In this document: piece after piece, positions 1-64,000 of the stretch
How positions within the stretch are numbered: position 1 is the first letter of the stretch
Layout of the letters: each line of letters begins with the position of its first letter
Assembly: GCA_963707215.1 (NCBI GenBank)
Contig: CAVPPB010000003.1
Location: 1,376,001 to 1,440,000 of the forward strand
Origin: an uncultured Chloroflexia bacterium
Lineage (GTDB): Bacteria > Chloroflexota > Limnocylindria > Limnocylindrales > CSP1-4
DNA: 64,000 bases
Direction of reading: 5' to 3'
Program-made: the position numbers and the translations under genes
Notes under the pieces: generated by a model
What the model was told of the DNA's origin: nothing
The model's database searches: none
Seen by the model: the letters and a program-made list of their open reading frames with translations, nothing else

Positions 1-82
1 CGACCCTGGCTCGCAGCTCTGGGACGAGCTTGCCGCGCTGACCGTCAGCGGGCCCGGCCTGGTCTCGTGGGAGACCGCGAAG

Positions 83-610
83 ATGACGGCCGTGACCGAG
101 GGGGCGCTGGCCGGCAGGATCGAGCGCGATCCCGGGGGTCGCGAGATCCGGTTCGCCAGCGCCGCCGACCGTCCCGCGGTCGAGGCCGCCTTGCTCGAAG
201 CGCTCCACCGCGGGCCGCCGCGGCCCGAACCGTTCGTCCTCGAGGCAGCGGCTCGGCTGATCTGGGACGGCACGACCTGTGCCTGGAAGGGCGATCCTCC
301 CGGGGCCGCCGGACTTCGCCAGCTGACGCTCGAGAACGACATGGCCACGTTCGGGGGAGCGTTCGTCGTGGCGGTGGAGTCCCCCCATTCCTGGGCCGAG
401 CTGCTGGACTTCCTCGCCGCATTCGACTTCGAGAACGGCACGGAGCCACCGGCATGGATCGTCCCGCTCGCGACCGACTTCGGAGCCGCGGCCGGTGCCG
501 AGGTGACGTCGCTGGTCGATCTGCCGTCCGGCACGTCGGGTGCGCTGTGCATCTCGGGGGAGTGGCCGGACATCGAGCTCGTCCCGGGCGAGCCGCTCGA
601 CCTGCCGTGA
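83..610 (+). CDS. hypothetical protein
   Basis: 175-aa ORF with GC3-biased codons and normal amino-acid composition, unlike the overlapping Arg/Pro-rich shadow frames; no recognisable motif. Confidence 0.6.
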   Translation: MTAVTEGALAGRIERDPGGREIRFASAADRPAVEAALLEALHRGPPRPEPFVLEAAARLIWDGTTCAWKGDPPGAAGLRQLTLENDMATFGGAFVVAVESPHSWAELLDFLAAFDFENGTEPPAWIVPLATDFGAAAGAEVTSLVDLPSGTSGALCISGEWPDIELVPGEPLDLP

Positions 611-661
611 CCGATTCGGTACCGTGATGGCCAGCCGTCCCGCCATGCAGGAAGCCGCCAG

Positions 662-1861
662 ATGACGATCACGCCCCGGACCATCCTCCTGGTCGGCCTG
701 TGGGCGGTCGCGGTCGGCATCGCCGTGGTCGACCTGCTCGTCGGGCTCTTCGCCCGACGCGGCGGCGTGAGCTTCGAGGGCACCGCCTGGACGCCGGCGC
801 TGCAGGCCGGTTTCGCGACCGTCGGGGTGCTGATCCTGGTCAACCGTCCGAGGAACGTGATCGGCGGTCTCTGCCTGGCGATCGGGCTCGTGCTCGCCGC
901 CAGCGCCGCCATGGCGGCGTACGCGACGCTCGACGACGTCCGCGGGGGGCCGGCGACCGCGGCGGGCTCGACGGCCGCCATGCTGTCCACGGCGCTCCGG
1001 AGTCTCGCGATCGTGCTGTACGTGCCGCTCCTCGCTCGCTTCCCCTCCGGCCATCTCCTGTCGCGGCGCTGGGCGGTCGCCGACGCACTGGTCCTCTTCT
1101 TCGTCGGCACGGTCGCGGTCGAGACCCTGAGACCGCATCGCGTCGAGCTCGAGTGGGTGCTGGCGTTCGAGAACCCGATCGGGATCCTGGGGCTCCCGGT
1201 GGCAGGGGAGCCCGCCCTGCAGGCGGCCGGGGGCTTCGCGGTGGCCGCGGCCATCCTCGTCACCGGGGCCGCGATCGTGCTCCGCTACCGGCGAGGAGGT
1301 CCGACCGAGCGAGCCCAGATCCGCTGGGTCGTCGCCGCGTATCTCGTGGCCATCGGCGCCATCGGGGCCGCCCTCGTGGCGCCGCGCCCGGTGTCCGACC
1401 TCGCCTGGCTCGTGCTCACGCTCGTGCCCGGGCTGATCCCCATCGCCATCGGGGTCGCCGTGCTGCGATACCGGCTGTACGAGATCGACCGGCTCATCAG
1501 CCGGACGATCGGCTGGGCAATCGTGACGGGAGTGCTGGTCGGCGCCTTCGTCTTCCTGGTGCTCGGGTTGACCTCGGTCGTCGAGCCCCTGTTCGGTGGT
1601 GGCAACACCCTCGCGATCGCCGGCTCCACGTTGGTCGTCGCGGCCCTCTTCAACCCGGTCCGGACGCGGGTCCAGCGAGCGGTCGACCGACGGTTCGACC
1701 GGGGCCGCTATGACGGCGAGCGGCTCCTCGCTGCCTTCACCGAGCGGCTGCGCGACGAGGTCGACCTCACCACGATCTCCGCTGATGTCCTCGCCACCGT
1801 CGATGCCGCGGTCCGACCGAGCTCTGCCGGTCTCTGGCTGCGGGGGAGCGGCCCCCGCTAG
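662..1861 (+). CDS. multi-pass membrane sensor-like protein, paralog 1 (C-terminal partial GAF)
   Basis: Many hydrophobic segments; conserved tail LRYRLYEIDRLISRT...VDRRFDRGRYDGERLLAAFTERLRDEVDL...VRPSSAGLWLR, which resembles the TM-to-GAF linker of GAF/PP2C and HK sensors. Confidence 0.8.
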   Translation: MTITPRTILLVGLWAVAVGIAVVDLLVGLFARRGGVSFEGTAWTPALQAGFATVGVLILVNRPRNVIGGLCLAIGLVLAASAAMAAYATLDDVRGGPATAAGSTAAMLSTALRSLAIVLYVPLLARFPSGHLLSRRWAVADALVLFFVGTVAVETLRPHRVELEWVLAFENPIGILGLPVAGEPALQAAGGFAVAAAILVTGAAIVLRYRRGGPTERAQIRWVVAAYLVAIGAIGAALVAPRPVSDLAWLVLTLVPGLIPIAIGVAVLRYRLYEIDRLISRTIGWAIVTGVLVGAFVFLVLGLTSVVEPLFGGGNTLAIAGSTLVVAALFNPVRTRVQRAVDRRFDRGRYDGERLLAAFTERLRDEVDLTTISADVLATVDAAVRPSSAGLWLRGSGPR

Positions 1862-1883
1862 GCGCCACCCAGCGGCGAGGCCG

Positions 1884-4820
1884 CTACCAGGTCTCGAGCA
1901 TCCAGATCCCCGGCTCCAGCTCGCCGGGCATCCCGCCAACGTCGGCGAACGCGGTGACCGCCTCCCGCAGGTGCTCCAGCGCCTCGTCGTCCCGTCCGGC
2001 CGACCGCAGCATGTCGGCCAGGTTGTTCTCGACGGCCGCCTCGAGGTGGCGCTCGCCGGCGCGTCGTGCCGAGAACGACGCGCTCTCCGCAAGGGTCAAC
2101 GCCAGGTCGATGTCGCCCTGGTCGGCGACGACGAGCGCCAGCGCGTTGGCGGCCGCGATGGAGGCGACCGGATCGGGCAGCGTCGCCGCCGCAGCGAGGC
2201 TCCGCTCCAGGAGGGCCCGCGCGTCCTCGAGATCGCCGCGATCCCGGGCCAGCAGCCCGAGGATCCGATCGGCCTCGGCCTCCGCGGCGATGTCGCCCGT
2301 CGCCAGGGCACGGGCTTCGAGGGCCAGCGCCGCGGCCGACTCCGGCCGCCCGGACCGAGCCGCCGCGACCGCTTGATCCGCGAGGAGGTCGGATCGCCGC
2401 GGCCCCGTCCCCTCGCCGGCCTCGTCGAGAGCGGCCACGGCGGCGGCCAGGTGTCGCCCGGCGCGACCCGGATCGCCGCGTCGGAGATGGACCTGGCCCA
2501 GGCGATGCTCGATGGTGGCCAACCGGTCCGCGGGCGCCGACGCAGCCGCCGTCTCGAGAGTCGAGATGGCCTTCGGATAGTCCCCGGTCCGCATGGCGAC
2601 CTCCCCGATGGCCAGGTGCAGGCCGAGCACGTCTGGGTCGCCCAGGGCAAGGGCCGCCTCGAGATAGGCGAGGGCCTCCCGGTTGGCGAAGACCGCGCGG
2701 GCAAGATCGCCGGCCTCGCGGTAGGCGGCCGCAGCCTCGGGTCCGCGGCCCGCGGCCTGCTCATGGGTCGCGATACGGGCCAGGCGCCCGAGCTGGTCGA
2801 GGTCTCGACCGGCCGGCCCACGGAGCGCCTCGGCCGCCCGGCGATGGAGCAGGCGCCGCCTGACCACGCTCGTCGTCTCGTAGGCGACGTCGCGGAGGCG
2901 GGCATGGACGAAGTCGAACACCGGACCGCCGCTGCCAGTGGACTCGTTGACGATCCCCCGGCGCAGGAGCTCCTCGATGGCCATCACCGTCTCGTCGTCC
3001 GATCGACCACTCACGGCGCGGGCGGCCTCGGCTCCGAACGACCGCCCGATGACGGCCGCGGCCGCGACGACCTGCGTGGCCACGTCGCTGACCCCGGCCA
3101 GGCGTCCCTGGAGCAGTGCGCGGATGCCGGCCGGCATCGCGCCAGCGGGACGATCCGGCACGGCCAGGGCCTCGACGACGTAGAGCGGCAGCCCTTCGGC
3201 CTCGTCGACGAGGGCATCGAGGATGGCAGGGGAGGGCATCGGCCGGCCGGTCGTCACGATCGCATCGACGAGTTCGCGGACGTGGGCCTGCGCCAGCCGA
3301 TCGAGCCGGACGACGGCACCGGGCATCGCGTCCGCGGTCGCCACGAGTGGCTGGGCTCGCTCGTCGAGGTCCTCGCGGCGCCACGAGAGCAGCAGGGCGA
3401 TCGGGTGCGTCTCAAGTCGGCGGGCGAGGTAGGCGAGCGCCTCGAGCGTCGAGTCGTCGGCCCACTGGAGATCGTCGAGGCGGACGAGGACGGGCCGGGC
3501 CGGGCCGTCCGGGCCGTCCGGGCTGGCGATCGCACCGAGGCCCGCGGCGATCGCCTCGAGCAGTCGGAGCCGAGCTGCCGGACCCGATGCGGGACCGGGA
3601 CCGGTCGCCGGACCGGTCCGCTCGAGCTCCGGCACGAGCGTGGCGAGGAAGCCTCGATCCCGCTCGGAAAGCCGGGCAAGAGCGTCGGGACCATCAGCCA
3701 GGGCGAGCACCGACCGGAGCAGCCCGGCGATCGGGGCGAGCGCGATGCCCGCCTCGCCGGCATAGCAGCGCGCCGCGACCACGGGGTGATCCATCGTCGC
3801 CGCCCGCTCGGTGACGGCATCTGCGAGCCGCGTCTTGCCGATCCCCGCCTCGCCCTCGATGACCGCGAGCCGGCCGCTGCCTTCCCCGAGGGCGAGCGCG
3901 GCCGACACCCGCTCCAGCTCGTCAGCACGACCGATGAGCGGCGCGATCGAGGGGCGGCCCGGAGCCGCCGCGGCTGGCGCGGACGGCGATGTGGCGGCCT
4001 CGCCCGCGGCGGATCCTGGAGGCGACGCCGTCGCCAGCTCCCCCGCCAGGATCGCCTCGTACAGCTCCGTCGTCTCGGGAAGCGGTCCGACGCCCAGCTC
4101 ACGGTCAAGGATCGCGGCCGCGTCGCGGTACTGCCGGACCGCCGCGGCCGTCTCGCCGGAGCGTGCGTAGGCCTCCATGAGGGCTCGGTGGGCCGGCTCG
4201 TGCAGCGGGTCGAGCCCGAACCACCGCCGACCAGCCACGATCGCGCCGTCCCAGCCGCCGGCCGCGAGGCGCTCCCGAACGAGCCGCTCGAGCGCCCCGG
4301 CGAGCTCACGCTGATGGGCCTCGCGCTCGATCTCGATCCACTCATCCCACGCCTCGCTGTCGCGGAGCGAGAAGCCCTCCATGAGCCCCCCACGGTCGAG
4401 GGCCAGGGCAGCTTCGAGCGCCGCCTGGCAGTCCCCGCAGGCACGATCCGGCTCGTGGCCGTGACCCCGGGCCTGGGTCACCGCGTCGCGGAACCGGGCG
4501 ACGTCGAGCTCGATCGATCCTGGGTCGAGGGCGACCGACGTCCGGTCGATGGTCAGGCCGGTCCCATCGAGGGCCGAGTTGAGCACCGAGAGCGTCCGGC
4601 GCAGCGCGCCTCGGGCCTCCTGGTCGCCCGAATCCGGCCAGAGGAGCGCGCCCAGGGACTCGCGGGACGCGGGCCGGCCGGTCAGGGCCAGGTAGGCCAG
4701 CAGGGCGATGGCCTTCCGCGTGTCGACGGCCAGCGGTGCACCGCCGACGCGGATGTCGACCGGGCCCAGCAGGCGGATCGCGATCGTGCGCGTCGGGGGG
4801 GCCGGCGACCTCGGTGGCAT
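1884..4820 (-). CDS. SARP/AfsR-like transcriptional regulator (wHTH-BTAD, AAA ATPase, TPR)
   Basis: IRLLGPVDI...RKAIALLAYLAL...LLWPD...LRRTLSVL; BTAD motif LDPLHEPAHRALMEAYARSG; Walker A GEAGIGKT; Walker B DDLQWAD; FVHARLRD; start set at MPPRSP (ATG 4820). Confidence 0.9.
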   Translation of the reverse strand: MPPRSPAPPTRTIAIRLLGPVDIRVGGAPLAVDTRKAIALLAYLALTGRPASRESLGALLWPDSGDQEARGALRRTLSVLNSALDGTGLTIDRTSVALDPGSIELDVARFRDAVTQARGHGHEPDRACGDCQAALEAALALDRGGLMEGFSLRDSEAWDEWIEIEREAHQRELAGALERLVRERLAAGGWDGAIVAGRRWFGLDPLHEPAHRALMEAYARSGETAAAVRQYRDAAAILDRELGVGPLPETTELYEAILAGELATASPPGSAAGEAATSPSAPAAAAPGRPSIAPLIGRADELERVSAALALGEGSGRLAVIEGEAGIGKTRLADAVTERAATMDHPVVAARCYAGEAGIALAPIAGLLRSVLALADGPDALARLSERDRGFLATLVPELERTGPATGPGPASGPAARLRLLEAIAAGLGAIASPDGPDGPARPVLVRLDDLQWADDSTLEALAYLARRLETHPIALLLSWRREDLDERAQPLVATADAMPGAVVRLDRLAQAHVRELVDAIVTTGRPMPSPAILDALVDEAEGLPLYVVEALAVPDRPAGAMPAGIRALLQGRLAGVSDVATQVVAAAAVIGRSFGAEAARAVSGRSDDETVMAIEELLRRGIVNESTGSGGPVFDFVHARLRDVAYETTSVVRRRLLHRRAAEALRGPAGRDLDQLGRLARIATHEQAAGRGPEAAAAYREAGDLARAVFANREALAYLEAALALGDPDVLGLHLAIGEVAMRTGDYPKAISTLETAAASAPADRLATIEHRLGQVHLRRGDPGRAGRHLAAAVAALDEAGEGTGPRRSDLLADQAVAAARSGRPESAAALALEARALATGDIAAEAEADRILGLLARDRGDLEDARALLERSLAAAATLPDPVASIAAANALALVVADQGDIDLALTLAESASFSARRAGERHLEAAVENNLADMLRSAGRDDEALEHLREAVTAFADVGGMPGELEPGIWMLETW

Positions 4821-4852
4821 CCACGCAACGATACCGCCCTTGCCGTGCGGTT

Positions 4853-4885
4853 CGTAACGTTTCCCGGACCCCCGTCCGCCAGGGT
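4853..4885 (+). promoter_or_regulatory. putative SARP-type box (CGTAACG-N4-CCGGACC) plus -10-like CAGGGT
   Basis: Same motif recurs at 6388, 6938, 10825 and 11496; lies between the divergent regulator and paralog 2. Confidence 0.55.
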
Positions 4886-5021
4886 GGCTGTGCCTGGCCG
4901 GGGGGCCATGGTGGGGCCCGGCGAACGGAGGTGTCGTGGGGTCCGCAAGCACACGAGTCGACCGGAGGGTTGCCGTACCGTCGTACGGTGGGGGGGCCGT
5001 ACCGAGCCCGGCGTGCGTCCC

Positions 5022-6323
5022 ATGAGCCGACCCAGCGACCCGCACCCTGCGCCGCCTCGACACACCAGCCCAGCACCTGTCGCTGCTCCGAGCATCCCGA
5101 CGCGACGACGCCCGACGACCTGCATCGCGGTCGCGCTCCTCGCCCTGGCGCTCGGCATGATCGCCTTCCTGGCGGCCTCCTCGCTCGTGCTGCCGGGCGC
5201 GGATCGACTCCCGGGCCGACCCGAGGGGATCGTGGACGTCCTGTGGATCGCGATCACGCTGGGAGCGTTCGTGTCGCTGCCGACGATGGGGGCGATCCTT
5301 GCCATCCTCCGGCCACGCAACCCGATCGGCTGGCTCCTGCTCGGCAGCGGCGTCGCGATCATCCTGGGTACGTCCGGGCCGGAGTACGTCGACCGGAGCC
5401 TTCTCCTCGGGGCCGAGCTGCCCGGCGACCGCATCGTGGACTGGCTCTCGGCACGGTCCGAAGGCCTCGGGTTCATGCTCGTGGCCGTCTGGATCCCGTT
5501 GGTCTTCCCGGACGGGCGGCTGCCCGGCCCCAGGTGGCGACTCGTGGCCATCGTTGCGGCGCTCGCGATGGTGACGAGCGTCGTTGCCGGCGCCCTGACG
5601 GTGCACGGGGACGGCCAGTGGGACCCCGCATTCCCCAACCCGCTGGCGGCCGAAGGGTGGCTGGCTGACCTCGCCGTCGTCCTGGTGGATGTCGGGAACC
5701 TGGTCCTCCTGGTCTGTATCCCGCTTGCAGCGGCATCGGTGATCGTCCGCTTCCGGCGGTCCCGCGGCGCCGAGCGGGAACAGATGAAGTGGTTCCTGGC
5801 GGCGGCGTCGGTCCTCGCGGGCGCATTCCTCCTGATGGCCGGGGTCCAGCAGGACTGGACCTACATCCTCACCCTGGCCAGCTTCTCGCTCCTCCCCATC
5901 GCCATCGGCATCGCCGTCCTGCGGTACCGCCTGTACGAGATCGACCGGCTCATCAGCAAGTCCATCGGCTGGGCCATCGTGACGGGGTTGTTGGTCGGGG
6001 CCTTCGCCCTCCTGGTCCTCGGACTCCAGACCGTGCTCGAGCCCCTCACCGGGGGCAACACCCTGGCGATCGCCGGCTCGACCCTCGTGGTGGCGGCCCT
6101 GTTCCAGCCCCTCCGGACCCGGGTCCAGCGGGCCGTCGACCGGCGGTTCGACCGGAGCCGCTACGACGGGGAGCGGCTGCTCGCCGCCTACTCCGAGCGC
6201 CTGCGCGACGAAGTGGACCTCTCGACGATCAGTGCCGACGTCCTCGCCACCGTCGATGCCGCGGTCCGGCCGAGCGCTGCCGGCCTCTGGCTGCGGGAGC
6301 GACCCGGGGGCGGGCGGCCCTGA
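5022..6323 (+). CDS. multi-pass membrane sensor-like protein, paralog 2
   Basis: MSRPSDPH start; RPRNPIGWLL, FPDGRLPGPRWR, EREQMKWF and the shared C-terminal tail. Confidence 0.8.
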   Translation: MSRPSDPHPAPPRHTSPAPVAAPSIPTRRRPTTCIAVALLALALGMIAFLAASSLVLPGADRLPGRPEGIVDVLWIAITLGAFVSLPTMGAILAILRPRNPIGWLLLGSGVAIILGTSGPEYVDRSLLLGAELPGDRIVDWLSARSEGLGFMLVAVWIPLVFPDGRLPGPRWRLVAIVAALAMVTSVVAGALTVHGDGQWDPAFPNPLAAEGWLADLAVVLVDVGNLVLLVCIPLAAASVIVRFRRSRGAEREQMKWFLAAASVLAGAFLLMAGVQQDWTYILTLASFSLLPIAIGIAVLRYRLYEIDRLISKSIGWAIVTGLLVGAFALLVLGLQTVLEPLTGGNTLAIAGSTLVVAALFQPLRTRVQRAVDRRFDRSRYDGERLLAAYSERLRDEVDLSTISADVLATVDAAVRPSAAGLWLRERPGGGRP

Positions 6324-6387
6324 GCTCCGCTCGTCTCGACGGGATCCATGCAGGCATCGTCACGGTCTGCGAGACCCGCCGCGAACT

Positions 6388-6420
6388 CGTAACGCTTCCC
6401 CGACGCTCCCGGACCACGAT
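6388..6420 (+). promoter_or_regulatory. putative SARP-type box plus -10-like CACGAT
   Basis: CGTAACG CTTC CCCGACG, 9 nt, CACGAT. Confidence 0.55.
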
Positions 6421-6471
6421 GTCGGCAGCCGGCCGCGGGGGGCGGCCGGCATCAGCACCGAGGAGCAGGCC

Positions 6472-6942
6472 ATGAGCTGGTCGATGGAGCACATCCGCGA
6501 GGCACCCGTGGCGCCAGGCGACGTGTTCGCCGCCTACACGGACCCGTCCACCTGGAGCGCCTGGGGGCACAACACGCGCTCAGCTCGGCTCAAGGGTCCG
6601 TTCCGCGAAGGAGCCGTCGTCCGCGTCGAGGCCGGCTACCGCCGCACCTGGCCGGTCCTCGTCCGGATGGTCGTGCCGGGGTGCACGGTCGTGTGCGAGG
6701 TCCGCCCGCCCGGGGTCACGATCGTCTCGACCTACGACGTGCGGCCGACAGAGGAGGGCGCCCGCCTTCGGCACGTCATCACCATCTCCGGCCGGCTCGA
6801 GCTCGCCTACCGACCACTGCGACCGCTGTACACGCGGCTGCTCGCGAAGGAGACGAGGCGCCTCGCCGAACACGTCACCGGGACCGGTGCCCGCGCCGAG
6901 GAGACGCGGGAGACGGCCGCGGACGGCCCACGACTGTCGTAA
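6472..6942 (+). CDS. SRPBCC/polyketide cyclase-like protein
   Basis: GAGGAG RBS; APGDVFAAYTDPSTWSAWG...LKGPFREG pattern typical of the SRPBCC N-terminus. Confidence 0.75.
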   Translation: MSWSMEHIREAPVAPGDVFAAYTDPSTWSAWGHNTRSARLKGPFREGAVVRVEAGYRRTWPVLVRMVVPGCTVVCEVRPPGVTIVSTYDVRPTEEGARLRHVITISGRLELAYRPLRPLYTRLLAKETRRLAEHVTGTGARAEETRETAADGPRLS

Positions 6943-6970
6943 CGTTCCGCGAACACTCCACGCCGAGGAT
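6938..6970 (+). promoter_or_regulatory. putative SARP-type box plus -10-like GAGGAT
   Basis: CGTAACG TTCC GCGAACA, 9 nt, GAGGAT; overlaps the TAA stop of the SRPBCC gene. Confidence 0.5.
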
Positions 6971-7072
6971 GCGTCCCGTGAACGGTCGATATCGAAGCCG
7001 TGCTGCAGCGCCGGCCAAGGCGTCCACGTACCTTCCGTTGACGGGTGGCCCGACCATCGGGTGCCTGGTCGC

Positions 7073-7156
7073 ATGAGCGCCGACGTCCTCGCGACCGTCG
7101 ATACCGCGGCCCGACCGACCGCTCCCGGCCCCTGGCTGCTGGGGTCCGAGCCATGA
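7073..7156 (+). pseudogene. remnant 3' end of a further membrane-sensor paralog
   Basis: Translates MSADVLATVDTAARPTAPGPWLLGSEP*, a degenerate copy of the tail SADVLATVDAAVRPTAAGIWLR; ATGA overlap with paralog 3. Confidence 0.65.
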
Positions 7157-8373
7157 CGGCTGATCGGGGTCGTCTCCGCGCCGTCTCCGCGATCCTCATC
7201 ATCGCCTCGCTCGCGGGGTCGCTGGCGTTCACTATCGTCCTCGACGCGGTCGTGCTCGCCGGGTCGACGTCCTTCGACACGCCCATCCTCTCCCTGTTGC
7301 TCACGGCGATCGCGCTGGCGTTCTCGATCGTCGGGGCCGCGGTCGAGTGGCGGCGGCCCGGTCACGCAATCGGCCGCCTCCTGCTGCTCTCGGGACCGTT
7401 GTTCGCGTTCCTGGCGATGGGCTGGACGTTGGGAGGCTCTCTCGCTGCCCCCATCGACCCTGCCGTACATGCCCTGTTCGACTGGAGCGTGACCGTGCTC
7501 TCCTACCCGGGGATGGCAGTGATCGCAGGCTGGCTTCCGCTCCTGTTCCCCTCAGGAACGCTCCCAGGTCCGCGCTGGCGAGCTCCGGCGGCCGCGCTGG
7601 TCTTCGTGTCGTCGGTGAGCCTCCTCGCGCTTGCGACGCGGCCCGGGCCCCTAGTCGAGGATGGCCGAGCAAACCCGCTCGGCGTCGAAGCCTGGCCTCC
7701 CGCCCTCCAGCTGCTCGTCGACTCGCTGCTGCTTCAGCTCGTGCTGTTGTTCGTGCTCGCGGTCGTCGGACTCGCCGTCCGCTACCGGCGCGGGGACGAG
7801 GTCGCGCGCCACCAGATCCGCTGGCTGCTCGCGGCCGTGGGAACCGTGGCCGTGGGGTTCGTCGGTGCCCTCGTCGAGGGCCTCGTCCGCACGGACGAGG
7901 GGGTCTTCGTATCGATCATCGTGGCGTTCGTTGGCGTCCTGTTCATGCCCATCGCCATCGGCATCGCCGTCCTGCGGTACCGGCTGTACGAGATCGACCG
8001 GCTCATCAGCCGGACGATCGGCTGGGCGATCGTGACCGGGCTGCTGGTCGGGGCGTTCGCCCTCCTCGTGCTCGGGCTCCAGGCCGTGGTCGAGCCGATC
8101 ACCGGCGGGAACACGCTGGCGATCGCCGGGTCCACCCTCGTCGTGGCCGCCCTCTTCAACCCGGTTCGGACGAGGGTCCAGCGGGCCGTCGATCGACGGT
8201 TCGACCGCTCCCGGTACGACGGGGAGCGGCTCCTCGCCGCCTTCGGGGAGCGCCTTCGCGACGAGGTCGACCTGACCGCCATCAGGGCCGATGTCCTCGC
8301 CACCGTCGATGCCGCGGTCCGACCAAGCGCTGCCGGCCTCTGGCTGCGGGAGCGACCGGGGGGCCGGGCGTGA
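7153..8373 (+). CDS. multi-pass membrane sensor-like protein, paralog 3
   Basis: RRPGHAIGRLL, FPSGTLPGPRWR, RHQIRWLL and the shared tail. Confidence 0.8.
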   Translation: MTADRGRLRAVSAILIIASLAGSLAFTIVLDAVVLAGSTSFDTPILSLLLTAIALAFSIVGAAVEWRRPGHAIGRLLLLSGPLFAFLAMGWTLGGSLAAPIDPAVHALFDWSVTVLSYPGMAVIAGWLPLLFPSGTLPGPRWRAPAAALVFVSSVSLLALATRPGPLVEDGRANPLGVEAWPPALQLLVDSLLLQLVLLFVLAVVGLAVRYRRGDEVARHQIRWLLAAVGTVAVGFVGALVEGLVRTDEGVFVSIIVAFVGVLFMPIAIGIAVLRYRLYEIDRLISRTIGWAIVTGLLVGAFALLVLGLQAVVEPITGGNTLAIAGSTLVVAALFNPVRTRVQRAVDRRFDRSRYDGERLLAAFGERLRDEVDLTAIRADVLATVDAAVRPSAAGLWLRERPGGRA

Positions 8374-9554
8374 GGGTGCCGGGCGTGAACGACCGCGCGG
8401 CACTCCGGATCGCGTCGACCGCGATCGTGCTGCTGCTGCTGGCCGGCACGGCCATCCTTGCCGTCATCTGGCCGCCCGTCCGGCAGCCCACCTGGGGGTT
8501 CACCGGCTTCTCTGGCCTGCTGGCAGGAGCCGTGGGCCTCATGGGAGCGGTCATCGTGTACCGTCGGCCGGGCAACCGCGTGGGTTGGGTCCTGCTCCTC
8601 GTCGGCCTCATGAGCGCGATCCAGTTCGTCGTGGACCTGACCCCACTCCTGGTCATCCACCTGGGCGGCGCGGGCACGCCGGCCGAGACCTGGACGAGCT
8701 GGCTCCCGAACGCCATCTGGGTCCCGTCGGTCACCCTGATCGGCTACCTGTTGCTGATCTACCCTGACGGGCGCCCGCCTGACGGACGCTGGTCGGCCCT
8801 CGGTCCGCTGCTGCTCGTGGTCGCGATCCTGACGCTGGTGGCGATCCTGGTGACCCCCGGCGACCTGCGGAACTACCCGGGCGTCGCCAACCCGACGGGC
8901 CTGCCCGGTCTCCCCGGGGCCCTCGTGGCCATCGTCGACCCCCTGTACCTGGGGACGCTCGTGGCCGCAGCGCTGTCCCTGGTCGTCCGCTGGCGCCAGG
9001 CCCCGCCGGTCGTCCGGGCCCAGCTGAAGTGGCTCGCCCTTGCCGGGGTCCCGTTCGCGATCGCCACCAGCCTGTCGGTCGTCTCCCGGGAGGCCCAACT
9101 CATGGCGATCCTCTCCGGCGGGCTGATGCCGGTAGCCATCGCCATGGCGATCCTGCGCGACCGCCTGTACGAGATCGACCGCATCATCAGCCGGTCGATC
9201 GGCTGGGCGATCGTCACCGGGTTGCTCATCGCGACGTTCGCCGTGTTGATCCTTGGCCTCCAGGCGGTGCTCGAGCCCCTGACCGGAGGCAACACCCTGG
9301 CGATCGCCGCCTCGACCCTGATCGTCGCTGCCCTCTTCGACCCGGTCCGGACCCGGGTCCAGCGGGCGGTCGACCGCCGCTTCGACCGTTCCCGGTACGA
9401 CGGCGAGCGCCTCCTGGCCGCCTTCGGGGAGCGGCTGCGCGACGAGGTGGACCTCACGACGATCTCCGCCGATGTCCTCGCCACCGTCGATGCCGCGGTC
9501 CGACCGACCGCTGCCGGCATCTGGCTGCGGGAGCGATCGGGGGGCGGAGGGTGA
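8370..9554 (+). CDS. multi-pass membrane sensor-like protein, paralog 4
   Basis: GTGA overlap with paralog 3 (alternative GTG at 8385); RRPGNRVGWVLL, YPDGRPPDGRW, RAQLKWL and the shared tail. Confidence 0.8.
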   Translation: MRVPGVNDRAALRIASTAIVLLLLAGTAILAVIWPPVRQPTWGFTGFSGLLAGAVGLMGAVIVYRRPGNRVGWVLLLVGLMSAIQFVVDLTPLLVIHLGGAGTPAETWTSWLPNAIWVPSVTLIGYLLLIYPDGRPPDGRWSALGPLLLVVAILTLVAILVTPGDLRNYPGVANPTGLPGLPGALVAIVDPLYLGTLVAAALSLVVRWRQAPPVVRAQLKWLALAGVPFAIATSLSVVSREAQLMAILSGGLMPVAIAMAILRDRLYEIDRIISRSIGWAIVTGLLIATFAVLILGLQAVLEPLTGGNTLAIAASTLIVAALFDPVRTRVQRAVDRRFDRSRYDGERLLAAFGERLRDEVDLTTISADVLATVDAAVRPTAAGIWLRERSGGGG

Positions 9555-10818
9555 GGGGGCAGATGCGGCAGCGGACCGTCAGGGACAGCCGAGCGGCCCG
9601 CGGTTCGTCGACTGCCGCCGCGGAGCCATCGATCGGCTGGCCCGGACGACTGCTGCTGATCGCTCTGCTGGCTGGCGGCACGTTCATCGGTGTCGCCTGG
9701 GCATTCGACCCGTTCGCGCTCCTCTTCTGGGCATCGTACGCCTCGACCGCAGCCCTCCTCATCGTTCGGCGACCCCGGAACGTCATCGGCTGGCTGTTGC
9801 TCGCGATCGCGTTCGGGTTCATCGGAACCACGTCGCGACCCGAGATCGACCTGGCCGCGCTGGAGCAGGGCGTCGGGGCGATCGGCGACGAGCTATGGAT
9901 GTGGGTCGGAAGCTGGGTCGGCGCCGCGACCTTCATCGGCTTCTTCACGTTGATGCTCGTGTTCCCGAGCGGTCGGCTTCCTGGCGGGCGCTGGCGCCGA
10001 CCGTCGATGGCGCTGATCACGGTCGGGAGCCTCGTCGTCGTCCTGGCCGCCTTCGCGCCGACCGTCACGTTCAGTCCCGATGGCGGCAGCGCCGAGATCG
10101 TCGCTCCCAACCCGGTCGCCATCCTTCCCGACCTGCCGATCTGGTCGATCGTCCCGAACAGTGGTGCCGTGACGATCGTTCCGATCCTGGTCCTGCTGCC
10201 GATCGGCGTCGTCACGTTGGCCATGCGCTACCGACGGTCAAGCGGCGCCTTGAAGCTCCAGCTGCGCTGGCTGGTCGCGGCCGTTGCCTTCATGGTCGGG
10301 GCGGTCGTGGCAGGCCTGACGATGCTGGCCATCGCCGGCGAGGACGCATGGTACGCATGGGTCCCGGCGATCATCGCCTACCCGACCGTACCCATCGCCA
10401 TCGGCATCGCGGTCCTCCGGTACCGGCTGTACGAGATCGACCGGCTCATCAGCCGGACGATCGGCTGGGCGATCGTGACGGGACTGCTGGTGGGAGCCTT
10501 CGCCCTCCTGGTGCTGGGGCTCCAGGCCGTCGTCGAGCCGCTCACCGGCGGCAACACCCTGGCCATCGCCGGCTCGACCCTCGTCGTGGCGGCCCTCTTC
10601 AACCCGGTCCGCACCCGGGTCCAGCGGGCGGTCGACCGCCGCTTCGACCGTTCCCGGTACGACGGCGAGCGCCTCCTGGCCGCCTTCGGGGAGCGGCTGC
10701 GCGACGAGGTGGACCTCACGACGATCTCCGCCGACGTCCTCGCCACCGTCGATGCCGCGGTCCGACCGACCGCTGCCGGCATCTGGCTGCGGGAGCGATC
10801 GGGGGGCGGAGGGTGAGG
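9340..10818 (+). repeat. ~215-bp near-identical direct repeat: 3' ends of paralogs 4 (about 9340-9556) and 5 (about 10602-10818)
   Basis: Direct comparison shows only isolated substitutions and the identity runs through the stop (…gagcgatcggggggcggagggtgagg). Confidence 0.85.
9563..10816 (+). CDS. multi-pass membrane sensor-like protein, paralog 5
   Basis: ATG after GAGGGG (alternative GTG at 9551); RRPRNVIGWLL, FPSGRLPGGRWR, KLQLRWL and the shared tail. Confidence 0.8.
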   Translation: MRQRTVRDSRAARGSSTAAAEPSIGWPGRLLLIALLAGGTFIGVAWAFDPFALLFWASYASTAALLIVRRPRNVIGWLLLAIAFGFIGTTSRPEIDLAALEQGVGAIGDELWMWVGSWVGAATFIGFFTLMLVFPSGRLPGGRWRRPSMALITVGSLVVVLAAFAPTVTFSPDGGSAEIVAPNPVAILPDLPIWSIVPNSGAVTIVPILVLLPIGVVTLAMRYRRSSGALKLQLRWLVAAVAFMVGAVVAGLTMLAIAGEDAWYAWVPAIIAYPTVPIAIGIAVLRYRLYEIDRLISRTIGWAIVTGLLVGAFALLVLGLQAVVEPLTGGNTLAIAGSTLVVAALFNPVRTRVQRAVDRRFDRSRYDGERLLAAFGERLRDEVDLTTISADVLATVDAAVRPTAAGIWLRERSGGGG

Positions 10819-10824
10819 ACGCTT

Positions 10825-10857
10825 CGTAACGGGTCCCGGACGGTCGACTGGTGGACT
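10825..10857 (+). promoter_or_regulatory. putative SARP-type box plus -10-like TGGACT
   Basis: CGTAACG GGTC CCGGACG, 9 nt, TGGACT; upstream of the secreted protein gene. Confidence 0.5.
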
Positions 10858-10900
10858 GCGTCCAGGCAGACCGCCGGAGGGACCACCACAGGAGGCCACC

Positions 10901-11314
10901 ATGCGCCGCGTCCTCGCTCGCTCGATCCTCATCGGGTCGATCGCCGCAACCACCCTGGCAGGGACCGCCCTGGGCCACGAGTGCTTCATCTACAGCCGGT
11001 CGGACACCGGCGACCTCGCCGCGGGCAGCCACTCGAAGGTCTGGCTGACCGTCGGCTCCACGGCCGACATCTTCCTGCTCGTCGAGGAGGAGCTCCAGCT
11101 GCCGCCGCTCTCACCCTCGCAGCTCGATTGGGCGGTCGACGCCGGGAAGGCGGCGGGCCTGCCGAACCAGTTCACGATCTTCATCGGCAAGAAGACGATC
11201 GCCGAGGGCACCCCGGCGATGGAGAAGCATGCCGCCGACGGCAGGGGCGTCGATCACGCCTTCGATTGGCTGCCGGTCGTCGTCGACATCTACTTCCAGG
11301 CGCTCGCGCACTGA
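10901..11314 (+). CDS. secreted hypothetical protein
   Basis: AGGAGG RBS; signal peptide MRRVLARSILIGSIAATTLAGTALG followed by HECF. Confidence 0.8.
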   Translation: MRRVLARSILIGSIAATTLAGTALGHECFIYSRSDTGDLAAGSHSKVWLTVGSTADIFLLVEEELQLPPLSPSQLDWAVDAGKAAGLPNQFTIFIGKKTIAEGTPAMEKHAADGRGVDHAFDWLPVVVDIYFQALAH

Positions 11315-11495
11315 CCGAGCCTGACCCCCGGGCCCGGGCGGGCCGGCTGCCCAGCCGAGCGTCCCGTCCGTCCGGGCCCACGCCACCTCCAGCGTCCGCC
11401 GGATCGTCCTTCCGGCGGACGCGTCGCGTCCACGCGGGCCCGATGTCGACCACCACCACCGACCGCGTGACGGATCGTCCCGATGACCCTTGGAC

Positions 11496-11513
11496 CGTAA
11501 CGCTTCCCGGACG
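11496..11513 (+). promoter_or_regulatory. fifth copy of the CGTAACG-N4-CCGGACG motif
   Basis: CGTAACGCTTCCCGGACG directly before the RBS of the PP2C gene. Confidence 0.5.
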
Positions 11514-11534
11514 CACAGGGAGGAACCTCCGGCC

Positions 11535-13247
11535 ATGACGTTCATCCAGTCGCTGCGCCGCACGGTCGGACTCGGCGGTCGATCCGCCCCGGAGCCCGAC
11601 GCCTCCAGCGAGCCCGACGAGGGAGCCTCGGCGGCCGAGGCCCAGGTCGATGGCGTCCCGGCGGAGCCGGAGGCACCGGCGGGGTCCGCCGGGATCGGCC
11701 CGGTCGAGATCGCCCCCGACGACCCGCTGCTCGCGCTGCTCCAGTCCACCGACGGCGTGATCGACGTCGACCGGGTCACGATCGACTCGCCCGCCCTGGA
11801 CGCTCTCCGCGCGCAGGGCATCGCCGTCATCGTCCCGCTCGTCGCCCAGGGCGAGCTCGTCGGGGCGCTGTACCTGGGTGAGCGCCTGTCGGAGCAGGAC
11901 TACTCGACCGACGACCGTCGACTGCTCGCCTCGCTCGCCGCCCGCACAGCCCCGGCGATCCGCGTCGCCCAGCTGGTCCGCGAGCAGGCCACCGAGGTCG
12001 CCGCGCGCGAGCGCATCGAGCAGGAGCTCCAGGTCGCGACCCTCATCCAGCAGCAGTTCCTGCCCCGGAGCCTGCCGGAGCTCCCCGACTGGCAGGTCGC
12101 GGCGTACTACGGCCCGGCGCGCGCCGTCGGCGGCGACTTCTACGACTTCATCGAGCTGCCCGACGGGCGCATCGGCGTCGTCGTCGGCGACGTGACCGAC
12201 AAGGGCGTCCCGGCCGCCCTGGTCATGGCTCGGACCCACTCGGTCCTGCGGGCCGAGGCGCCGCGCCTCATCGAGCCGGGAGCGGTGCTCGCGCGGGCGA
12301 ACGACATCCTCTGCGAGGAGATGCCGTCGAACATGTTCGTCACCTGCCTCTACGGCGTCCTCGAGCCGACCACGGGTCGCTTCGTCTTCGCCAACGCCGG
12401 GCACAACCTTCCGTACGTCCGGTCCGCGGGCACGGTCGACGAGCTGCGGGCGACCGGGATGCCGCTCGGCCTGCTGCCGGGGATGGCGTACGAGGAGGCC
12501 GAGGGAACGATCGAGGGCGGCCAGGGCCTCCTCCTCTACTCGGACGGGTTCGTGGAGGCCCACTCGCCGACCGGCGAGATGTACGGCTTCCCGCGGCTCC
12601 GGGACGCCTACGGCGCCTTCGACGGCGACACTGGCAGCGAGCTGGTGGATCGGCTGCTCGACGACCTCCACGGCTTCACCGGCGGCGGCTGGGAGCAGGA
12701 GGACGACCTGACGCTGGTCGCCCTGCGGCGATCGCGCGGCACGGGCTTCGAGGCCCTGGCCGACGAGACCGATGCGGCCGACGCGGCCGACCCTGTGGCC
12801 ACCGCGGCGAGCGTCCGCGCCCTCCTCGACCTGGAGGTCCCCGGCGCCCTCGGCAACGAGCGGATCGCCATGGACCGGGTCGCCGAGGCGGTCGCTCCCC
12901 TCGGGCTTCCCGCGGACCGCCTCGAGCGACTCAAGACGGCGGTCTCCGAGGCGGCGATGAACGCCATCGAGCACGGCAGCCAGGGCCGGCCGGAGGTCCC
13001 TATCCGGGTCCACGTGTCGGCGACCGACGCTGCGCTCCGGGTCCGGGTCGCCGACATGGGCCTGGGCGGCGACATCCCCCTGGGCTCGGCTGAGGTCCCG
13101 GACCTGGAGGCGAAGCTGGCCGGCGAGCAGAAGCCGCGCGGCTGGGGCCTCTTCCTGATCGAAGCGATGGTCGACGAGATGGCCGTCGAGCAGACCGACG
13201 AGGGCCAGGCGGTCGTCCTGACCCTCCACCTGAAGGGAGCGTCCTGA
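11535..13247 (+). CDS. RsbU/SpoIIE-type PP2C phosphatase with N-terminal partial GAF and C-terminal RsbW-like HATPase_c
   Basis: VPLVAQGELVGALYLG (GAF); VGGDFYDF, VVGDVTDKGVPAAL, NAGHN, LLYSDG, EDDLT (PP2C); EAAMNAIEHG, DMG, RGWGLFLI (anti-sigma kinase). Confidence 0.9.
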   Translation: MTFIQSLRRTVGLGGRSAPEPDASSEPDEGASAAEAQVDGVPAEPEAPAGSAGIGPVEIAPDDPLLALLQSTDGVIDVDRVTIDSPALDALRAQGIAVIVPLVAQGELVGALYLGERLSEQDYSTDDRRLLASLAARTAPAIRVAQLVREQATEVAARERIEQELQVATLIQQQFLPRSLPELPDWQVAAYYGPARAVGGDFYDFIELPDGRIGVVVGDVTDKGVPAALVMARTHSVLRAEAPRLIEPGAVLARANDILCEEMPSNMFVTCLYGVLEPTTGRFVFANAGHNLPYVRSAGTVDELRATGMPLGLLPGMAYEEAEGTIEGGQGLLLYSDGFVEAHSPTGEMYGFPRLRDAYGAFDGDTGSELVDRLLDDLHGFTGGGWEQEDDLTLVALRRSRGTGFEALADETDAADAADPVATAASVRALLDLEVPGALGNERIAMDRVAEAVAPLGLPADRLERLKTAVSEAAMNAIEHGSQGRPEVPIRVHVSATDAALRVRVADMGLGGDIPLGSAEVPDLEAKLAGEQKPRGWGLFLIEAMVDEMAVEQTDEGQAVVLTLHLKGAS

Positions 13248-13594
13248 TGGAGGGCGTCATGACGGCACTGACGAGCCGGGTCGAAGCCGGCCCCGAGACG
13301 GGACGGATCGTCCTCGCGGGACGGCTCGACCGGGAGGGCGACGCTGTCCTGGCCTCGGCCTACGCAGAGGCGACGGCGGCCGGCGCCGCGGAGCTGGAGA
13401 TCGACTTCGGCGACGTCGCCTACATCAACAGCACGGGCATCGCGCTCGTCGTCCGGCTGCTGGCCGAGGCCCGCCGCGACGGGCGCCCGGTCCGCGCCAC
13501 GGGCCTGTCCGACCACTACCGGGAGATCTTCCGGATCACCCGGCTGTCCGACTTCATGACGATCGTGGACGACGAGCCAGGAGGTGAGCGATGA
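13247..13594 (+). CDS. STAS-domain anti-sigma factor antagonist
   Basis: IDFGDVAYINSTGIALVV...IFRITRL. Confidence 0.9.
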   Translation: MEGVMTALTSRVEAGPETGRIVLAGRLDREGDAVLASAYAEATAAGAAELEIDFGDVAYINSTGIALVVRLLAEARRDGRPVRATGLSDHYREIFRITRLSDFMTIVDDEPGGER

Positions 13595-13935
13595 CGGCGA
13601 CGACGGTGCAGGTCGAGTCGCGGGGCGACACGGCGATCCTCCGCATCGGCGGCGATGTGACCGCCGCCAGCGACGGAGCGTTCAGCGAAGCGTACGCGAC
13701 CGCGACCGACGGCGGAGCCCGGGCCCTGGTCCTCGACTTCTCCGGCATGGAGTACATGAACAGCGGCGGGATCGGGCTGCTCGTGACGATGCTCGTCCGG
13801 ACCCAGCGGGCCGGCCAGCGACTCCTCGCCGCCGGTCTGTCCGAGCACTACTGCCAGATCCTCTCGCTCACCCGCCTCGACGAGGCGATCGCGATCCACG
13901 ACACGACCGACGCCGCGCTGGCGGCGACGGCGTAG
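13591..13935 (+). CDS. STAS-domain anti-sigma factor antagonist
   Basis: LDFSGMEYMNSGGIGLLV...ILSLTRL; ATGA overlap. Confidence 0.9.
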   Translation: MTATTVQVESRGDTAILRIGGDVTAASDGAFSEAYATATDGGARALVLDFSGMEYMNSGGIGLLVTMLVRTQRAGQRLLAAGLSEHYCQILSLTRLDEAIAIHDTTDAALAATA

Positions 13936-13945
13936 GAGGCCAGCC

Positions 13946-14782
13946 ATGACGACGCAGGACGCGACCCCCGACGGCCCCGGCGCGACCGTCGATCCTGTTC
14001 CCGAGTCCAGCCCCGCCGGATCCGCGGCGACCCCCGAGCGCGCGACGATCGCGACGCCGGCCCCTGCTCGCGATCCGGGCACGACCTGGGCCAAGCCGGT
14101 CGACCGCCTGACGATGGGCGAGGTCCCCGCGTCGGCGATCAACCTGAACGTCTCCGGCAAGCGGCTCTCCGGGCCCCTCCAGGGGTTCGGTCAGCTGTGG
14201 CAGAAGACCTATCGGATCCGCTTCGAAGGCGCCGCGCCGACGCCGCAGGAGGTGATCGCCACCTGGAAGCGCGAATTCGGCTCGTTCTGGCCGTCGAACG
14301 CCCACTTCTACGCGCCGTTCGCCGAGATCGCCCCCGGCGAGGTCGGGCTCATCAACCAGGACGTCGCCGGCGGTCAGACCCTCTCGACCGGGGTCATGGT
14401 CATCTACGCCGACGACGAGTCCTTCACCTTCATGACCCCGGAAGGCCACGTCTTCGCGGCCTGGATCACCTTCAGCGCCGACCGCGACGCCGAAGGCGCG
14501 ACGAGTGCCCAGGTCCAGGCGCTCGTCCGGGCGAGCGACCCCATCTTCGAGACCCTGCTGATGACCGGCGGTCACGGCCAGGAGAACCGGCACTGGGAGA
14601 CGACGCTGTCGAACCTCGCCGCCCGCTTCGGCGCCACCGGGACGCCGACGACCGAGGCGGTCTGCGTCGATCGGAAGCGCCAGTGGCGCCATGTCGGCAA
14701 CATCCGCCACAACTCGGCCATCCGGTCCGGGATCTGGACGATGACGCACCCACGGAGCATGTTCCGGCGCCCGAAGGCGTGA
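13946..14782 (+). CDS. conserved hypothetical protein co-operonic with the partner-switching genes
   Basis: AGGAGG RBS; globular composition (GPLQGFGQLWQKTY, TFMTPEGHVFAAWITFS). Confidence 0.75.
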   Translation: MTTQDATPDGPGATVDPVPESSPAGSAATPERATIATPAPARDPGTTWAKPVDRLTMGEVPASAINLNVSGKRLSGPLQGFGQLWQKTYRIRFEGAAPTPQEVIATWKREFGSFWPSNAHFYAPFAEIAPGEVGLINQDVAGGQTLSTGVMVIYADDESFTFMTPEGHVFAAWITFSADRDAEGATSAQVQALVRASDPIFETLLMTGGHGQENRHWETTLSNLAARFGATGTPTTEAVCVDRKRQWRHVGNIRHNSAIRSGIWTMTHPRSMFRRPKA

Positions 14783-14824
14783 CGGCGGTCGCCGGGCCGC
14801 GGTCCCGGATGGGATGATGCGGCC

Positions 14825-16265
14825 GTGACCGCCGACTCCCAGCTCGACGCCGTCGTCGTCGGCTCGGGCCCGAACGGGCTCGCCGCCGCCATCACCCTGG
14901 CCCGTTCCGGACTCGCCGTCCGCGTCTACGAGGCGGCCGGGACCGCCGGCGGCGGCATCCGCTCCGAGGCGCTCACCCTGCCCGGGTTCGTCCACGACCC
15001 GTGCACGACCGTCGTCGCCACGACGCTCGCGTCGCCGTTCCTCGGCTCGCTCGACCTGGCCGGGCGCGGCGTGGAGATCGTCCAGCCCGAGGCCCCGGCC
15101 GGCCATGCCCTCGACGGCGGCCGGGCCGCCATCCTCGAGCGCTCGGTGGAGGCGACGGCCGACGGCCTGGGGATCGACGGGCCCGCCTACCGCCGCCTGA
15201 TGGGCCCCCTCGTCCGCGACGCCGACCGGATCCTGCCCTGGGTCCTGGGTCGGCCGTTCAGCCTCCCGCGCCACCCGCTCGCCCTCGCCCGCTTCGGCAT
15301 CCCTGCGCTTGCCTCGTCCACGCTCCTGGGCCGGCTGTTCCGCGAGGACCGGGGCCCGGCGATCCTGGGGGCGCTCTCTGCGCACGCCTCGATCCCGCTC
15401 CGGCAACCGGCGACGGCGTCCTTCGGGCTCGTCCTCGGGTTCGCCGCCCACGCGGTCGGCTGGCCCGTGGTCCGGGGCGGCTCGCAGGGCCTCGCCGACG
15501 CCCTCGTGGCGGAAGTGCGTGACCTCGGCGGCGAGGTCGTGACCGGGACGGAGGTGACCTCGCTCGACGAGCTGCCGCCGGCCCGCGCCACGCTGCTCGA
15601 CGTCACCCCGCGCCAGCTCCTGAGGATCGGCGGCGACCGACTCCCGGACGGCTATCGGCGGGCCCTGGAGCGGTTCCGCTACGGCCCCGGCGTCTGCAAG
15701 GTGGACTACGCGCTCGACGGCCCGATCCCCTGGGCGAACGGGGAGCCTGGACCGGGTCGGGACGGTCCACCTGGGCGGGTCGCTGGCCGAGGTCGAGGCG
15801 TCCGAGCGAGCGGTCAACCGCGGCCGGATGCCGGAGCGGCCCTTCGTCATCGTCGTCCAGGCGACCCGCTTCGACCCGAGCCGGGCCCCGGAGGGCAGGC
15901 ACACGGCCTGGGCCTACGCCCACGTCCCCCACGGCTACCCGGCCGACGCCAGCGTCGAGCTGGAGGCGCAGCTCGAGCGGTTCGCGCCGGGCTTCCGGGA
16001 CCGGATCCTCGCGAAGACCGTCCGGACCGCGCCCCAGCTCGAGGCCTACGACCCGAACTACGTCGGCGGGGACATCGGCGGCGGGGCCCAGGATCTCCGC
16101 CAGCTCTTCACCCGGCCGGTCGCCCGCTGGGATCCGTACTCGACGCCCGTCCGGGGGCTCTACCTCTGCTCGTCGTCCACGCCGCCGGGCGGCGGGGCCC
16201 ACGGGATGTGCGGCCACCTCGCGGCCGGCTCGGCGCTGCGGCGGGAGTTCGGCCTTCGGGCCTGA
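14825..16265 (+). CDS. phytoene dehydrogenase-like FAD-dependent oxidoreductase (frameshifted near 15745)
   Basis: DAVVVGSGPNGLAAA Rossmann motif in the 14825 frame; LYLCSSSTPPGGGAHGMCG in the 15828-16265 frame. Confidence 0.85.
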
Positions 16266-16337
16266 GGATGCGGGCGCCGGCGGGTGAGCCGTCCGCGGCC
16301 GCGCGCCCCGTCGCCGGCTGCGTACCGTCGTCGGCCG

Positions 16338-17621
16338 CTAGCGGACCGTGATCGAGCCCACCCCGCCGCGGAGCTCCAGCTCGACCTTGTGCTCGGCGCC
16401 CTCGAACTCCGGCGACGTCCAGCCGCCCTGGGCGTCGCGCGGGAAGCGGACCGCGTCCACGTCGGTGGAGCCAAGGGCCATCGATGAGCGGATCCGTGCG
16501 GCGACCCCGACCGGCACCCTGAACTTGAGGGCCGCGGCGCCGCCCTCGGCGAAGACCCGGGTCAGGCCGGCTGCGGCCGGAAGGGTGACCGCGGTGTCGG
16601 CCGCGCCCGTCTGGACCCGCAGCTCGGCCACGCGCAGCGACGAGAGATCCGCCTCGGTCTTGGATGCCCCGGTCTTGACGGTCAGCCGCAGCGGCACCTC
16701 GGCGGTCAGGCCCAGGTGCCACTCGAACGGCGCGCGGTCCCACGACGTGTTCCAGATGCGCTCGCCGGGCGTGCTCAGGGTCACCTGCCCTGGGCCGCGG
16801 TCCTCCCGCTTGACGCCGCCCCGGAACGACCCGTCGAGCAGGTTCCCAGGCGCGGCCTGTCCGACGATCCGGAGCGTCCCGGCCCCGAAGTTCAGGATGA
16901 CGTCGGCCTCCCGTGCCCCACCGAGCGGGATCGCCGCGGGCACGGCATCCTCCGAGGCGGCCTGGCTCGCGGCTGCCCCGGCGGCCGCGGCCGCCCCTGC
17001 TGCGCCCGCGGTACCGGGCCCGGCACCGCGTCCCGGCGCTCCGGCCGTCGCCCAAGACGCCCCGGTCAGGTCGGGCTCCGGGAAGAAGTACGGCCAGATG
17101 AAGGCGCTCAGCAGCACGACGACCCCGATGCCGACGATCACCAGCGGGGCGACGTAGCTGACGAGGTCGGTATCGGCGCGCCCGGAGAGATCCCAGACTC
17201 CCTCCACGAGGACGAGCCCGACCAGGAAGAGCACGATCCCGGCCATCAGCCCGCCAAGGCCGTCGCGGAACGTCTTCGCCCGCCAGGTCACGATCCCGTA
17301 CAGGGTCAGCCCGAGGCCGACGCCACCGGGCGCCACCAGGGCCCAGGCGTAGAACCAGGAGACGAACCCGGCGAGCTCGCGCTGTGCGTAGAGAACGACC
17401 CCGAGCATGAAGACAAGCCCACCGAACCCGGCGAAGCCGGTCCCCCGCTCCCCGCCGAGCCCGACGCCGAGCAGGAAGAGCGCGGCGCCGATGACGATGG
17501 GCCAGGTGAGGAAGTCGAGGCGGATGTCAGTGAACTGGCCGACGAGCAGGAGCGCGCCGATGGCGACGAGGATCGCGCCGACGATGACGGCGCCGCGCGT
17601 CTGGCCCGAGTTGGTCTGCAT
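16338..17621 (-). CDS. membrane protein, LiaF-like TM region plus DUF2154/toast-rack-like C-terminal domain
   Basis: N-terminal TM helices; C-terminal GAGTLRI...TGASKTEADLSSLRV...GGVGSITVR beta-repeat pattern. Confidence 0.75.
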   Translation of the reverse strand: MQTNSGQTRGAVIVGAILVAIGALLLVGQFTDIRLDFLTWPIVIGAALFLLGVGLGGERGTGFAGFGGLVFMLGVVLYAQRELAGFVSWFYAWALVAPGGVGLGLTLYGIVTWRAKTFRDGLGGLMAGIVLFLVGLVLVEGVWDLSGRADTDLVSYVAPLVIVGIGVVVLLSAFIWPYFFPEPDLTGASWATAGAPGRGAGPGTAGAAGAAAAAGAAASQAASEDAVPAAIPLGGAREADVILNFGAGTLRIVGQAAPGNLLDGSFRGGVKREDRGPGQVTLSTPGERIWNTSWDRAPFEWHLGLTAEVPLRLTVKTGASKTEADLSSLRVAELRVQTGAADTAVTLPAAAGLTRVFAEGGAAALKFRVPVGVAARIRSSMALGSTDVDAVRFPRDAQGGWTSPEFEGAEHKVELELRGGVGSITVR

Positions 17622-17795
17622 GGTCCCTCTCCGCGGATCGCGCGATCTCCGCCTGGCCGGCGACCCGACGCATCGATGCTACGACCGCCGTCGAGGTGTC
17701 CCTCCATCCGGCCGACCCCTGCCCGATGGGCCGATGGTCACCGCGAGGTCACCCCCCAACATCAGCCGGCGGTCGGTCGTCGCGCGTCCGCCGGA

Positions 17796-18161
17796 TCAGC
17801 TGACGCAGAACTCGTTGCCCTCCGGATCGGTCATGACCGTCCAGCGGAAGTCCCCGAGGGACCGCTCGGCGATGACCGAGGCACCGAGGCCCCGGAGATG
17901 CTCGACCTCGGCCGCCATGTCCTCGGAGGCGAAGTCGAGGTGGACGCGGTTCTTGACGACCTTGCCCTCGGGCACCTTCTGGAACAGCAGCGGCAGGGGG
18001 CGCGGCCCATCGCCGGTCCGCTGGTCGGGCGGCGGGACGAGCGCGACGAACTGCTCGTTCATGTCGCGGCGCTCCCAGCCGCCCAGCGCGGCCGACCAGA
18101 ATCCCGTAACGACGTCGTGATCGGCGCAGTCGATGACGACCTCGGTCTGGCGCAGGCCCAT
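17796..18161 (-). CDS. VOC/glyoxalase family protein
   Basis: VVIDCAD...FW, FQKVPEGKVVKNRVHLD, DPEGNEFCV. Confidence 0.9.
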   Translation of the reverse strand: MGLRQTEVVIDCADHDVVTGFWSAALGGWERRDMNEQFVALVPPPDQRTGDGPRPLPLLFQKVPEGKVVKNRVHLDFASEDMAAEVEHLRGLGASVIAERSLGDFRWTVMTDPEGNEFCVS

Positions 18162-18223
18162 GGCTCCCTCCCGCTGGCGATGCTCGCTGTCGTCCGAGGG
18201 TAGCGACCCGAGGCCGCGCGCGT

Positions 18224-21200
18224 TCAGTTCGCGGACGGCGTCCCCGTGGCCGGCGTCCGGCGACCGCCCCTGGCGGCCCGAGGCCCCCGCGGCGCGACCT
18301 CACCCGACGCTGTCATCGCCGCGGCGCCGTCGCCGGCTTCCAGGTCGTCGAGCCGGGTGAGGAACGGAGTCGCCCCGAGCCGGTCGAGGATGGTCCGCGC
18401 CTCGTCGGCCGCGGCCCGACCATCGGTCGAGCCGAGGCCGAGCGCGAGTGCGGCGTCCAGCTGGCACATCGCCAGGTCGAAGTCGCTGCCGATCTCGCGC
18501 CACAGCCCGGCGGCGGCGCGGAACTCGGGGGCGGCCGCCTCGGGCCCCTGCTCGAGTCGGGTCAGGTTCGCGGCCAGCGTCGGCTGGAGCGCCTGGAACC
18601 AGCGGCCCTCCCGGGCGACCCGGGCGAGATCCTCGATGGCCTTGCGGAGGACGACGGCATCGCCGAGCCAGGCGGCGGCGCGACCGACGCGGTCCAGGGC
18701 GCTGGGGGCGTTGAGCGGATCGGTGCGGGCGAGCTCCAGGCCGATGTCGACGACGGTCCGAAGGTCGCCCTCGGCGAGCGCTCGCCAGATCAGCGGATCC
18801 ATCGTGAGGCTCGGTGCCTCCTCAGGCGGGAACAGGGCAGCGAGCTGGTCCAGATCGGCTGCCGGAGGCTCACCTCGGACCGCTCGGAGGTTCTCGCGGA
18901 CCGACTCCAGGCGGGCTCGATCGAGCGACGGATCGAGCTGCGCCACGAGGTCGTCGAGCTCGGTGACCGCCCACTCCCACTCCCCGCTCCGGATGGCAGC
19001 CTCGGCGCCGTTGCTGATGAAGAACGTGAGGTCCGTCAGGTAGCCGAGCCGCCTCGCTGAGGCGATGCCGGTCTTGGACTCGGCGACGCACCGGCGGGGA
19101 TCGTCGTCCATCCAGGTGATGGCCAGGTTGACCTGGGCGCGGAGGGCCTGGTCCGTCATCCCGCGGGCCTCGGCGAGGCGGGCGCAGCCCTCGAGGACGA
19201 CGATCGCCTCGACCGGACGAGCGGCCGTCGCGTACGCGGCGCCCTTCGTGATCAGGCTGTCGATGATGGTCTCGGGCAGGCGCAGCCGCTCGGCGACGAC
19301 GAGGGCCCGGTTCGCCCAGTCGATGGCCTTGGCATCGTCCTGTCGACGCATGTAGGCCCAGGCGAGCGCCGAGGCGAGGGCGGCGCCGGGCGCCTCGTCG
19401 AGCAGCTCCTCGTACTCGGCGACCGCCTCCTCGAGGAGCGAGATGCCGGCGTCCGCGCGCCCCCCGGCGATCAGGGCGCGGGCCAGGGCGGCGACCGCGA
19501 TGGCCGTCCGCGTCCGATCGCCACGCGCCCGGTGACCCTCGACGGCCCGGCGCAGGTACTGCTCGGCGTCACCGTGGCGGCCGGTCGTCTGGGCGATCGA
19601 CCCGGCCCGCTGGAGGAGCTCGTCGGCCTCGGGGCCATCGGCGAGCGCGATCGCCCGCTCCAGGTATCCCAGGGCCTGCGCGGGCGCGCCCAGGGCGGCA
19701 GCGCGTTCGGCGGCCGCCTTCAGGGCGATCCGGGCCTGGACCGCCAGGGCCGCCGCCTCCGGCCCCTGGGGCGATGCCTCGTACGCTGCGGCGTAGTGGG
19801 TCGCCAGGGCCCCGGCCAGCTCCTCGTCGCCCATCGACTCGAAGAACCGGGCGGCCGCGAGGTGGCGGGCCCGCCGGTCCTTCTTCGACAGCGTCCCGTA
19901 GGCGACCTCGCGGATGAGCGCCTGGACGAAGCCGTACTGGCCGCGCTCGGGAGAGCGCGGGTCGGTGTCGAGCGCCAGGAGCTCCCGCCGCACGAGCCCC
20001 CGGAGTCGCGGCTCCAGGGCCTCGTCGGCACCGTCGCTGATCGCGGCCAGCGACGCCATCGAGAACGTCTGACCCAGGATGGACGCGTCCTGGAGCAGCG
20101 ACCGATCCGCCGGCTCCAGGCCGTCGAGCCGCGCGGCGATGAGCGACTGGAGGGTGTCGGGCACCTCGAGCGAGCCGAGGTCACCGACCGGGCGGTAGGT
20201 CCCGCCGGCGTCGGGCTCGAGACGCCCGTCGGCCAGGAGCATCCGGATGGTCTCGACGGCGTAGAGCGGGACGCCGCTGGCCCGCTCGAGGATCGTCGCC
20301 ACGGCCCCCGCCGGGAGTCCAGGGGCCATCCCGGCGAGCAGCTCGCGCATCTCGTCGTCGGACAGGGGGTCGAGCGCCAGGGAGCTGGAGGCGCGGCCGC
20401 CGCCCCAGGTCGGCCGGCGCTCGAGCAGCTCGGGTCGGGCGAGGGTCAGCACGAAGATCGGGTACGAGCGGCTCCACTCGAGGAGGTGCTCGATGAAGTC
20501 GAGCAGGCCGTCGTCGGCCCACTGGAGGTCCTCGAAGACGAGGGCGACGGTGGCCTCGTCGCTCATCCGCTCGAGGAACAGCCGCCAGCCGGCGAAGAGA
20601 CGCTCGCGTCCGCCCGGCGGAGCTTCCTCGACCCCGAGGAGGGCCAGCAGGGCCGGCTCGATGAAGGCGCACTCCTCCGGGTCGGCGACGTGCTTCTCGA
20701 TGGCCTCCGCGAGGCCCGTCCGGGTCGCGGCAGCGTCGTCGCTCTCGACCAGGCCGGCCCGGCTGCGGATCATCTCGCCGAGGGCCCAGAAGGAGACGCC
20801 CTCACCGTACGACGGGCAGCGGCCCTCGTGCCAGTAGACCGTCTCGACGACGCCGTCGGTGTACTTGCTGAACTCCCAGGCCAGCCGGCTCTTGCCGATG
20901 CCGCCCTGGCCGGTGATCGAGACGAGGCGGGCCCGACGCTCCCGGCCGGACGCGTGGAAGAGCTCGCGCAGCAGCCGGAACTCGGTCTCCCGCCCGACGA
21001 ACGGCGGCTCGATGCCCTCGCTGCGCCCGGTCCCACCGCGCTCGGCGACGACCCGCATCGCCCGCCAGGCCTCGACCGGGACGTCCTTACCCTTGAGCAG
21101 CTGCTCGCCGGCCTCCTCGAACAGGATCGCCGCCGACGCCGCTCGCTTGGTGGAGTCGCCGACGAGGACGGTGCCCGGCGGCGCGACCGACTGGAGCCGG

Positions 21201-21802
21201 CTGGCGGTGTTGACGAGGTCGCCGGCGACCATGCCCTGGTTCGTGGCCCCGATCGTCACCGCCGCCTCGCCGGTCAGGACCCCGGCCCGGGCCTGTAGCT
21301 CGGCTCCCAGCTCGCTCCCCAGGACCCGGACGCCGCCGACCAGGTCGAGGGCTGCCCGGACGGCCCGCTCCGCGTCGTCCTCGTGGGCGATCGGGGTGCC
21401 CCAGACCGCCATGACCGCGTCCCCGATGAACTTCTCGATCGTGCCCCCGTAGCGCCCGACGATCTCGCTGGCGAGGTCGAAGTAGCGGCCCAGGAGCTCG
21501 CGGACCTGCTCGGCGTCGCGGCCCTCGGCGAGCGTCGTGAAGCCGACGAGATCGGCGAACAGGACGCTGACCAGGCGTCGCTGGGTCTCGGGCTGGACCG
21601 GCAGGAAGGGTCCCGGCTCCCCCATCGCCGCCGGGACGGGTCGAGGCGCCTCACCGAGGCGGGTGCCGCACTCCGGGCAGAACTTGGCCCCCACATCGAC
21701 CGGGGAGCCGCAGCCCGGACAGGCCGCCGCCATGGCCGTTCCGCACTCGCTGCAGAACTTGGCGCCGTCGCGGTTCTGGGAGCCGCAGGTCGGACAGGTC
21801 AC
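18224..21802 (-). CDS. double zinc ribbon / class III adenylate-guanylate cyclase / AAA ATPase / TPR protein
   Basis: CPTCG...FCSECG x2; VSVLFADLVGFT, KFIGDAVMAVWG, GDLVNTASRLQ; GQGGIGKS; EDLQWAD; GTG start after GAGGA. Confidence 0.9.
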   Translation of the reverse strand: MTCPTCGSQNRDGAKFCSECGTAMAAACPGCGSPVDVGAKFCPECGTRLGEAPRPVPAAMGEPGPFLPVQPETQRRLVSVLFADLVGFTTLAEGRDAEQVRELLGRYFDLASEIVGRYGGTIEKFIGDAVMAVWGTPIAHEDDAERAVRAALDLVGGVRVLGSELGAELQARAGVLTGEAAVTIGATNQGMVAGDLVNTASRLQSVAPPGTVLVGDSTKRAASAAILFEEAGEQLLKGKDVPVEAWRAMRVVAERGGTGRSEGIEPPFVGRETEFRLLRELFHASGRERRARLVSITGQGGIGKSRLAWEFSKYTDGVVETVYWHEGRCPSYGEGVSFWALGEMIRSRAGLVESDDAAATRTGLAEAIEKHVADPEECAFIEPALLALLGVEEAPPGGRERLFAGWRLFLERMSDEATVALVFEDLQWADDGLLDFIEHLLEWSRSYPIFVLTLARPELLERRPTWGGGRASSSLALDPLSDDEMRELLAGMAPGLPAGAVATILERASGVPLYAVETIRMLLADGRLEPDAGGTYRPVGDLGSLEVPDTLQSLIAARLDGLEPADRSLLQDASILGQTFSMASLAAISDGADEALEPRLRGLVRRELLALDTDPRSPERGQYGFVQALIREVAYGTLSKKDRRARHLAAARFFESMGDEELAGALATHYAAAYEASPQGPEAAALAVQARIALKAAAERAAALGAPAQALGYLERAIALADGPEADELLQRAGSIAQTTGRHGDAEQYLRRAVEGHRARGDRTRTAIAVAALARALIAGGRADAGISLLEEAVAEYEELLDEAPGAALASALAWAYMRRQDDAKAIDWANRALVVAERLRLPETIIDSLITKGAAYATAARPVEAIVVLEGCARLAEARGMTDQALRAQVNLAITWMDDDPRRCVAESKTGIASARRLGYLTDLTFFISNGAEAAIRSGEWEWAVTELDDLVAQLDPSLDRARLESVRENLRAVRGEPPAADLDQLAALFPPEEAPSLTMDPLIWRALAEGDLRTVVDIGLELARTDPLNAPSALDRVGRAAAWLGDAVVLRKAIEDLARVAREGRWFQALQPTLAANLTRLEQGPEAAAPEFRAAAGLWREIGSDFDLAMCQLDAALALGLGSTDGRAAADEARTILDRLGATPFLTRLDDLEAGDGAAAMTASGEVAPRGPRAARGGRRTPATGTPSAN

Positions 21803-21889
21803 GCGTGGTCCTCGTGGAGCGGATCGGTGGCGATCATCGGACGCTGGGCCCGACAAGCGTAGCGGACGGGTGCCGGGCCGGGACGGCGT

Positions 21890-23910
21890 CTAGCGCCAGG
21901 TCGTCCGGGCCGGGTCCGGGTAGAGGCGGACCCGGCGGTAGGGCTCCCGGCCGCGCGAGCGCGACACAAGGTTGGCCCGCTCGGCCATCTGGTGCTGGAG
22001 TCGCCGGATGTAGGCGTTCTGGGGTGACAGCTCGACCGGTTCGTCGCGCGACGAGACGATGCCGATGGCCTCCTCGGTCTCGCGCAGCGCGGCGTCTCGC
22101 GGATCGACCTCCAGGGCGAAGATCGAGGTCAGCGACGCCTGCATCTGGATGATGGTGTTGTTCTTGAGGACGTAGACCGGCATCGCCCGCTCCTCCGCCT
22201 CCCGGATCGTCGTCGCCTTCTGGCGGTACTCGGAGCGGAGGGTCATGACGATCTCGGCGTCGTCGATGTCCCGGGCCACGACGACCGGCAGCTGGAGCTC
22301 GCGGATCGCCTGCTCCAGGCGCTTGCGGCTGATGCCGTACGGGAGGACGCGAAGGGTCGGCAGCGAGCCCGCCCCCTCGACCCGCAGGGCCGGGCCTTCC
22401 TCGGCCTCGGCCTCCGCCCGGGCCCGATCGGCGAGAGCCTCGTCGTCGGCCACGAGGTCGGCGGCGTTGACCGGACCGGTCCCTTCGTCAGCCTTGAGCT
22501 CGGTCAGCGCCCGGGTCGCCTCCTCGCGCCAGGCCTGCTGGCGCTGGAGCTCGCGGGCGTCGCGGGCCCGGACGTCGGCGGCCGTCGAGCCGTCGGCCCG
22601 CTCCAGGGGTCCACGGTCCGCGAGCCCCCCGGCGACGAAGGGAGCGTCGGCCGTGGGGCCGGTCGACGCCGGGCTGCCGCTGCGGGTCGCCCCGTCACCG
22701 TTGCCCCGGGTCGGTCGCCAGCCGCCGGACGCCGCCCGGTCGGTAGCCGGGTCGGTTGCCACGCTCGTCGCCGAAGACCGACCCGCCCCGGTAGGGGGTG
22801 GTGCCCCGCCAGCCGGGTTCGGTCCGCCAGCCGGGCCCGCCGACCAGGCCGCCGAATCGTTCGGCCGCCGAGCTGCTCGCGGGGTGAGGGCCGCGGTCGG
22901 GCCTGGGAGCGGTGGACGCCCTCCTCGTCCCGCCAGCGCTGCTCGGGTGACAGCGGCTCGCCGCGGAGGAGCCCGTCGACGGTGTCGGCGACGTCGGCGT
23001 GGACGATGACCCGGTCGCGGTCCTGGATCTCGACGACGACGTCGAACGTCGGCGGCGCCTTGCGTTCCAGCACGCTCTTCTGGGTCCGCCGGCGGCGGGC
23101 CTCCTCGTCGCCCAGGGTCACGCTCTGGATCCCCCCGATGAGGTCGGAGAGGGTCGGGTTGAGCATCAGGTTGTCGAGGTTGTTGCCGTGGGCGGTGCCG
23201 ATGAGCTGGACGCCGCGCTCGGCGATCGTCCGGGCGGCCTGGGCCTCCAGCTCGGTCCCGATCTCGTCGATGACGATGACCTGGGGCATGTGGTTCTCGA
23301 CCGCCTCGATCATCACCTCGTGCTGGAGGGCCGGTGTCCGGACCTGCATCCGGCGGGCCTTGCCGATGGCCGGATGGGGGATGTCGCCGTCGCCGGCGAT
23401 CTCGTTGCTGGTGTCGACGACGACGACCCGCTTCCGGAAGTCGTCGGCCAGGACGCGGGCGGCCTCGCGGAGCATCGTCGTCTTGCCGATGCCCGGCCGG
23501 CCCATGATGAGGATCGACTTGCCCGACTCGACGAGGTCCTCGACGATCTCGATCGTGCCGAAGACGGCTCGGCCGATGCGGCAGGTCAGGCCGACGATCT
23601 TGCCGTTGCGGTTGCGGATGGCCGAGATCCGGTGGAGGGTCCGCTCGATGCCCGCCCGGTTGTCCTCGCCGAACGTCCCGATGTGGTCGACGACGTGGGC
23701 GATGTCCGACTCCTGGACCTCCCGCTCGAGGAGCATCACCTCGCGGTCGGGGAAGCGAGCCTCCGGCGGGCGACCGAGGTCGAGGACGACCTCGATGAGC
23801 GCCTCGCGATCCGGCAGGGCATGGACCGCGTCCACGATCTCCGGCGGGAGGGTCCCGAGCAGGGCGTCGAGGTCGTCGATCGATTCGCGATGGCGAGCGT
23901 CGGGTCCCAC
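21890..23910 (-). CDS. Ycf45/SpoIIIAA-like AAA ATPase with C-terminal R3H domain (frameshifted near 22760-22870)
   Basis: [41 protein letters not shown]; R3H motif [18 protein letters not shown] in the 21890-22762 frame. Confidence 0.85.
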
Positions 23911-23921
23911 GAGGTCCTCCA

Positions 23922-24956
23922 CTAGCGGCCGACGGCCGGCACCAGGGCCGGCTCGGCGACGCGGACGAGGGTCTCCTTGAGCATCAGCGTGACGGTGGCG
24001 ATCGCCTCGAACCCCGCCTCCTCGAAGCGCCGATCGACCGGCGAATCGTAGGTCCGGACGGGCGCGATGACGCCGTGGATCGGTGCGGGCCGGGGTGCCG
24101 GTCCGTTCGGCGATCACTCCGAGACCGAAGTCGATGAGGTCGCTCGCGTCGCCGGCCGGATCGGCGACGACCTTGAGGTAGTGGGGCTGTTCCTCCTTCG
24201 CGACCCCGACCTGGAGGAAGGCGTCGACCCGGCCGCCGTCGCCGTCCTCGGTCGCCCGGACGAACGCCTCGACGTCGGCGAACCGGAGGATCGGGGCGAG
24301 GGAGCTACGGGGCACCCGCCATTGATGCCCCTGGCGCTCCCAGTCGATGGGCCGGACCAGCTCCAGTCGCTGGACGGGCGCGGGGTCACCGCGGTGTAGA
24401 GCCGATGCATCGCCAGCGCGTCGACCTGCATGGCCTCGCGGATGCCGGCGTCGCGGCACGGCGCGTCGCTCCCACGGCGTCGGGCAGCTCGACGCCGGGC
24501 GGGCGGAACATGACCCGCTCCTCGCCGTAGCGGGCGAATCCGGCCTGCATGAAGAGCTCGATGTTGCCGTCCTGGTCGGCGCAGAGACGTGGAACCGACC
24601 GACGCCACCCCGCGCCCCGTCGCGCAGGAGCTGCTGGATCGAGCCGGAACCGGATGTCGCCGGCCTCCGCAGGCCGACGCCATCGAGCTCCACGACGGTC
24701 CACTCGTCGCGGTGGCCCTCGCGCTCGGCCCGCAGGAGCCCGGCGATCCGGCCGTCCTCCTCGTAGACGTAGAGCAGGTCGTGGGGCCGGAACGCGCCGA
24801 GCGGCATCCGGAACAGGCTGAACAGGCCGATGCGGGCCGCGTTCACCGGCAGGCCCAGCGAGCGGGTCTCGGCGGACTTCTCCTGGCAGAGCCTCGACAG
24901 CTCGCCCATGGCCGCCAGGTCGGTCAGGCGGGCGACCCGGACCTTGCCCTGCTCAT
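23922..24956 (-). CDS. hypothetical GNAT-like protein (several frameshifts)
   Basis: Coherent segments spread over different frames ([18 protein letters not shown]..., [43 protein letters not shown]). Confidence 0.5.
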
Positions 24957-25608
24957 TCGCGGACTTCCACCGCGACCGCGCGGCCGCGCGGCGGGTCGGG
25001 TGACGGCGTCGACCGGCTCCCTCGCCGGGGTCGGCGTGCTCGGACGCCATCGTGGCGACGAGCCGGTGGAAGCGGGTCTCGCCGGCCAGCTCGGGATGGA
25101 ACGCCGTGGCCAGGATGTTCCGCTCGCGGACGGCGACGACGCGGCCGTCGTCGAGCCGGGCCAGGACGTCGACGTCGGGACCGACCGCCTCCACGATCGG
25201 GGCGCGGATGAACACTGCGTGGACCGGGCGGTCGCCGAGGACGGGAACGACCAGGTCGGTCTCGAACGAGTCGAGCTGGCGGCCGAACGCGTTCCTCCGG
25301 ACGGCGACGTCGAGCAGCGGCAGGATCGGCGTCTCGTCGTCGACCAGCTCGCGGGCCAGGACGATCATCCCGGCACAGGTCCCCAGGATGGGCGCCCCCG
25401 AGGCCGCCAGGTCGAGGATGGGCTCGCGGAGGCCCCAGCGGTCGATGAGCCGCCGCATCGTCGTGCTCTCGCCGCCGGGCAGGATCAGGCCGACGACGCC
25501 GTCGAGATCGGACGGCAGGCGGACGCCGACGCCCTCGACGCCGATGGCCTCGAGGATGTCGAGATGCTCCCGGAAGGCCCCCTGCAGGGCCAGCACGCCG
25601 ATCCGCAT
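24953..25608 (-). CDS. pdxT: pyridoxal 5'-phosphate synthase glutaminase subunit
   Basis: [48 protein letters not shown]; 3' end uncertain because of an apparent indel. Confidence 0.92.
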
Positions 25609-26507
25609 AGCCGGGCCGGCGACCAGCCCCGAACGGCCAGTCGCTCCGCCTCGGGGATGGCCTCGAGCGCGATGCCGCGCATCGGGGCGCCCAGGCCCCT
25701 GCTCACCTCGGCCAGGATCTTGGGGTCGTCGAAGTGGGTCGTCGCCTGGACGATGGCGTTGGCCATCCGGGCCGGGTCCTCGCTCTTGAAGATGCCCGAG
25801 CCGACGAAGACGCCCTCGGCGCCGAGCTGCATGACGAGCGCCGCGTCGGCCGGCGTCGTGATGCCGCCGGCCACGAAGTTGACGACCGGCAGGCGACCGG
25901 CCCCGGCGACCTCCCTGACGAGGTCGTAGGGGGCGTCGAGCTCTTTGGCGGCGACGAACAGCTCGTCCTCGCGCATCGACGACAGCCGCCGGATCTCCGC
26001 CAGCACGTCGCGCAGCTGGCGGACCGCCTCGACGATGTTGCCGGTCCCGGCCTCGCCCTTCGTCCTGATCATCGCGGCGCCCTCGTTGATGCGCCGGAGC
26101 GCCTCGCCGAGGTTTCGGCAGCCGCAGACGAAGGGGACCTTGAACACGTGCTTGTCGATGTGGTTCGTCTCGTCGGCGGGGGTCAGGACCTCCGACTCGT
26201 CGACGTAGTCGACGCCGAGCGCCTCGAGGATCTGGGCCTCGACGAAGTGGCCGATGCGGGCCTTGGCCATCACCGGGATGGTCACCGCATCCAGGATCCC
26301 CAGGATCATCTCCGGATCGCTCATCCGGGCCACGCCGCCGGAGGCGCGGATGTCGGCCGGGACCCGCTCGAGGGCCATGACGGCCACCGCGCCGGCGTCC
26401 TCGGCGATCTTCGCCTGCTCGGGCGTGACGACGTCCATGATGACGCCGCCCTTGAGCATCTGGGCCAGGCCCTTCTTGGTCGCCCAGGTAGAGGTTTCGA
26501 CGGACAT
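25485..26507 (-). CDS. pdxS: pyridoxal 5'-phosphate synthase lyase subunit (natural end probably near 25620, after ...AVRGW)
   Basis: [41 protein letters not shown], ...LAVRGW. Confidence 0.95.
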
Positions 26508-26670
26508 ACGGGACGGTGTTCCTCAGGTGTTCGTGCGGGGTCGCCGGTCGGGCCTGCCCCGGGGTCCTCGCCCGTTCGGGTCGGCCGGTTCCCGTCCTGC
26601 TCCGATTATCGCACGGCGGGTCGCATCTCCCGCTCCGGAGATGGTCGTGGGCTCGGCCGGTGCGAGCGCG

Positions 26671-27225
26671 TCAGGCGCCATCGAAGACGAAGCGGGTCGC
26701 GTCGTCCGGGAATCGGCTCCAGGCGAGCACGACCGATGGGCGCAGGCACCACAGTCCGCCGCCGCGCTCGGAGCGCCAGTTCGCCGGGTCGGCCTCGTAG
26801 GCCCAGCGCGTCGTCCGGTACTTGGCGAAGCCCTCGAGGACCCGTCCGGCCAGCGCCGCGTCCGGGTCGGTCCGGTCCTCCACCGCGCCCTCGACGATGA
26901 GCGCCGTGCCGTCATCGACGTGGACCGACGCCACGGCCCGCGGGTCGGCCGCCAGGTTGCGGGCCCGGCGGGTCCCCCGGCCACCTTCGAACCAGAGCCC
27001 GTCGTCCAGCCACACGCCCCAGATCGGGGCGGCGTGGGGTGCGCCGTCGGGACGGGTCGTCGAGACCCAGTACACGATCGCCTCCCGAAGCTGCTCGCGG
27101 ACCCAGGGCCACGGCAGCAGCCCGGCTGGGTCATCCGGCACCCTGTAGTCGCGCAGCAGCGGGCGCGATGCCCGGGGCCCGGGTGATGGGGCCGCGGCGC
27201 GCGCCGGAGTCGGGTCTTGTCTCAC
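26671..27225 (-). CDS. pyridoxamine 5'-phosphate oxidase-like (split-barrel flavin/F420) protein
   Basis: YWVSTTRPDGAPHAAPIWGVW...RNLAADPR...IVEG. Confidence 0.85.
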   Translation of the reverse strand: MRQDPTPARAAAPSPGPRASRPLLRDYRVPDDPAGLLPWPWVREQLREAIVYWVSTTRPDGAPHAAPIWGVWLDDGLWFEGGRGTRRARNLAADPRAVASVHVDDGTALIVEGAVEDRTDPDAALAGRVLEGFAKYRTTRWAYEADPANWRSERGGGLWCLRPSVVLAWSRFPDDATRFVFDGA

Positions 27226-28010
27226 CGGACGCCCGTCGCCCGGCCGGTCGCGCGGATGACCCCGGCGACCATGCCGGCGGTCCGGCGGGCACTGCTCGGG
27301 GGGAGTCTCGAGACGGCGTCGACCAGGCCCAGGACCTCGTCGTCCTCGAGAGCGTCGAGGATCCGGATGAGCCGCAGGATCGCCTCATCGTCGACCCGGT
27401 CGAGCAGGACGAGCGCGCGCTCCAGCTGCCGCGGCTCCAGGCTCGGCACGAGCCCGACGGTCCGGTCGAACAGGCGAACGAAGGCCAGGAAGGCGGCCAG
27501 CCAGTCGGCCAGCTCTGCCAGCTCGGGGTCGTCGGGCGCTTCGGCGGCAGCCCGGGCGGCCTCCACCGAGGTCCGCTCGAGGACCGCCACGATCGGGTCG
27601 CCCTCGCGCGACTTGCGCTGGGCGACGACCCGCCCGAACCAGCGCCACGGATCGTTGACGGCCAGGTAGGCCACGCTGGCGGGGCCGCGCCGGCCGACGC
27701 GACGGGGCTCGGCCACCCGCTCGACCAGGCCCCAGGTCTCGGCCTCGACGAGGGCCTGGCTGGCCGCTCGATGGGACAGCCCCAGGGCCTCGCGGACCTC
27801 GCGCTCGGTGAGCGGGGCACGCCTGCTCATCAGGTAGGCATGGACGCGGGTCACCGCCGGCGGCACCCCCCAGGCGGCCCCCATCCGACCCCAGGCATCG
27901 GCGAGTTCCAGGCGGATCGCCTCGGCGCGCGGCGACGTCTCCGCGGCCTCCCGGACGGAGAGCGGCACCGGGGCGGGATCGGGAGCGGGAGGGCGGGTCT
28001 CGGTGGTCAT
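27222..28010 (-). CDS. GbsR/MarR-family transcriptional regulator
   Basis: WGRMGAAWGVPPAVTRVHAYL...LTEREVREALGLSHRAASQALVE..WGLV. Confidence 0.75.
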   Translation of the reverse strand: MTTETRPPAPDPAPVPLSVREAAETSPRAEAIRLELADAWGRMGAAWGVPPAVTRVHAYLMSRRAPLTEREVREALGLSHRAASQALVEAETWGLVERVAEPRRVGRRGPASVAYLAVNDPWRWFGRVVAQRKSREGDPIVAVLERTSVEAARAAAEAPDDPELAELADWLAAFLAFVRLFDRTVGLVPSLEPRQLERALVLLDRVDDEAILRLIRILDALEDDEVLGLVDAVSRLPPSSARRTAGMVAGVIRATGRATGVR

Positions 28011-28134
28011 GGCGGCGTCGGCCTGGAACGGTACGTGGCGATCTCGGCAGCGCGACCGCGAGTCCGCGCGACCGTGCCGGCCACCATAGCACTGCCCCAG
28101 GGGCCTTCCGGCCGAGACCCGGTAGCATCGGGGC

Positions 28135-28917
28135 ATGACCACCCGAACCACGGGCCGGGAGGCCCGCGACGGCTTCGCCCGGGCTGCCGACGCCTACGAG
28201 CGCGGTCGTCCCGGCTACCCATCGGCCCTGGTGCGTCGGCTCGTCGACCTGGTCGGGCCCCAGCCCCGGGCCCGGGTCCTCGAGCTCGGCGCCGGCACCG
28301 GCAAGCTCACCCGGCCCCTTTCCGACCACGGCCTCGAGATCGTGGCCGTCGAACCGGAGCCGGCGATGCGGGACCGCCTGGCCGACACGACCCCGGACGC
28401 CCGGATCCTCGGTGGCGTGGCGGAGGCGATCCCGCTGCCCGATGGCTCCGTGGATGGCGCGATCGCCGCCCAGGCCTTCCATTGGTTCCGCGCGGACGAA
28501 GCCCTGGTCGAGCTGCACCGCGTCATCCGTCCGGGCGGGCGACTGGCCCTCGTCTGGAACGTGCGTGACGTCGAGGTCCGCTGGATCCGGCGTCTCGGGC
28601 ACCTCGTCGAAGCCCTGGCGGGCGACGCACCGCGCTACCGTGCCGGCACCCGTCCGGCGGCCTTCCGGCGGACGCGCCTGTTCGGACCGGTCCGCCACGA
28701 GGTCTTCCGGCACGTCCAGGTCGTCGATCGGGACGGCATCCGGGACCGGGTCGCGTCGGTGTCCTACGTCGCGGCCGCTCCGGCCGCCGAGCGCGATGCC
28801 CTGCTCGCCGACGTGGACGCCCTGCTGGCCGGCGACCCGGCCACCCGGGGGCGGGACCGCTTCGAGCTGCCGTACGTCACCGACCTGTGGTGGGCGGACC
28901 GGATCGGGGCGACCTGA
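28135..28917 (+). CDS. class I SAM-dependent methyltransferase
   Basis: YERGRPGYP, VLELGAGTGK, AQAFHWF. Confidence 0.9.
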   Translation: MTTRTTGREARDGFARAADAYERGRPGYPSALVRRLVDLVGPQPRARVLELGAGTGKLTRPLSDHGLEIVAVEPEPAMRDRLADTTPDARILGGVAEAIPLPDGSVDGAIAAQAFHWFRADEALVELHRVIRPGGRLALVWNVRDVEVRWIRRLGHLVEALAGDAPRYRAGTRPAAFRRTRLFGPVRHEVFRHVQVVDRDGIRDRVASVSYVAAAPAAERDALLADVDALLAGDPATRGRDRFELPYVTDLWWADRIGAT

Positions 28918-28967
28918 GCGGTCGGATGGCGATCGGTCGCGGCCCGGTCCGGTAGCATCCCGTCGCG

Positions 28968-30260
28968 ATGGAGCCCCAAGGCGGACGCATCCTGCAGGTC
29001 AACGTCTCGCCCGGCGGCGTGCCGAAGCTCCCCGTGGAGCGCGCCTGGGTCGATCGCTACGGCCTGGACGGCGACGGCCACAGCGAGCCCACCGTCCACG
29101 GCGGCCCGCACCGGGCGGTCGCCCTCTTCGCGATCGAGGCCATCCGGCGGGTCGCCGCCGAGGGCCATCCGATCGCCCCCGGGTCCTGCGGCGAGAACCT
29201 GACGACCGAGGGCGTCGAATGGTCGACCCTGCCCGTCGGTACCCGCTTCCGGGTCGGCGAGCGGCTGGTCCTGGAGCTCTCCGCCCCCGACAACCCCTGC
29301 TCCACCATCCGCGGCTCGTTCAGCGACGAGCGCTTCGCCCGGATCTCGATCCTGACGAACCCGGCCGACAGCCGGATGTATGCCCGCGTCGTCGAGGCCG
29401 GCGAGGTCCGGCCGGGCGACCCCATCGAGCTGCTGCCCGAGGCCCCGGACCCACGGGCCGCCGAGCTGGCCCTGCTGGCCCGACTCGACGCTGCCCATCG
29501 ACGGTCCAGCCTGGTCCGCTGGCTGGCGGCGGTCGAGGCGGGGGTCCCGCTCGCGATCGTCGACGATGGCGAGGTGGCGATGGCCGCCCTGCCCGGGTCG
29601 GTCGGGCCGTTCTTCAACCGAGGCCACGGGTTCGAGGGGCTGCCGAACCTGCTCGACCGAGCGGTCGCCTTCTTCGCGGCCGAAGGGGTGGACGGCTGGG
29701 TCGACCTCGAGCCCGACGGGCTGGCGGGACTCGACGGCGTCGAGCCGGTCGAGCGGATGACCGTGCTCGCGATCGAGCCCGACCGGATCGCGGCGAGCGC
29801 GGCAGGAGTGCCGTCGATCCCGGACCTGGCGATCCGCACGGTTGCCGCCGACGAGGGCGCGGCGTGGGCCGGTGTCCACCTCGCGGCCGGTGGCTTCCCC
29901 GCCGGCGCGGCGGAAGCCTGGGTCCGCTCCTCCGAGCGGCTGGCCGCGTCCGCGCCAGGCGACCTCTTCGTCGCCGAGCTCGTCGGCCGGATCGTCGCGG
30001 CGGGCTCGCTCCAGGTCCACAAGAAGGTCGGCTGGCTGCGGGCGACGGCGGTCCTCCCGGAGGTCCGCGGCCGGGGGATCCAGCGCGCCCTGATCGCGGC
30101 CCGCGCGGTCGCCGCCGCGGAGCGGGGCGCCACGCTGATCGGGTCGGCGGCTGTTCCCGGGTCGGCCTCCGAGAGGAACCTGCGGGCGATGGGCCTGGTC
30201 GCGATCGCCACTCGCGGCTCGTACACGTCGTCATCGCTCGCCCCGCTGGCCGCGGGCTGA
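28968..30260 (+). CDS. MOSC-domain / GNAT acetyltransferase fusion
   Basis: GGVPKLPV, HGGPHRAV, GENLTTEG, PC (MOSC); VLPEVRGRGIQRALI...SERNL..MG (GNAT). Confidence 0.85.
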   Translation: MEPQGGRILQVNVSPGGVPKLPVERAWVDRYGLDGDGHSEPTVHGGPHRAVALFAIEAIRRVAAEGHPIAPGSCGENLTTEGVEWSTLPVGTRFRVGERLVLELSAPDNPCSTIRGSFSDERFARISILTNPADSRMYARVVEAGEVRPGDPIELLPEAPDPRAAELALLARLDAAHRRSSLVRWLAAVEAGVPLAIVDDGEVAMAALPGSVGPFFNRGHGFEGLPNLLDRAVAFFAAEGVDGWVDLEPDGLAGLDGVEPVERMTVLAIEPDRIAASAAGVPSIPDLAIRTVAADEGAAWAGVHLAAGGFPAGAAEAWVRSSERLAASAPGDLFVAELVGRIVAAGSLQVHKKVGWLRATAVLPEVRGRGIQRALIAARAVAAAERGATLIGSAAVPGSASERNLRAMGLVAIATRGSYTSSSLAPLAAG

Positions 30261-30308
30261 GCCTCGTCCGCCGCCGGCCGACCGGACACCGTCGCCCGCC
30301 CGGCGAGC

Positions 30309-31109
30309 TCAGCCCCCGAGCAGCTCCCAGCGACAGCCCAGCGCCTCGACCGAAGGGCGAACGGCGCCGACCTCACCCACGGCCTCGCCATCGGGCCCAC
30401 CCGGCAGGACCCGCAGTCGGATCGTCGGTCGGTCGCCTGGCCCGGCCGCCGGCCTGAGCCGGATCGTCTGGCTCCCGACCGACGTGTCCCGGGCGCCACG
30501 GCCGGCCAACGAGGGTCGGTACTGGAGACCAAGGGTCCGAAGCTGGGCCATCGTCGCCACGTGGACGCTGGGGACCGGGATCCCCAGGACCTCGAGCCGG
30601 ACCGGCCCGCCGACCGGGTGCGCCTCGGCCGCACGGGTCGCGCGCTCGGCCGAGGTCCACTCGGCGGCCGATCCGTCGTGCTCGATGAGGAAGGCCGGCT
30701 CGGCCGGACCGAGCTCCGGCGGGGCGGCCAGCAGCCAGCGCACGACACGGCCGTCGGGCCGGCGTCGCTCGCCCGCGAGTGGCCCCTCGATCCCGGCTCC
30801 CCTTCCCCGCAGACGGGCGACGTCGGCGGACAGGTCGTCGCCGGCGAGCGCGTAGGTCGCCAGGCCGCCACCGCGCTCGAGGGCCCGGAGCGTCGGCCGC
30901 CCGACCCAGCTCGCGGCGGCCAGCCCGTCGTCGAAGACCCCGATCAGCTCCAGGTAGGCGTCACCCAGCCAGACCAGTCGGTTGAAGGTCCCCAGGGCCT
31001 CGTGGCGGCCGCCACCGCTCGACCGCAGCCCGACGGCGGCCTCCAGGTCCGCGGCCGCGGCGTCGGGATCGGAGCAGGCGATGACGAGATGGTCGATGCC
31101 GATCAGCAT
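30309..31109 (-). CDS. VOC family protein (Glyoxalase_3-like)
   Basis: IDHLVIAC...GGRHEALGTFNRLV...YLELIG; RRRPDGRVVRW; FLIE. Confidence 0.85.
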   Translation of the reverse strand: MLIGIDHLVIACSDPDAAAADLEAAVGLRSSGGGRHEALGTFNRLVWLGDAYLELIGVFDDGLAAASWVGRPTLRALERGGGLATYALAGDDLSADVARLRGRGAGIEGPLAGERRRPDGRVVRWLLAAPPELGPAEPAFLIEHDGSAAEWTSAERATRAAEAHPVGGPVRLEVLGIPVPSVHVATMAQLRTLGLQYRPSLAGRGARDTSVGSQTIRLRPAAGPGDRPTIRLRVLPGGPDGEAVGEVGAVRPSVEALGCRWELLGG

Positions 31110-31151
31110 GGCCGGAGGGTAGCGCGCTCCCCGCTGTGCGACGATCGTGCC

Positions 31152-32177
31152 ATGCCCGGTCCGCGGATCCTTCCCGGCGACGACCCGGCCGCCATCGCCG
31201 AGGCGGCCGAGCGGATCCTGGCCGGCGAGCCGGTCGCCTTCCCGACCGAGACGGTCTACGGCCTTGGCGCGAGCGCCCTCGACCCGGTCGCCGTCGCCCG
31301 GGTCTTCGAGATCAAGGGACGGCCACGCTTCGACCCCCTCATCGTCCATCTCGCCGATCCCATGGAGCTCGCCCGGCACGTCGTGGCGGCCGATGCCGCC
31401 GATCCACGGGTCGGCCGGCTCATCGAGCGGTACTGGCCGGGTCCGCTCACCCTCGTCCTCCGGAAGCGCGACACCATCCCGGGCATCGTGACCGCCGGCC
31501 TCGACACGGTGGCCATCCGGATGCCCGATCACCCGGTCGCCCTGGCCCTGCTGCGGGCGGCTGGAGTGCCGGTCGCGGCCCCGTCGGCCAACCCGTTCGG
31601 GCGGCTCAGTCCGACCCGGGCCGAGCACGTCGCCCGCCAGCTGGCCGACCGGATCGACCTCGTGCTCGACGGTGGTCCCAGCCGCATCGGCGTCGAGTCG
31701 ACGGTCATCCAGCTGGCCGACGGCCAGGCGCGGCTCCTCCGACCGGGCGGCCTCTCGATCGAGGAGGTCGAGGCGGTCATCGGGCCGGTCGAGGTCCCGC
31801 CCGAAGGCGAGGCGATCTCGCTCTCCCCAGGACGCGCCGGCTCGCACTACGCCCCCGGCCCGCGGCTGGTCCTGCTCGCGCCCGGCGAGCACGCTCGGGC
31901 CGGCGATGGGGAACGGCTCGGGCTCCTCGCGGCGGACGACGCCGGTCGCCGCGCCGCGGACGCGATGGGCGGCCCGTTCGCAGCCGTCGAGGTCCTGTCG
32001 CCGGACGGCGACCCGATCGTGACGGCAGCCCGGCTCTTCGATGCCCTCCACGCCCTCGACGATGCGGGCCTCGACCGGATCGTCGCTCAGCCGGTCCTCG
32101 AGGTCGGCCTGGGTCGGGCGGTCATGGACCGCCTCCGCCGGGCGGCCGCCGCTGCGGACACCGACCCCGATGCGTAG
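31152..32177 (+). CDS. sua5: L-threonylcarbamoyladenylate synthase (Sua5/TsaC)
   Basis: VAFPTETVYGLGA, KGRP..PLIVH, WPGPLT, AAPSAN, GVESTVI, SPG...HYAP, C-terminal SUA5 domain. Confidence 0.92.
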   Translation: MPGPRILPGDDPAAIAEAAERILAGEPVAFPTETVYGLGASALDPVAVARVFEIKGRPRFDPLIVHLADPMELARHVVAADAADPRVGRLIERYWPGPLTLVLRKRDTIPGIVTAGLDTVAIRMPDHPVALALLRAAGVPVAAPSANPFGRLSPTRAEHVARQLADRIDLVLDGGPSRIGVESTVIQLADGQARLLRPGGLSIEEVEAVIGPVEVPPEGEAISLSPGRAGSHYAPGPRLVLLAPGEHARAGDGERLGLLAADDAGRRAADAMGGPFAAVEVLSPDGDPIVTAARLFDALHALDDAGLDRIVAQPVLEVGLGRAVMDRLRRAAAAADTDPDA

Positions 32178-32322
32178 TGACCTCCCCGCCGGCACGGTCA
32201 CCTTCCTCATCACCGACGTGGAGGGCTCGACGAAGCTTCGGCACGCGCTCGGGGCGGCCGAGCGGTCGGCCGAGCCGACCGTCGAGCCCGATGCGCTGGC
32301 CAAGGGACCCGGCGCGCCATGA
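32170..32322 (+). pseudogene. N-terminal fragment of an adenylate/guanylate cyclase-domain gene
   Basis: MRSDLPAGTVTFLITDVEGSTKL matches the typical LPxGTVTFLFTDIEGST start; ORF is only 50 aa. Confidence 0.6.
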
Positions 32323-32861
32323 CCCGCGACCAGACCATCGTCGCGGTCACGGTCGGGATGGCCTTCGGTATCCGGGCCGCGATCGGCATCGGCGAGCCGG
32401 CCAGTCAGGACCCGGCGACGCTGCTCGACTGGCTCGCGGTCCTGACCTGGAGCCTGGCGCTCGCCTCGCTGATCCCCGGCACCTGGTTGCTCATGACCCT
32501 GTCGAGCGGGGTCGACCGGTCAGGCCCGAACCGCTGGGTGACGACATCCGGCACCCTCGTCGTCGCCGGCGCCGCGCTGGCCGCGGTCGGGAACCTGCTC
32601 GAGGCCGTGCTCGGGCTCGAGCTGGGCGGGCTGCTCTATGTCGTCGGCGTGTTGGCGCTCGTCCTGGGGCTCGTCGCCCTCGCGGGCTCCCTCGCGTTCA
32701 CGCCGCGCCGCTGGCTCGGGCTCCTGGCGGTGGCGACGCTCATCGGGATGCTCGCCGAGCAGCTGGGCGGCCTGTTCCTCGTGTCCCTGGCCTGGCTCGC
32801 CGCAGCGAACCTGGCCAGCCGGGGTCCGTGGGATCGCGACAGCCGAGGGCGGAGCCGCTAG
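32319..32861 (+). CDS. hypothetical membrane protein
   Basis: Five to six hydrophobic segments; ATGA overlap with the upstream fragment. Confidence 0.7.
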   Translation: MTRDQTIVAVTVGMAFGIRAAIGIGEPASQDPATLLDWLAVLTWSLALASLIPGTWLLMTLSSGVDRSGPNRWVTTSGTLVVAGAALAAVGNLLEAVLGLELGGLLYVVGVLALVLGLVALAGSLAFTPRRWLGLLAVATLIGMLAEQLGGLFLVSLAWLAAANLASRGPWDRDSRGRSR

Positions 32862-32919
32862 CGGACCGCCGGTCCGAGGCGCTACGCTGCGCCCGAACAG
32901 CAAGAGGTCCTCGACCCTC

Positions 32920-33111
32920 ATGACGACCAAGGCTCGTACCAAGCGCGTCCCGACCCGGGAGGAGCTGCTCGCCCGGCACGCCGAGTGGCGGGCCAAGCGC
33001 AACGCGGCCGAGCTCGGGAGCGAGGAGTTCCGGGCCGCCGTCGTGGAGCTCGAGCGGATCGAGATCGAGATCGCCCGTGTGGACCGCGAGGCCGACCCGC
33101 CGCGGGTCTGA
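32920..33111 (+). CDS. small hypothetical helical protein
   Basis: 63 aa, GAGG RBS, GC3-biased codons (TREELLARHAEWR...IEIEIARVDRE). Confidence 0.65.
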   Translation: MTTKARTKRVPTREELLARHAEWRAKRNAAELGSEEFRAAVVELERIEIEIARVDREADPPRV

Positions 33112-33132
33112 CCGCGCGCGGATCGGTTCCCG

Positions 33133-33801
33133 ATGAACGAGGCGCCGAGCGACCGCGCGACCGTCCGCATCCACGACGACCGGGCCGTCTACGACCGCGC
33201 TTCGATCGAGGCCATCCTCGACGAGGGCCTGGTCGCCCATGTCGGCATCGCCGACGACGACGGGCCGGTGGTGATCCCGATGAGCTACGGTCGCCGGGGC
33301 GACCGCCTCTATCTCCACGGCAAGCCGGCCAGCCGGCTCCTCCGGGCCGTCGCCTCCGGTCGGCCGGTCAGCATCACGGTGACGCTCGTCGATGGCCTGG
33401 TCCTGGCGAAGTCCGTCTTCCACCACTCGGTGAACTACCGCTCCGTCGTCGTCTTCGGGACCGGGCGCCTGGTCCGCGACGACGACGCCAAGCTCGAGGC
33501 GCTGCGGGTGATCACGGAGCACATCGTCCCGGGTCGCTGGGCCGATGCCCGGCTGCCGACCGAGCCCGAGCTGAAGCAGACCTACGTCGTCGAGATCCCG
33601 CTCGACGAGGCCTCGGCCAAGGTCCGCGCGGGGCCCCCGAAGGACGACCCGGCCGACGCCGAGCTGGCCGTCTGGGGCGGGGTCATCCCGCTCGAGCTGC
33701 GGGCCGACGAGCCCATCCCCGACTCGGACCTGCCCGCGCCGGCCTACGCCGAGCGGTACCGCCGGCCCGGCGGCGGCGACGACGACGACGACGCCGGATG
33801 A
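33133..33801 (+). CDS. pyridoxamine 5'-phosphate oxidase-related flavin-binding protein (NimA-like)
   Basis: RAVYDR..IEAILDE, PVVIP..Y, LYLHG, DGLVLAKSVFHHSVNYRSVVVFG, SAKVR. Confidence 0.88.
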   Translation: MNEAPSDRATVRIHDDRAVYDRASIEAILDEGLVAHVGIADDDGPVVIPMSYGRRGDRLYLHGKPASRLLRAVASGRPVSITVTLVDGLVLAKSVFHHSVNYRSVVVFGTGRLVRDDDAKLEALRVITEHIVPGRWADARLPTEPELKQTYVVEIPLDEASAKVRAGPPKDDPADAELAVWGGVIPLELRADEPIPDSDLPAPAYAERYRRPGGGDDDDDAG

Positions 33802-33858
33802 TCGTCCCCGGTCGAGCGCCGGCGGCCGGTCACGGTCCCGCCTGCTAGCATCCCGGCC

Positions 33859-34374
33859 ATGGACGGTGTCGTCCTCGTTCTCAACCAGAACTACGAGCCG
33901 CTCAACGTCTGCAACATCCCGCGGGCGTTCCGGCTCCTGTTCGGCGAGAGGGCCGAGGTGATCGAGTACGACCACCAGGTCATCCGGACGCCGCGCACCG
34001 AGTTCCGGGCCCCGTCCGTGATCCGGCTCCAGCATCACGTCCGGCGCCCCCGACCACGCGTGAAGCTGACCCGTCGCGAGGTCTTCAGCCGCGATCGACA
34101 CACCTGCCAGTACTGCGGCCGCGGCGGCAAGGACCTGACCCTCGACCACGTCGTCCCGCGCCACCGCGGCGGCACCCACACCTGGGACAACCTCGTGACG
34201 GCATGCAAGGGCTGCAACCACCGCAAGGGCGGCAAGACGCCGGAGGAGGCCCGAATCCGCCTCTCGCGGGCGCCGTTCGAGCCGCGCAGCGACCTGTACA
34301 CGATCTTCTCGCCGTACCTCTCGGACGAGCGGAACGAGGCATGGCGCGAGTACCTCTTCCTGGGTCGGTCCTGA
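33859..34374 (+). CDS. HNH endonuclease family protein
   Basis: VLVLNQNYEPL, PSVIRL, RDRHTCQYCG, LTLDHVVPR.RGG.HTWDNLVTACKGCNHRKG. Confidence 0.92.
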   Translation: MDGVVLVLNQNYEPLNVCNIPRAFRLLFGERAEVIEYDHQVIRTPRTEFRAPSVIRLQHHVRRPRPRVKLTRREVFSRDRHTCQYCGRGGKDLTLDHVVPRHRGGTHTWDNLVTACKGCNHRKGGKTPEEARIRLSRAPFEPRSDLYTIFSPYLSDERNEAWREYLFLGRS

Positions 34375-35804
34375 AGCCCGCCGCGGGATCGGATCCGACC
34401 GGACCCGACGCCGCCGAGGCGGCCCGGCGCGTCGCCGCCGCGGTGCCGGCCGACGTCCTCGAGCTCATGGACCGACTGGCCGACGGGGGGCACGCGGCCT
34501 GGGTCGTCGGCGGATCGGTCCGCGACGCGATCCTCGGCCGGCCCGCCGCCGATTGGGACCTGACGACCGACGCCCGACCCGAGCGCATCCTCGAGCTGCT
34601 GCCCGACGCGGTCTACGAGAACCGCTTCGGGACCGTCGCCGTGCGTCGGCCCGACGGCGTCCACGAGATCACGACCTTCCGGAGCGACCATGAGTACGCC
34701 GACTTCCGACGACCCCACCGGATCGAGTTCGGAGAGTCGCTGGAGCTGGACCTCGCCCGCCGCGACTTCACGGTCAACGCCATCGCCTGGGGACGGCCCG
34801 CACCCAAGGGGGAAGGGAGCGAGCCGAGCGAAGGGCGGAGCGAGCCGCGCCTGGAGGACCCATTCGACGGCCTGGTCGACCTGCGGACCCGGACGCTCCG
34901 GGCCGTCGGTGATCCGACCTCGCGGTTCGAGGAGGATGCCCTGCGGATGATCCGTGCCGTCCGCCTCGCCGCCACGCTCGAGGCTCGGATCGAGCCGGCG
35001 ACGCTTGACGCGATCGGCTCCCACGCCGACCTGGTCCGGCACCTGAGCCAGGAGCGGATCGCGGCCGAGCTGGCCAAGCTGCTGGCCGCGACCCGGCCGT
35101 CGATCGGGCTCGCCCTCCTGGAGGCCGCCGGGCTGCTCCGGGTGATATCGCCGGAGCTGGCCGCCCAGCGCGGCGTCGCCCAGAACAAGGTCCCGGGCGA
35201 GGATCTCTGGGACCATACGATCCGGACCGTCGACGCCGTGCCGCCCGACCGGCCGGTCGTCCGCCTCGCCGCCCTCCTCCATGACATCGGGAAGCCGGCG
35301 ACGGCCGGGGAGGGTCACTTCCACGCCCACGAGGCGGTCGGCGCCAAACAGGCGGCCGAGCTGCTCGACCGCCTGCGCTTCCCCCGGGCCACCGCGGACC
35401 GAGTCGTCCAGCTGGTCCGGCTCCACATGTTCGACTACCAGGGCAGCTGGAGCGACGCCGCCGTCCGGCGCTTCATCAAGAAGACGGGGCGCGACGGAGT
35501 GGACGAGCTGCTCGACCTCCGAGCGGCTGACAACCTCGGCAGTGGGTTGCCCGCCGACTCGGGTGGCCTCGAGGAGCTCCGGGCGAGGGTCGCCGACCAA
35601 CTGCTCGCCGAGATCGCCCTCGACCGCGGCGACCTGGCCGTCGACGGCAACGACCTGATGACCGAGCTCGGCCTGGAGCCTGGACCCGCGCTCGGCCGGA
35701 TCATCGACGACCTTCTGGAGCGGGTCCTCGTCGACCCGTCGCTCAACGATCGCCCGACCCTCCTGCTGATCGCCCAGTCGATGCTCGCCGACGAAGGCCG
35801 ATGA
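34371..35804 (+). CDS. cca: CCA tRNA nucleotidyltransferase with HD domain
   Basis: VVGGSVRDAILGR..DWDLTT, EITTFR, DLARRDFTVNAIA, RFEEDALRMIRA, ALLHDIGKP; start uncertain (CTG 34371 or ATG 34467). Confidence 0.9.
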   Translation: MKPAAGSDPTGPDAAEAARRVAAAVPADVLELMDRLADGGHAAWVVGGSVRDAILGRPAADWDLTTDARPERILELLPDAVYENRFGTVAVRRPDGVHEITTFRSDHEYADFRRPHRIEFGESLELDLARRDFTVNAIAWGRPAPKGEGSEPSEGRSEPRLEDPFDGLVDLRTRTLRAVGDPTSRFEEDALRMIRAVRLAATLEARIEPATLDAIGSHADLVRHLSQERIAAELAKLLAATRPSIGLALLEAAGLLRVISPELAAQRGVAQNKVPGEDLWDHTIRTVDAVPPDRPVVRLAALLHDIGKPATAGEGHFHAHEAVGAKQAAELLDRLRFPRATADRVVQLVRLHMFDYQGSWSDAAVRRFIKKTGRDGVDELLDLRAADNLGSGLPADSGGLEELRARVADQLLAEIALDRGDLAVDGNDLMTELGLEPGPALGRIIDDLLERVLVDPSLNDRPTLLLIAQSMLADEGR

Positions 35805-36439
35805 TCGAGCCGCTCCTCGAAGCCGAGCGGCTGCTGGCGGTCGGCCTGCTGGACCAGGCCGAGCAGCGCTTCGCCCAGATCGCCGAGGCGGACCCGCGGA
35901 ACTCCATCGCCGTCGTGGGGCTGGCACGGGTCGCCCTGGAGCGAGGCGACGACGCTGACGCCCTGGCCCACGCGAAGCGGGCCGCCCTGATCGACCCCGA
36001 GAACCCGGTCGCTGCCGGGATGATCGCCCGGCTCGAGGAGATCGCCGGGATCCGGGCCGGATCGCCGCCGGCTCCCGAGGTGGTGGCCCCACCGGCTTCG
36101 ACGGCCGCCGAGCCGCCCGCCCCGGTCACGCCCACGGCGGGTACCCGCTCCGATCCCGCTCCGCTGGGGACCGCTCCGTCCGATCCCGCTCCGTCCGGGA
36201 CGGCTCCTCAGGGGCCCGCCCCGCCGGGGACCGCCCCGCCGGGGCCTAGCAAGGTGGTTGCTGCGGATCCGACAGAGCGTGCGAGGCCGATGCCGGATCC
36301 TGACGAGATCCGGCCCCCCCCGAGCGTGCCGACCCCTCGATCCAGCGATCACGTTGCTGCGGACTTGCGGCGCCCGGTGCCGCCGGCACCCCGACGACGC
36401 CGGCGCGGGCTGCTACGGCGCATCCTGGGGCGCGACTGA
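35801..36439 (+). CDS. TPR-containing protein with Pro-rich tail
   Basis: LDQAEQRF...DPRNSIAVVGLARVALE...ALIDPEN; 10-aa repeats SDPAPLGTAP/SDPAPSGTAP/QGPAPPGTAP. Confidence 0.75.
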   Translation: MIEPLLEAERLLAVGLLDQAEQRFAQIAEADPRNSIAVVGLARVALERGDDADALAHAKRAALIDPENPVAAGMIARLEEIAGIRAGSPPAPEVVAPPASTAAEPPAPVTPTAGTRSDPAPLGTAPSDPAPSGTAPQGPAPPGTAPPGPSKVVAADPTERARPMPDPDEIRPPPSVPTPRSSDHVAADLRRPVPPAPRRRRRGLLRRILGRD

Positions 36440-36454
36440 CGGTACCGTAGGGCC

Positions 36455-37465
36455 ATGCGCGTCCTGGTCACCGGCGGCGCCGGCTACATCGGCTCGATCA
36501 GCGTCGAGGTGCTGCTCGAGGCCGGGCACCAGGCCGTCGTCCTCGACGACCTCTCGACCGGTCACCGGGCAGCCGTCCCCGACGGCGTGCCATACCGGAC
36601 CTTCGACTACGCGGACGTCGAGGCGACACGGGCGCTCCTCGTTGACGAAGGCATCGACGCCGTCCTCCACTGCGCGGCCCGCTCGCTGGTCGGCGAATCG
36701 GTCGCGGATCCCGCCCGCTACTACCGCGAGAACGTCGCCGGCGGGGTCGCCCTCCTCGAGGCGGTCCGGACGAGCGGGGTCCGGCGCTTCGTCCTGTCGT
36801 CGTCGGCGGCCGTCTACGGCGTTCCCGACGCGACCCCGATCACCGAGGACGCCCCGCTCCGGCCCATCAGCCCGTACGGCGAGTCGAAGCGGATCCTCGA
36901 ATCCGCGCTCGCGGCCTACGCGGGTGCGTACGGGCTGCGGAGCGTCTCGCTGCGCTACTTCAACGCCGCCGGTGCGACCGAGCGCAACGGCGAGGTCCAC
37001 CGACCGGAGACCCACCTCATCCCGAACGTCCTCGCCGCCGCCGAGGGCCGCCGGGAGCTGGTCGTCTTCGGCGACGACTTCCCGACCGCGGACGGGACGC
37101 CGGTCCGGGACTACATCCATGTGCTGGATCTGGCCGACGCCCACCTGCGGGCGCTCGAGGCGACGGCGCCCGACGATCCCCGGACCGGCCCCGAGGTCGG
37201 CCCGGCGGAGGCCCTGGTCTGCAACCTCGGCAACGGCGACGGGGCGAGCGTCCGCGAGGTGCTCCGGGTGGCGGAGGCGGTGGTCGGTCGACCGATCCCC
37301 CACCGGGTCGGTCCGCGACGCGAAGGCGACCCGCCGGTCCTCGTGGCATCGGCGTCCAGGGCGCTCGAGATCCTCGGATGGCGGCCGGCCCACCCGGACC
37401 TCGAGTCGATGATCGCGTCGGCCTGGGCCTGGCGAAAGGCACACCCGGGCGGCTACGGCGACTGA
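36455..37465 (+). CDS. galE: UDP-glucose 4-epimerase
   Basis: VLVTGGAGYIGS, SSSAAVYG, PYGESK, LRYFNAAG, PETHLIP, DGTPVRDYIHV. Confidence 0.93.
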   Translation: MRVLVTGGAGYIGSISVEVLLEAGHQAVVLDDLSTGHRAAVPDGVPYRTFDYADVEATRALLVDEGIDAVLHCAARSLVGESVADPARYYRENVAGGVALLEAVRTSGVRRFVLSSSAAVYGVPDATPITEDAPLRPISPYGESKRILESALAAYAGAYGLRSVSLRYFNAAGATERNGEVHRPETHLIPNVLAAAEGRRELVVFGDDFPTADGTPVRDYIHVLDLADAHLRALEATAPDDPRTGPEVGPAEALVCNLGNGDGASVREVLRVAEAVVGRPIPHRVGPRREGDPPVLVASASRALEILGWRPAHPDLESMIASAWAWRKAHPGGYGD

Positions 37466-37504
37466 CCCCCGATCGCACCGGCGCCACGCCACGGCGGACG
37501 GCCC

Positions 37505-38911
37505 TCAGCGGTCGCGGGGCTCCAAGGGCGCCCGGTCGGGCGAGAGGCGCTCGGGCGGCGACTCGGCGACGACCCCGGCGACCAGCTCCCCGGAGCCGGA
37601 CCAGGCATCGCTGACCGGACGCAGGATCAGCAGGCCGATGATCATCGTCACGAGGAGGCTCAGGACGGCGAGCTGGTAGGCGCCGTCGCCGAGCTGGTCG
37701 ATGAAGAGGTAGATGACGAGGGCGTAGAGCAGCTGGCCGATGACCTGGCTGCCCTTGCCGACCAGCCCGTAGAGGCCGAAGAACTCGCCGACGTGCTGGG
37801 GCGGCGAGAGCCGGACCAGGAGGACCCGGTCGGCGACCTGGACCCCGCCGAGCCCGCTGCCCAGGATCGCCCCGGCCAGCAGGAAGAGCGGCAGCCCGAT
37901 GCTCGCGTCGAGCCCGATCGCGATCGCGCCCATGACCAGCCCGACGGCCCAGGACAGCAGGACGATGACGAGGGTCCGCTTGGGCCCCAGGCGGTCGGTC
38001 AGCCAGCCCCAGCCGAAGCTGGCCGCGATGGCGACGATGGTCAGCGACAGCAGCACCAGGTTGGCCGTCTGGGCCGAGAGCTCCATCGCCTCGACGGTCA
38101 CCACGCTCATGACGACGATGACCGTGTTGACGGCATCGGAGTAGAAGAACCGGCCGACGAGGAAGCGGACCAGGCCCGGGACCTCCTGGGCGTGGCGGAT
38201 GGTCCGCCGGATCTGGCCGAACGACTCCACGACGTCGCGGCGCGTCAGGGCAGGACCCGTCGCCTTCGGCTCGCGGACGATGAGGAAGATCGGGACCGAG
38301 AAGAGGGCGTAGAGCAGGGCGGCCAGGAGGAAGCGGTCCTCGACCGGGACCTCCAGGAAGAAGATGAGCAGGCCGACGAAGACCGTCCCGCAGTAGCCGA
38401 TGGCCGTGCCGATCCCCGACAGCCGGCCCCGGGTCTCCGGCTTGCTGACCAGCTTGATCGTCGCGTCGTAGTAGATGAGCGCGGCCTGGTACGAGAAGTT
38501 GGCGACGATGAAGAGGACCAGGCCCAGGAAGGCCGGGCTGAAGCCGATGAACGCGGTCGGGACGATGCACAGGGCGGTGAAGAAGAGCAGGAACGGCAGC
38601 CGCCGCCCGCCGACGCGGTCGGAGAGGGCGCCGAGGGGCGGCGAGACCAGGGCGTTGATGCCGACGCTGACGACGACGGCGATGGAGAGCCAGACGTTGC
38701 CGTCACGCTCGCCGAACTGGGCATCACTGGTGAGCCAGAGGCCGATGGCCCCCGACACGATCGCGAAGCTGAAGATCGTGTTGGCGAAGTCGTAGAGGGA
38801 CCAGGCCCCCGGGACCCGGGCCTGCCCCGACGGGGTCAGGGCCGCGAGCCGCGCCAGCGGACCGCGCCCGGGGGCGCCGGAGGACGCGCCGGTCGCGGTC
38901 GGGCCGGACAT
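37505..38911 (-). CDS. MFS transporter (ATG22/UMF1-like)
   Basis: WSLYDFANTIFS, LGALSDR, GWLTDRLGPKR, GEFFGLYGLVGK; about 12 TM segments. Confidence 0.9.
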   Translation of the reverse strand: MSGPTATGASSGAPGRGPLARLAALTPSGQARVPGAWSLYDFANTIFSFAIVSGAIGLWLTSDAQFGERDGNVWLSIAVVVSVGINALVSPPLGALSDRVGGRRLPFLLFFTALCIVPTAFIGFSPAFLGLVLFIVANFSYQAALIYYDATIKLVSKPETRGRLSGIGTAIGYCGTVFVGLLIFFLEVPVEDRFLLAALLYALFSVPIFLIVREPKATGPALTRRDVVESFGQIRRTIRHAQEVPGLVRFLVGRFFYSDAVNTVIVVMSVVTVEAMELSAQTANLVLLSLTIVAIAASFGWGWLTDRLGPKRTLVIVLLSWAVGLVMGAIAIGLDASIGLPLFLLAGAILGSGLGGVQVADRVLLVRLSPPQHVGEFFGLYGLVGKGSQVIGQLLYALVIYLFIDQLGDGAYQLAVLSLLVTMIIGLLILRPVSDAWSGSGELVAGVVAESPPERLSPDRAPLEPRDR

Positions 38912-39009
38912 GGGCGGAGCCTAGCAGGCGGACGATGCCGCACGAGGGCCGTCCAAACGACCGATGCCCACGCGAGGGCCGCCCATGCGGGTCGGTGTAC
39001 CCTGCCGCC

Positions 39010-39691
39010 ATGACCGCCGCGACTCGCGTCGCCGACCCCGGGAGCTGGCGCCCGCAGTCGTTCGGGGGCCGTCGCGCCCAGGAGATCCCCGACCCGCTGA
39101 TCGAGCCGCTCTGGGACGGCGACCGGGTCCTCGTCCACGCATCCTCCGCGGGGATCGCGATCCTCGACGCGGAGGGGGTCGACGTGGACGCTCTGCCCGA
39201 GGTGGCCGGCGCGGTCGCCGATGCCCTGATGGCGGAGGACGCCGTCATCGACGGCTACCTCACGCCCCAGGCGGCCCGCTCGTCGGAGGGCGCCGTCCTC
39301 GGCGAGGTCAAGGTCCCGACCTCGCGCGAGATGACCGCCCAGATCTTCATCGGGCGGGGGCGCGACCGACGCCGCGAGCTGGCCGAGTCGGAGGCGCCGG
39401 TCGTCCGGCCCGGCGACCCGCTGGTGCTCGTCTGCGTCGACCTGCTCGCCATCGACGGAGCAGCCCCTCCTCGACGTCCCCCTCCTGGAGCGCAAGCGCC
39501 TCCTGGAGAGCGCGATCGACGAGAACCTGCTCGTCCGCATCGGCGCCTACGTCCGTCCGCCGGTCGACCCCTGGATCGGCTCGTGGCGGGCCCAGGGCTT
39601 CCGGGCGCTGGCCTACAAGGCGGCCAACAGTCGCTACCGCCCCGGCGAGGCGAACGAGGCCTGGGCGACCGCCCAGATCCCGAGGCGCTGA
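39010..39691 (+). CDS. ATP-dependent DNA ligase adenylation-domain-like protein lacking the catalytic Lys (frameshift near 39465)
   Basis: EPLWDGDR, AVIDGY, VDLLAIDG, then in a shifted frame LLDVPLLERKRLLES and K...SRYRPG. Confidence 0.7.
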
Positions 39692-39782
39692 GCGCCCGAA
39701 CGACCCTCCCGGGCGACCTGGCGCGGTCCGTCCCGCGAGCGTCGTCCACCGCCGGGAGGCCGGCGATGGTAGGGTCTACGTG

Positions 39783-41190
39783 ATGCCAGCGTCGTCCCTC
39801 ACCCCGGCCGTCCGCGAGGAGATCGAGCACCTCGGGAAGGCCGACATCATGGTGGGCATCCCGAGCTTCAAGAACGCCGCGACGATCGGCTACGTCGTCC
39901 GGGCGGCCCAGGCCGGGCTGGTCCAGTACTTCCCCGACCTGCGTCCGGTGCTGGTCAACGCGGACGCCGACTCGCCCGACGGCACCCAGCGCGTCGTCGT
40001 CGAGACGGAGCCCCCGGACTACGTCGAGTCGATCCTCCTCGTCCGCCCCACCAACCGGCTCAACCGGGTCAGCCTGACCTACCCAGAGGTCGACGGGGTC
40101 GGCGGCAAGGGAGCGGCCCTGCGGACGATCTTCGAGATCGCCGCGGCCCTCGAGGTGGAGGCCCTCGTCGTCGTCGACTCGGACCTGCGCTCGATCGTGC
40201 CCGAGTGGATCGAGCTCATCGCCGGTCCCATCCTCAAGGGCGGCTACGACTACGTGGCCCCGCTCTACTCGCGCTACAAGTACGACGGCACGATCACCAA
40301 CACGGTCACCTACCCGCTGACCCGGGCCCTCTACGGCCACCGCATCCGCCAGCCCATCGGGGGCGACTTCGGGGTCAGCGGCGACCTCGTCCGGCACTAC
40401 CTCGAGGTCGACGACTGGGACAGCGACACCAGCAAGTTCGGCATCGACATCTGGATGACGACCCACGCCCTCACCGGCGGCTTCGCCGTCTGTCAGTCCC
40501 GCCTCGGCTCGAAGGTCCACGACCCCAAGGACCCGTCGGCCGACCTCGGGCCGATGTTCCGCCAGGTCGTCGGGACGATCCTCCGACTGGCCGTCGACAA
40601 CCACGCTCGCTGGGACGCCATCGAGGGTAGCCATGCCGTGCCCGCCTACGGCTTCGAGCGGATCGCCGACCCGCCGCCGCTGGAGGTGAACGTCCTGCGG
40701 CTCCTCCAGGAGTTCAACGCCGGGGCGATCGCGCTGCCGGCGACCTGGCGGCGGATGCTCGCCCCGAACACCCTGACGACGGTCCTGGCGCTGGCCGACG
40801 AGGCCGGCAAGATCTCCGAGGCCGGCGGCGCCCGGCTCCTCAAGACGGCTGGCGCCGGGGCGCCGACGACCGCCGAGATGGCCGCGGCGATGTCCGACTT
40901 CCACTTCCCGGACGACGCCTGGGCGCGGGTCGTCTACGACCTGGTCGTGGCGGTCCGCGACGGCGCCGTACCGACCGAGGAGATGGTGACCGCCCTGGTG
41001 CCGATCTACTTCGGGCGGGTCGGCTCGTTCATCATCGAGAACCGGGAGCTCACGACCGACCAGGCCGAGGAGCGGGTCGAGCGCCAGGCCCGCGAGTTCG
41101 AGCTGCTCAAGCCGTACCTGCGCAAGCAGTGGGCCCGAATCGGCCGCCGGGCCGGAGGGCGGAACCGACCTCGAGGTGGCACCCTCGTGA
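39783..41190 (+). CDS. GT-A glycosyltransferase, glucosylglycerate/mannosylglycerate synthase-like
   Basis: VGIPSFKNAATI, DADSPDGT, GKGAAL, DSDLRSI.PEW, PLYSRYKYDGTITN, QPIGGDF, FGIDIWMT, KVHDPKDP. Confidence 0.75.
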
Positions 41191-43156
41191 CCCCCCGCTC
41201 GCCGCTCCCGGACCGGATCCTCATCCCGGTCGCCAACCCGGCCACCGCCGAGGAGCTCATCAAGCTCGGCGCCGCGCTGCTCGACCCGCGCGGCGGGGAG
41301 CTGACCGCCCTGGGCATCGTCGAGGTGCCCGAGGGGATGCCGCTGTCGGAGGGAGCGACCCGGGCCCGCCACGCCCGCCGCCTGCTCCAGCGGGTCCTCG
41401 ACTTCGCCCCCGAGGGGACGCCGATCCACCCGATCGTCCGGATCGGCCGGCACGCTGCCGAGGGCATCATCGAGGCCTCGGCCGAGCAGGAGACGGACGT
41501 CATCATCTTCGGCTGGGGCGGGCGCTCGTCGGGTCGCGACGGGCGCGAGCGCAAGGGCCGCGACGGCGCTCCGTCGGTCATCAGCCCGACGATCGACGAG
41601 GTCGTCCGGGAGGCGCCCTGCGACGTCGCCGTCGTCAAGCAGCGTGGCAACCTCGCCATCCGGCGGATCCTCGTCCCGGTCCGTGGCGGTCCCCACGCCG
41701 AGCTGGCCCTGCGCTTCGCGGCGACCATCGGCGAGCGTCACGGCGCCGAGGTGCGGGTCCTCCACCTGCTGCCGTCCGGGGTCACCCAGGCGATCCGGGC
41801 CCAGGCCGAGCGCGCCCTGCAGGCCTTCGTCAAGCAGAACGTGACCGTGTCGGTCGAGACGATCCTGCGCGAGACCACGAACGTCCGGACGACGATCCTG
41901 CGCGAGGCGGAGAAGGTCGACATCGTCGTCATGGGCGCCTCGGCGGTGCCGGGCGGCGACGAGGGCGGGCAGCTCTTCGGGGCGCTCCCGGAGTCGATCG
42001 CCCTGCGCGCCAAGCCGACCGTCGTCGTCGTCAAGACCCGCGAGCCCATCGGCCGGGCGACCTTCGACCAGCTGGCCCAGAAGGCCGAGTCCCTGGCCGC
42101 CGCCGATCGGGCAGCCGAGGAGGCCCGGGCCGTCCCGCTCCGGGTCGAGCGCTGGTTCGCCGAGTCGAACTTCCACCACGCCGAGTTCCAGGATCTCGCT
42201 CGCCTGGTCCAGCTCAAGCAGCAGCAGAAGCTCACCGTCAGCCTCGTCCTGCCGACCCTCGACGAGGAGGAGACCATCGGGGCCGATCGTCCGCCGTGCC
42301 AAGCGCGACCTGGTCGAGCGGTTCCCGCTCGTCGACGAGCTCCTCGTCATCGACTCGGCATCGAGTGACCGGACCCGCGCCATCGCCGAGGAGGAGGGTG
42401 CCCGGGTCGTCGTCCACCAGGAGGTCCTGGCGCGCTACGGCTCGTACCGCGGCAAGGGCGAGGCCCTCTGGAAGTCGCTCTACGAGACGACCGGCGACCT
42501 CATCGTCTGGGCCGACACGGACGTCCGGAACTGGCACCCGCGGATGGTCTACGGGACCCTCGGCCCGCTCCTCCACGAGCCGCGCCTCCAGTACGTCAAG
42601 GGCTACTACCAGCGGCCCATCGTCGAGGGCGGGATGCTCAAGGAGGGTGGCGGCGGCCGGGTCACCGAGCTGGTCGCGCGGCCCGCTCATCAACCTCTTC
42701 TTCCCCGAGCTGTCGGGCTTGATCCAGCCGCTGTCGGGGGAGTACGCCGGGCGGCGCGCGCTGCTGGAGCAGATCCCCTTCTTCACCGGCTACGCGGTCG
42801 AGATCGGGCACCTCATCGACATCTCGGAGCGGGTCGGCATCGAGCACCTCGGTCAGGTCGACCTGGAGCGCCGCGTCCACCGCAACCAGGAGCTCGAGGG
42901 CCTCTCGCGGATGAGCTTCGTGATCATGCAGGCGATCATGAAGCGGCTCGAGGAGCGCCGGCGGGTCCGCCTGTTCGCCGAGCTCGGCTCGACGATGAAG
43001 CTGCCGCGCTCGGGCAAGGGCCGGCTGGGCCTCGAGGTCCTCGAGATCGCCGACCACGAGCGCCCGCCGATGATCCGCATCCCCGAGTACCTGGAGCGCC
43101 GCACCGCGGCCGAGGCCGAGCTCACCCCGCTGGCGCTCGAGCCCACGGTCGAGTGA
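41187..43156 (+). CDS. gpgS: USP-USP-glucosyl-3-phosphoglycerate synthase fusion (frameshifts near 42283 and 42680)
   Basis: Two USP domains (RILIPVANP; RILVPVRGGPHA); SLVLPTLDEEETIG, GKGEALWKSL, VKGYYQRP, GGGRVTELV, QPLSGEYAGRR, GYAVEIG, HRNQ. Confidence 0.8.
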
Positions 43157-44512
43157 CCTCGACGCCTCCCCCGGTCGACGACCCCGGGCGGCCGCTCACC
43201 GTCGTCGTCGCGCCCGGATTCGTTCAAGGGCTCGCTCACCTCGGTCGAGGTCGCCCGGGCCATCGCGACCGGCTGGTCCCGCGCCCGTCCCGGACGACCG
43301 GGTCGAGACGATCCCCCTGGCCGACGGCGGCGAGGGCACGCTGGCCGCCATCGAGGCGTCCGGCGGCTGGGAGTGGCGGGAGGTCGAGGCGACGGACCCG
43401 ATCGGCCGACCCGTCCGGGCCCGCTGGCTGCGGCGATCGGATGGCGGGGCCGCCGCGGTGGAGCTGGCCGAGGCGTCGGGGATCTCGCGGTTGACGACCG
43501 ACGAGCGCGACCCGGCCGGGGCCACGACCCTCGGCACCGGCGAGGTCCTGCGCGCGGTCCTCGACGCCGGGGTCCGCCACGTCGTGCTGGGGATCGGCGG
43601 CAGCGCTACGACCGACGGGGCGGCCGGGTTGCTCCGCGCGCTGGGGGCGACGGTCGAGCTGGGAGAGGCGGCCCGACCGGCCAGACCTGCCCGGGCTGCT
43701 GGCGACCCGGCGGCTGGCGACCCGGCTCTCGCCGCGGATCCCGGGTCGCCCACCGCGGATCCCGGGTCGCCCACCGCGGATCCCGGGACGCCCACCGCGG
43801 ATCCCGGGACGCCCACCGCGCCCCGCGTCGATCTCTCGGGCCTCGATCCCCGCCTCGCCGAGGTCGAGCTGCGGATCGCCTGCGACGTCACCAACCCGCT
43901 CCTCGGGCCGGACGGCGCGGCCGCCACCTACGGACCCGCAGAAGGGCGCGAGGCCCGATGACGTCGCGGCGCTCGACGCCCGGCTGGCGCGCTACGCCGA
44001 CGCGCTCGAGGCCGAGACCGACCGCAGCGAGCGGGACACTCCCGGCGCGGGCGCGGCGGGCGGTGTCGGGTTCGGGCTGCTCTGCCTGCGCGACCGCTTC
44101 GCCTCGCTCGAGCTGGTGCCCGGCGTCGACCTCGTCATGGAGGAGACCGGGCTGGCCGCTCGGCTGCGCGAGGCCGACCTCGTCATCACCGGCGAGGGCC
44201 GCGTCGACGCCCAGACGGCCTTCGGCAAGACGGCCCTCGGGGTCGCCCGACGGGCCCATGCGGCCGGCAGTCCCCTGCATCGTCGTCGGCGGCGGGGTGA
44301 CGCCTGACGGGATCCACGCGCTCGGCGACCTCGGGGCGGTCGTCGTCCCGGTCAGCGAGGGTCCGGGCTCGGTGGAGGCCGCCATGTCGGCAGGCCCCGG
44401 CCCGGTCGAGCGCTGCGGCGAACGGATCGCCCGACTCGTCTCGCTGGGCCGCGCGGCTGGGCTGAGCGTCTCGGTCACATGGCCCCGGACCCGAAGCGTG
44501 GTGGTTGACTAA
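43153..44512 (+). CDS. glycerate kinase (GlxK/GarK family), several frameshifts
   Basis: VVAP/DSFKGSL, ADGGEGT, ELAEASG, GTGE, GIGGSATTDG, ACDVTNPLLG, GAAGG, ADLVITGEGRVDAQTAFGK. Confidence 0.85.
43732..43820 (+). repeat. in-frame 21-bp tandem repeat x4 (ADPG[S/T]PT) inside glycerate kinase
   Basis: ccgcggatcccggg(t/a)cgccca units starting at 43732, 43753, 43774 and 43795. Confidence 0.95.
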
Positions 44513-44534
44513 GTCACTGGACTAAGTCCAGTAT
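44505..44534 (+). promoter_or_regulatory. vapBC promoter/operator
   Basis: TTGACT -35 at 44505; GACTAAGTC at 44507 and 44520; palindrome ACTGGACT-A-AGTCCAGT at 44516-44532; CAGTAT -10-like hexamer 6 nt before the ATG. Confidence 0.75.
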
Positions 44535-44540
44535 CCCAGC

Positions 44541-44768
44541 ATGACGACCGTCAACGTGCACGACGCCAAGACCCACTTCTCCGAGTTGCTGGCGCGCGTT
44601 CGACGAGGCGAGCGGATCGTCATCGCTCGGGCCGGGAAGCCCATCGCGATGCTCACGCCGCTGGATGAACCACGCGAGCGCCGGCGACCCGGGATGGATC
44701 GCGGTCGACTGGCCATCGGCGCCGACTTCGACGAACCGCTGCCGGGGTTCGAGGAACTGGGAGGTTGA
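44541..44768 (+). CDS. Phd/YefM family antitoxin
   Basis: VNVHDAKTHFSELLARV..GERIVIARAGKPIA. Confidence 0.92.
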   Translation: MTTVNVHDAKTHFSELLARVRRGERIVIARAGKPIAMLTPLDEPRERRRPGMDRGRLAIGADFDEPLPGFEELGG

Positions 44769-45151
44769 GGCTCCTCCTCGACACCCACTCCTACCTGTGG
44801 TGGACGATCGACGATCGCCGGCTGTCCGAACGGGCGCGGTCGGTCATCGAGGACGGCCGCAACGAGATCCTCGTGAGCGTCGCGTCCGCCTGGGAGCTCG
44901 CGATCAAGGCGACCCTTGGACGGATCACGACGCCAGAGCCGATCGATGACTTCCTCCCGGACAGCCTCGTTCGGAACGGGTTCCGGCCCCTCGCGATCGA
45001 GCTGCCTCACGCGCTCCGGGTCTCGCGTCTACCGATGATCCACGGTGATCCCTTCGATCGCCTGCTGATCGCCCAGGCATTGGTCGAGGACGTCCCGATC
45101 GTCACCTCCGACCCCGCGATCACCAGGTACGACGTGGAGACCATCTGGTGA
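44765..45151 (+). CDS. vapC: VapC PIN-domain toxin
   Basis: LLLDTH..LW, SVASAWELAIK, HGDPFDRLLIAQA, IVTSD. Confidence 0.92.
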   Translation: MRLLLDTHSYLWWTIDDRRLSERARSVIEDGRNEILVSVASAWELAIKATLGRITTPEPIDDFLPDSLVRNGFRPLAIELPHALRVSRLPMIHGDPFDRLLIAQALVEDVPIVTSDPAITRYDVETIW

Positions 45152-46020
45152 CCGAGAGCACGGAGCGTCGGACGCCTCGCTCGCGATCGACCCGAACGGG
45201 CAGGACCCGGTCTGCGCCTGCGAAGCGCCGAGCCCGCAAGCCGGCCGACCCCGGCAAGGCCTGGGCGAAGCGGCTCGAGCGGACCCGGCCCGGCCTGCTC
45301 GATGACACGCTGGCGGCGCTGGCGACCGTCCACGGCACGCCGACCTGGGAGCGCCGTCTCGACCCCACGAGCGAGCTGGTCCTGACGATCCTCTCGCAGA
45401 ACAGCGCCGACGTGAACGCCGAGAAGGCCTTCGAGTCGCTCCGGGCCGCCTACCCGTCCGACCGCCCGGCCGAGGAGCACAAGCCGGGCAAGGGCTGGGG
45501 CGGGGCCGGCCTGTCGACGGCGGCGCCGCCCGACTGGACGGCCGTCGAGAACGCCCCGCTGCCCGAGCTGGTCGAGGTCATCCGACCCGGCGGTCTCGCC
45601 CCCCAGAAGGCGCCCCGGATCCAGGCTGCGCTGCGGACCATCCGCGAGGCGCGGGGCGACCACTCGCTCGAGTTCCTGGCCGGGCTGCCGCCGCTGGAGG
45701 CCCGGGCCTGGCTCACCGCGATCGACGGGATCGGCAAGAAGACCGCCTCGGTGCTGCTGCTCTTCTGCTTCGGGACGCCGCTCATGCCGGTGGACCGCCA
45801 CGTCGAGCGGGTCTCGCACCGGATCGGCCTCATCCCGCCCAAGGCCGGAGCCGACGAGGCCCACGACCTCTACCTGGCGATGCTCCCCGGCGACCGGATG
45901 TACGAGACCCACGTCAACCTGATCCGCCATGGCCGGGTCACCTGCCACGCCCGCCGCCCGGCCTGCGACGCCTGCCCCATCCGGTCCCGCTGCCGCTTCT
46001 TCGACCGCAAGGCCCCGTAG
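45148..46020 (+). CDS. nth: endonuclease III (HhH-GPD, 4Fe-4S) DNA glycosylase
   Basis: LVLTILSQN, GIGKKTASVLL, PVDRHVERV, C-X6-C-X2-C-X5-C. Confidence 0.88.
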   Translation: MTESTERRTPRSRSTRTGRTRSAPAKRRARKPADPGKAWAKRLERTRPGLLDDTLAALATVHGTPTWERRLDPTSELVLTILSQNSADVNAEKAFESLRAAYPSDRPAEEHKPGKGWGGAGLSTAAPPDWTAVENAPLPELVEVIRPGGLAPQKAPRIQAALRTIREARGDHSLEFLAGLPPLEARAWLTAIDGIGKKTASVLLLFCFGTPLMPVDRHVERVSHRIGLIPPKAGADEAHDLYLAMLPGDRMYETHVNLIRHGRVTCHARRPACDACPIRSRCRFFDRKAP

Positions 46021-46064
46021 GGCCGGGGGGCGGTCGGATCGCGGACGGGAGGCGCCTCGGCCGC

Positions 46065-46397
46065 CGCCGCCGCGGCAGCCCGCGACTCGCCGCACCGGAT
46101 ATCGGCCGCTCCGATCGGATGGGCGGTCAGCGTGCATGGACGCCTGCCCACACGGTCGGCGCCGAGCGCACGTCACGCGTGCTGACCCCGCCCCGCATCG
46201 GCCTGACCGATACGGAGGCCCAGGATCGGCCGCCGCCGCGGCAGCCCGCGACTCGCCGCACCGGATATCGGCCGCTCCGATCGGATGGGCAGTCAGCGTG
46301 CATGGACGCCTGCCCACACGGTCGGCGCCGAGCGCACGTCACGCGTGCTGACCCCGCCCCGCATCGGCCTGACCGATACGGAGGCCCAGGATCGGCC
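46065..46397. repeat. 166-bp tandem duplication, each unit carrying a 111-bp palindromic element
   Basis: 46065-46230 matches 46231-46396 with one substitution; ATCGG-N5-CCGAT at 46101, 46197, 46267 and 46363. Confidence 0.92.
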
Positions 46398-46501
46398 ACT
46401 GCGGTGACCACACGGCATCGAGCGGAGTGCGCGAGCCTCGACGCGCCCGCCGCCAACGGCCCGTGGAGCGGCAGCGAAGCCCCGCACCGTAGAACGTCTC
46501 C

Positions 46502-47350
46502 GTGACGACGATCGAGCTGGACCCACGAGCAATCGGGCGGGCGATCAGGCACCTCCGGCGCACGGTCGGGTGGACCCAGGCCGAGCTCGCTCGACGGGCC
46601 GGCTCGTCCCAGGCTGCGATCTCGGACATCGAGCGCGGCAGGACCGGTCAGCTGGCATGTCGGACCGCCGCGAGGACGCTCGAGGCCCTGGGAGCGCGGG
46701 TGCTCCTGGCCGTGGATGCACCGTTCCTGGCCGACCGCGAGCACCAGCGGGACGCTGCCCATGCGAGGTGTGTCGCCTACACCGCCGGACGACTCGAACG
46801 GGCAGGCTGGGATGTCGCGACCGAGGTCGCCATCGGACGAGGCCGACCACGAGGCTGGATCGACGTCATGGGCCACCACCCGCAGACCGGCCTGGTCCTG
46901 GTGATCGAGATCAAGACGGAGCTGCACGACCTTGGTGCGGTCGACCGCCAGCTGCAGCGATACGAGGGGGTCGCCTGGGCCGCAGCCCGCGAGCGCGGGT
47001 GGCGGCCGAGAGGGGTGGCGGGTGCCCTGCTCGCGCTGGCCACGGATGCGGTCGACGAACGCGCCCGCGCGAACCGCGAGCTCTTGCGGCGATCGTTCCC
47101 GGGTCGCGCAGGCGAACTCGATCGCGTCATTCGTTCGGGCGGGCTCCCTCGCGATGGGCGACGGTTCATGGCCCTGATCGACCCGCTGTCGAGACGCTCG
47201 GTCTGGCTCCGACCGCTTCGAGTCGATGGCCGCCGAGCCGCCGCGCGGTACGCCGACTACGCATCGTTCATCCGGGCGCGCGCCGACCGAAGCCGCGCTG
47301 CGCGCCACGGCCGGCCGCCGGGCGGCACCGCGGGACGAGCGAGGGACTGA
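46502..47350 (+). CDS. XRE-type HTH plus PD-(D/E)XK nuclease-like protein
   Basis: IRHLRRTVGWTQAELARRAGSSQAAISDIERG; E..I...GWIDV......LVIEIKTEL.D......Q..Y. Confidence 0.8.
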   Translation: MTTIELDPRAIGRAIRHLRRTVGWTQAELARRAGSSQAAISDIERGRTGQLACRTAARTLEALGARVLLAVDAPFLADREHQRDAAHARCVAYTAGRLERAGWDVATEVAIGRGRPRGWIDVMGHHPQTGLVLVIEIKTELHDLGAVDRQLQRYEGVAWAAARERGWRPRGVAGALLALATDAVDERARANRELLRRSFPGRAGELDRVIRSGGLPRDGRRFMALIDPLSRRSVWLRPLRVDGRRAAARYADYASFIRARADRSRAARHGRPPGGTAGRARD

Positions 47351-47441
47351 TCGCGAGCCAGCGGGACCGCCGGATCCCTGGCCTCCTCGACCGACCGCCC
47401 TGATACCGGCCGCTGCTCGCCCGCCGCGCCGCCCCGGCCGC

Positions 47442-47498
47442 TGCTCGCCCGACCGGTCGCCGCTCGCCCGACCGGTCGCCGCTCGCCCGACCGATCGC
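47442..47498 (+). repeat. 19-bp tandem repeat x3
   Basis: (c/t)gctcgcccgaccg(g/a)tcgc at 47442, 47461 and 47480. Confidence 0.85.
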
Positions 47499-47505
47499 CG
47501 CCCGT

Positions 47506-47616
47506 ATCGGCAAGGCCGATGCCCCCGAGGCTCAGCGATCGTGAACGCGGCTTGAACGAGGCCGACCTGGCGCCCGAAGGAGCACACTGATCTCGCTTGG
47601 CATCGGGCGCACCGAT
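47506..47616. repeat. diverged inverted copy of the 111-bp palindromic element
   Basis: ATCGG-N5-CCGAT at 47506 and 47602 (96-bp spacing, as on the left side); TCAGC, CGTGA and GCAC.CTGA blocks in register with the reverse complement of 46101-46211. Confidence 0.8.
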
Positions 47617-47786
47617 ATCGCGCGCCTCGGCGGCCCCGCCCACGCACCGGACCATCGCGGCCTGCCACCCGCACCCACCGCGCCACCCGCACCGCCCCCC
47701 TACCGCGCCTCGGCGTCCGGCCCCGCGACCCGCCCCCGCACCCGGCCGCACCCGGCCGGGCCCGCGCCCGTCCCTATACTCGGGCC

Positions 47787-48674
47787 ATGCTGACCGGCGG
47801 CCCCACCGGCACCCGCGGCCCCGGCGAGAGGCCCACCCCGCCCCGCATCCTGCTCGTCGACGACGACCCCAACCTCCTCGTCCTGCTCGCCGAGCAGCTC
47901 CGCTCCGACGGCTACGAGGTCCAGACGGCCCGCGACGGCGAGGAGGCGCTTCGCCGGCTGCGCGGTGGCTGGCCCGACCTGCTCATCGTCGACATGATGA
48001 TGCCCCGCCTCGACGGCCTCTCCCTGGCCCGCGAGATCAAGGCCCAGGCCGACCTGCCGATCATCGTCCTCTCGGCCATCGACGCCGGCGACAGCAAGGC
48101 CGACCTGCTCGAGGAGTTCGCCGAGGACTACATCACCAAGCCGTACCACTACCCGGAGCTCCGGGCGCGGGTGAACCGGGTCCTGCGGCGGCTGGGCGAC
48201 AAGGTCCCTCGGGCCAGCCTCGTCCTGGGCCCGGACCTGACCCTCGAGCTCCACCGCAAGGTCGCCATCGTCCGGGGCGAGCCCGTCCAGCTGACGCCCA
48301 CCGAGTCGCGGCTGCTCTACGCCCTGGCGGCCAACCTCGGCCAGACCGTGCCCACCGACACGCTCCTCGCCCGCGGTTGGTCGGAGGCCGAGGACGCCGA
48401 GCCGTCGTACGTCTGGGTGACGATGCGTCGGCTTCGCCGCAAGGTCGAGGTCGACCCGGATCGCCCGGTCCACCTGCTGACGGTGCGGGGGATCGGCTAC
48501 CGGCTGGTCCGGGTCGAGGACGACCGAGCCGAGGACGACCGAGCCGCCGAGCCCGAGCCCGAGCGCCAGGCCGAGTCCGAGCCCGAGCGCCAGGCCGAAC
48601 CTGAGCGCCCACCCGAGGCCCAACGCCCGACCGCCACGCCGACCACGCGCCCTACCACCGAGCCGCCCGCGTGA
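47787..48674 (+). CDS. OmpR/KdpE-family response regulator
   Basis: ILLVDDDP, DLLIVDMMMPRLDG, DYITKP, LTPTESRLL, LRRKVEVDP...TVRGIGYR; repetitive low-complexity tail. Confidence 0.93.
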   Translation: MLTGGPTGTRGPGERPTPPRILLVDDDPNLLVLLAEQLRSDGYEVQTARDGEEALRRLRGGWPDLLIVDMMMPRLDGLSLAREIKAQADLPIIVLSAIDAGDSKADLLEEFAEDYITKPYHYPELRARVNRVLRRLGDKVPRASLVLGPDLTLELHRKVAIVRGEPVQLTPTESRLLYALAANLGQTVPTDTLLARGWSEAEDAEPSYVWVTMRRLRRKVEVDPDRPVHLLTVRGIGYRLVRVEDDRAEDDRAAEPEPERQAESEPERQAEPERPPEAQRPTATPTTRPTTEPPA

Positions 48675-50134
48675 CCGAGCCGCCCATCCCCGGCGTCACC
48701 GAGCCGTCGCGGCCGACCGCCCCCGACCGACCGCCCACCGACCGCCAGCCCCTCGGGCGCCTCTCGTTCCGGGCCCGCCTCACCGTGGCCCTCGTGGCCG
48801 CCGGCGTCCTGCCCGTCGCCGGCTTCGGCCTGCTCGTCCTCCTCGCCCAGCCGCCGACCGAGGACCAGACCGTGGCCCGGCTGCTGATCTTCGCCATCGT
48901 GGTCGCGGTCGTGCTCGCGCTGCTCCTGGCGCTCCTGCTGGCCTCCGACCTGACCGCGCCCCTCCGGGCCATCGCCGGCGCCGTCGAGCGCTCGTCGGCC
49001 GGTGAGTCGGGGCCACCACTGCAGGTCACCGGCGACGACGAGGTCGCCCGCCTGGCCTCGCTCCAGAACCGCCTCGTGGAGGACCTCGACCGGCGCAACC
49101 GCGAGGTCCGCGGCGTCCTCGCCGCCCTCGCCACCCTCACCCCCGAGCAGGGTCCCCAGCGGATCGCCGACCGCGCCGGTGACGCCGCCCGATCCGCCTT
49201 CGAGCTCATCGACGCGACCGTCCTGCTCGTCGATCCCGTCGAGATCCCCGAGGAGGAAGTCATCCCCGGCGTCTCGCGCCCGGTCCGAGCCGTCCTGCGG
49301 GTCGGCGAGGAACCGCTCGGCATCCTCGTCGGCCGGCTCCAGGCGACCCGCCGGTGGGAGGCCGCCGACCAGGACCTCTTCGACCTCTACGCGACCGAGG
49401 TCGCCGTGGCGATCCGCAACGCCGAGCTGTTCGCCCGGGTCGAGAGCCAGAACGCCCGCCTCGTCGCCCTCGACGAGGCCAAGGACGACTTCCTCCGCGG
49501 CATCGGCCACAACCTCCAGACGCCGCTGACCAGGATCCGCGCCTACGCCGGGCAGCTGGCCGACGAGCGACCCGACCGCCGGCTCGAGGTCATCGGCGAG
49601 CAGGCCGAGCGCCTCTCCCGGATGGTCCGCCAGCTGCTGACCGTCTCGCGCCTGGAGTCGGGCGGGCTGCGGCCGCGGCTCGAGGTGCTCACCCTGGGGG
49701 CTCGAGTGCGGCGGGCCTGGGAGGCGCTCGGGATGGGCGACGTCCAGTTCGACCTCCACGACCGGAGCGAAGGCTGGCTGGCGATCGGCGACCCCGACCA
49801 CGTCGACCAGGTCCTCTGGGCGCTCCTCGACAACGCCGTGAAGTACGGCGGCGGGCCGATCGAGGCGACCGTCGATGCCGAGCCGGACGATGGGTGGCTG
49901 CGCCTGACCATCCGGGACGGCGGCTCCGGCGTGCCACCCGAGGCGCGCGAGGGCCTCTTCCAGCGCTACGACCGCGGCGGGCGGACCGGGACCGACGGCA
50001 GCGGGCTGGGCCTCTACGTCTCCCGAGAGCTCTGCCGGGCGATGCGCGGCGACCTGGTCCTGGAGGAAGCTCGACCGGGGCTGGGGGCGGCCTTCAGCGT
50101 GCTGCTCCCCGCAGAGCCGGCCGAGGAGAGCTGA
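48671..50134 (+). CDS. sensor histidine kinase (2TM-HAMP-GAF-like-HisKA-HATPase)
   Basis: HAMP DEVARL; H-box GHNLQTPLT; LLDNAVKY; DGG.G; GSGLGLYVS. Confidence 0.92.
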   Translation: MTEPPIPGVTEPSRPTAPDRPPTDRQPLGRLSFRARLTVALVAAGVLPVAGFGLLVLLAQPPTEDQTVARLLIFAIVVAVVLALLLALLLASDLTAPLRAIAGAVERSSAGESGPPLQVTGDDEVARLASLQNRLVEDLDRRNREVRGVLAALATLTPEQGPQRIADRAGDAARSAFELIDATVLLVDPVEIPEEEVIPGVSRPVRAVLRVGEEPLGILVGRLQATRRWEAADQDLFDLYATEVAVAIRNAELFARVESQNARLVALDEAKDDFLRGIGHNLQTPLTRIRAYAGQLADERPDRRLEVIGEQAERLSRMVRQLLTVSRLESGGLRPRLEVLTLGARVRRAWEALGMGDVQFDLHDRSEGWLAIGDPDHVDQVLWALLDNAVKYGGGPIEATVDAEPDDGWLRLTIRDGGSGVPPEAREGLFQRYDRGGRTGTDGSGLGLYVSRELCRAMRGDLVLEEARPGLGAAFSVLLPAEPAEES

Positions 50135-50191
50135 CCGGGGGCCGGCGGCCCCCGGCGGAGCGGCGCGACACGGCCAGAACCCCGCGAATCG

Positions 50192-50220
50192 AAACGAGCC
50201 CCGGTACCGGCCGGGGCTCG
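50192..50220. terminator. hairpin between convergent genes
   Basis: cgagccccggt-accg-gccggggctcg preceded by aaa (U-tail on the minus strand). Confidence 0.55.
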
Positions 50221-50239
50221 CGTCGTTGTGGTCGGGCGG

Positions 50240-50476
50240 TCAGCGCTCGGCGATGAGCTGCCGCAGGCGGACCTGGCTCCGCTCCCGGGCCTCGCGCATC
50301 TGGGCCGAGGGCTTCCAGATGACGTCGAACGGATCGCCCGCGAAGAGCGCGGCGGCGGTGATCCCCAGGATCGGTCCCAGGATGTCCGACACGCCCAGCA
50401 TGTACGCGATGAATGCGCCCGCGTACCAGCCGGCGAAGAACCACAGGACGGCGGCGGCGATTCGCTTGCTGTTCAT
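50240..50476 (-). CDS. small membrane protein
   Basis: MNSKRIAAAVLWFFAGWYAG...; two TM segments, GC3-biased codons. Confidence 0.7.
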   Translation of the reverse strand: MNSKRIAAAVLWFFAGWYAGAFIAYMLGVSDILGPILGITAAALFAGDPFDVIWKPSAQMREARERSQVRLRQLIAER

Positions 50477-50783
50477 GGGCGCATGGTCGGGTCCGCGCAC
50501 GCCCGAGGCCATGGCGAGGTGGTACCGGTCGGGGTGGGACCCTGGCCGGCGATGCGCTCTTGCGCACCTCGCCCCACACGAGTCGACCGGACTGCCCGTG
50601 TCCGGCCATAGCGCGCCCGGTCCGTCGCGAACCGCTGCAAACGCCACCCTCGCGCCCTGCCTGCGTCCCGTTCCGTGGCACGCACGCACCACGCGTCGCC
50701 GCTAGGGCACCCGGGCAAGTTGACCTGCAAGGTGGGACGGCGATAGTACGCAGGTACCACTAGTCGGGGGACCCCATCGGCCG

Positions 50784-52025
50784 ATGCCTGCCAAGACCGA
50801 CCTTCCTTCCCGCCGCCGCGAGCGCTCCCGAGGCCAGAGTCTCGCCGAGCTCGCGCTCATCCTCCCGGTGATCCTGCTGATCGCCCTGATCGCCCTGGAC
50901 TTCGGGCGCATCTACCTCGGCTTCGTGAACCTGCAGCAGATGACGCGGATCGCGGCCGATTTCGCGGCGACCAACGCGACGGCCTGGTCGACGCCTGGTG
51001 ATGCCGCCGACCAGGCTCGGTATCAGGAGAAGATCCGGAACGACGCGCGGTTCATCAACTGCACGTTGCCCGTCGATGGCGGCGGAGCCACCGATGTGCC
51101 GGATCCGATGTTCCCGAGCGGGTTCGACCTCGGGGATCCGGTGACCGTGTCCATCACGTGCAGCTTCGATGTGATCACCCCCGTGATCTCACAGGTCCTA
51201 GGAGGACAGGTACTCGTCGGTTCGAGCACGACCTATCCCGTGAAAGAGGGGGCCGTTGCTAGCGTGCCCGGGGGTGGCGGAGGAGTCGTCCCCGCACCGA
51301 GCGCCGACTTCATCGCCACGCCTACCTCCGGCTACGGTCCGCTCGAGGTCACGTTCATCGACGTCTCGCTGGGATCGCCCACGAGCTGGATCTGGAACTT
51401 CGGCAATGGGGCCAATGCGTTCACGAGGGGTCCGCACACGCAGACCTACGACTGCGCGGGGAACCCAGGAGACACGTGCTCGTACACAGCGCAGGTCCAG
51501 GTGTCGAACACGTGCTGTTCGGACAGCGCGTCGACCACCATCACGGTGACCGTGCCCCCGGCCGCTGGACCGATCGCTGAGTTCTCCGCCGACCCAATGG
51601 TCGGGGAGGAACCGCTCGCCGTCGATTTCACCTTCGATGATGTCCGGGGCGGCACGGTGACCTACAGCAGCTTCAGTTGGGACTTCGGAGATGGCTCGAC
51701 CTCGAGCGCCCAGGACCCGTCCCACACCTATGCGAGTCCGGGGACCTACGACGTAACGCTGACGGTCACCGACGACGTCGGGGCCGCCGATACCCAGCTC
51801 AAGCAAGGCTTCATCCATGTCCTGCCGGAGATCTGCACCGTCCCCGACTTCGCCGGGATCCGGCGGAACAGCGCTCAGGGCGTGTGGGCCGCTGCCGGCT
51901 TCTCCACCACCGTGTCCTTCATGGCCGGGAACGGCAACTACATCATCCAGGCGCAAAGCCTGCTGGGCGGGACGATCGACCCACAGCCGCTCGGCTGCGA
52001 TTCGCAGATCACGGTGGGACCGTGA
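50784..52025 (+). CDS. TadE-like minor pilin with two PKD domains and a C-terminal PASTA-like domain
   Basis: Prepilin motif RGQSLAELAL; PKD SWIWNFGNG and SWDFGDGSTS..QDPSHTY..PGTYDVTLTV; CTVPDFAG. Confidence 0.88.
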   Translation: MPAKTDLPSRRRERSRGQSLAELALILPVILLIALIALDFGRIYLGFVNLQQMTRIAADFAATNATAWSTPGDAADQARYQEKIRNDARFINCTLPVDGGGATDVPDPMFPSGFDLGDPVTVSITCSFDVITPVISQVLGGQVLVGSSTTYPVKEGAVASVPGGGGGVVPAPSADFIATPTSGYGPLEVTFIDVSLGSPTSWIWNFGNGANAFTRGPHTQTYDCAGNPGDTCSYTAQVQVSNTCCSDSASTTITVTVPPAAGPIAEFSADPMVGEEPLAVDFTFDDVRGGTVTYSSFSWDFGDGSTSSAQDPSHTYASPGTYDVTLTVTDDVGAADTQLKQGFIHVLPEICTVPDFAGIRRNSAQGVWAAAGFSTTVSFMAGNGNYIIQAQSLLGGTIDPQPLGCDSQITVGP

Positions 52026-52597
52026 GGGGATCCCGCGGATCCGAGCGGCTGCGCGGACAGGCCCTCGCCGAGTTCGCCCTCGCGATCCCGATCTTCCTGA
52101 TCATCGCGCTCGGGCTGTTCGATCTCGGTCGATATGTCGTCGCCCAGAACTCGATCACGAATGCGGCCAGGGAAGGCGCGAGGCTTGCCATCGTCAACCA
52201 GACCCAGGCGTCGGTCGAAGCGCGCGTTCGGGCTCTGACGTTCACGGGGGCGCCGACTACGTACCCGACGCTGTACTTCTTCGCATACCCGGACGATCCG
52301 GGCGCCGACGATGATGACGACCTGTTCACGGACGGCAACGGAGACGGCATCCCGGACGATCTCGCCGACGACGAGCGGTGCTACGCGAATCCAGCAGGGA
52401 GCCAGCGACGGATCAGCATCGGATGCATGGCACTGGTCCGCGTATCGACGGACATGGACGCGTTGACTCCCGGGATCGAGCTGCTGGTGGGGCCGATCAC
52501 GTTGCGAGCGGCCTCGATGCTGCCCGTCGAGTTCGTCTGTCCCAACTCACTCGTGCCTGCATACGCCACGTCGGCGCAGTGCCCGAAGCAACCGTAG
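52022..52597 (+). CDS. TadE-like minor pilin
   Basis: RGQALAEFALAIP...NAAREGAR; GTGA overlap. Confidence 0.88.
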   Translation: MRGSRGSERLRGQALAEFALAIPIFLIIALGLFDLGRYVVAQNSITNAAREGARLAIVNQTQASVEARVRALTFTGAPTTYPTLYFFAYPDDPGADDDDDLFTDGNGDGIPDDLADDERCYANPAGSQRRISIGCMALVRVSTDMDALTPGIELLVGPITLRAASMLPVEFVCPNSLVPAYATSAQCPKQP

Positions 52598-52636
52598 GGA
52601 AGAGATGCGACCAATCATCGAGATGAGGCCAACGAC

Positions 52637-53863
52637 ATGAAGACCGGGACATCGCCTGACGGCGAGGGTCGGCGGGACGCCCAGGGACAGATCATCGTCA
52701 TCTTCGCACTGGCGCTGTTGACCATGATCGCCATGGTTGCGCTCGTGATCGAAGCTGGGAACATCTTCGGCCAGCAGCGCATCGCCCAGAATGGCGCGGA
52801 CGCAACCGCGACGGCGGGCACACTCGTCGTCGCGGAGGGTCTGGGCGGGGCCACGCGGACGGGAGCTGACGTTGCCAATGCCGTGAACGCCGCGGCCGCC
52901 GCGAACGGCCTCGCGGTCTCAGTCGCTGAGTACACGACCGACACCGGCGTGCCGATCGGACAACAGGTCGTGTCGAATGGATCGATCCCCGCCGACGCCC
53001 GGGGGGTCCATGTCGCGGGGACTCGATTGGTCGACACGGTCCTGGCACGGCTCCCTCCGATCAGCATCGATCAGGTGCCGGCCAACGCGGATGCCACGGC
53101 CGTCGCGGGCGCCCTCAGCGGCGAGTGCGTCGAGTCTGAGTCAGGCTGTGCCCTGCTGCCGGTGACCTTCCCTGTGCAGGTGTTCCAGTGCGACTCCGGT
53201 GGCAACCTGCTCGACGGACCTTGGGTCGGAGCTCCGCCACCAGGGAACGAGGGAGACCCGTACTGGGAGATCGTCGGCGCGGAGGACCTTCCGGGAGGGA
53301 GCGTCGGCGGAGTCACTGGCAACCTGAGCAAGATGGCGATCCTCCCGCTCTGCCGCGGGTCAGGTCTCTCGTCGGGCACGTTCGGCTGGCTCGATCTCGT
53401 GTCGGGCATGAACCTCGCCCAGGAGATCACGGGACCGCTCACCGACCCCGTCGATATCCCCGATTGGTTCCAGAGCCAGACCGGAAACGCCAATTCCGTC
53501 GAGGACGAGCTGAACGCCTACCTGCACGAGACCGTCCTGATCCCGCTCCACAATCAGGCGTGTCGGGAGGACCCGGGAGACACGGATGTGTGCAGCCTCC
53601 CCGGCGTCGATCCGGTCGGCAACAACACCTGGTACTACGTCCACACCCTCGCCAACTTCTACCTGGAGCAGGTCCTCGTCCAGGGCAACAACATCAACCA
53701 GTGCGCTGCCGCGCCCGGCTCACCCATTCCCCCCTCGACAGCTGGAGGGTTTCTCGGCTGCCTCAAGGGATGGTTCGTGAGCTACATCACGGCCGGGCCA
53801 GTGACGCCAGGAGGCACCATCACCCCAGGCGTCACGACGATCGGTATCCAGCTGATCAAGTAG
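52637..53863 (+). CDS. TadG-like pilus tip protein
   Basis: QGQIIVIFALAL...QRIAQNGADA; G.FGWLD; Cys-rich C-terminus ending IQLIK. Confidence 0.85.
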   Translation: MKTGTSPDGEGRRDAQGQIIVIFALALLTMIAMVALVIEAGNIFGQQRIAQNGADATATAGTLVVAEGLGGATRTGADVANAVNAAAAANGLAVSVAEYTTDTGVPIGQQVVSNGSIPADARGVHVAGTRLVDTVLARLPPISIDQVPANADATAVAGALSGECVESESGCALLPVTFPVQVFQCDSGGNLLDGPWVGAPPPGNEGDPYWEIVGAEDLPGGSVGGVTGNLSKMAILPLCRGSGLSSGTFGWLDLVSGMNLAQEITGPLTDPVDIPDWFQSQTGNANSVEDELNAYLHETVLIPLHNQACREDPGDTDVCSLPGVDPVGNNTWYYVHTLANFYLEQVLVQGNNINQCAAAPGSPIPPSTAGGFLGCLKGWFVSYITAGPVTPGGTITPGVTTIGIQLIK

Positions 53864-53885
53864 CCGGCCTCGGCCCGGAGGCTAC

Positions 53886-53921
53886 TCAGGGAACCGCGCC
53901 CGCGAGGGCGCGGTTCCCTGA
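53886..53921. terminator. perfect 16-bp stem hairpin after the first Tad triplet
   Basis: tcagggaaccgcgccc-gcga-gggcgcggttccctga. Confidence 0.65.
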
Positions 53922-54088
53922 CTCCCGGTGATCCAGCCCGACCTGTTGACCCCACGCACCACCCTCCCCTGACCATCTCGCCCCCCTGACCTGACCCCTC
54001 GGGCTATGCACGGGCGCACCGTTTGAAGGCACCGTGCAAGGTGTCGCGCTGAGCATCTCTCGGCGTGAGAACCGCACGGGAGCCCGAG

Positions 54089-55003
54089 ATGCCCTTCCGG
54101 CCAGTCCGGCCGCACCGCCCCATCGCCGGCGAGCCTGACCAGGCCGCCCCGACGCGCCTCGGCACGACCACGCCGTCGACCGCGAGCGGGGCCGATGTGC
54201 CCGATGCGCCCCGCGCTGCCCATCCGGGACCGATCCACCGCCTGGTCGTGCGCCGCCGCCGGCATCGCAGCCGCGGCCAGAGCCTGGTCGAGTTCGCCCT
54301 GCTCCTGCCGGTCATCCTGCTCATCGTCGCCGTCGCCCTCGACTTCGGGCGGGCCTTCATGGGCTGGGTCAGCCTGACCGGAGCGACCCGCCTGGGCGCC
54401 AACTACGCGGCCCAGCACCCGGATGCGAACTGGGGCAGCTCCTCCGATCCGAACCGCCAGCGCTACCTCGCGGTCATGGCCCGCGACCTGCAGTCGACGA
54501 ACTGCGCGCCCGCGACGACGCCGATGCCGGACTTCCCGGCCGGCACCGACCTGGGTGACCCGGCGGTCGTGACGCTGACCTGCCAGTTCAACCCGATCAC
54601 CCCGATCGTCACGGCGATCATCGGACCGAGCCTGCCGATGTCGGCCAGCACGGCCTATCCGATCCGGACCGGCGAGTTCGCGCCCCCAGCCCCGACGCCC
54701 ACGCCGACGCCGACGCCGAGCCCGAGCCCGAGTCCGAGCCCAAGCTCGGCCCCGGGTCCGTCCCTCGATCCGCTCGCCTCGCCCGAGCCGACCCCCTCGC
54801 CGTCGCCATCGCCCGCGCCCTGCTTCGCGCCCGACTTCATCGACACTCGCGCCGCCGAGGCCCAGAACCTCTGGCGCAACAAGGGCTTCACGACGAACGT
54901 GACCGTCCTCCCCGGCAACGGCAACTACAAGATCGGGATGCAGGACAGGGTCGGAGGCCAGGCCTACTCCTGCACCGACACGATCGTGACGGTGGGGCCG
55001 TGA
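54089..55003 (+). CDS. TadE-like minor pilin with PT/PS linker and PASTA-like domain
   Basis: RGQSLVEFALLLP; PTPTPTPSPSPS linker; CFAPDF...GNGNYKI...VTVGP. Confidence 0.85.
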   Translation: MPFRPVRPHRPIAGEPDQAAPTRLGTTTPSTASGADVPDAPRAAHPGPIHRLVVRRRRHRSRGQSLVEFALLLPVILLIVAVALDFGRAFMGWVSLTGATRLGANYAAQHPDANWGSSSDPNRQRYLAVMARDLQSTNCAPATTPMPDFPAGTDLGDPAVVTLTCQFNPITPIVTAIIGPSLPMSASTAYPIRTGEFAPPAPTPTPTPTPSPSPSPSPSSAPGPSLDPLASPEPTPSPSPSPAPCFAPDFIDTRAAEAQNLWRNKGFTTNVTVLPGNGNYKIGMQDRVGGQAYSCTDTIVTVGP

Positions 55004-55527
55004 CGAGGCTTGCCGCCCTGCGAGCCCGCCGCTCAGCCCGCGGCCGCTCCCGCGGCCAGACGCTCGTCGAGTTCGCCCTCGTCATCGGGATCTTCCTGGT
55101 GATGATCCTTGCCCTGTTCGACTTCGGGCGGGCCGTCTACGGCTCGAGCTCGCTGGGGAACGCCGCCCGGATGGGCGCTCGGACCGCGATCGTCAACCAG
55201 AACGCCGGGTCGATCCGATCGCGGGCCGCCGACCAGGCCGTCGCCCTCGGGCTCGACCGCTCGGCCGTGACGTGCTCGCCGGGCACACCGACGAGTGCCC
55301 CGACCCCCACCGGGGACAGCGGCGTCTGTGTCGAGTTCCGGACGACCGACATGGGGAGCATCTGCTCTACGCCGCAGCTCGGCTGCGTCGCGGTCGTCAC
55401 CACGAAGTGGACCTACATCCCGATCACGCCCGTCGCCGGTCAGCTCTTCGGCCAGATCGCCCTGACCTCGACCTCGCGGATGCCGATCGAGGCCATCTGC
55501 ACGAGCGGCGGGTGCCCGGTCCCATGA
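55000..55527 (+). CDS. TadE-like minor pilin
   Basis: RGQTLVEFALVI...NAARMGAR. Confidence 0.88.
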   Translation: MTRLAALRARRSARGRSRGQTLVEFALVIGIFLVMILALFDFGRAVYGSSSLGNAARMGARTAIVNQNAGSIRSRAADQAVALGLDRSAVTCSPGTPTSAPTPTGDSGVCVEFRTTDMGSICSTPQLGCVAVVTTKWTYIPITPVAGQLFGQIALTSTSRMPIEAICTSGGCPVP

Positions 55528-55547
55528 GGCACCTCGGAGGCTCCCCC

Positions 55548-56723
55548 ATGACGACGACCACGCCGGACGGCGCTCGCGGCCAGATCCTGGCGCTGTTCGC
55601 GCTGGGGCTGGTGGCCATGCTGGCCGCGGTCGGCCTCGTCCTCGACGGCGGCTACGCCTTCACCCAGCAGCGCGCCAACCAGAACGGCACCGACGCGGCC
55701 GCCAACGCGGGTGCCATCGTCCTGGCCCAGAACGCCGGCACGACCCCGTCCAAGACCGACGCCGACGTGCTCGCGGCCATCACCGCCACGGCGAGCGGCA
55801 ACGGCGTGACCAGCTTCGAGGCCTACTACACTGACGTCGCCGGCGAGCTGCTCCGCTCGGACGGCAGCAGGAGCGGCTCGACCGCCACCGCGGTGGCCGT
55901 GGGGAGCGGTGTCATCCCGCCGTGCACCGACGTCAACGTCTGCGTCGACGGCCGGGCCTCGGGCGTCCTCGTGGTCGGCCATCGGACGGCGCCCGCCTTC
56001 GTCAGCCGGGTCATCGGCATCGAGTCCTTCCCGGTCACGACCCAGGCGACCGCCGTGGCCGGCTACGTCGCCGACGTCTGCCCCGCCGAGCAGGGCTGCG
56101 GGGTGCTGCCGATCACCATCCCGGTCAACCAGGTGACCTGCGACGACAACAACCGACCCGCGCCGATCAGCCCGCCGATCGAGTACGAGCAGGGCGTCGA
56201 GTACACGATCCCGCTCTGCCAGAACGGTCCCGGCAACGTCGGCTGGCTCGACTGGTCACCGACGGCCGGCGGCACGTCCGAGCTGGAGGCGGCGATCCGC
56301 AACTACAGCAACCCCGAGCTCACGGTGCCGGGCTGGTTCTACGTGACCTCGACCGGCAACGTGAACTCGGCGGGCGTCGAGGACGCGCTCGAGGGCTACG
56401 CCGACCGGAACGAGATCGTCCTGATCCCACAGTTCGACTCGACCTGCAACACCCAGCCGCTGGGCAACGACATGGGCGACTGTCCGCCCGCCAACGTCGG
56501 CGGGACCGGCTCGAACCAGTGGTATCACCTCTACGGGTTCACGGCCATGGAGATCAAGGAGGTCCACATCTCCGGGAGCAGCAACGACTGCGATACCGGC
56601 AACGGCGCCACCTCCTGCATCGTCGGCGAGATCGCCTACTTCATCCCGCCGTTCTCCACGGTCCGGGCCGGCAACGCCCTCTGGTCGCCGAACACCCTGG
56701 TCGGGGTCCAGCTGGTCCGATAG
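55548..56723 (+). CDS. TadG-like pilus tip protein
   Basis: GGAGG RBS; RGQILALFALGL...VLDGG...NQNGTDAAA; GNVGWLDW; ends VQLVR. Confidence 0.85.
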   Translation: MTTTTPDGARGQILALFALGLVAMLAAVGLVLDGGYAFTQQRANQNGTDAAANAGAIVLAQNAGTTPSKTDADVLAAITATASGNGVTSFEAYYTDVAGELLRSDGSRSGSTATAVAVGSGVIPPCTDVNVCVDGRASGVLVVGHRTAPAFVSRVIGIESFPVTTQATAVAGYVADVCPAEQGCGVLPITIPVNQVTCDDNNRPAPISPPIEYEQGVEYTIPLCQNGPGNVGWLDWSPTAGGTSELEAAIRNYSNPELTVPGWFYVTSTGNVNSAGVEDALEGYADRNEIVLIPQFDSTCNTQPLGNDMGDCPPANVGGTGSNQWYHLYGFTAMEIKEVHISGSSNDCDTGNGATSCIVGEIAYFIPPFSTVRAGNALWSPNTLVGVQLVR

Positions 56724-56776
56724 GTCCGGGCCGCCGGCCGGGCCTGGCCCCGGCCGCGTTCCTCTCGCAGACAGAC

Positions 56777-56804
56777 CGACGCCGCGCCCGAAGGCGCGGC
56801 GTCG
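56777..56804. terminator. hairpin between convergent genes
   Basis: cgacgccgcgcc-cgaa-ggcgcggcgtcg. Confidence 0.55.
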
Positions 56805-56856
56805 TCGTTCCCGGTGCCGGGCGGTGCTGACACCTGTCCGCCCGGAGCCCTCTCGG

Positions 56857-57285
56857 TCAGGGGATGTCGAAGACGTTCTCCGGGACCTCGGGGCCGGCCT
56901 CGTCGACGAGGGTCACCTCGCCGTCGGTCGTGACCTCCCAGGTCCAGGTGTGCTCATCGATGCAGCCGGACGGGCAGTCGCCCCAGCCGATCCGGACCTC
57001 GACGGTCCAGCCGTCCATCGTCGGCTCGACCTTGGTCCAGGCAGCCTGGCCGATGAGATCGGGGTCGTACGGCCTGATCCGTTCGAAGCGGGGATCCTGG
57101 GCCAGGACCAGCTCGACGGCCTCCTCCGCGCTGCCGACGGAGTCCGGGCTCCCGGGGGAGGTCGGGCTCGGCGCCGGCGAGGCGCTCGCCTCGGGCGATG
57201 GTTCGGGGGTGGCCCCCGCCGAGCAGGCCGCCAGCACGACGGCCGTGATGGCGATGGCGGCGGTGATCCGCAGGGTGGACAGCAT
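56857..57285 (-). CDS. putative lipoprotein
   Basis: Lipobox VLAAC after a hydrophobic signal; GWGDCPSGCIDEHTW motif. Confidence 0.75.
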   Translation of the reverse strand: MLSTLRITAAIAITAVVLAACSAGATPEPSPEASASPAPSPTSPGSPDSVGSAEEAVELVLAQDPRFERIRPYDPDLIGQAAWTKVEPTMDGWTVEVRIGWGDCPSGCIDEHTWTWEVTTDGEVTLVDEAGPEVPENVFDIP

Positions 57286-57538
57286 GGTCAGGCTGGGCAC
57301 GTGCATGCCCCTCCGACGCTCGAGGCACGCCCGGTGTTCCGCGGGACCAGCCGGAGATGCGTCGCCCGGGCCGCGAGCCGCACCGCCGGATCGTCCTGGC
57401 GCACCGGGACGCGTCGCCGGCCTGCCGAACGCGTCACCGGCATCGTGTTCGGGCCGCTCGGCGGTGGTCGCTCCCGCCTCGATGCCGTACGCTCGGGCCG
57501 ATGACCACGCCGATTCCCGCAGACCGCGCCGCCGTTCC

Positions 57539-58105
57539 ATGACCGCCCCGACCCGCGCCGACGCCTGGAGCCTCTTCACCGAGTGGACGACGTCCGACGC
57601 CCTCCGCAAGCACGGGCTTGCCGTCGAGGGCGCCGTCGAGTGGTACGGCCGCGAGCGGTTCGGCATCGTCGAGCCCGAGCTGGACACCTGGCGGATCGCC
57701 GGCCTGCTCCACGACTTCGACTACGAGCGGTACCCGGAGACCCATCCGGCCCGCGGCGCCGAGGAGCTCCGCCGCCTCGGCTACCCCGAGGACGTCGTCG
57801 AGGCCGTTCTGGGCCACGGTGACCACACCGGCGTGCCGCGGACGAGCCTGCTGGCGCGGACCGTTTACGCTTGTGACGAGATGAGCGGCTTCATCATCGC
57901 GGTCGCCCTCGTCCGCCCGAACCGCAGCCTCGACGAGGTGGACGTCCGGGCGGTCAACAAGAAGCTGAAGGACAAGGGCTTCGCCCGCCAGGTCGACCGG
58001 GGCCAGGTCGTCAAGGGGGCCGAGGAGCTGGACCTGCCGTTCGAGGAGCACGTCATGAACGTCGTCGAGGGACTCAAGACCGTCCGCGGGGAGCTCGGGC
58101 TGTGA
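57539..58105 (+). CDS. HDIG-domain metal-dependent phosphohydrolase
   Basis: LRKHGLAVE, GLLHDFDYE, HP, ACDEMSG, KKLKDKGFA. Confidence 0.88.
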   Translation: MTAPTRADAWSLFTEWTTSDALRKHGLAVEGAVEWYGRERFGIVEPELDTWRIAGLLHDFDYERYPETHPARGAEELRRLGYPEDVVEAVLGHGDHTGVPRTSLLARTVYACDEMSGFIIAVALVRPNRSLDEVDVRAVNKKLKDKGFARQVDRGQVVKGAEELDLPFEEHVMNVVEGLKTVRGELGL

Positions 58106-58569
58106 GCGGCATCGTGCTGCCCGAGGACGTCGCGGCCGAACGTTGGATCCGGCTCGAGCGGTCGCTGCGGGCGCCCAACGAGCGTGTCTTCCGGGTCTGG
58201 AGCGATCCCGAGGAGCTGCCGCGCTGGCTGCCCGACAAGCTCGAGGGATCGCTGGCCGTCGGCAGCCGCTCCACGCTGCTCTGGCGGCGCCAGCGGATCT
58301 GGTGGGACGTGACGGCGGCGGAACCGAACCATCGCTTCGCCGTGAAGATGCCCTGGATGCCCGACGGGGGCGTCGTCACGACGTTCGAGGTCGCGCTGGA
58401 GCCAGAGGGCTACGGGACCCGGCTGCGCTTCGAGAACGGTCCGTTCCGGATCGATGAGCCGGGCGTCTTCGAGGCCTGGGAGCGGGCACTGGAGGCCTGG
58501 GTCGAGGCGCTGGCGATGCTCCGCGCGTTCGTCGACTTCAGCACCGACCTCCGACTCCAGCGCTACTGA
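58102..58569 (+). CDS. SRPBCC/AHSA1 domain protein
   Basis: ERSLRAPNERVFRVWSDPEELPRW; GTRLRF. Confidence 0.8.
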   Translation: MSGIVLPEDVAAERWIRLERSLRAPNERVFRVWSDPEELPRWLPDKLEGSLAVGSRSTLLWRRQRIWWDVTAAEPNHRFAVKMPWMPDGGVVTTFEVALEPEGYGTRLRFENGPFRIDEPGVFEAWERALEAWVEALAMLRAFVDFSTDLRLQRY

Positions 58570-58626
58570 GCCGAGCCTGGCTCGTTCGTTGACCCGGGGC
58601 GGGGCGGATCGGCAGAGTCTCGGGCA

Positions 58627-59844
58627 TCAGAGCGCCACGTGGCCGGCTGACGGCTGGGCAACCGCAGCCCCCAGCCGCCGCGCGGCCTCGACCAGCTCGT
58701 CCGGCGCGTAGCAGCTGAAGGCGAGCCGAACGGCCGAGCGATCACCCTCGCCGTCCACGGCGAAGACGGCACCGGGCAGGTACGACGTACCCTCGCGCTC
58801 GGCGATCGGCAGGAGGGCCCGCGCGTCGAGGCCGCCAGGCAGCCGGAGCCAGACGAAGTAACCGCCCTCCGGCACCGCGAACGACGCCCCCGGCAGGTGC
58901 TCGCGGAGACCGGTCACGAGGGCGTCGCGCCGGTCCGCCAGGGCCGGACGCAGCCGCTCGACGTTCGCGGCGTAGGCGCCGGCCCGGGCGTGCTCGGCGA
59001 CGGCGACGGCGACCAGGTGGTTGATGCCGCCGCCCGAGGCGAGCAGGCCGGCGTCGGCCAGCCGCTCGACCGTGGGCCCGTCGGCGGTCAGCCAGCCGAG
59101 CCGGAGCCCGGGAGCGAGCGTCTTGGAGAACGACCCCAGCCGGACGACCGTCCCGGGAGGGGCCAGCGACCAGAGCGACGGTGGCGGGGGTGACCCGTAG
59201 GCGAGCTCGCGGTAGACATCGTCCTCGACCAGGAGGAGCCCGGCCTCGGTCGCCAGCTCGACCAGGGCCCGCCGCCGCTCGACCGGCAGGGTGGTCCCGG
59301 TGGGGTTGCCGAAGGTCGGCACGACGTACATCAGTCGGGCGCGACGACCTTCGCGACGGAGCCGCGCCAGCGCGTCGGCGACCGCATCCGGTAGCACCCC
59401 GGCCTCGTCCGTCGCGACCGGCTCGACCTCCAGCAGGTGGTCGCGGAGGATCCCGAGGGCGAGGTGGTAGGTGGGACTCGGGACCAGGCAGACGTCGCCG
59501 GGCTTGGTCAGGACGGTGCAGACGAGGTCGAGGCCCTGGGACGCGCCGGCCGTCACGAGCAGGTCGGCCTCATCCGGGGCACGGGCGTCGATCGCGGCGA
59601 CGTGGCCGACCAGCCACTCAAGGAGCGGCCCGGGACCGACGGATGCTCCGTAGTTGAGGGCGTCGGCGCCATACCGCCGGAGTGCCCCGTCGATCGAGGC
59701 GCGCAGTGCGTCGACGGGCAACAGGTCGGGCCCAGGATGCCCCCAGGCGAGATCGATGACGCCGGCCTCGGCAGCGAACTGGACAAGAGCCGGCGACGCA
59801 TGGTCCTGGCCGGGCGTCGGCGCGGCGGATCGGGGCTCGTTCAT
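58627..59844 (-). CDS. PLP-dependent aminotransferase class I/II (ARO8/LysN-like)
   Basis: VTAGASQGL, FGNPTG, VEDDVY, GSFSKTLAPGLRLGW, PEGGYFVW. Confidence 0.9.
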   Translation of the reverse strand: MNEPRSAAPTPGQDHASPALVQFAAEAGVIDLAWGHPGPDLLPVDALRASIDGALRRYGADALNYGASVGPGPLLEWLVGHVAAIDARAPDEADLLVTAGASQGLDLVCTVLTKPGDVCLVPSPTYHLALGILRDHLLEVEPVATDEAGVLPDAVADALARLRREGRRARLMYVVPTFGNPTGTTLPVERRRALVELATEAGLLLVEDDVYRELAYGSPPPPSLWSLAPPGTVVRLGSFSKTLAPGLRLGWLTADGPTVERLADAGLLASGGGINHLVAVAVAEHARAGAYAANVERLRPALADRRDALVTGLREHLPGASFAVPEGGYFVWLRLPGGLDARALLPIAEREGTSYLPGAVFAVDGEGDRSAVRLAFSCYAPDELVEAARRLGAAVAQPSAGHVAL

Positions 59845-59874
59845 CGACCCGAGGGTATCGCGTACCCTCGCCGC
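59845..59874. promoter_or_regulatory. compact divergent leaderless promoter pair
   Basis: AGGGTA (TACCCT on the minus strand) at 59852 and TACCCT at 59863, 7 and 6 nt from the two ATGs. Confidence 0.6.
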
Positions 59875-60381
59875 ATGACCGAGCGGATCAGCGCGGGCAT
59901 CCTCGTCTACCGGTGGACTCCGGGAGCACCGGAAGGGCCGTGGAACACCCTCGAGGTCCTGCTCGCCCACCCCGGTGGACCGTACTTCGCGAGGAAGGAC
60001 GCCGGCCACTGGTCGATCCCCAAGGGCGAGGTCGAGCCCGGCGAGGCCCTCATCGACGTCGCCCTGCGCGAGCTCGAGGAGGAGACCGGCCTCCGCCTGG
60101 TCGAGCCACCCCTCATCCCGCTCGGCGAGACACGCCAGAAGGGCGGCAAGCTCGTCCACGCCTGGGCGGCCGAGGGCGACCTCGACCCGGGCGAGTCGGT
60201 CAGCAACACCGTCCTTATCGAGCTGCCGCGCGGGTCAGGCCGGCTCGTCGAGTTCCCCGAGATCGATCGAGTCGAGTGGTTCTCGCCGGACGAGGCCCGA
60301 CGGCGGATCAAGGAACCGCAGGCCGTCTTCATCGACCGCCTGGAGGCAGCCCTGGCGGAGGCTGACCGGCAGAGGTCATGA
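59875..60381 (+). CDS. NUDIX hydrolase
   Basis: LAHPGGP, WSIPKGEVEPGE...ALRELEEETG, FPEIDR. Confidence 0.9.
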   Translation: MTERISAGILVYRWTPGAPEGPWNTLEVLLAHPGGPYFARKDAGHWSIPKGEVEPGEALIDVALRELEEETGLRLVEPPLIPLGETRQKGGKLVHAWAAEGDLDPGESVSNTVLIELPRGSGRLVEFPEIDRVEWFSPDEARRRIKEPQAVFIDRLEAALAEADRQRS

Positions 60382-60452
60382 CCCGGGAACGATGACGCCC
60401 GGCCGGTCGGCCGGGCGTCGCTCGGTGATGCGGGCGGGCGACCCGCAGGCTC

Positions 60453-60740
60453 TCAGTTGTAGATGCTCTGGACCCGGTCGCGGTTGCCGTAGGCGCCGCC
60501 GGCCCAGCTGAAGACGTCGGCCAGGACGCCGAGGCCCAGCCAGACCCAGTCGAAGCCATCGACCCCGCCCTGCGACACGAGCACGAAGGCGAGGGTCGTC
60601 CAGGGCACGAACAGGAACCCGAGGAACGGCCACAGGAAGTTGTCGAATGCGGCGCTCCAGCGAGGCTGGTCGATCAGCCACCAGACGAGGATCCCGGCCC
60701 GCGGACCGATGAGCACCAACACCGAAGCCAGGCAACACAT
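60453..60740 (-). CDS. small membrane protein
   Basis: GGAGGG RBS; MCCL...GPR...LGFLFVPWTTL. Confidence 0.8.
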   Translation of the reverse strand: MCCLASVLVLIGPRAGILVWWLIDQPRWSAAFDNFLWPFLGFLFVPWTTLAFVLVSQGGVDGFDWVWLGLGVLADVFSWAGGAYGNRDRVQSIYN

Positions 60741-60876
60741 AGCGTCCCATCCCTCCGTGGCGTCTAGGTGCGGAACGCTAGCAGCCCGAGTGCCCCCGGG
60801 GAAGGGGCTCCGGGTCCTGCGTCGCGAGGGATGAGCGAGAAGGAGCCGGCCTCGGCCGGGCCGCTACCATCTGGCC

Positions 60877-62079
60877 ATGCCGATGTTCGCCGACCTCCAG
60901 CCGCTCCCGCCCGACGCCATCCTGGGGCTCTCCGAGGAGTTCCAGGCCGATCCCCGCCCCGGCAAGGTGAGCCTCGCCTCGGGCGTCTACGTGGACGAGT
61001 CCGGCATCACGCCGATCCTCGACACGGTCGCCGAGGCCGAGCGACGGATCCTGGCCGAGGAGACGACGAAGCTCTACAAGCCGATCGCCGGCGACCCGGC
61101 CTACACCCACGCGGTCCGCGAGCTGCTTCTGGGCTCGGAGCATCCGGCCCTGGCCGAGGAGCGCGCCGAGACGCTCCACACCCCGGGCGGCACCGGGGCC
61201 CTGCGGGTCGCCGCCGACCTGGTCCGCCGGATCCGCCCCGAGGCCACGATCTGGATGCCCACGCCGACGTGGCCGAACCACCCGCAGGTCTTCGCGGCGG
61301 CCGGCCTGGCGACACGGTCCTACCCATACATGGACCCTGGGACCGGCGCCCTCGACACGGCCGGCATGCTCGCCGCGCTCCGCGCGGTGCCGCCCGGCGA
61401 CGTGATCCTGCTCCACGCCTGCTGCCACAACCCCACCGGGATCGACCCGGACGAGGCGACCTGGGGAGCGATCGCCGAGGCCGTCGAGGCGGCCGGGGCC
61501 CTGCCGCTCGTCGACTTCGCCTACCAGGGCTTCGGCGATGGCCTGCGCGAGGACGCGACCGGGCTCCTGGCGCTGATCCGGCCCGGGCGGGAGCTGCTCC
61601 TCGCCTCGAGCTTCTCGAAGAACTTCGCCCTCTACGACGAGCGCGTCGGGGCGCTCACGCTGCTCGGCTCGACGGCCGGCGAGGCGGCGACCCTGCTGAC
61701 CCACGCCAAGGCCGTCGTCCGGGCCAACTACTCGAACCCGCCGGCCCACGGCGGCGAGATCGTGGCGACGATCCTGGCTGACCCGGAGCTGCGGGCCGCC
61801 TGGGTCGAGGAGGTCGCCTTGATGCGCCACCGGATCAACGGCAACCGCCGGGCCTTCGTCGAGGGGCTGACGGCTGCCGGTGTGCCCGGCGACCACGAGC
61901 GGCTCCTGCGCCAGCGGGGCATGTTCTCGCTGCTGGGCCTGACGGCCGACCAGGTCCGCCGGCTCAAGGAGGAGCACGCGGTCTACGTCGTCGGGGCGGG
62001 CCGGGTCAACGTCGCCGGGCTGACCCGGGCGAACCTGGAGCCGGTCTGCCGGGCGATCGCCGCGGTCACGACCGCCTGA
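60877..62079 (+). CDS. aspartate/aromatic amino acid aminotransferase (AspC/TyrB type)
   Basis: PPDAILGL, GVY, TPGGTGAL, PTWPNH, LHACCHNPTG, DFAYQGF, SFSKNFALYDERVG, Q.GMFS, GRVNVAG. Confidence 0.92.
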   Translation: MPMFADLQPLPPDAILGLSEEFQADPRPGKVSLASGVYVDESGITPILDTVAEAERRILAEETTKLYKPIAGDPAYTHAVRELLLGSEHPALAEERAETLHTPGGTGALRVAADLVRRIRPEATIWMPTPTWPNHPQVFAAAGLATRSYPYMDPGTGALDTAGMLAALRAVPPGDVILLHACCHNPTGIDPDEATWGAIAEAVEAAGALPLVDFAYQGFGDGLREDATGLLALIRPGRELLLASSFSKNFALYDERVGALTLLGSTAGEAATLLTHAKAVVRANYSNPPAHGGEIVATILADPELRAAWVEEVALMRHRINGNRRAFVEGLTAAGVPGDHERLLRQRGMFSLLGLTADQVRRLKEEHAVYVVGAGRVNVAGLTRANLEPVCRAIAAVTTA

Positions 62080-62205
62080 GACCGACCGGGCGGGCGGCCA
62101 GCACCGCCTTGCGCCCATGTGGGAAGATGCTTCTGCCGGCAGCGAGTGCCCACCCTTCGAGAGCGCCGGCGATCACGAACATCTTCGACGGGAGGATTGC
62201 AGCGT

Positions 62206-62601
62206 ATGAATGGTCGACCTCTTGGCGTCACGATCATCGCGATCGTGCTCGCCGTCAGCGGCGCCTTCCAGGTCCTCGTCGGCCTCGAAGCGCAGGGAAT
62301 CACCAGCTTCGGGCTGCACGAGGTCGCCGACGAAGCCGGCATCAACGGCTGGACCTCGCTCATCGCCGGCGTCCTGACGCTCGTCGCGGCCGGCGGCCTG
62401 TTCACCCTGGCCGGCTGGGCCTGGATCCTGGCCGTCGTCGTGCTCGGGATCCGGATCGTCGCCGACGTCATTGCGGCGATCACCCTGGGCCCCACCACCA
62501 CGCTCGGGATCAGCTCGATCGTGAACGCGGTGATCTCGGCGGTCATCCTCTGGTACTTCTTCCGCCCGAACGTCCAGGCCGCGTTCGGCCGGGGCACCTA
62601 G
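62206..62601 (+). CDS. membrane protein (four TM, RPLGVTI-type)
   Basis: GGAGG RBS; RPLGVTIIA...WYFFRPNVQAAF. Confidence 0.8.
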   Translation: MNGRPLGVTIIAIVLAVSGAFQVLVGLEAQGITSFGLHEVADEAGINGWTSLIAGVLTLVAAGGLFTLAGWAWILAVVVLGIRIVADVIAAITLGPTTTLGISSIVNAVISAVILWYFFRPNVQAAFGRGT

Positions 62602-62727
62602 GACCCAGGGCCGGCGACCCGAGCGGTCGTCGACCCGCCACCGCGACCGTTCCGCCCCTCGGCGGGCCATTCGGCCCCTCGGGGGGCGTCGTTCGTGCCC
62701 GCAGCTCCATCGAAACGACCCATGCGA

Positions 62728-62745
62728 ATGTATCGATGGATACAT
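62728..62745. promoter_or_regulatory. AT-rich inverted repeat, candidate operator
   Basis: ATGTATC-GATG-GATACAT upstream of the gene at 62820. Confidence 0.4.
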
Positions 62746-62819
62746 CGAGCCGACATGGCCCAGGCGATACGGTGCCACCACGGCCCGGCGCATGGGCTGG
62801 CCCGTCGTGAGGGAACCCG

Positions 62820-63857
62820 ATGGAACCGAACGTCGTCCTGCCGCTGGCCTCGTCGCTGCTCAGCTTCCTCGTCTTCGTCCTGCTCGTGGACCAGTGGCGC
62901 GAGCGTCGGCGACCCTACCAGCTCATCTGGGCGATCGGCATGCTCTGGTACGGGCTGTCGGCCGGCACCGAGTTCTGGGGCAGCGCCTTCGGCTGGAGCG
63001 AGCCGCTCTACCGGGCCTGGTACCTCATCGGCGCGGTCTGGGTCGCGGGTTGGCTGGGCCTCGGCACGATGTACCTCCTGGGCAAGACGCGGTTCGGGTA
63101 CGGGGCCGCCTTCTCGATCCTGCTGGCGGGCCTCTTCACGTTCCTGACCTGGCGCCGCTACGACTACGTCGACAGCGGCATCACCCCGTACCTCTACACG
63201 GCGATCGCGCTGGCGGGCGCAGCCTGGATCGCGGTCGAGACGTATCGCGCCCGGGACCGCTGGGCGCACGTTGCCGGTGCCCTCATCGTCGGCGGGTCGG
63301 TCCTCGCGATCCCGCTCGTGCTCCTGGCCCCGCTCGCGGGCCCCGGCTACGCGGTCGATCCGGCGACCGGCATCCCGACCGGCGACCTCTTCCCGGGCTA
63401 CGTCCGCCTGCTGACCCCGTTCTTCAACGTCACCGGCGGATTCGCCCTGGCCTTCGGGGCCCTCTACTCCGCCTACGTCTTCATGCCCAAGAAGCGCATC
63501 GTCCGGTACTCGCTCGACCGGCGCCAGGGCGTCGGCGGCTACCTCCTCAACCTGGCGATCGCGCCGCTCGCCATCACGATCAACCTGGTCGCCTCGATCC
63601 CGGGGGCGGTCGTCGACCTGTTCCGCGGTCGACTCAACACGCGAGTCCCGGCGACGATCCTCATCGCCATCGGCGGCTTCGTGCCGAGCCTCACGAGCGG
63701 ACTCAGCCGGTTCGGCGAGACGACCGCCTTCTTCCTCGGAGAGTTCCTGGGGGCCGCCTTCATCACGGCGGGCTTCCTCGTCTCGATCGAGGTCTTCAAG
63801 GAGTTCCGGATCCCGTTCACCCACCGGGTCCTCCACGCTCGCCGAACCACGCCCTGA
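62820..63857 (+). CDS. multi-pass membrane protein
   Basis: About 9-10 hydrophobic segments; RRRPYQLIWAIG, LYRAWYLIGA, WLGLGT. Confidence 0.8.
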   Translation: MEPNVVLPLASSLLSFLVFVLLVDQWRERRRPYQLIWAIGMLWYGLSAGTEFWGSAFGWSEPLYRAWYLIGAVWVAGWLGLGTMYLLGKTRFGYGAAFSILLAGLFTFLTWRRYDYVDSGITPYLYTAIALAGAAWIAVETYRARDRWAHVAGALIVGGSVLAIPLVLLAPLAGPGYAVDPATGIPTGDLFPGYVRLLTPFFNVTGGFALAFGALYSAYVFMPKKRIVRYSLDRRQGVGGYLLNLAIAPLAITINLVASIPGAVVDLFRGRLNTRVPATILIAIGGFVPSLTSGLSRFGETTAFFLGEFLGAAFITAGFLVSIEVFKEFRIPFTHRVLHARRTTP

Positions 63858-64000
63858 CCGGGTCGGCGACGCGTCCCGCGGGGGATCGGCCGAGCCCGAT
63901 CCCCCGCCGCCGTATCCACCGCCAGGTGCCGCCACCGCAGCCCTGCCGCCGCGTCCCGCCGCCGCGTCCGCCGCCTGCGCGGTAGCATCCGACCGTGAGC

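Follow-up and report, generated by a model that had tools for sequence, protein, structure and literature searches.

A GAF domain that may be divided between five membrane sensors and one shared PP2C/RsbW-type switch

Introduction

How might five different membrane sensors, none of which carries an output domain, act on a single cytoplasmic phosphatase? The question is raised by a gene cluster in a window of 64,000 nucleotides (the whole stretch of DNA that was analysed), where five paralogous sensor genes precede a gene for a phosphatase that lacks the beginning of its GAF domain. Bacterial sensors are commonly viewed as single polypeptides or as sets of complete domains docking onto one another; in this cluster, one fold appears to be spread over separate chains. 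With a slight lean in its favour, we propose a naturally divided signalling domain, in which alternative receptors would each donate helix a1 and strand b1 to the GAF domain of one PP2C/RsbW switch. Such receptors would plug in interchangeably, competing for one cytoplasmic output that they tether and regulate.

Results

The five sensors lie on one strand:

662..1861, + strand: sensor paralog p1, 399 aa, polytopic; conserved tail from about 1436; GAF a1-b1 segment 1754-1843
5022..6323, + strand: sensor paralog p2, 433 aa; GAF a1-b1 segment 6207-6296
7153..8373, + strand: sensor paralog p3, 406 aa; alternative GTG start at 7045; GAF a1-b1 segment 8260-8349
8385..9554, + strand: sensor paralog p4, 389 aa; start 11 nt past the p3 stop; GAF a1-b1 segment 9441-9530
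9563..10816, + strand: sensor paralog p5, 417 aa; start 8 nt past the p4 stop; conserved tail 10388-10813; GAF a1-b1 segment 10703-10792

The original prediction described these proteins as paralogs with divergent, multi-TM N-termini and a conserved tail without an output domain, and that description holds. The N-terminal parts share 24–31% identity and the last ~140 residues 79–94%, and each protein has 8–10 hydrophobic segments. All five C-termini read ..VDL(T/S)xI(S/R)ADVLATVDAAVRPxxAG(L/I)WLR and reach a stop after a further 5–8 residues. A Pfam profile search found neither an output domain above cut-off nor a STAS domain in p1–p5; the sole Pfam match, HisKA_7TM (PF16927) in p2, scored 19.5 bits and fell below its 28.6 cut-off, and the tails alone gave no Pfam GAF match. 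Databases annotate the sensors as hypothetical proteins.

The sensor tails are under purifying selection, with dN/dS of ~0.1–0.3 at dS of 0.3–0.5. Gene conversion is partly behind the near-identity of the five tails in the window: the cytoplasmic tails of p4 and p5 are 99% identical at the DNA level, and the synonymous difference among the window paralogs in a1-b1 is 0.19. The genes p3, p4 and p5 are closely packed, with gaps of 8–11 nt and a start of their own each, and GA-rich, Shine-Dalgarno-like stretches lie upstream of p4 and p5.

The phosphatase gene spans 11535-13247 (+ strand), is preceded by a GGGAGG ribosome-binding site, and encodes the following parts:

11535..11702, + strand: leader of the phosphatase, with a basic N-terminal peptide that is conserved (MTFIQSLRRTVGL), then a low-complexity linker rich in Ala, Pro and Glu
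11703..12029, + strand: half-GAF, strand b2 to helix a5, running into a coiled-coil linker; GAF_3 match
12159..12731, + strand: SpoIIE/PP2C (PPM) phosphatase domain, Pfam PF07228
12867..13223, + strand: HATPase_c_2 (RsbW/SpoIIAB-type kinase), PF13581, on the same chain as the phosphatase; end of gene at 13247

This protein had been said to lack a TM region and to be missing the start of its GAF domain after a low-complexity leader, and both points are borne out. No TM-like segment was found, the single hydrophobic window being the GAF hairpin. The leader is 56 aa long and VEIAPDDPLL comes next. Pfam GAF is matched through its C-terminal 60% only (GAF_3 positions 49–127 of 129); the other two models are likewise matched at their C-terminal ends (GAF 57–133 of 133, GAF_2 91–135 of 136). 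The protein therefore has no complete one-chain GAF (PF13492, PF01590, PF13185), an a/b fold of about 130–150 residues running from a1-b1 through a5. Solved GAF structures likewise match it through their C-terminal part only. A twin-arginine signal in the leader was considered and rejected because no hydrophobic stretch follows it.

The output half of the protein is complete. The SpoIIE/PP2C match covers positions 1–191 of the 192-position profile (E 2.7e-52, 178 bits against a cut-off of 25), and the domain has GGDFYD, GDVTDKG, YSDG and EDD motifs, which we take to be its metal ligands; by sequence, the protein is a SpoIIE/PPM (PP2C) family member with predicted phosphatase activity. The HATPase_c_2 match (E 1.7e-22, 80.3 bits against a cut-off of 27.4) predicts a kinase domain of the RsbW/SpoIIAB kind, yet not an equivalog of the anti-sigma F or B factors: the models TIGR01925, NF003144 and TIGR01924 scored 51.6, 49.7 and 42.4 bits against cut-offs of 135, 145 and 155.

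The genes and DNA elements that accompany the sensors and the phosphatase are as follows:

1884..4820, - strand: SARP-like regulator (BTAD, AAA_16, TPR), between p1 and p2 and divergent from p2
4853..4870, + strand: copy 1 of the DNA motif CGTAACGnTTCCCGGACG, where the SARP-like gene and p2 diverge
6388..6405, + strand: copy 2 of the motif, 65 nt past the p2 stop
10825..10842, + strand: copy 3 of the motif, 9 nt past the p5 stop
10901-11314: gene for a 137-aa protein between p5 and the phosphatase; its hydrophobic N-terminus reads like a signal peptide
11496..11513, + strand: copy 4 of the motif, 21 nt 5' of the phosphatase start codon
13247..13594, + strand: STAS protein 1, anti-sigma antagonist-like, Ser in ..NSTG..
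13591..13935, + strand: STAS protein 2, Ser in ..NSGG..
13946..14782, + strand: conserved 278-aa protein of no known family
14825..16351, + strand: FAD-dependent amine-oxidase-like oxidoreductase

Much of this neighbourhood recurs in 80 related PP2C loci, which come from different species-level genomes. STAS homologs occur in 77 of the 80, the 278-aa protein holds the same downstream position in 74, the oxidoreductase lies downstream in 69, and a SARP-like homolog is found in 66, on the strand opposite the phosphatase in 62 of these. The RsbU/RsbW fusion followed by two STAS genes agrees with the shared RsbU-RsbW output that had been predicted. The STAS serines stand in ..YINSTGI.. and ..YMNSGGI.., presumably the position of the phosphorylatable Ser motif in both proteins, and by sequence the cluster therefore has the make-up of a partner-switching system, in which STAS antagonists with a candidate phosphorylatable Ser adjoin the kinase/phosphatase. 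Scanning ORFs between 1 and ~25.6 kb of the window turned up no sigma factor, and a Pfam profile search of the cluster ORFs showed no RsbT-like gene. The DNA motif is found, within this genome, in this cluster only; it sits ahead of the sensor arrays and also ahead of the phosphatase, and the position of copy 4 is kept in 54 related loci.

Single-chain relatives locate the boundary between the two halves. Full-length single-chain homologs had been anticipated, and they are common: a search gave 736 proteins at E<=1e-10, and the best 120 of these 736 contain 92–100% of the tail-plus-GAF query region in one chain, with HATPase_c_2 also present in 4 of the 120. In P0018, the p1 tail aligns to residues 267–461 and the phosphatase to 475–813. 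The tail ends at residue 385 of P0030, where the phosphatase match starts, and at 506 of P0031, where the phosphatase match runs from 515. Whole Pfam GAF envelopes cover residues 354–493 of P0030, 479–609 of P0031 and 540–675 of P0025, which equates the end of the tail with roughly the first 30 positions of the GAF. The two halves, proposed to be complementary, thus map to adjacent, non-overlapping parts of one GAF on natural fused proteins. Sub-threshold matches to the single-chain PrsK model (TIGR02916) are likewise consecutive, with p3, the only sensor to match, covering profile positions 122–346 and the phosphatase 370–461, at 19.9 and 17.7 bits against a 300-bit cut-off.

A structure model places the cut within the fold. 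We modelled a natural fused relative, L111 (574 aa), with AlphaFold2 in an aligned run (pLDDT 82.5). In this model, a1 spans residues 184–199, b1 203–209 and b2 221–225, and the intervening loop 210–220 is the part of the GAF domain with lowest confidence. Solved GAF domains align to residues ~162–320, including 3IBJ (Z 12.2, rmsd 3.4, 143 aligned) and 3K2N (Z 11.1, rmsd 3.2, 147 aligned, nearly its entire 177-residue chain). From the mapping on the model and the alignment of solved domains, the cut lies inside the fold, and the model puts it in the b1-b2 loop. Sequence and model together show that the end of the tail and the start of the phosphatase jointly match a single complete GAF, a statement about correspondence rather than assembly. 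The whole fused model returned phosphatase-domain matches only among the Foldseek matches listed, its GAF part being matched only by the exhaustive aligner; against the phosphatase domains of SiaA, Rv1364c, RssB and SpoIIE, the model gave Z of 22–27. Complex prediction for the half-GAF with the cytoplasmic tail scored 0.65, 0.67 and 0.65, with one unrelated control partner at 0.56, and is not taken as evidence on binding in either direction.

The split is old and conserved. Tail genes lie on the phosphatase strand in 75 of the 80 loci, as do all 340 of 340 tail HSPs, and in 69 of 80 loci no more than 1 kb separates the end of a tail from the half-GAF that lies downstream. Among 256 full-length tails, 237 reach a stop no more than 15 codons after ..WLR. 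The conserved part of every split phosphatase begins exactly at b2. Within the strand motif P-x5-W-x-R, P and W are invariant in 72 tails, and their counterparts P201 and W207 hardly vary across 104 fused proteins.

Could the division instead reflect decay or artefact, with sensor-phosphatase pseudogenes cut short, or with errors of assembly or reading frame? Three seemingly fused database proteins, P0002, P0005 and P0016, contain frame-shifted stretches and read through intergenic DNA, so such errors do occur around these loci. This explanation is nonetheless very improbable, since the split recurs in 75 of 80 loci of different species-level genomes, the tails are under purifying selection, p3, p4 and p5 are tightly spaced with their own starts, and a separate ribosome-binding site and start codon serve the phosphatase. 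Neither chance nor misassembly explains the arrangement. Two ways of joining the halves into one chain were also discarded. Frameshifting or read-through is contradicted by the reading frames: none of the 256 tails is in frame with its half-GAF, and the median gap is 225 bp. Judged by the sequences and by known intein motifs, a split intein or protein ligation is improbable, as only 5–8 residues follow WLR and the 56-aa leader has no intein-like end.

We surveyed other genomes for tails and half-GAFs found apart. The genome of the window itself has exactly five tails and one half-GAF. A split-type half-GAF occurred in 23 of 120 other genomes of the class, all 23 of them with strong tails, and in a sample of 300 other genomes of the phylum, all 16 with a split half-GAF had tail-only genes. 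Tail-only genes rarely occurred without a half-GAF partner, in line with the original prediction: no half-GAF was detected in 3 of 26 tail-bearing genomes of the class sample (G019, G028, G037) and 3 of 19 of the phylum sample (G177, G206, G323). Chloroflexota of soil and freshwater commonly carry the system, and it also occurs in some MAGs labelled Actinomycetota.

These six genomes bear on the idea that sensors and phosphatase make no direct contact, the tail-only proteins being autonomous, output-less membrane proteins (transporter-like proteins, scaffolds or sensors for another partner) linked to a soluble partner-switching module by no more than a common operon and regulation. In G019 and G037, no phosphatase was found in at least 5.8 kb downstream of the tail. 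In four Ktedonobacter-labelled genomes, 6–24 dispersed tail matches are unlinked to the split phosphatases, which fits independence, yet the two halves still occur together in these genomes, and the five strong tail matches examined (L098–L101, L103) all stop 6–23 residues after WLR. Related membrane proteins of the same class (L090, L091, L093, L095, L096) have a complete mini-GAF and no output domain, so output-less family members exist that need no complementation. We still consider independence quite unlikely. Split half-GAFs without tail genes were seen in 0 of 23 and 0 of 16 sampled genomes, the two boundaries complement each other exactly, sensors and phosphatase have in common a cis motif confined to the cluster, and the orphan tails come mostly from fragmented assemblies (130 to 570 contigs, except G323 with about 90).

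A stronger challenge to GAF completion is that sensors and phosphatase cooperate through another contact, the truncated GAF being a stable, degenerate dimerisation module. For example, the basic N-terminal peptide of the phosphatase could dock on the conserved RYRLYEID loop, the TM hairpin or the juxtamembrane helix of the sensors. This peptide (MTFIQSLRR, MTELTRPIRRLLGR, MATLLQLLQLRR) is common to the split phosphatases in most of the 80 loci and could be the real docking element; it resembles the N-terminus of the fused anchor family (MxxFQVSSR), a stretch modelled as a strand (residues 11–20, mean pLDDT 81). The TM hairpin and the juxtamembrane helix are also better conserved within genomes (0.65 and 0.69) than a1-b1 (0.54), the least conserved part of the tail, whose low conservation makes the fit of all paralogs to one partner less than obvious. 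Co-occurrence and synteny, for their part, are compatible with any type of interaction.

Other features are left unexplained by such a contact, and we judge it unlikely. All 256 full-length tails keep a1 and b1, invariant Trp included, and end only a few codons from the b1-b2 loop; the conserved part of every split phosphatase starts exactly at b2. In a GAF, strand b1 lies inside the sheet and helix a1 packs against a5, and a GAF lacking them would probably not fold. Within-genome co-adaptation of a1-b1 was weighed as further support for a shared partner and set aside: the difference is modest (54% identity among paralogs of one genome vs 41% between genomes, 47 genomes), and gene conversion confounds it in the window.

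Discussion

GAF reconstitution in trans by the sensor tails and the phosphatase is the most economical reading of the boundaries, the conservation and the co-occurrence, and we regard it as fairly probable. The sensors probably plug into one shared switch; that they bind it, that they are interchangeable and in which direction they regulate it is what we infer from the same observations.

We envisage that the ancestor was a single chain of membrane domain, GAF, PP2C phosphatase and RsbW-type kinase that was cut within the GAF, in the b1-b2 loop. The N-terminal fragment would have become the membrane sensor, with its conserved TM hairpin, juxtamembrane helix and GAF a1 and b1, now present as five paralogs. 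The C-terminal fragment, comprising GAF b2-a5, the coiled-coil linker, PP2C and the RsbW-like kinase, would have become one cytoplasmic protein. A sensor's a1-b1 tail would insert into the incomplete GAF of the phosphatase, completing its sheet and tethering the enzyme to the membrane. A conformational change in the sensor could then pass through a1 and a5/the coiled-coil linker to a PP2C dimer switch, as in RsbU-type phosphatases, and the phosphatase and its fused kinase would set the phosphorylation state of the two STAS proteins. N-terminal sensor domains, GAF included, are proposed to control PPM phosphatases via a crossing helical linker, and RsbU is switched on by a partner protein that binds to both its linker and its N-terminal domain (PMC12143880).

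The nearest relatives are the fused membrane-anchor/GAF/SpoIIE-PP2C phosphatases, with or without HATPase_c_2, of Ktedonobacteria and other Chloroflexota. Some of these uncharacterised proteins are named 'GAF domain-containing SpoIIE family protein phosphatase' by NCBI (e.g., P0035, P0044 and P0110; with the kinase, P0125 and P0144). The fused proteins share the TM hairpin, the juxtamembrane RRF(D/N)R..YD helix, a1-b1, the remaining GAF, the coiled-coil linker and PP2C, with ~50% identity to the window phosphatase over some 350 residues. Whereas they are one polypeptide, the window has a break that the model sets in the b1-b2 loop, and five sensor variants have arisen from the N-terminal piece. 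PrsK, the histidine kinase of the XrtA/PEP-CTERM system, also has a polytopic membrane domain followed by a GAF, like the window parts combined, but its output is a histidine kinase and the resemblance is distant only.

The logic of many sensors and one PP2C is familiar from the Bacillus subtilis stressosome, where RsbRA and its paralogs have variable sensing and conserved coupling parts and converge on one PP2C that dephosphorylates a STAS protein. The likeness of these RsbT/RsbU-feeding inputs to the window is in logic only. The stressosome (RsbR/RsbS/RsbT) couples through complete STAS domains in a large complex, with the RsbT kinase as messenger, whereas the window sensors do not end in STAS and would act by domain completion. 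A sheet strand supplied by another polypeptide is known from donor-strand complementation in chaperone-usher pili and from engineered split proteins; those cases are structural or engineered, while the window concerns a signalling domain. Searches of the full-text literature found no split, partial or trans-completed GAF, nor a natural signalling domain shared by receptors and enzyme. Mycobacterium tuberculosis Rv1364c (RsbU and RsbW domains, PDB 3KE6) is likewise a fused PPM phosphatase and RsbW-type kinase, and 3KE6 is the top match of the fused relative's model by Foldseek and the second by VIA-align (32% identity, Z 24.8, rmsd 2.2, 210 aligned). Rv1364c is reported to differ: it has a PAS sensor and a fused STAS and is soluble, with no split domain or membrane partners (PMC12143880).

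If GAF completion in trans is correct, one phosphatase/kinase switch would listen to many membrane inputs without duplicating domains. Such many-to-one signal integration by fragment complementation would have no described counterpart among bacterial one-component, two-component and partner-switching systems, and the halves would be a natural, evolutionarily tuned split-domain pair, usable as a protein-complementation tool. The analysis also corrects annotation, the hypothetical proteins being read here as sensors and several database "fusions" as frame-shifted read-throughs. The number of potential receptors per genome varies, from five here to as many as 24 dispersed tail matches elsewhere.

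A split GAF domain between five sensors and one phosphatase

Five membrane sensor paralogs (p1–p5) share the + strand with a single phosphatase, a PP2C/RsbW fusion. At 72% G+C the window readily yields long spurious ORFs, so alignments were used to verify the gene calls.

Sensor and phosphatase genes
662–1861, +, sensor paralog p1
5022–6323, +, sensor paralog p2
7153–8373, +, sensor paralog p3
8385–9554, +, sensor paralog p4
9563–10816, +, sensor paralog p5
11535–13247, +, phosphatase (SpoIIE/PP2C, E 2.7e-52; HATPase_c_2, E 1.7e-22)

The original prediction described five paralogs with divergent, multi-TM N-termini and a conserved tail lacking any output domain, and both points hold. The N-terminal ~260–290 residues are 24–31% identical, whereas the last ~140 residues, hereafter called the tail, are 79–94% identical. 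Each sensor has 8–10 hydrophobic segments and ends in ..RLRDEVDL..I.ADVLATVDAAVRP..AG(L/I)WLR, followed by 5–8 residues and a stop. Pfam finds no output domain on p1–p5, its sole match being a sub-cut-off HisKA_7TM on p2, and the one NCBIfam match, PrsK on p3, scores far below threshold. The whole genome (3.26 Mb, 5 contigs, 85% complete) contains exactly five tails, those of p1–p5, and one half-GAF, the incomplete GAF at the phosphatase N-terminus.

The phosphatase gene starts with an ATG behind a GGGAGG ribosome-binding site of its own. As predicted, no TM-like segment was found in its product, and the conserved part starts with VEIAPDDPLL behind a 56-residue leader. Its Pfam GAF match is limited to profile positions 49–127 of 129. 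Two STAS genes follow downstream, both encoding the antagonist-motif Ser.

Fused relatives place the two halves side by side on one GAF. Looking for longer proteins that contain the tail, in line with a check proposed in the original prediction, yielded genuine single-chain forms.

Single-chain relatives
P0018, fused: TM region, tail, GAF, SpoIIE
P0025 and P0029, fused: PDZ and PP2C
P0026, fused: GAF and histidine kinase
P0030, fused: GAF and cyclase
P0031 and P0033, fused: GAF and sigma-54 activator

By BLASTP, the p1 tail aligns with P0018 residues 267–461 and the phosphatase with 475–813; the tail runs up to 385 on P0030 and 506 on P0031, and the phosphatase begins at 385 and 515, respectively. 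Whole GAF envelopes (Pfam) span 354–493 in P0030, 479–609 in P0031 and 540–675 in P0025. Thus, the opening ~30 positions of the GAF come from the last ~30 tail residues and the remainder from the phosphatase, which makes the halves complementary, as had been proposed. The curated, single-chain PrsK profile matches in the same order with weak scores, p3 at 122–346 and the phosphatase at 370–461. A second search gave 736 proteins at E≤1e-10; in the best 120 of these a single chain spans 92–100% of the tail-plus-GAF query region, and an RsbW-type domain is also present in four of the 120.

An AlphaFold2 model of a natural fused relative (L111:841-2562, 574 aa, 104-row alignment, mean pLDDT 82.5) locates the break more precisely.

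Elements of the model around the break
162–180, juxtamembrane helix
184–199, helix a1
203–209, strand b1 (..VSVWVR)
210–220, loop, lowest confidence of the domain
221–225, strand b2

Beyond b2 come two more helices and a hairpin, then helix a5, which continues as a long linker helix into PP2C. Solved GAF domains superpose on model residues ~162–320, including PDE2A 3IBJ (Z 12.2, rmsd 3.4, 143 aligned), 3K2N (Z 11.1, rmsd 3.2, 147 aligned, nearly the whole 177-residue chain) and several phytochrome GAFs (Z 11–12.5). By the modeled elements and these alignments, the split point is the b1–b2 loop, within the GAF fold. Against solved GAFs, the half-GAF profile matches the C-terminal part only (DevS 99–151 of 153; Ta0848 56–135 of 149).

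On balance we think it probable that the sensors complete the GAF of the phosphatase in trans. In such a complex, the sensor tail would supply a1–b1, and a signal could pass through a1, a5 and a crossing linker to the PP2C dimer. Crossing-linker signaling to the PP2C dimer has been proposed for RsbU-type enzymes whose inputs are GAF, PAS or receiver domains, and RsbU itself is activated by a bound partner (PMC12143880). The data show the complementary boundaries, the fused relatives, the conservation and the co-occurrence; that sensors bind the phosphatase, that they are exchangeable and in which direction they regulate it is inferred.

The split across related loci

To follow the arrangement more widely, we collected 80 loci encoding phosphatase relatives with 10-kb flanks (best-segment identity to the query 53–88%), mostly MAGs labeled Limnocylindrales or uncultured Chloroflexia, with some Actinomycetota and Ktedonobacteraceae. 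Tail genes occur in 75 of the 80, giving 340 HSPs that without exception share the strand of the phosphatase. Of the HSPs, 256 are full-length, and 64 loci have at least two. After ..WLR, a stop follows within 15 codons in 237 of the 256 full-length tails and within 40 in 254, and none of the 256 is in an open frame with a half-GAF. A tail ends within 1 kb upstream of the half-GAF in 69/80 loci, and in 67 paired loci a median of 225 bp separates the stop of the nearest upstream full-length tail from the conserved V(D/E)I..DPL. With the split kept in this form, it is highly implausible that the arrangement is decay or an artefact. Separately, some database proteins (P0002, P0005, P0016) seem to be fusions of two sensors, or of sensor and phosphatase, but parts of them are frame-shifted and parts are translations of intergenic DNA; we rejected them as gene-calling read-throughs in high-GC contigs.

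Five loci lack tails. Two (L076, L084) have less than 700 bp of upstream sequence, and three (L073, L077, L081) are labeled Ktedonobacteraceae/Ktedonobacterales. The four Ktedonobacter-labeled genomes that hold L073, L076, L077 and L081 (G124, G126, G127, G128; G127 flagged unpublished) have 6–24 tail matches spread over many contigs, and all five strong matches inspected (L098–L101, L103) reach a stop 6–23 residues past WLR. These genomes (loci L098–L115) encode one or two split phosphatases together with fused anchor/tail/GAF/PP2C paralogs. G129, which holds L084 and is labeled Anaerolineales, has three weak tail matches only; the one inspected (L102) is a longer fused form, not tail-only.

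Half-GAFs always occur with tails in the genomic survey that the original prediction had suggested. E-values fell into two groups, so the thresholds dividing strong from weak matches were set after inspecting them.

Co-occurrence of strong tails and split-type half-GAFs
Class sample, 120 other genomes: strong tail in 26 (E≤1e-30), half-GAF in 23 (E≤1e-29), both in 23/23
Phylum sample, 300 other genomes: strong tail in 19 (E≤1e-25), half-GAF in 16 (E≤1e-29), both in 16/16

The samples overlap in G008, G041 and G045, and three of the 23 half-GAF class genomes (G091, G106, G112) carry an unpublished flag. No genome in either sample has a split half-GAF without tails. Tails without a detected partner are found in a minority of the sampled genomes: G019, G028 and G037 in the class and G177, G206 and G323 in the phylum. 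The class assemblies comprise 130–210 contigs; in G028 a contig ends 0.8 kb from the tail, and no phosphatase was found in at least 5.8 kb downstream of the tail in G019 and G037. G206 has a weaker GAF match at 2e-26. Given the co-occurrence, we consider it improbable that sensors and phosphatase operate without contact.

The weaker matches to the tail come from proteins of different architecture. One, L092, is a fused HisKA_3 kinase. The others, L090, L091, L093, L095 and L096 in genomes of the window's class, are relatives of the sensors, membrane proteins with a tail and a short complete mini-GAF, then a stop and no output domain.

Sequence evolution of tail and phosphatase

The tails appear constrained at the protein level and partly homogenized. 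In the window, tail dN/dS is 0.1–0.3 at dS 0.3–0.5, and the N-terminal parts are saturated. The p4 and p5 cytoplasmic tails (9441–9554 and 10703–10816) are 99% identical in DNA versus 79% for the TM hairpins, pointing to a short tract of recent gene conversion. When loci are compared, the closest relative lies within the same genome for 7/176 N-terminal parts and 50/176 tails; sensor types are therefore old and common to genomes while tails are partly homogenized within them. The a1–b1 segment is 54% identical within genomes and 41% between; in the window it reaches 90%, along with a low synonymous difference of 0.19. We therefore set aside tail uniformity as a sign of a common partner. Within the strand motif P-x5-W-x-R, P and W are invariant in 72 tails, and among 104 fused proteins the equivalent residues, P201 and W207, show almost no variation.

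Split phosphatases begin with a common basic peptide, MTFIQSLRRTVGL in the window (11535–11575) and MTELTRPIRRLLGR or MATLLQLLQLRR at other loci, followed by a variable low-complexity linker (L007–L085, upstream of the half-GAF). The peptide is similar to MxxFQVSSR, with which proteins of the fused anchor family begin, a stretch modeled by AlphaFold2 as a strand (residues 9–18; mean pLDDT 81 over 11–20). By this likeness, the split enzyme resembles what would be left of a fused protein after deletion of everything from the anchor up to and including b1. Sensors and phosphatase could instead be coupled through another contact, for example this peptide, which we regard as rather unlikely.

Compared with known systems, the nearest relatives of the split GAF arrangement are the uncharacterized fused TM/GAF/PP2C proteins, and the nearest solved enzyme is Rv1364c (3KE6). 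The nearest logic is that of the stressosome, where many RsbR inputs feed one RsbU, but its defining parts, STAS-ended sensors and RsbT, are absent from the window cluster. We found no description of a split, partial or trans-completed GAF in full-text literature available without subscription.

Neighboring genes and an 18-base motif

The original prediction had the five sensors and the phosphatase right and overlooked two genes, a SARP-like regulator and a 137-aa gene.

Neighboring genes
1884–4820, −, SARP/AfsR-like regulator (BTAD, AAA_16, TPR), between p1 and p2
6475–6942, +, SRPBCC (Polyketide_cyc2) gene, within the sensor array
10901–11314, +, 137-aa gene of no family, between p5 and the phosphatase, with a hydrophobic, signal-peptide-like N-terminus
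13946–14782, +, 278-aa protein, no Pfam or NCBIfam family
14825–16351, +, FAD amine-oxidase-like oxidoreductase

Downstream of the phosphatase, STAS1 and STAS2 are each present in 77/80 related loci. The 278-aa protein and the oxidoreductase, which follow the STAS genes, are kept in 74/80 and 69/80 and may be targets or effectors of the switch. The SARP-like regulator is found in 66/80 loci, on the opposite strand in 62. Homologs of the 137-aa and SRPBCC genes occur in only 2/80 and 3/80 loci, which suggests that both genes were inserted locally into the array.

In 54 loci the phosphatase start is preceded, at a distance of ~20–40 nt, by an 18-base motif, CGTAACGnTTCCCGGACG, which recurs in the window.

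Copies of CGTAACGnTTCCCGGACG in the window
4853–4870, +, copy 1
6388–6405, +, copy 2
10825–10842, +, copy 3
11496–11513, +, copy 4

Four copies are observed against 0.09 expected, and at ≤2 mismatches these are the only sites in the whole 3.26-Mb genome (a reversed-pattern control gave 1 match). The 137-aa and SRPBCC genes sit just downstream of copies 3 and 2, respectively. Across the 80 loci, 108 copies fall on the + strand against 2 on the −; 70 immediately precede the phosphatase, and most others are at the head of a sensor array or right after a tail stop. The motif looks like a promoter or operator common to sensors and phosphatase, and the SARP-like neighbor is a candidate for its binder. 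As to the output of the switch beyond the STAS proteins, scanning ORFs up to 25.6 kb revealed no sigma factor. A few kb downstream lies a large STAND-like gene (18224–21856, −) with zinc-ribbon, adenylate-cyclase, AAA_16 and TPR regions.

Follow-up and report, generated by a model that had tools for sequence, protein, structure and literature searches.

A nuclease-fold HTH gene flanked by its own palindromic repeat family in Limnocylindria: a probable enzyme and element pair

Why is one gene between nth and a two-component system enclosed by whole copies of a palindromic element with fixed geometry? This question is raised by an insert in the window, which is the whole stretch of 64,000 nucleotides that was analysed. 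The gene, p1, has two element copies on its left and one inverted copy on its right (Table 1). REP doublets (REPINs) flank RAYT, a Y1/HUH transposase, by which they are mobilised, and a sequence-only reading of this locus had suggested a REPIN-like analogue in which a different enzyme is combined with repeats. This suggestion has gained support: the genes lie beside element families of their own, the protein has a predicted PD-(D/E)XK fold, and Y1_Tnp (PF01797; RAYT/IS200) was found in none of the 41 genomes of the family, this genome included, with a model that is positive in 6 of 14 control genomes. The p1 gene and the 111-bp elements are probably a cognate pair, in which a sequence-specific HTH-nuclease is partnered by its putative double binding sites, dispersed as a family.

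The layout of the locus is close to what had been read from the letters. The 166-bp tandem duplication on the left consists of the two units as described, and the starts of the palindromes are exactly 96 bp apart within each of the three elements. The inner GTCAGC...GCTGAC pairs of the left copies are read at 46126 and 46181 (L1) and at 46292 and 46347 (L2), and copy R carries CTCAGC at 47531 and ACTGAT at 47586; in all three copies, 10 nt separate each inner motif from the closest end palindrome, the distance that had been claimed for the left copies. L1 scores better on the minus strand of the nhmmer profile. The left and right copies differ in their spacers, as was also noted, and have the motif blocks alone in common, their best arms having 72% complementarity over 43 nt. 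The 64-kb window contains exactly six ATCGG-N5-CCGAT palindromes (positions in Table 1), with 0.30 occurrences expected in the shuffled window and six or more found in 0 of 100 shuffles. No Rfam family matched 45900-47900 at E <= 1, and 45950-47850 was found to contain neither a sigma-70-like promoter consensus nor that of an intrinsic terminator.

Table 1. Coordinates of the features at the p1 locus (positions in the window).
Feature	Coordinates	Strand	Remarks
Left neighbour, endonuclease III-like gene (HhH-GPD, FeS)	45148..46020	+	context
Insert bearing p1	46030..47770	.	1741 bp; missing from the nth-regulator junction of G001 and G002 (blastn and alignment)
Tandem duplication, two 166-bp units with one element in each	46048..46379 (46048-46213, 46214-46379)	+	95% identity
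Element copy L1	46098..46214, core 46101-46211	-	end palindromes ATCGG-N5-CCGAT at 46101 and 46197; nhmmer E 4e-21
Element copy L2	46264..46380, core 46267-46377	-	palindromes at 46267 and 46363; nhmmer E 1.6e-20
p1 gene, 282-aa protein	46502..47350	+	open 282-codon frame, XRE HTH
19-bp tandem repeat (CCGGTCGCCGCTCGCCCGA-like), four to five copies	47405..47502	+	between the p1 stop codon and element R
Element copy R, inverted relative to L1 and L2	47503..47619, core 47506-47616	+	palindromes at 47506 and 47602; nhmmer E 2.8e-21
Right neighbour, OmpR-type response regulator, followed by a histidine kinase	47787..48674	+	context

The homologs of p1 are merely named 'XRE-family regulator' in the databases, and searches of NCBIfam, PADLOC and PDB sequences with p1 matched the HTH and nothing beyond it. 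The protein is composed of an N-terminal XRE-type HTH (approximately residues 8-70), a linker, a PD-(D/E)XK nuclease-fold domain (approximately residues 86-240) and a conserved C-terminal tail. Both the HTH and the nuclease motif had been proposed earlier, and both are borne out by domain matches, fold and invariant residues. The HTH matches HTH_31 (5.6e-9) and HTH_3 (2e-8), both past the curated cut-offs, and the N-terminal domain has the five helices of a lambda-repressor-like HTH, with Z-scores of 11.2 to C.AhdI and 11.0 to ClgR. Its best matches are HipB, ClgR and restriction-modification (R-M) controller (C) proteins, which bind dyad operators as dimers, often at paired operators. Unlike p1, these are small regulators of ~70-120 aa without a nuclease domain, and their operators do not form dispersed repeat families.

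In the predicted structures (pLDDT 91), the C-terminal domain is arranged as helix, three strands, helix and strand, and nearly all of its top 50 structural neighbours are PD-(D/E)XK nucleases, the opposite of the missing nuclease fold that would have spoken against the idea. The neighbours include Upx (Z 8.9), NucS (Z 8.8), XisH (Z 8.7), the R2 endonuclease domain (Foldseek E 2e-4), restriction enzymes, McrC and Can2/Card1. NucS/EndoMS, XisH and the R2 restriction-like endonuclease domain have the PD-(D/E)XK core (Z 8.7-8.9; Foldseek E 2e-4 to 1e-3) and the E...D...ExK motif in common with p1, a likeness at the level of the fold alone (13-21% identity). NucS/EndoMS is a two-domain mismatch endonuclease whose alignment to p1 is confined to the C-terminal nuclease core (residues 13-156 of the model against 126-233 of the chain; 21% identity, Z 8.8), and its N-terminal dimerisation/DNA-binding domain differs from the XRE HTH found here. 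Across 44 sequences, paralogs included, residues E108, D121, E136 and K138 do not vary, and the same holds for 35 sequences of the C-terminal domain. By its predicted structure, the C-terminal domain of p1 is a PD-(D/E)XK fold with an E...D...(D/E)xK motif, and metal-dependent phosphodiester hydrolysis is its putative activity. The protein family comprises 630 clusters at 50% identity (E <= 1e-30).

The elements are not restricted to this locus. The ATCGG family (family 1; 111 bp, 96-bp palindrome spacing) has eight copies genome-wide, three of which are located around p1; with the nhmmer profile, eight full copies are found at E <= 4.6e-19, and the next match has an E of 2e-4. When ATCGG palindromes with at most one mismatch are counted genome-wide, seven pairs are 96 bp apart and one or two pairs are found at the other listed distances. 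A second family, ACCAG (family 2; ACCAG-N5-CTGGT, 94-bp spacing), has seven copies in this genome. It had been foreseen that the element might be no more frequent than chance; the genome-wide scan instead found it far commoner than chance and dispersed, with eight and seven copies in the two families. The ACCAG copy at C2:451254 lies directly next to the paralog p2 (C2:451366-452034); within one genome, p1 is paired with ATCGG and p2 with ACCAG. Repeated palindromes were also sought in the flanks of a third paralog, p3, and none were found. Boundaries of the integron attC type and sites of the resolvase res type were also considered; no recombinase gene adjoins p1, p2 or p3. The solo copies are complete two-palindrome elements and not cassette ends, and the element ends read (G/C)NTATCGG in family 1 and YACCAG in family 2. 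The elements are intergenic and lie mostly 3' of co-directional genes rather than at promoters, next to genes with unrelated functions. The tandem pair L1/L2 are the sole near-identical copies, no near-identical dispersed copies being found, and nhmmer detected no longer parent element with family 1 ends in the genome.

Homologous genes in other genomes carry such flanks as well, although the earlier reading had allowed that they might lack them. Flanking elements are present in G014, G016 and G019, and either of two detectors picks up repeats at 38 of 74 public loci. In other genera, the half-sites differ but the geometry (94-96 or 106-107 bp) is shared, and none of 60 relatives has the exact ATCGG pair pattern. 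At 29 of 74 loci, the gene has beside it a same-arm palindrome pair with a spacing of 93-97 bp, compared to 0-7 loci at six control spacings; across 75 public loci, same-arm pairs peak at 94-96 bp (15 events versus ~0.6 per distance bin), and additional loci form a second class whose spacing, 106-107 bp, is one helical turn longer. The likeness between upstream and downstream flanks exceeds the 95th percentile of the control at 21 of 59 loci. The 2.7-Mb genome of G016 contains 36 GATGC-N7-GCATC pairs, with clustered and overlapping copies, and G014 contains six ATGAG pairs (reversed-pattern control 0 in both); in both genomes, the gene has its own elements on both sides. A dispersed GATTA family in G019 was considered and dropped, as GATTA-N7-TAATC pairs numbered 0 at up to two mismatches. 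No repeats were found by the two main detectors at 36 of the 74 loci, which include most of the closest homologs (L026-L039), and at about nine of these 36, same-arm palindromes occur with a different spacing. The arms are alike across the copies within one genome and differ between lineages, which requires amplification inside lineages. Residues of the recognition helix vary with the arms (QSM with TGATC, QTV with AGCAG, QSAI with GAGTC), a correspondence that is confounded by kinship.

The locus had been described as placed where an insertion would be, and comparison with close relatives agrees with this. In the congeneric genome G001, nth is joined to the regulator gene by ~15 bp, compared to 1741 bp here; the junction is empty in G002 as well, and in a metagenome contig the same 15 letters as in G001 connect 46029 with 47771. 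In G019, the cassette occupies the same site between nth and the regulator gene with its orientation reversed, and the closest homolog in G016 is found at another genomic site. On the evidence of these genome comparisons, the cassette is dispensable and movable. No exact insertion boundary or target duplication of the cassette could be made out in the comparison with the empty site. In G001, the p1 ortholog is absent and there are 0 ATCGG pairs; this genome retains the p2 ortholog, its abutting ACCAG element and two more ACCAG elements at orthologous sites. Three solo sites lack ~210-250 bp in G001, which is more than the 111-bp element. No target duplication or sharp boundary was seen at the three solo sites compared between this genome (G000) and G001, where divergence prevents an alignment of the intergenic DNA, and the solo site C3:1236616 is uninformative because its flanks lie on separate G001 contigs. 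A search of sequencing runs listed no RNA run, and the best DNA runs listed contain at most 24% of the sampled words.

The orthologous copies also indicate which parts of the element are kept. In the three orthologous ACCAG element pairs of G000 and G001, all nine palindromes are intact with both arms (90/90 nt) and with their spacing, whereas the N5 spacers are identical at 22 of 45 positions and the remainder at 160 of 312; the genes flanking these elements are 84-88% identical. A near-identical metagenome strain has 20 differences in 46216-46327 and 0 in the arms 46267-71 and 46277-81. The three ACCAG copies have remained at orthologous sites since the split of G000 and G001, which is as compatible with conserved host sites as with mobile DNA.

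Selection on geometry or structure had been proposed for the elements. The part on geometry holds, as the half-sites and spacing are kept, and the part on hairpin structure lacks covariation. The whole element had been drawn as a long hairpin, and each copy can indeed be folded in this way (z -1.35 to -4.26 for single copies), but the consensus of 35 G016 copies retains the invariant terminal pairs alone, with a covariation term of 0.03. Interior inverted-repeat z exceeds 2 in 14/35, 1/7 and 3/7 copies, and self-complementarity of the interior beyond the end palindromes is not significant. A long hairpin or RNA was considered as the main constraint and is not favoured, the interior having neither significant self-complementarity nor covariation. 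The conserved feature, as far as the letters tell, is spacing on duplex DNA.

In the mechanism that we propose for the cognate pair, each 5-N5-5 end palindrome would be bound by a dimer via the XRE-type HTH domains, the centres of the half-sites being 10 bp, or one helical turn, apart. The end palindromes are likewise whole turns apart, at 94-96 bp (~9 turns) or, in some lineages, 106-107 bp (~10 turns), so that two dimers would lie on one face of the duplex and could bridge both ends. The PD-(D/E)XK domains would cleave at or near the element ends. Over evolutionary time, the element would be copied into new intergenic sites and duplicated locally in tandem, and the cassette of element, gene and element would be inverted, lost or gained. 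The outline would be that of REPIN-RAYT, in which each enzyme gene lies between repeats of a family of its own, for which the enzyme is specific. The distribution of the elements suggests that they may be mobile in this sense, and we infer from it a role of the enzyme in their spread. Some observations stand against parts of this reading. Against recent transposition, no near-identical dispersed copies, target duplication or sharp insertion boundary are visible; the association is incomplete, with about half of the homolog loci repeat-negative and p3 without elements; and against the whole-turn rule, family 2 has a third palindrome at a 40-bp spacing, a non-integral number of helical turns and thus off-phase.

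A rather unlikely alternative is that the protein is a transcription factor or chromosome-architecture protein and that the elements are autoregulatory operator pairs with a small regulon, which arose by ordinary duplication and are selected by the host, the nuclease fold serving another role or oligomerisation. This would agree with half-sites and spacing that are strictly kept in place at orthologous loci as the remainder decays, with the absence of both identical dispersed copies and target duplications, and with an HTH nearest to HipB, ClgR and R-M controller proteins, binders of paired dyad operators. The integral-turn spacing also resembles that of looping repressors, which typically have operators at integral turns. 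On the other hand, most elements lie 3' of co-directional genes and not at promoters, the genes near them are unrelated in function, and the four catalytic residues are invariant even among paralogs. In addition, the half-sites differ across orthologous lineages and agree within a genome, which indicates turnover by amplification and not ancestral operator conservation, and the 36 clustered and overlapping sites of G016 resemble the dynamics of a repeat family.

It is improbable that the elements are ordinary MITE/REP-like repeats moved by another enzyme and gathered at p1 through insertion preference or tolerance of the locus, with the protein being unrelated or a repressor. Small palindromic repeats often cluster, and insertions of other mobile DNA are often found in them or next to them (PMC1525189); about half of the homologs are repeat-free. 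However, the pairing is paralog-specific within one genome, p1 and the ATCGG family are jointly absent from G001, the pairing recurs with different half-sites across many genera, RAYT was found in 0 of 41 genomes, and no longer parent element that carries such ends was detected in the genome. IS-derived MITEs are similar to the elements in being ~110-150 bp long, intergenic, dispersed, terminally inverted and present or absent between close genomes. They differ in that no parent IS encoding a DDE transposase was found here, the gene is flanked by whole elements and not half-elements, and the copies are alike in motif blocks and not in overall sequence; also, no target-site duplication is seen at the three G000/G001 sites, in intergenic DNA too diverged to align.

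Equally improbable is a selfish homing or restriction-like cassette, in which the HTH-nuclease would cut specific sites (e.g., empty sites or foreign DNA), the repeats would be recombination/repair substrates or protected recognition sites, and the solo copies would be scars of cassette visits: presence and absence at one site among close relatives, the inversion in G019, the restriction enzymes, McrC, Can2/Card1 and R2 endonuclease domains among the fold neighbours and the third-position GC of p1 (0.81, below the 0.95 of neighbour genes) would fit it, but the solo copies are whole two-palindrome elements, the gene is absent from phage records, two plasmids and the PADLOC defence families match the HTH alone, and p1, p2 and p3, whose neighbours differ, have no conserved methyltransferase or partner gene next to them.

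The reading as a cognate pair is closest to REPIN-RAYT among the known systems. In that system (Nunvar 2010, PMC2817692; Bertels and Rainey 2011, PMC3116915), REP doublets occur together with REP-associated tyrosine transposases, and a conserved GTAG or CGTC tetranucleotide is located at one REP end (PMC3733652). Both systems have short dispersed intergenic palindromes in doublets of ~110 bp, an enzyme gene between its own repeats with each gene copy distinct and having its own repeat family, and long vertical persistence with copies kept at orthologous sites; the GTAG/CGTC tag, as given there, was not found at the (G/C)NTATCGG or YACCAG ends. The enzymes differ as well, with an XRE HTH and PD-(D/E)XK protein here and a Y1/HUH enzyme related to IS200/IS605 there. 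The proposed enzyme would read duplex DNA, whereas the HUH tyrosine enzyme reads single-stranded hairpins, and the elements have duplex-type dyad half-sites with free spacers, integral-turn spacing and no covarying hairpin. The copy number is low (6-36), and there is no 'master sequence' of identical copies.

The locus is one case of a wider system in the Limnocylindria (Chloroflexota), which seems to be undescribed so far. In the open literature (subscription journals being outside the scope), no paper tying a PD-(D/E)XK/HTH protein to REP-like repeats and no description of repeats in Limnocylindria was found. A more far-reaching possibility, which we put forward tentatively and consider doubtful, is that a second, independently evolved and long-lived repeat-enzyme partnership exists in the Limnocylindria. 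Here, the HTH-nuclease would recognise duplex dyads at both ends of a phase-locked 95- or 106-bp element, synapse the ends and copy or move the element with host repair or replication, a transposition-like process with a PD-(D/E)XK hydrolase alone, and specificity and half-sites would co-evolve by lineage. We know of no strand transfer by a PD-(D/E)XK hydrolase by itself, and therefore a copying mechanism needs to be postulated.

To our knowledge, REP/REPIN-RAYT is the sole case described so far of a bacterial enzyme gene with its own miniature repeat family. If the cognate pair is real, an unrelated enzyme in a phylum in which no RAYT was found would mean that such partnerships arose more than once, and that a restriction-endonuclease fold is able to fill the role of repeat partner. 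The large family would offer many natural enzyme/site pairs whose specificity is readable from the genome, with 5-6-bp half-sites that differ between paralogs and a measurable spacing rule, and it may be a source of programmable-by-choice DNA-binding nucleases. It would also explain a class of intergenic repeats that break the assemblies of uncultivated Chloroflexota, in which most homologs are found on 1-2-kb contigs.

All six exact copies of the palindrome ATCGG-N5-CCGAT in the 64-kb window lie at the HTH-nuclease locus (46101, 46197, 46267, 46363, 47506 and 47602), against an expected 0.30 per window, and at least six were reached in 0 of 100 dinucleotide-preserving shuffles. These palindromes form three 111-bp elements, two on the left and an inverted one on the right, with the starts of the end palindromes exactly 96 bp apart; together with the 166-bp tandem duplication, this is the arrangement that the sequence-only reading described. 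An inner motif pair lies 10 nt inside the end palindromes, GTCAGC/GCTGAC in the left elements and CTCAGC/ACTGAT in the right one. The left and right copies share little else, their 43-nt arms being 72% complementary, in agreement with the earlier view of divergent spacers with motif blocks in register. Two public loci with homologs have short tandem arrays comparable to the one downstream of the gene: at L015 the upstream element contains 29-bp repeats, and at L078 a long array with a 29-bp unit lies on the downstream side of the homolog. The end of the response regulator gene (48520-48674) encodes an acidic, proline-rich AEPEPERQ-like repeat, which by chance weakly resembles a family of trypanosome repeats.

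Features of the HTH-nuclease locus (window positions) and of the two element families in the source genome (contigs C1-C3)
Feature	Position	Remarks
Left neighbour of cassette (element-gene-element segment)		Endonuclease III-like gene
Tandem duplication, 2 x 166 bp	46048-46213, 46214-46379	95% identity
HTH-nuclease gene	46502-47350	Open 282-codon frame, between left and right elements
19-bp tandem repeats	47405-47502	Four to five copies (CCGGTCGCCGCTCGCCCGA-like), between stop codon and right element
Right neighbour of cassette		OmpR-type response regulator gene
ATCGG elements outside the window	C1:142828, C1:533195, C1:792660, C2:268188, C3:1236616	Found by nhmmer
ACCAG copies	C1:545634, C1:763283, C1:811929, C2:451254, C2:456812, C3:1194851, C3:970369	Source genome

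The source genome (3.26 Mb, 72% G+C, 5 contigs, 85% complete) was searched whole. It holds 22 exact ATCGG-N5-CCGAT palindromes, about the window shuffle rate for single sites, and 10 of these are paired at 95-96 bp. The genome scan for pairs 96 bp apart, suggested from the sequence alone, revealed an excess at that distance when one mismatch was allowed (344 sites; 7 pairs versus 1-2 at each other listed distance). An nhmmer profile built from seven copies detected eight full-length elements (E <= 4.6e-19), three of them the window copies, so the element is commoner than chance; the next matches were partial (2e-4 and 8e-3). The consensus is TATCGG-N5-CCGATG-N8-GGTCAGCGAGCGTG ... CACGCTCGCTGACC-N8-CATCGG-N5-CCGATA, with no constraint on the N5 spacers or on the ~35 bp in the middle. 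No Rfam family matched 45900-47900 at E <= 1. The solo copies, those away from the gene, are all intergenic, mostly 25-180 bp past the end of one gene and ahead of the following gene in the same direction, and their neighbours are unrelated in function (UvrD-type helicase, phosphotriesterase, FAD oxidase, hydrolase and beta-eliminating lyase). A separate stretch, C1:252840-254868, contains five evenly spaced identical palindrome pairs with 483-bp periodicity, which suggests a long tandem repeat that probably lies within a gene.

Two paralogs of the gene, with 32% identity, are present in the source genome (C2:451366-452034 and C3:582181-582864). When the genome was scanned without a prior hypothesis for palindrome pairs with the same arms, a second family emerged, ACCAG-N5-CTGGT, which has seven copies, a spacing of 94 bp, a third palindrome lying 40 bp beyond one of the ends, conserved outer flanks TTCYTCGC and the inner motif GAGCGTG. 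One copy (C2:451254-451362) lies immediately 3' of the C2 paralog, to which this family is tied, and no elements were found in the flanks of the C3 paralog. Co-location of paralogs and repeats, a check suggested from the sequence alone, was observed for one of the two. Third-position G+C is 0.81-0.82 in all three paralogs (46502-47350; L007:4047-4925; L008:4271-5137) versus about 0.95 in their neighbours.

Homologs of the HTH-nuclease gene occur in all 24 searched genomes of the family, with 1-11 in each. In other genera, the closest homologs have an element on either side that agrees in size and geometry and has other half-sites: GATGC-N7-GCATC in G016 (spacing 96 and 96), ATGAG-N5-CTCAT in G014 (93 and 94) and GATTA-N7-TAATC-like sites in G019, one of which starts at the stop codon and has a partial partner 96 bp on. 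With up to two mismatches, the GATGC paired pattern has 36 matches in the G016 genome and the reversed control 0; one of the matches corresponds to the point where two copies abut, and two flank the gene. The ATGAG paired pattern has six matches in G014, two of them flanking the gene, and a genome-wide search of G019 gave no dispersed family for the GATTA-N7-TAATC pattern. In G016, three elements lie head to tail with shared end palindromes (C1:73475-73777 of that genome), reminiscent of BIME-like arrays, and several other copies form pairs 1.5-3 kb apart that may bracket further genes.

Among 75 public loci, exact same-arm pairs gave 15 events at 94-96 bp versus about 0.6 per bin, with tandem-array periodicities set aside. 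After L078 was dropped for its 29-bp array, 29 of 74 loci had a same-arm pair at such spacing, with at most one mismatch, no more than about 450 bp from the gene (downstream flanks 23/64, upstream 11/66, both 5/56), versus 0-7 of 74 at six control spacings. An independent detector, the likeness of upstream and downstream flanks, exceeded the 95th percentile of mismatched-locus controls at 21/59 loci. The repeats predicted beside homologous genes elsewhere were thus present by either detector at 38/74 loci, and 36/74 were negative by both. About nine of these 36 have same-arm flank palindromes that are spaced differently, most notably by 106-107 bp (L030, L042 and L053, with GATCA-N7 or ATGAG-N5), which explains a secondary histogram peak at 106; no same-arm pairs were found at 100-104 bp in the public loci. 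By these criteria the remaining loci have no repeats; most of the closest homologs (L026-L039) are among them. L028 and L048 share the layout of the window, an upstream element tandemly duplicated and one downstream copy, and the downstream element often starts at, or inside, the last codons of the gene.

In the 282-aa protein, Pfam detected only the N-terminal XRE HTH (HTH_31, 5.6e-9; HTH_3, 2e-8), and NCBIfam, PADLOC and PDB sequence searches also returned only the HTH, HipB/ClgR/C-protein-like. The proposed PD-(D/E)XK-like motif is borne out by an alignment of 44 homologs, in which E108, G118, D121, E136 and K138 are invariant (E...D...ExK). AlphaFold models had a pLDDT of 91.0 for both the whole protein (pTM 0.73) and the C-terminal 209 residues (pTM 0.86). 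Structural neighbours of the N-domain are C.AhdI, C.BclI, ClgR and HipB (Z 10-11); those of the C-domain are Upx (Z 8.9, 117 aligned), NucS (Z 8.8, 104 aligned), XisH (Z 8.7, 119 aligned) and AF1548 (Z 8.4), followed by Can2, the FokI cleavage domain, McrC, Hjc and Vsr, and the top Foldseek matches are the R2 retrotransposon endonuclease domain and NucS/EndoMS (E 2e-4 to 1e-3). Since nearly all neighbours come from a single superfamily and the catalytic motif does not vary, though Z scores are modest, the C-domain was filed as a predicted PD-(D/E)XK nuclease fold without a close characterised relative. This is a large family: a word-indexed search gave 155 hits, mostly on 1-2-kb contigs, named solely 'XRE-family transcriptional regulator' or 'helix-turn-helix domain-containing protein'; a profile search gave 630 clusters (E <= 1e-30). 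Titles of related-locus records refer to Candidatus Limnocylindrales/Limnocylindria and other Chloroflexota MAGs. The HTH-nuclease was absent from the phage records searched, and plasmid records matched the HTH part only.

In three ACCAG elements orthologous between the source genome and the congeneric G001, whose surrounding genes are 84-88% identical, all 9 palindromes have both 5-nt arms intact (90/90 nt) and the spacing is kept, versus 22/45 identical positions in the N5 spacers and 160/312 in the remainder (ungapped counts, with a 1-nt register shift along part of one pair). In addition, a metagenome strain with a gene about 97% identical shows 20 differences between 46216 and 46327, of which one falls in an N5 spacer; arms 46267-71 and 46277-81 are unchanged. 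The earlier suggestion of selection on geometry is upheld by these data; the long hairpin is not, as only the invariant terminal pairs remained when RNAalifold was applied to 35 of the 36 copies in G016, with a covariation term of 0.03. Interiors are significantly self-complementary in 14/35 G016 copies and in 1/7 and 3/7 copies of the source genome, where interiors fold no better than shuffles. Judged from these comparisons, selection appears to act on the half-sites and their spacing rather than on a folded hairpin. Half-site centres within a palindrome are 10-12 bp apart, as in dimeric HTH operators; the HipB operator, TATCC-N8-GGATA, has the same form. The favoured spacings of 94-96 and 106-107 bp are one helical turn apart and, at 10.5 bp per turn, would be close to 9 and 10 turns. 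Arm conservation, lack of hairpin covariation and turn-phased spacing together suggest that dimers recognise duplex DNA and that a pair of them bridges the two ends of an element.

Judging by related genomes, the cassette is both dispensable and movable. In G001, whose endonuclease III is 90% identical, about 15 bp separate the endonuclease III stop codon from the upstream region of the regulator, versus 1741 bp (46030-47770) in the source genome, and in G002, of another genus, this junction is a gene-free 165-bp spacer. The gene has no ortholog in G001, where the only homolog is 35% identical and orthologous to the C2 paralog; ATCGG pairs are absent there, and its three ACCAG elements are all orthologous in site to copies of the source genome, one adjoining the C2-paralog ortholog. 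The closest G019 homolog (52% identity) sits at this very junction, with the same gene on either side, and points the other way, and that of G016 (48%) lies away from endonuclease III. A metagenome contig joins 46029 to 47771 by the same 15 letters as G001; the same run has the gene on other contigs, which may be from different strains, so this contig is not evidence of excision. Of the two signs proposed for checking, empty sites were found; at three solo-element sites (spacer 15-57 bp in G001 versus about 265 bp in the source genome) the boundaries are blurred and no target duplication is visible. A fourth solo site, C3:1236616, was left aside, as its flanks fall on separate contigs of G001. 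Genes for a Phd/YefM antitoxin (44541-44768) and a PIN-domain toxin (44765-45151), which immediately precede endonuclease III, also look like a lineage-specific insertion, since the interval is 755 bp in the source genome versus about 333 bp in G001 and G002.

On balance, the protein and its elements probably form a cognate nuclease-repeat partnership, REPIN-RAYT-like in outline but with another enzyme and with phase-locked recognition of duplex DNA. The literature searched, PMC3733652 and PMC1525189 among it, held no link of such a protein to REP-like repeats and no description of repeats in Limnocylindria. The main rival, that elements and protein are an operator or architecture system under host selection, is rather unlikely; active mobility has against it that no copies are identical, no target duplications are seen and some copies have long been retained at orthologous sites. 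A RAYT system was rejected, as Pfam Y1_Tnp, positive in 6/14 control genomes, was not found in the source genome or any of the 41 family genomes searched, which are incomplete MAGs. The REPIN-RAYT enzyme is a Y1 tyrosine transposase (PMC2817692, PMC3116915), whereas the candidate here combines an XRE HTH with a PD-(D/E)XK nuclease. In the nuclease-repeat partnership, protein dimers would bind the duplex half-sites and two dimers would bridge the element ends, after which the enzyme would cut and the elements would be copied within the lineage. Such amplification within lineages is suggested by half-sites that vary from one lineage to another, even for orthologous genes at one site (source genome and G019), and are uniform among the copies of one genome.
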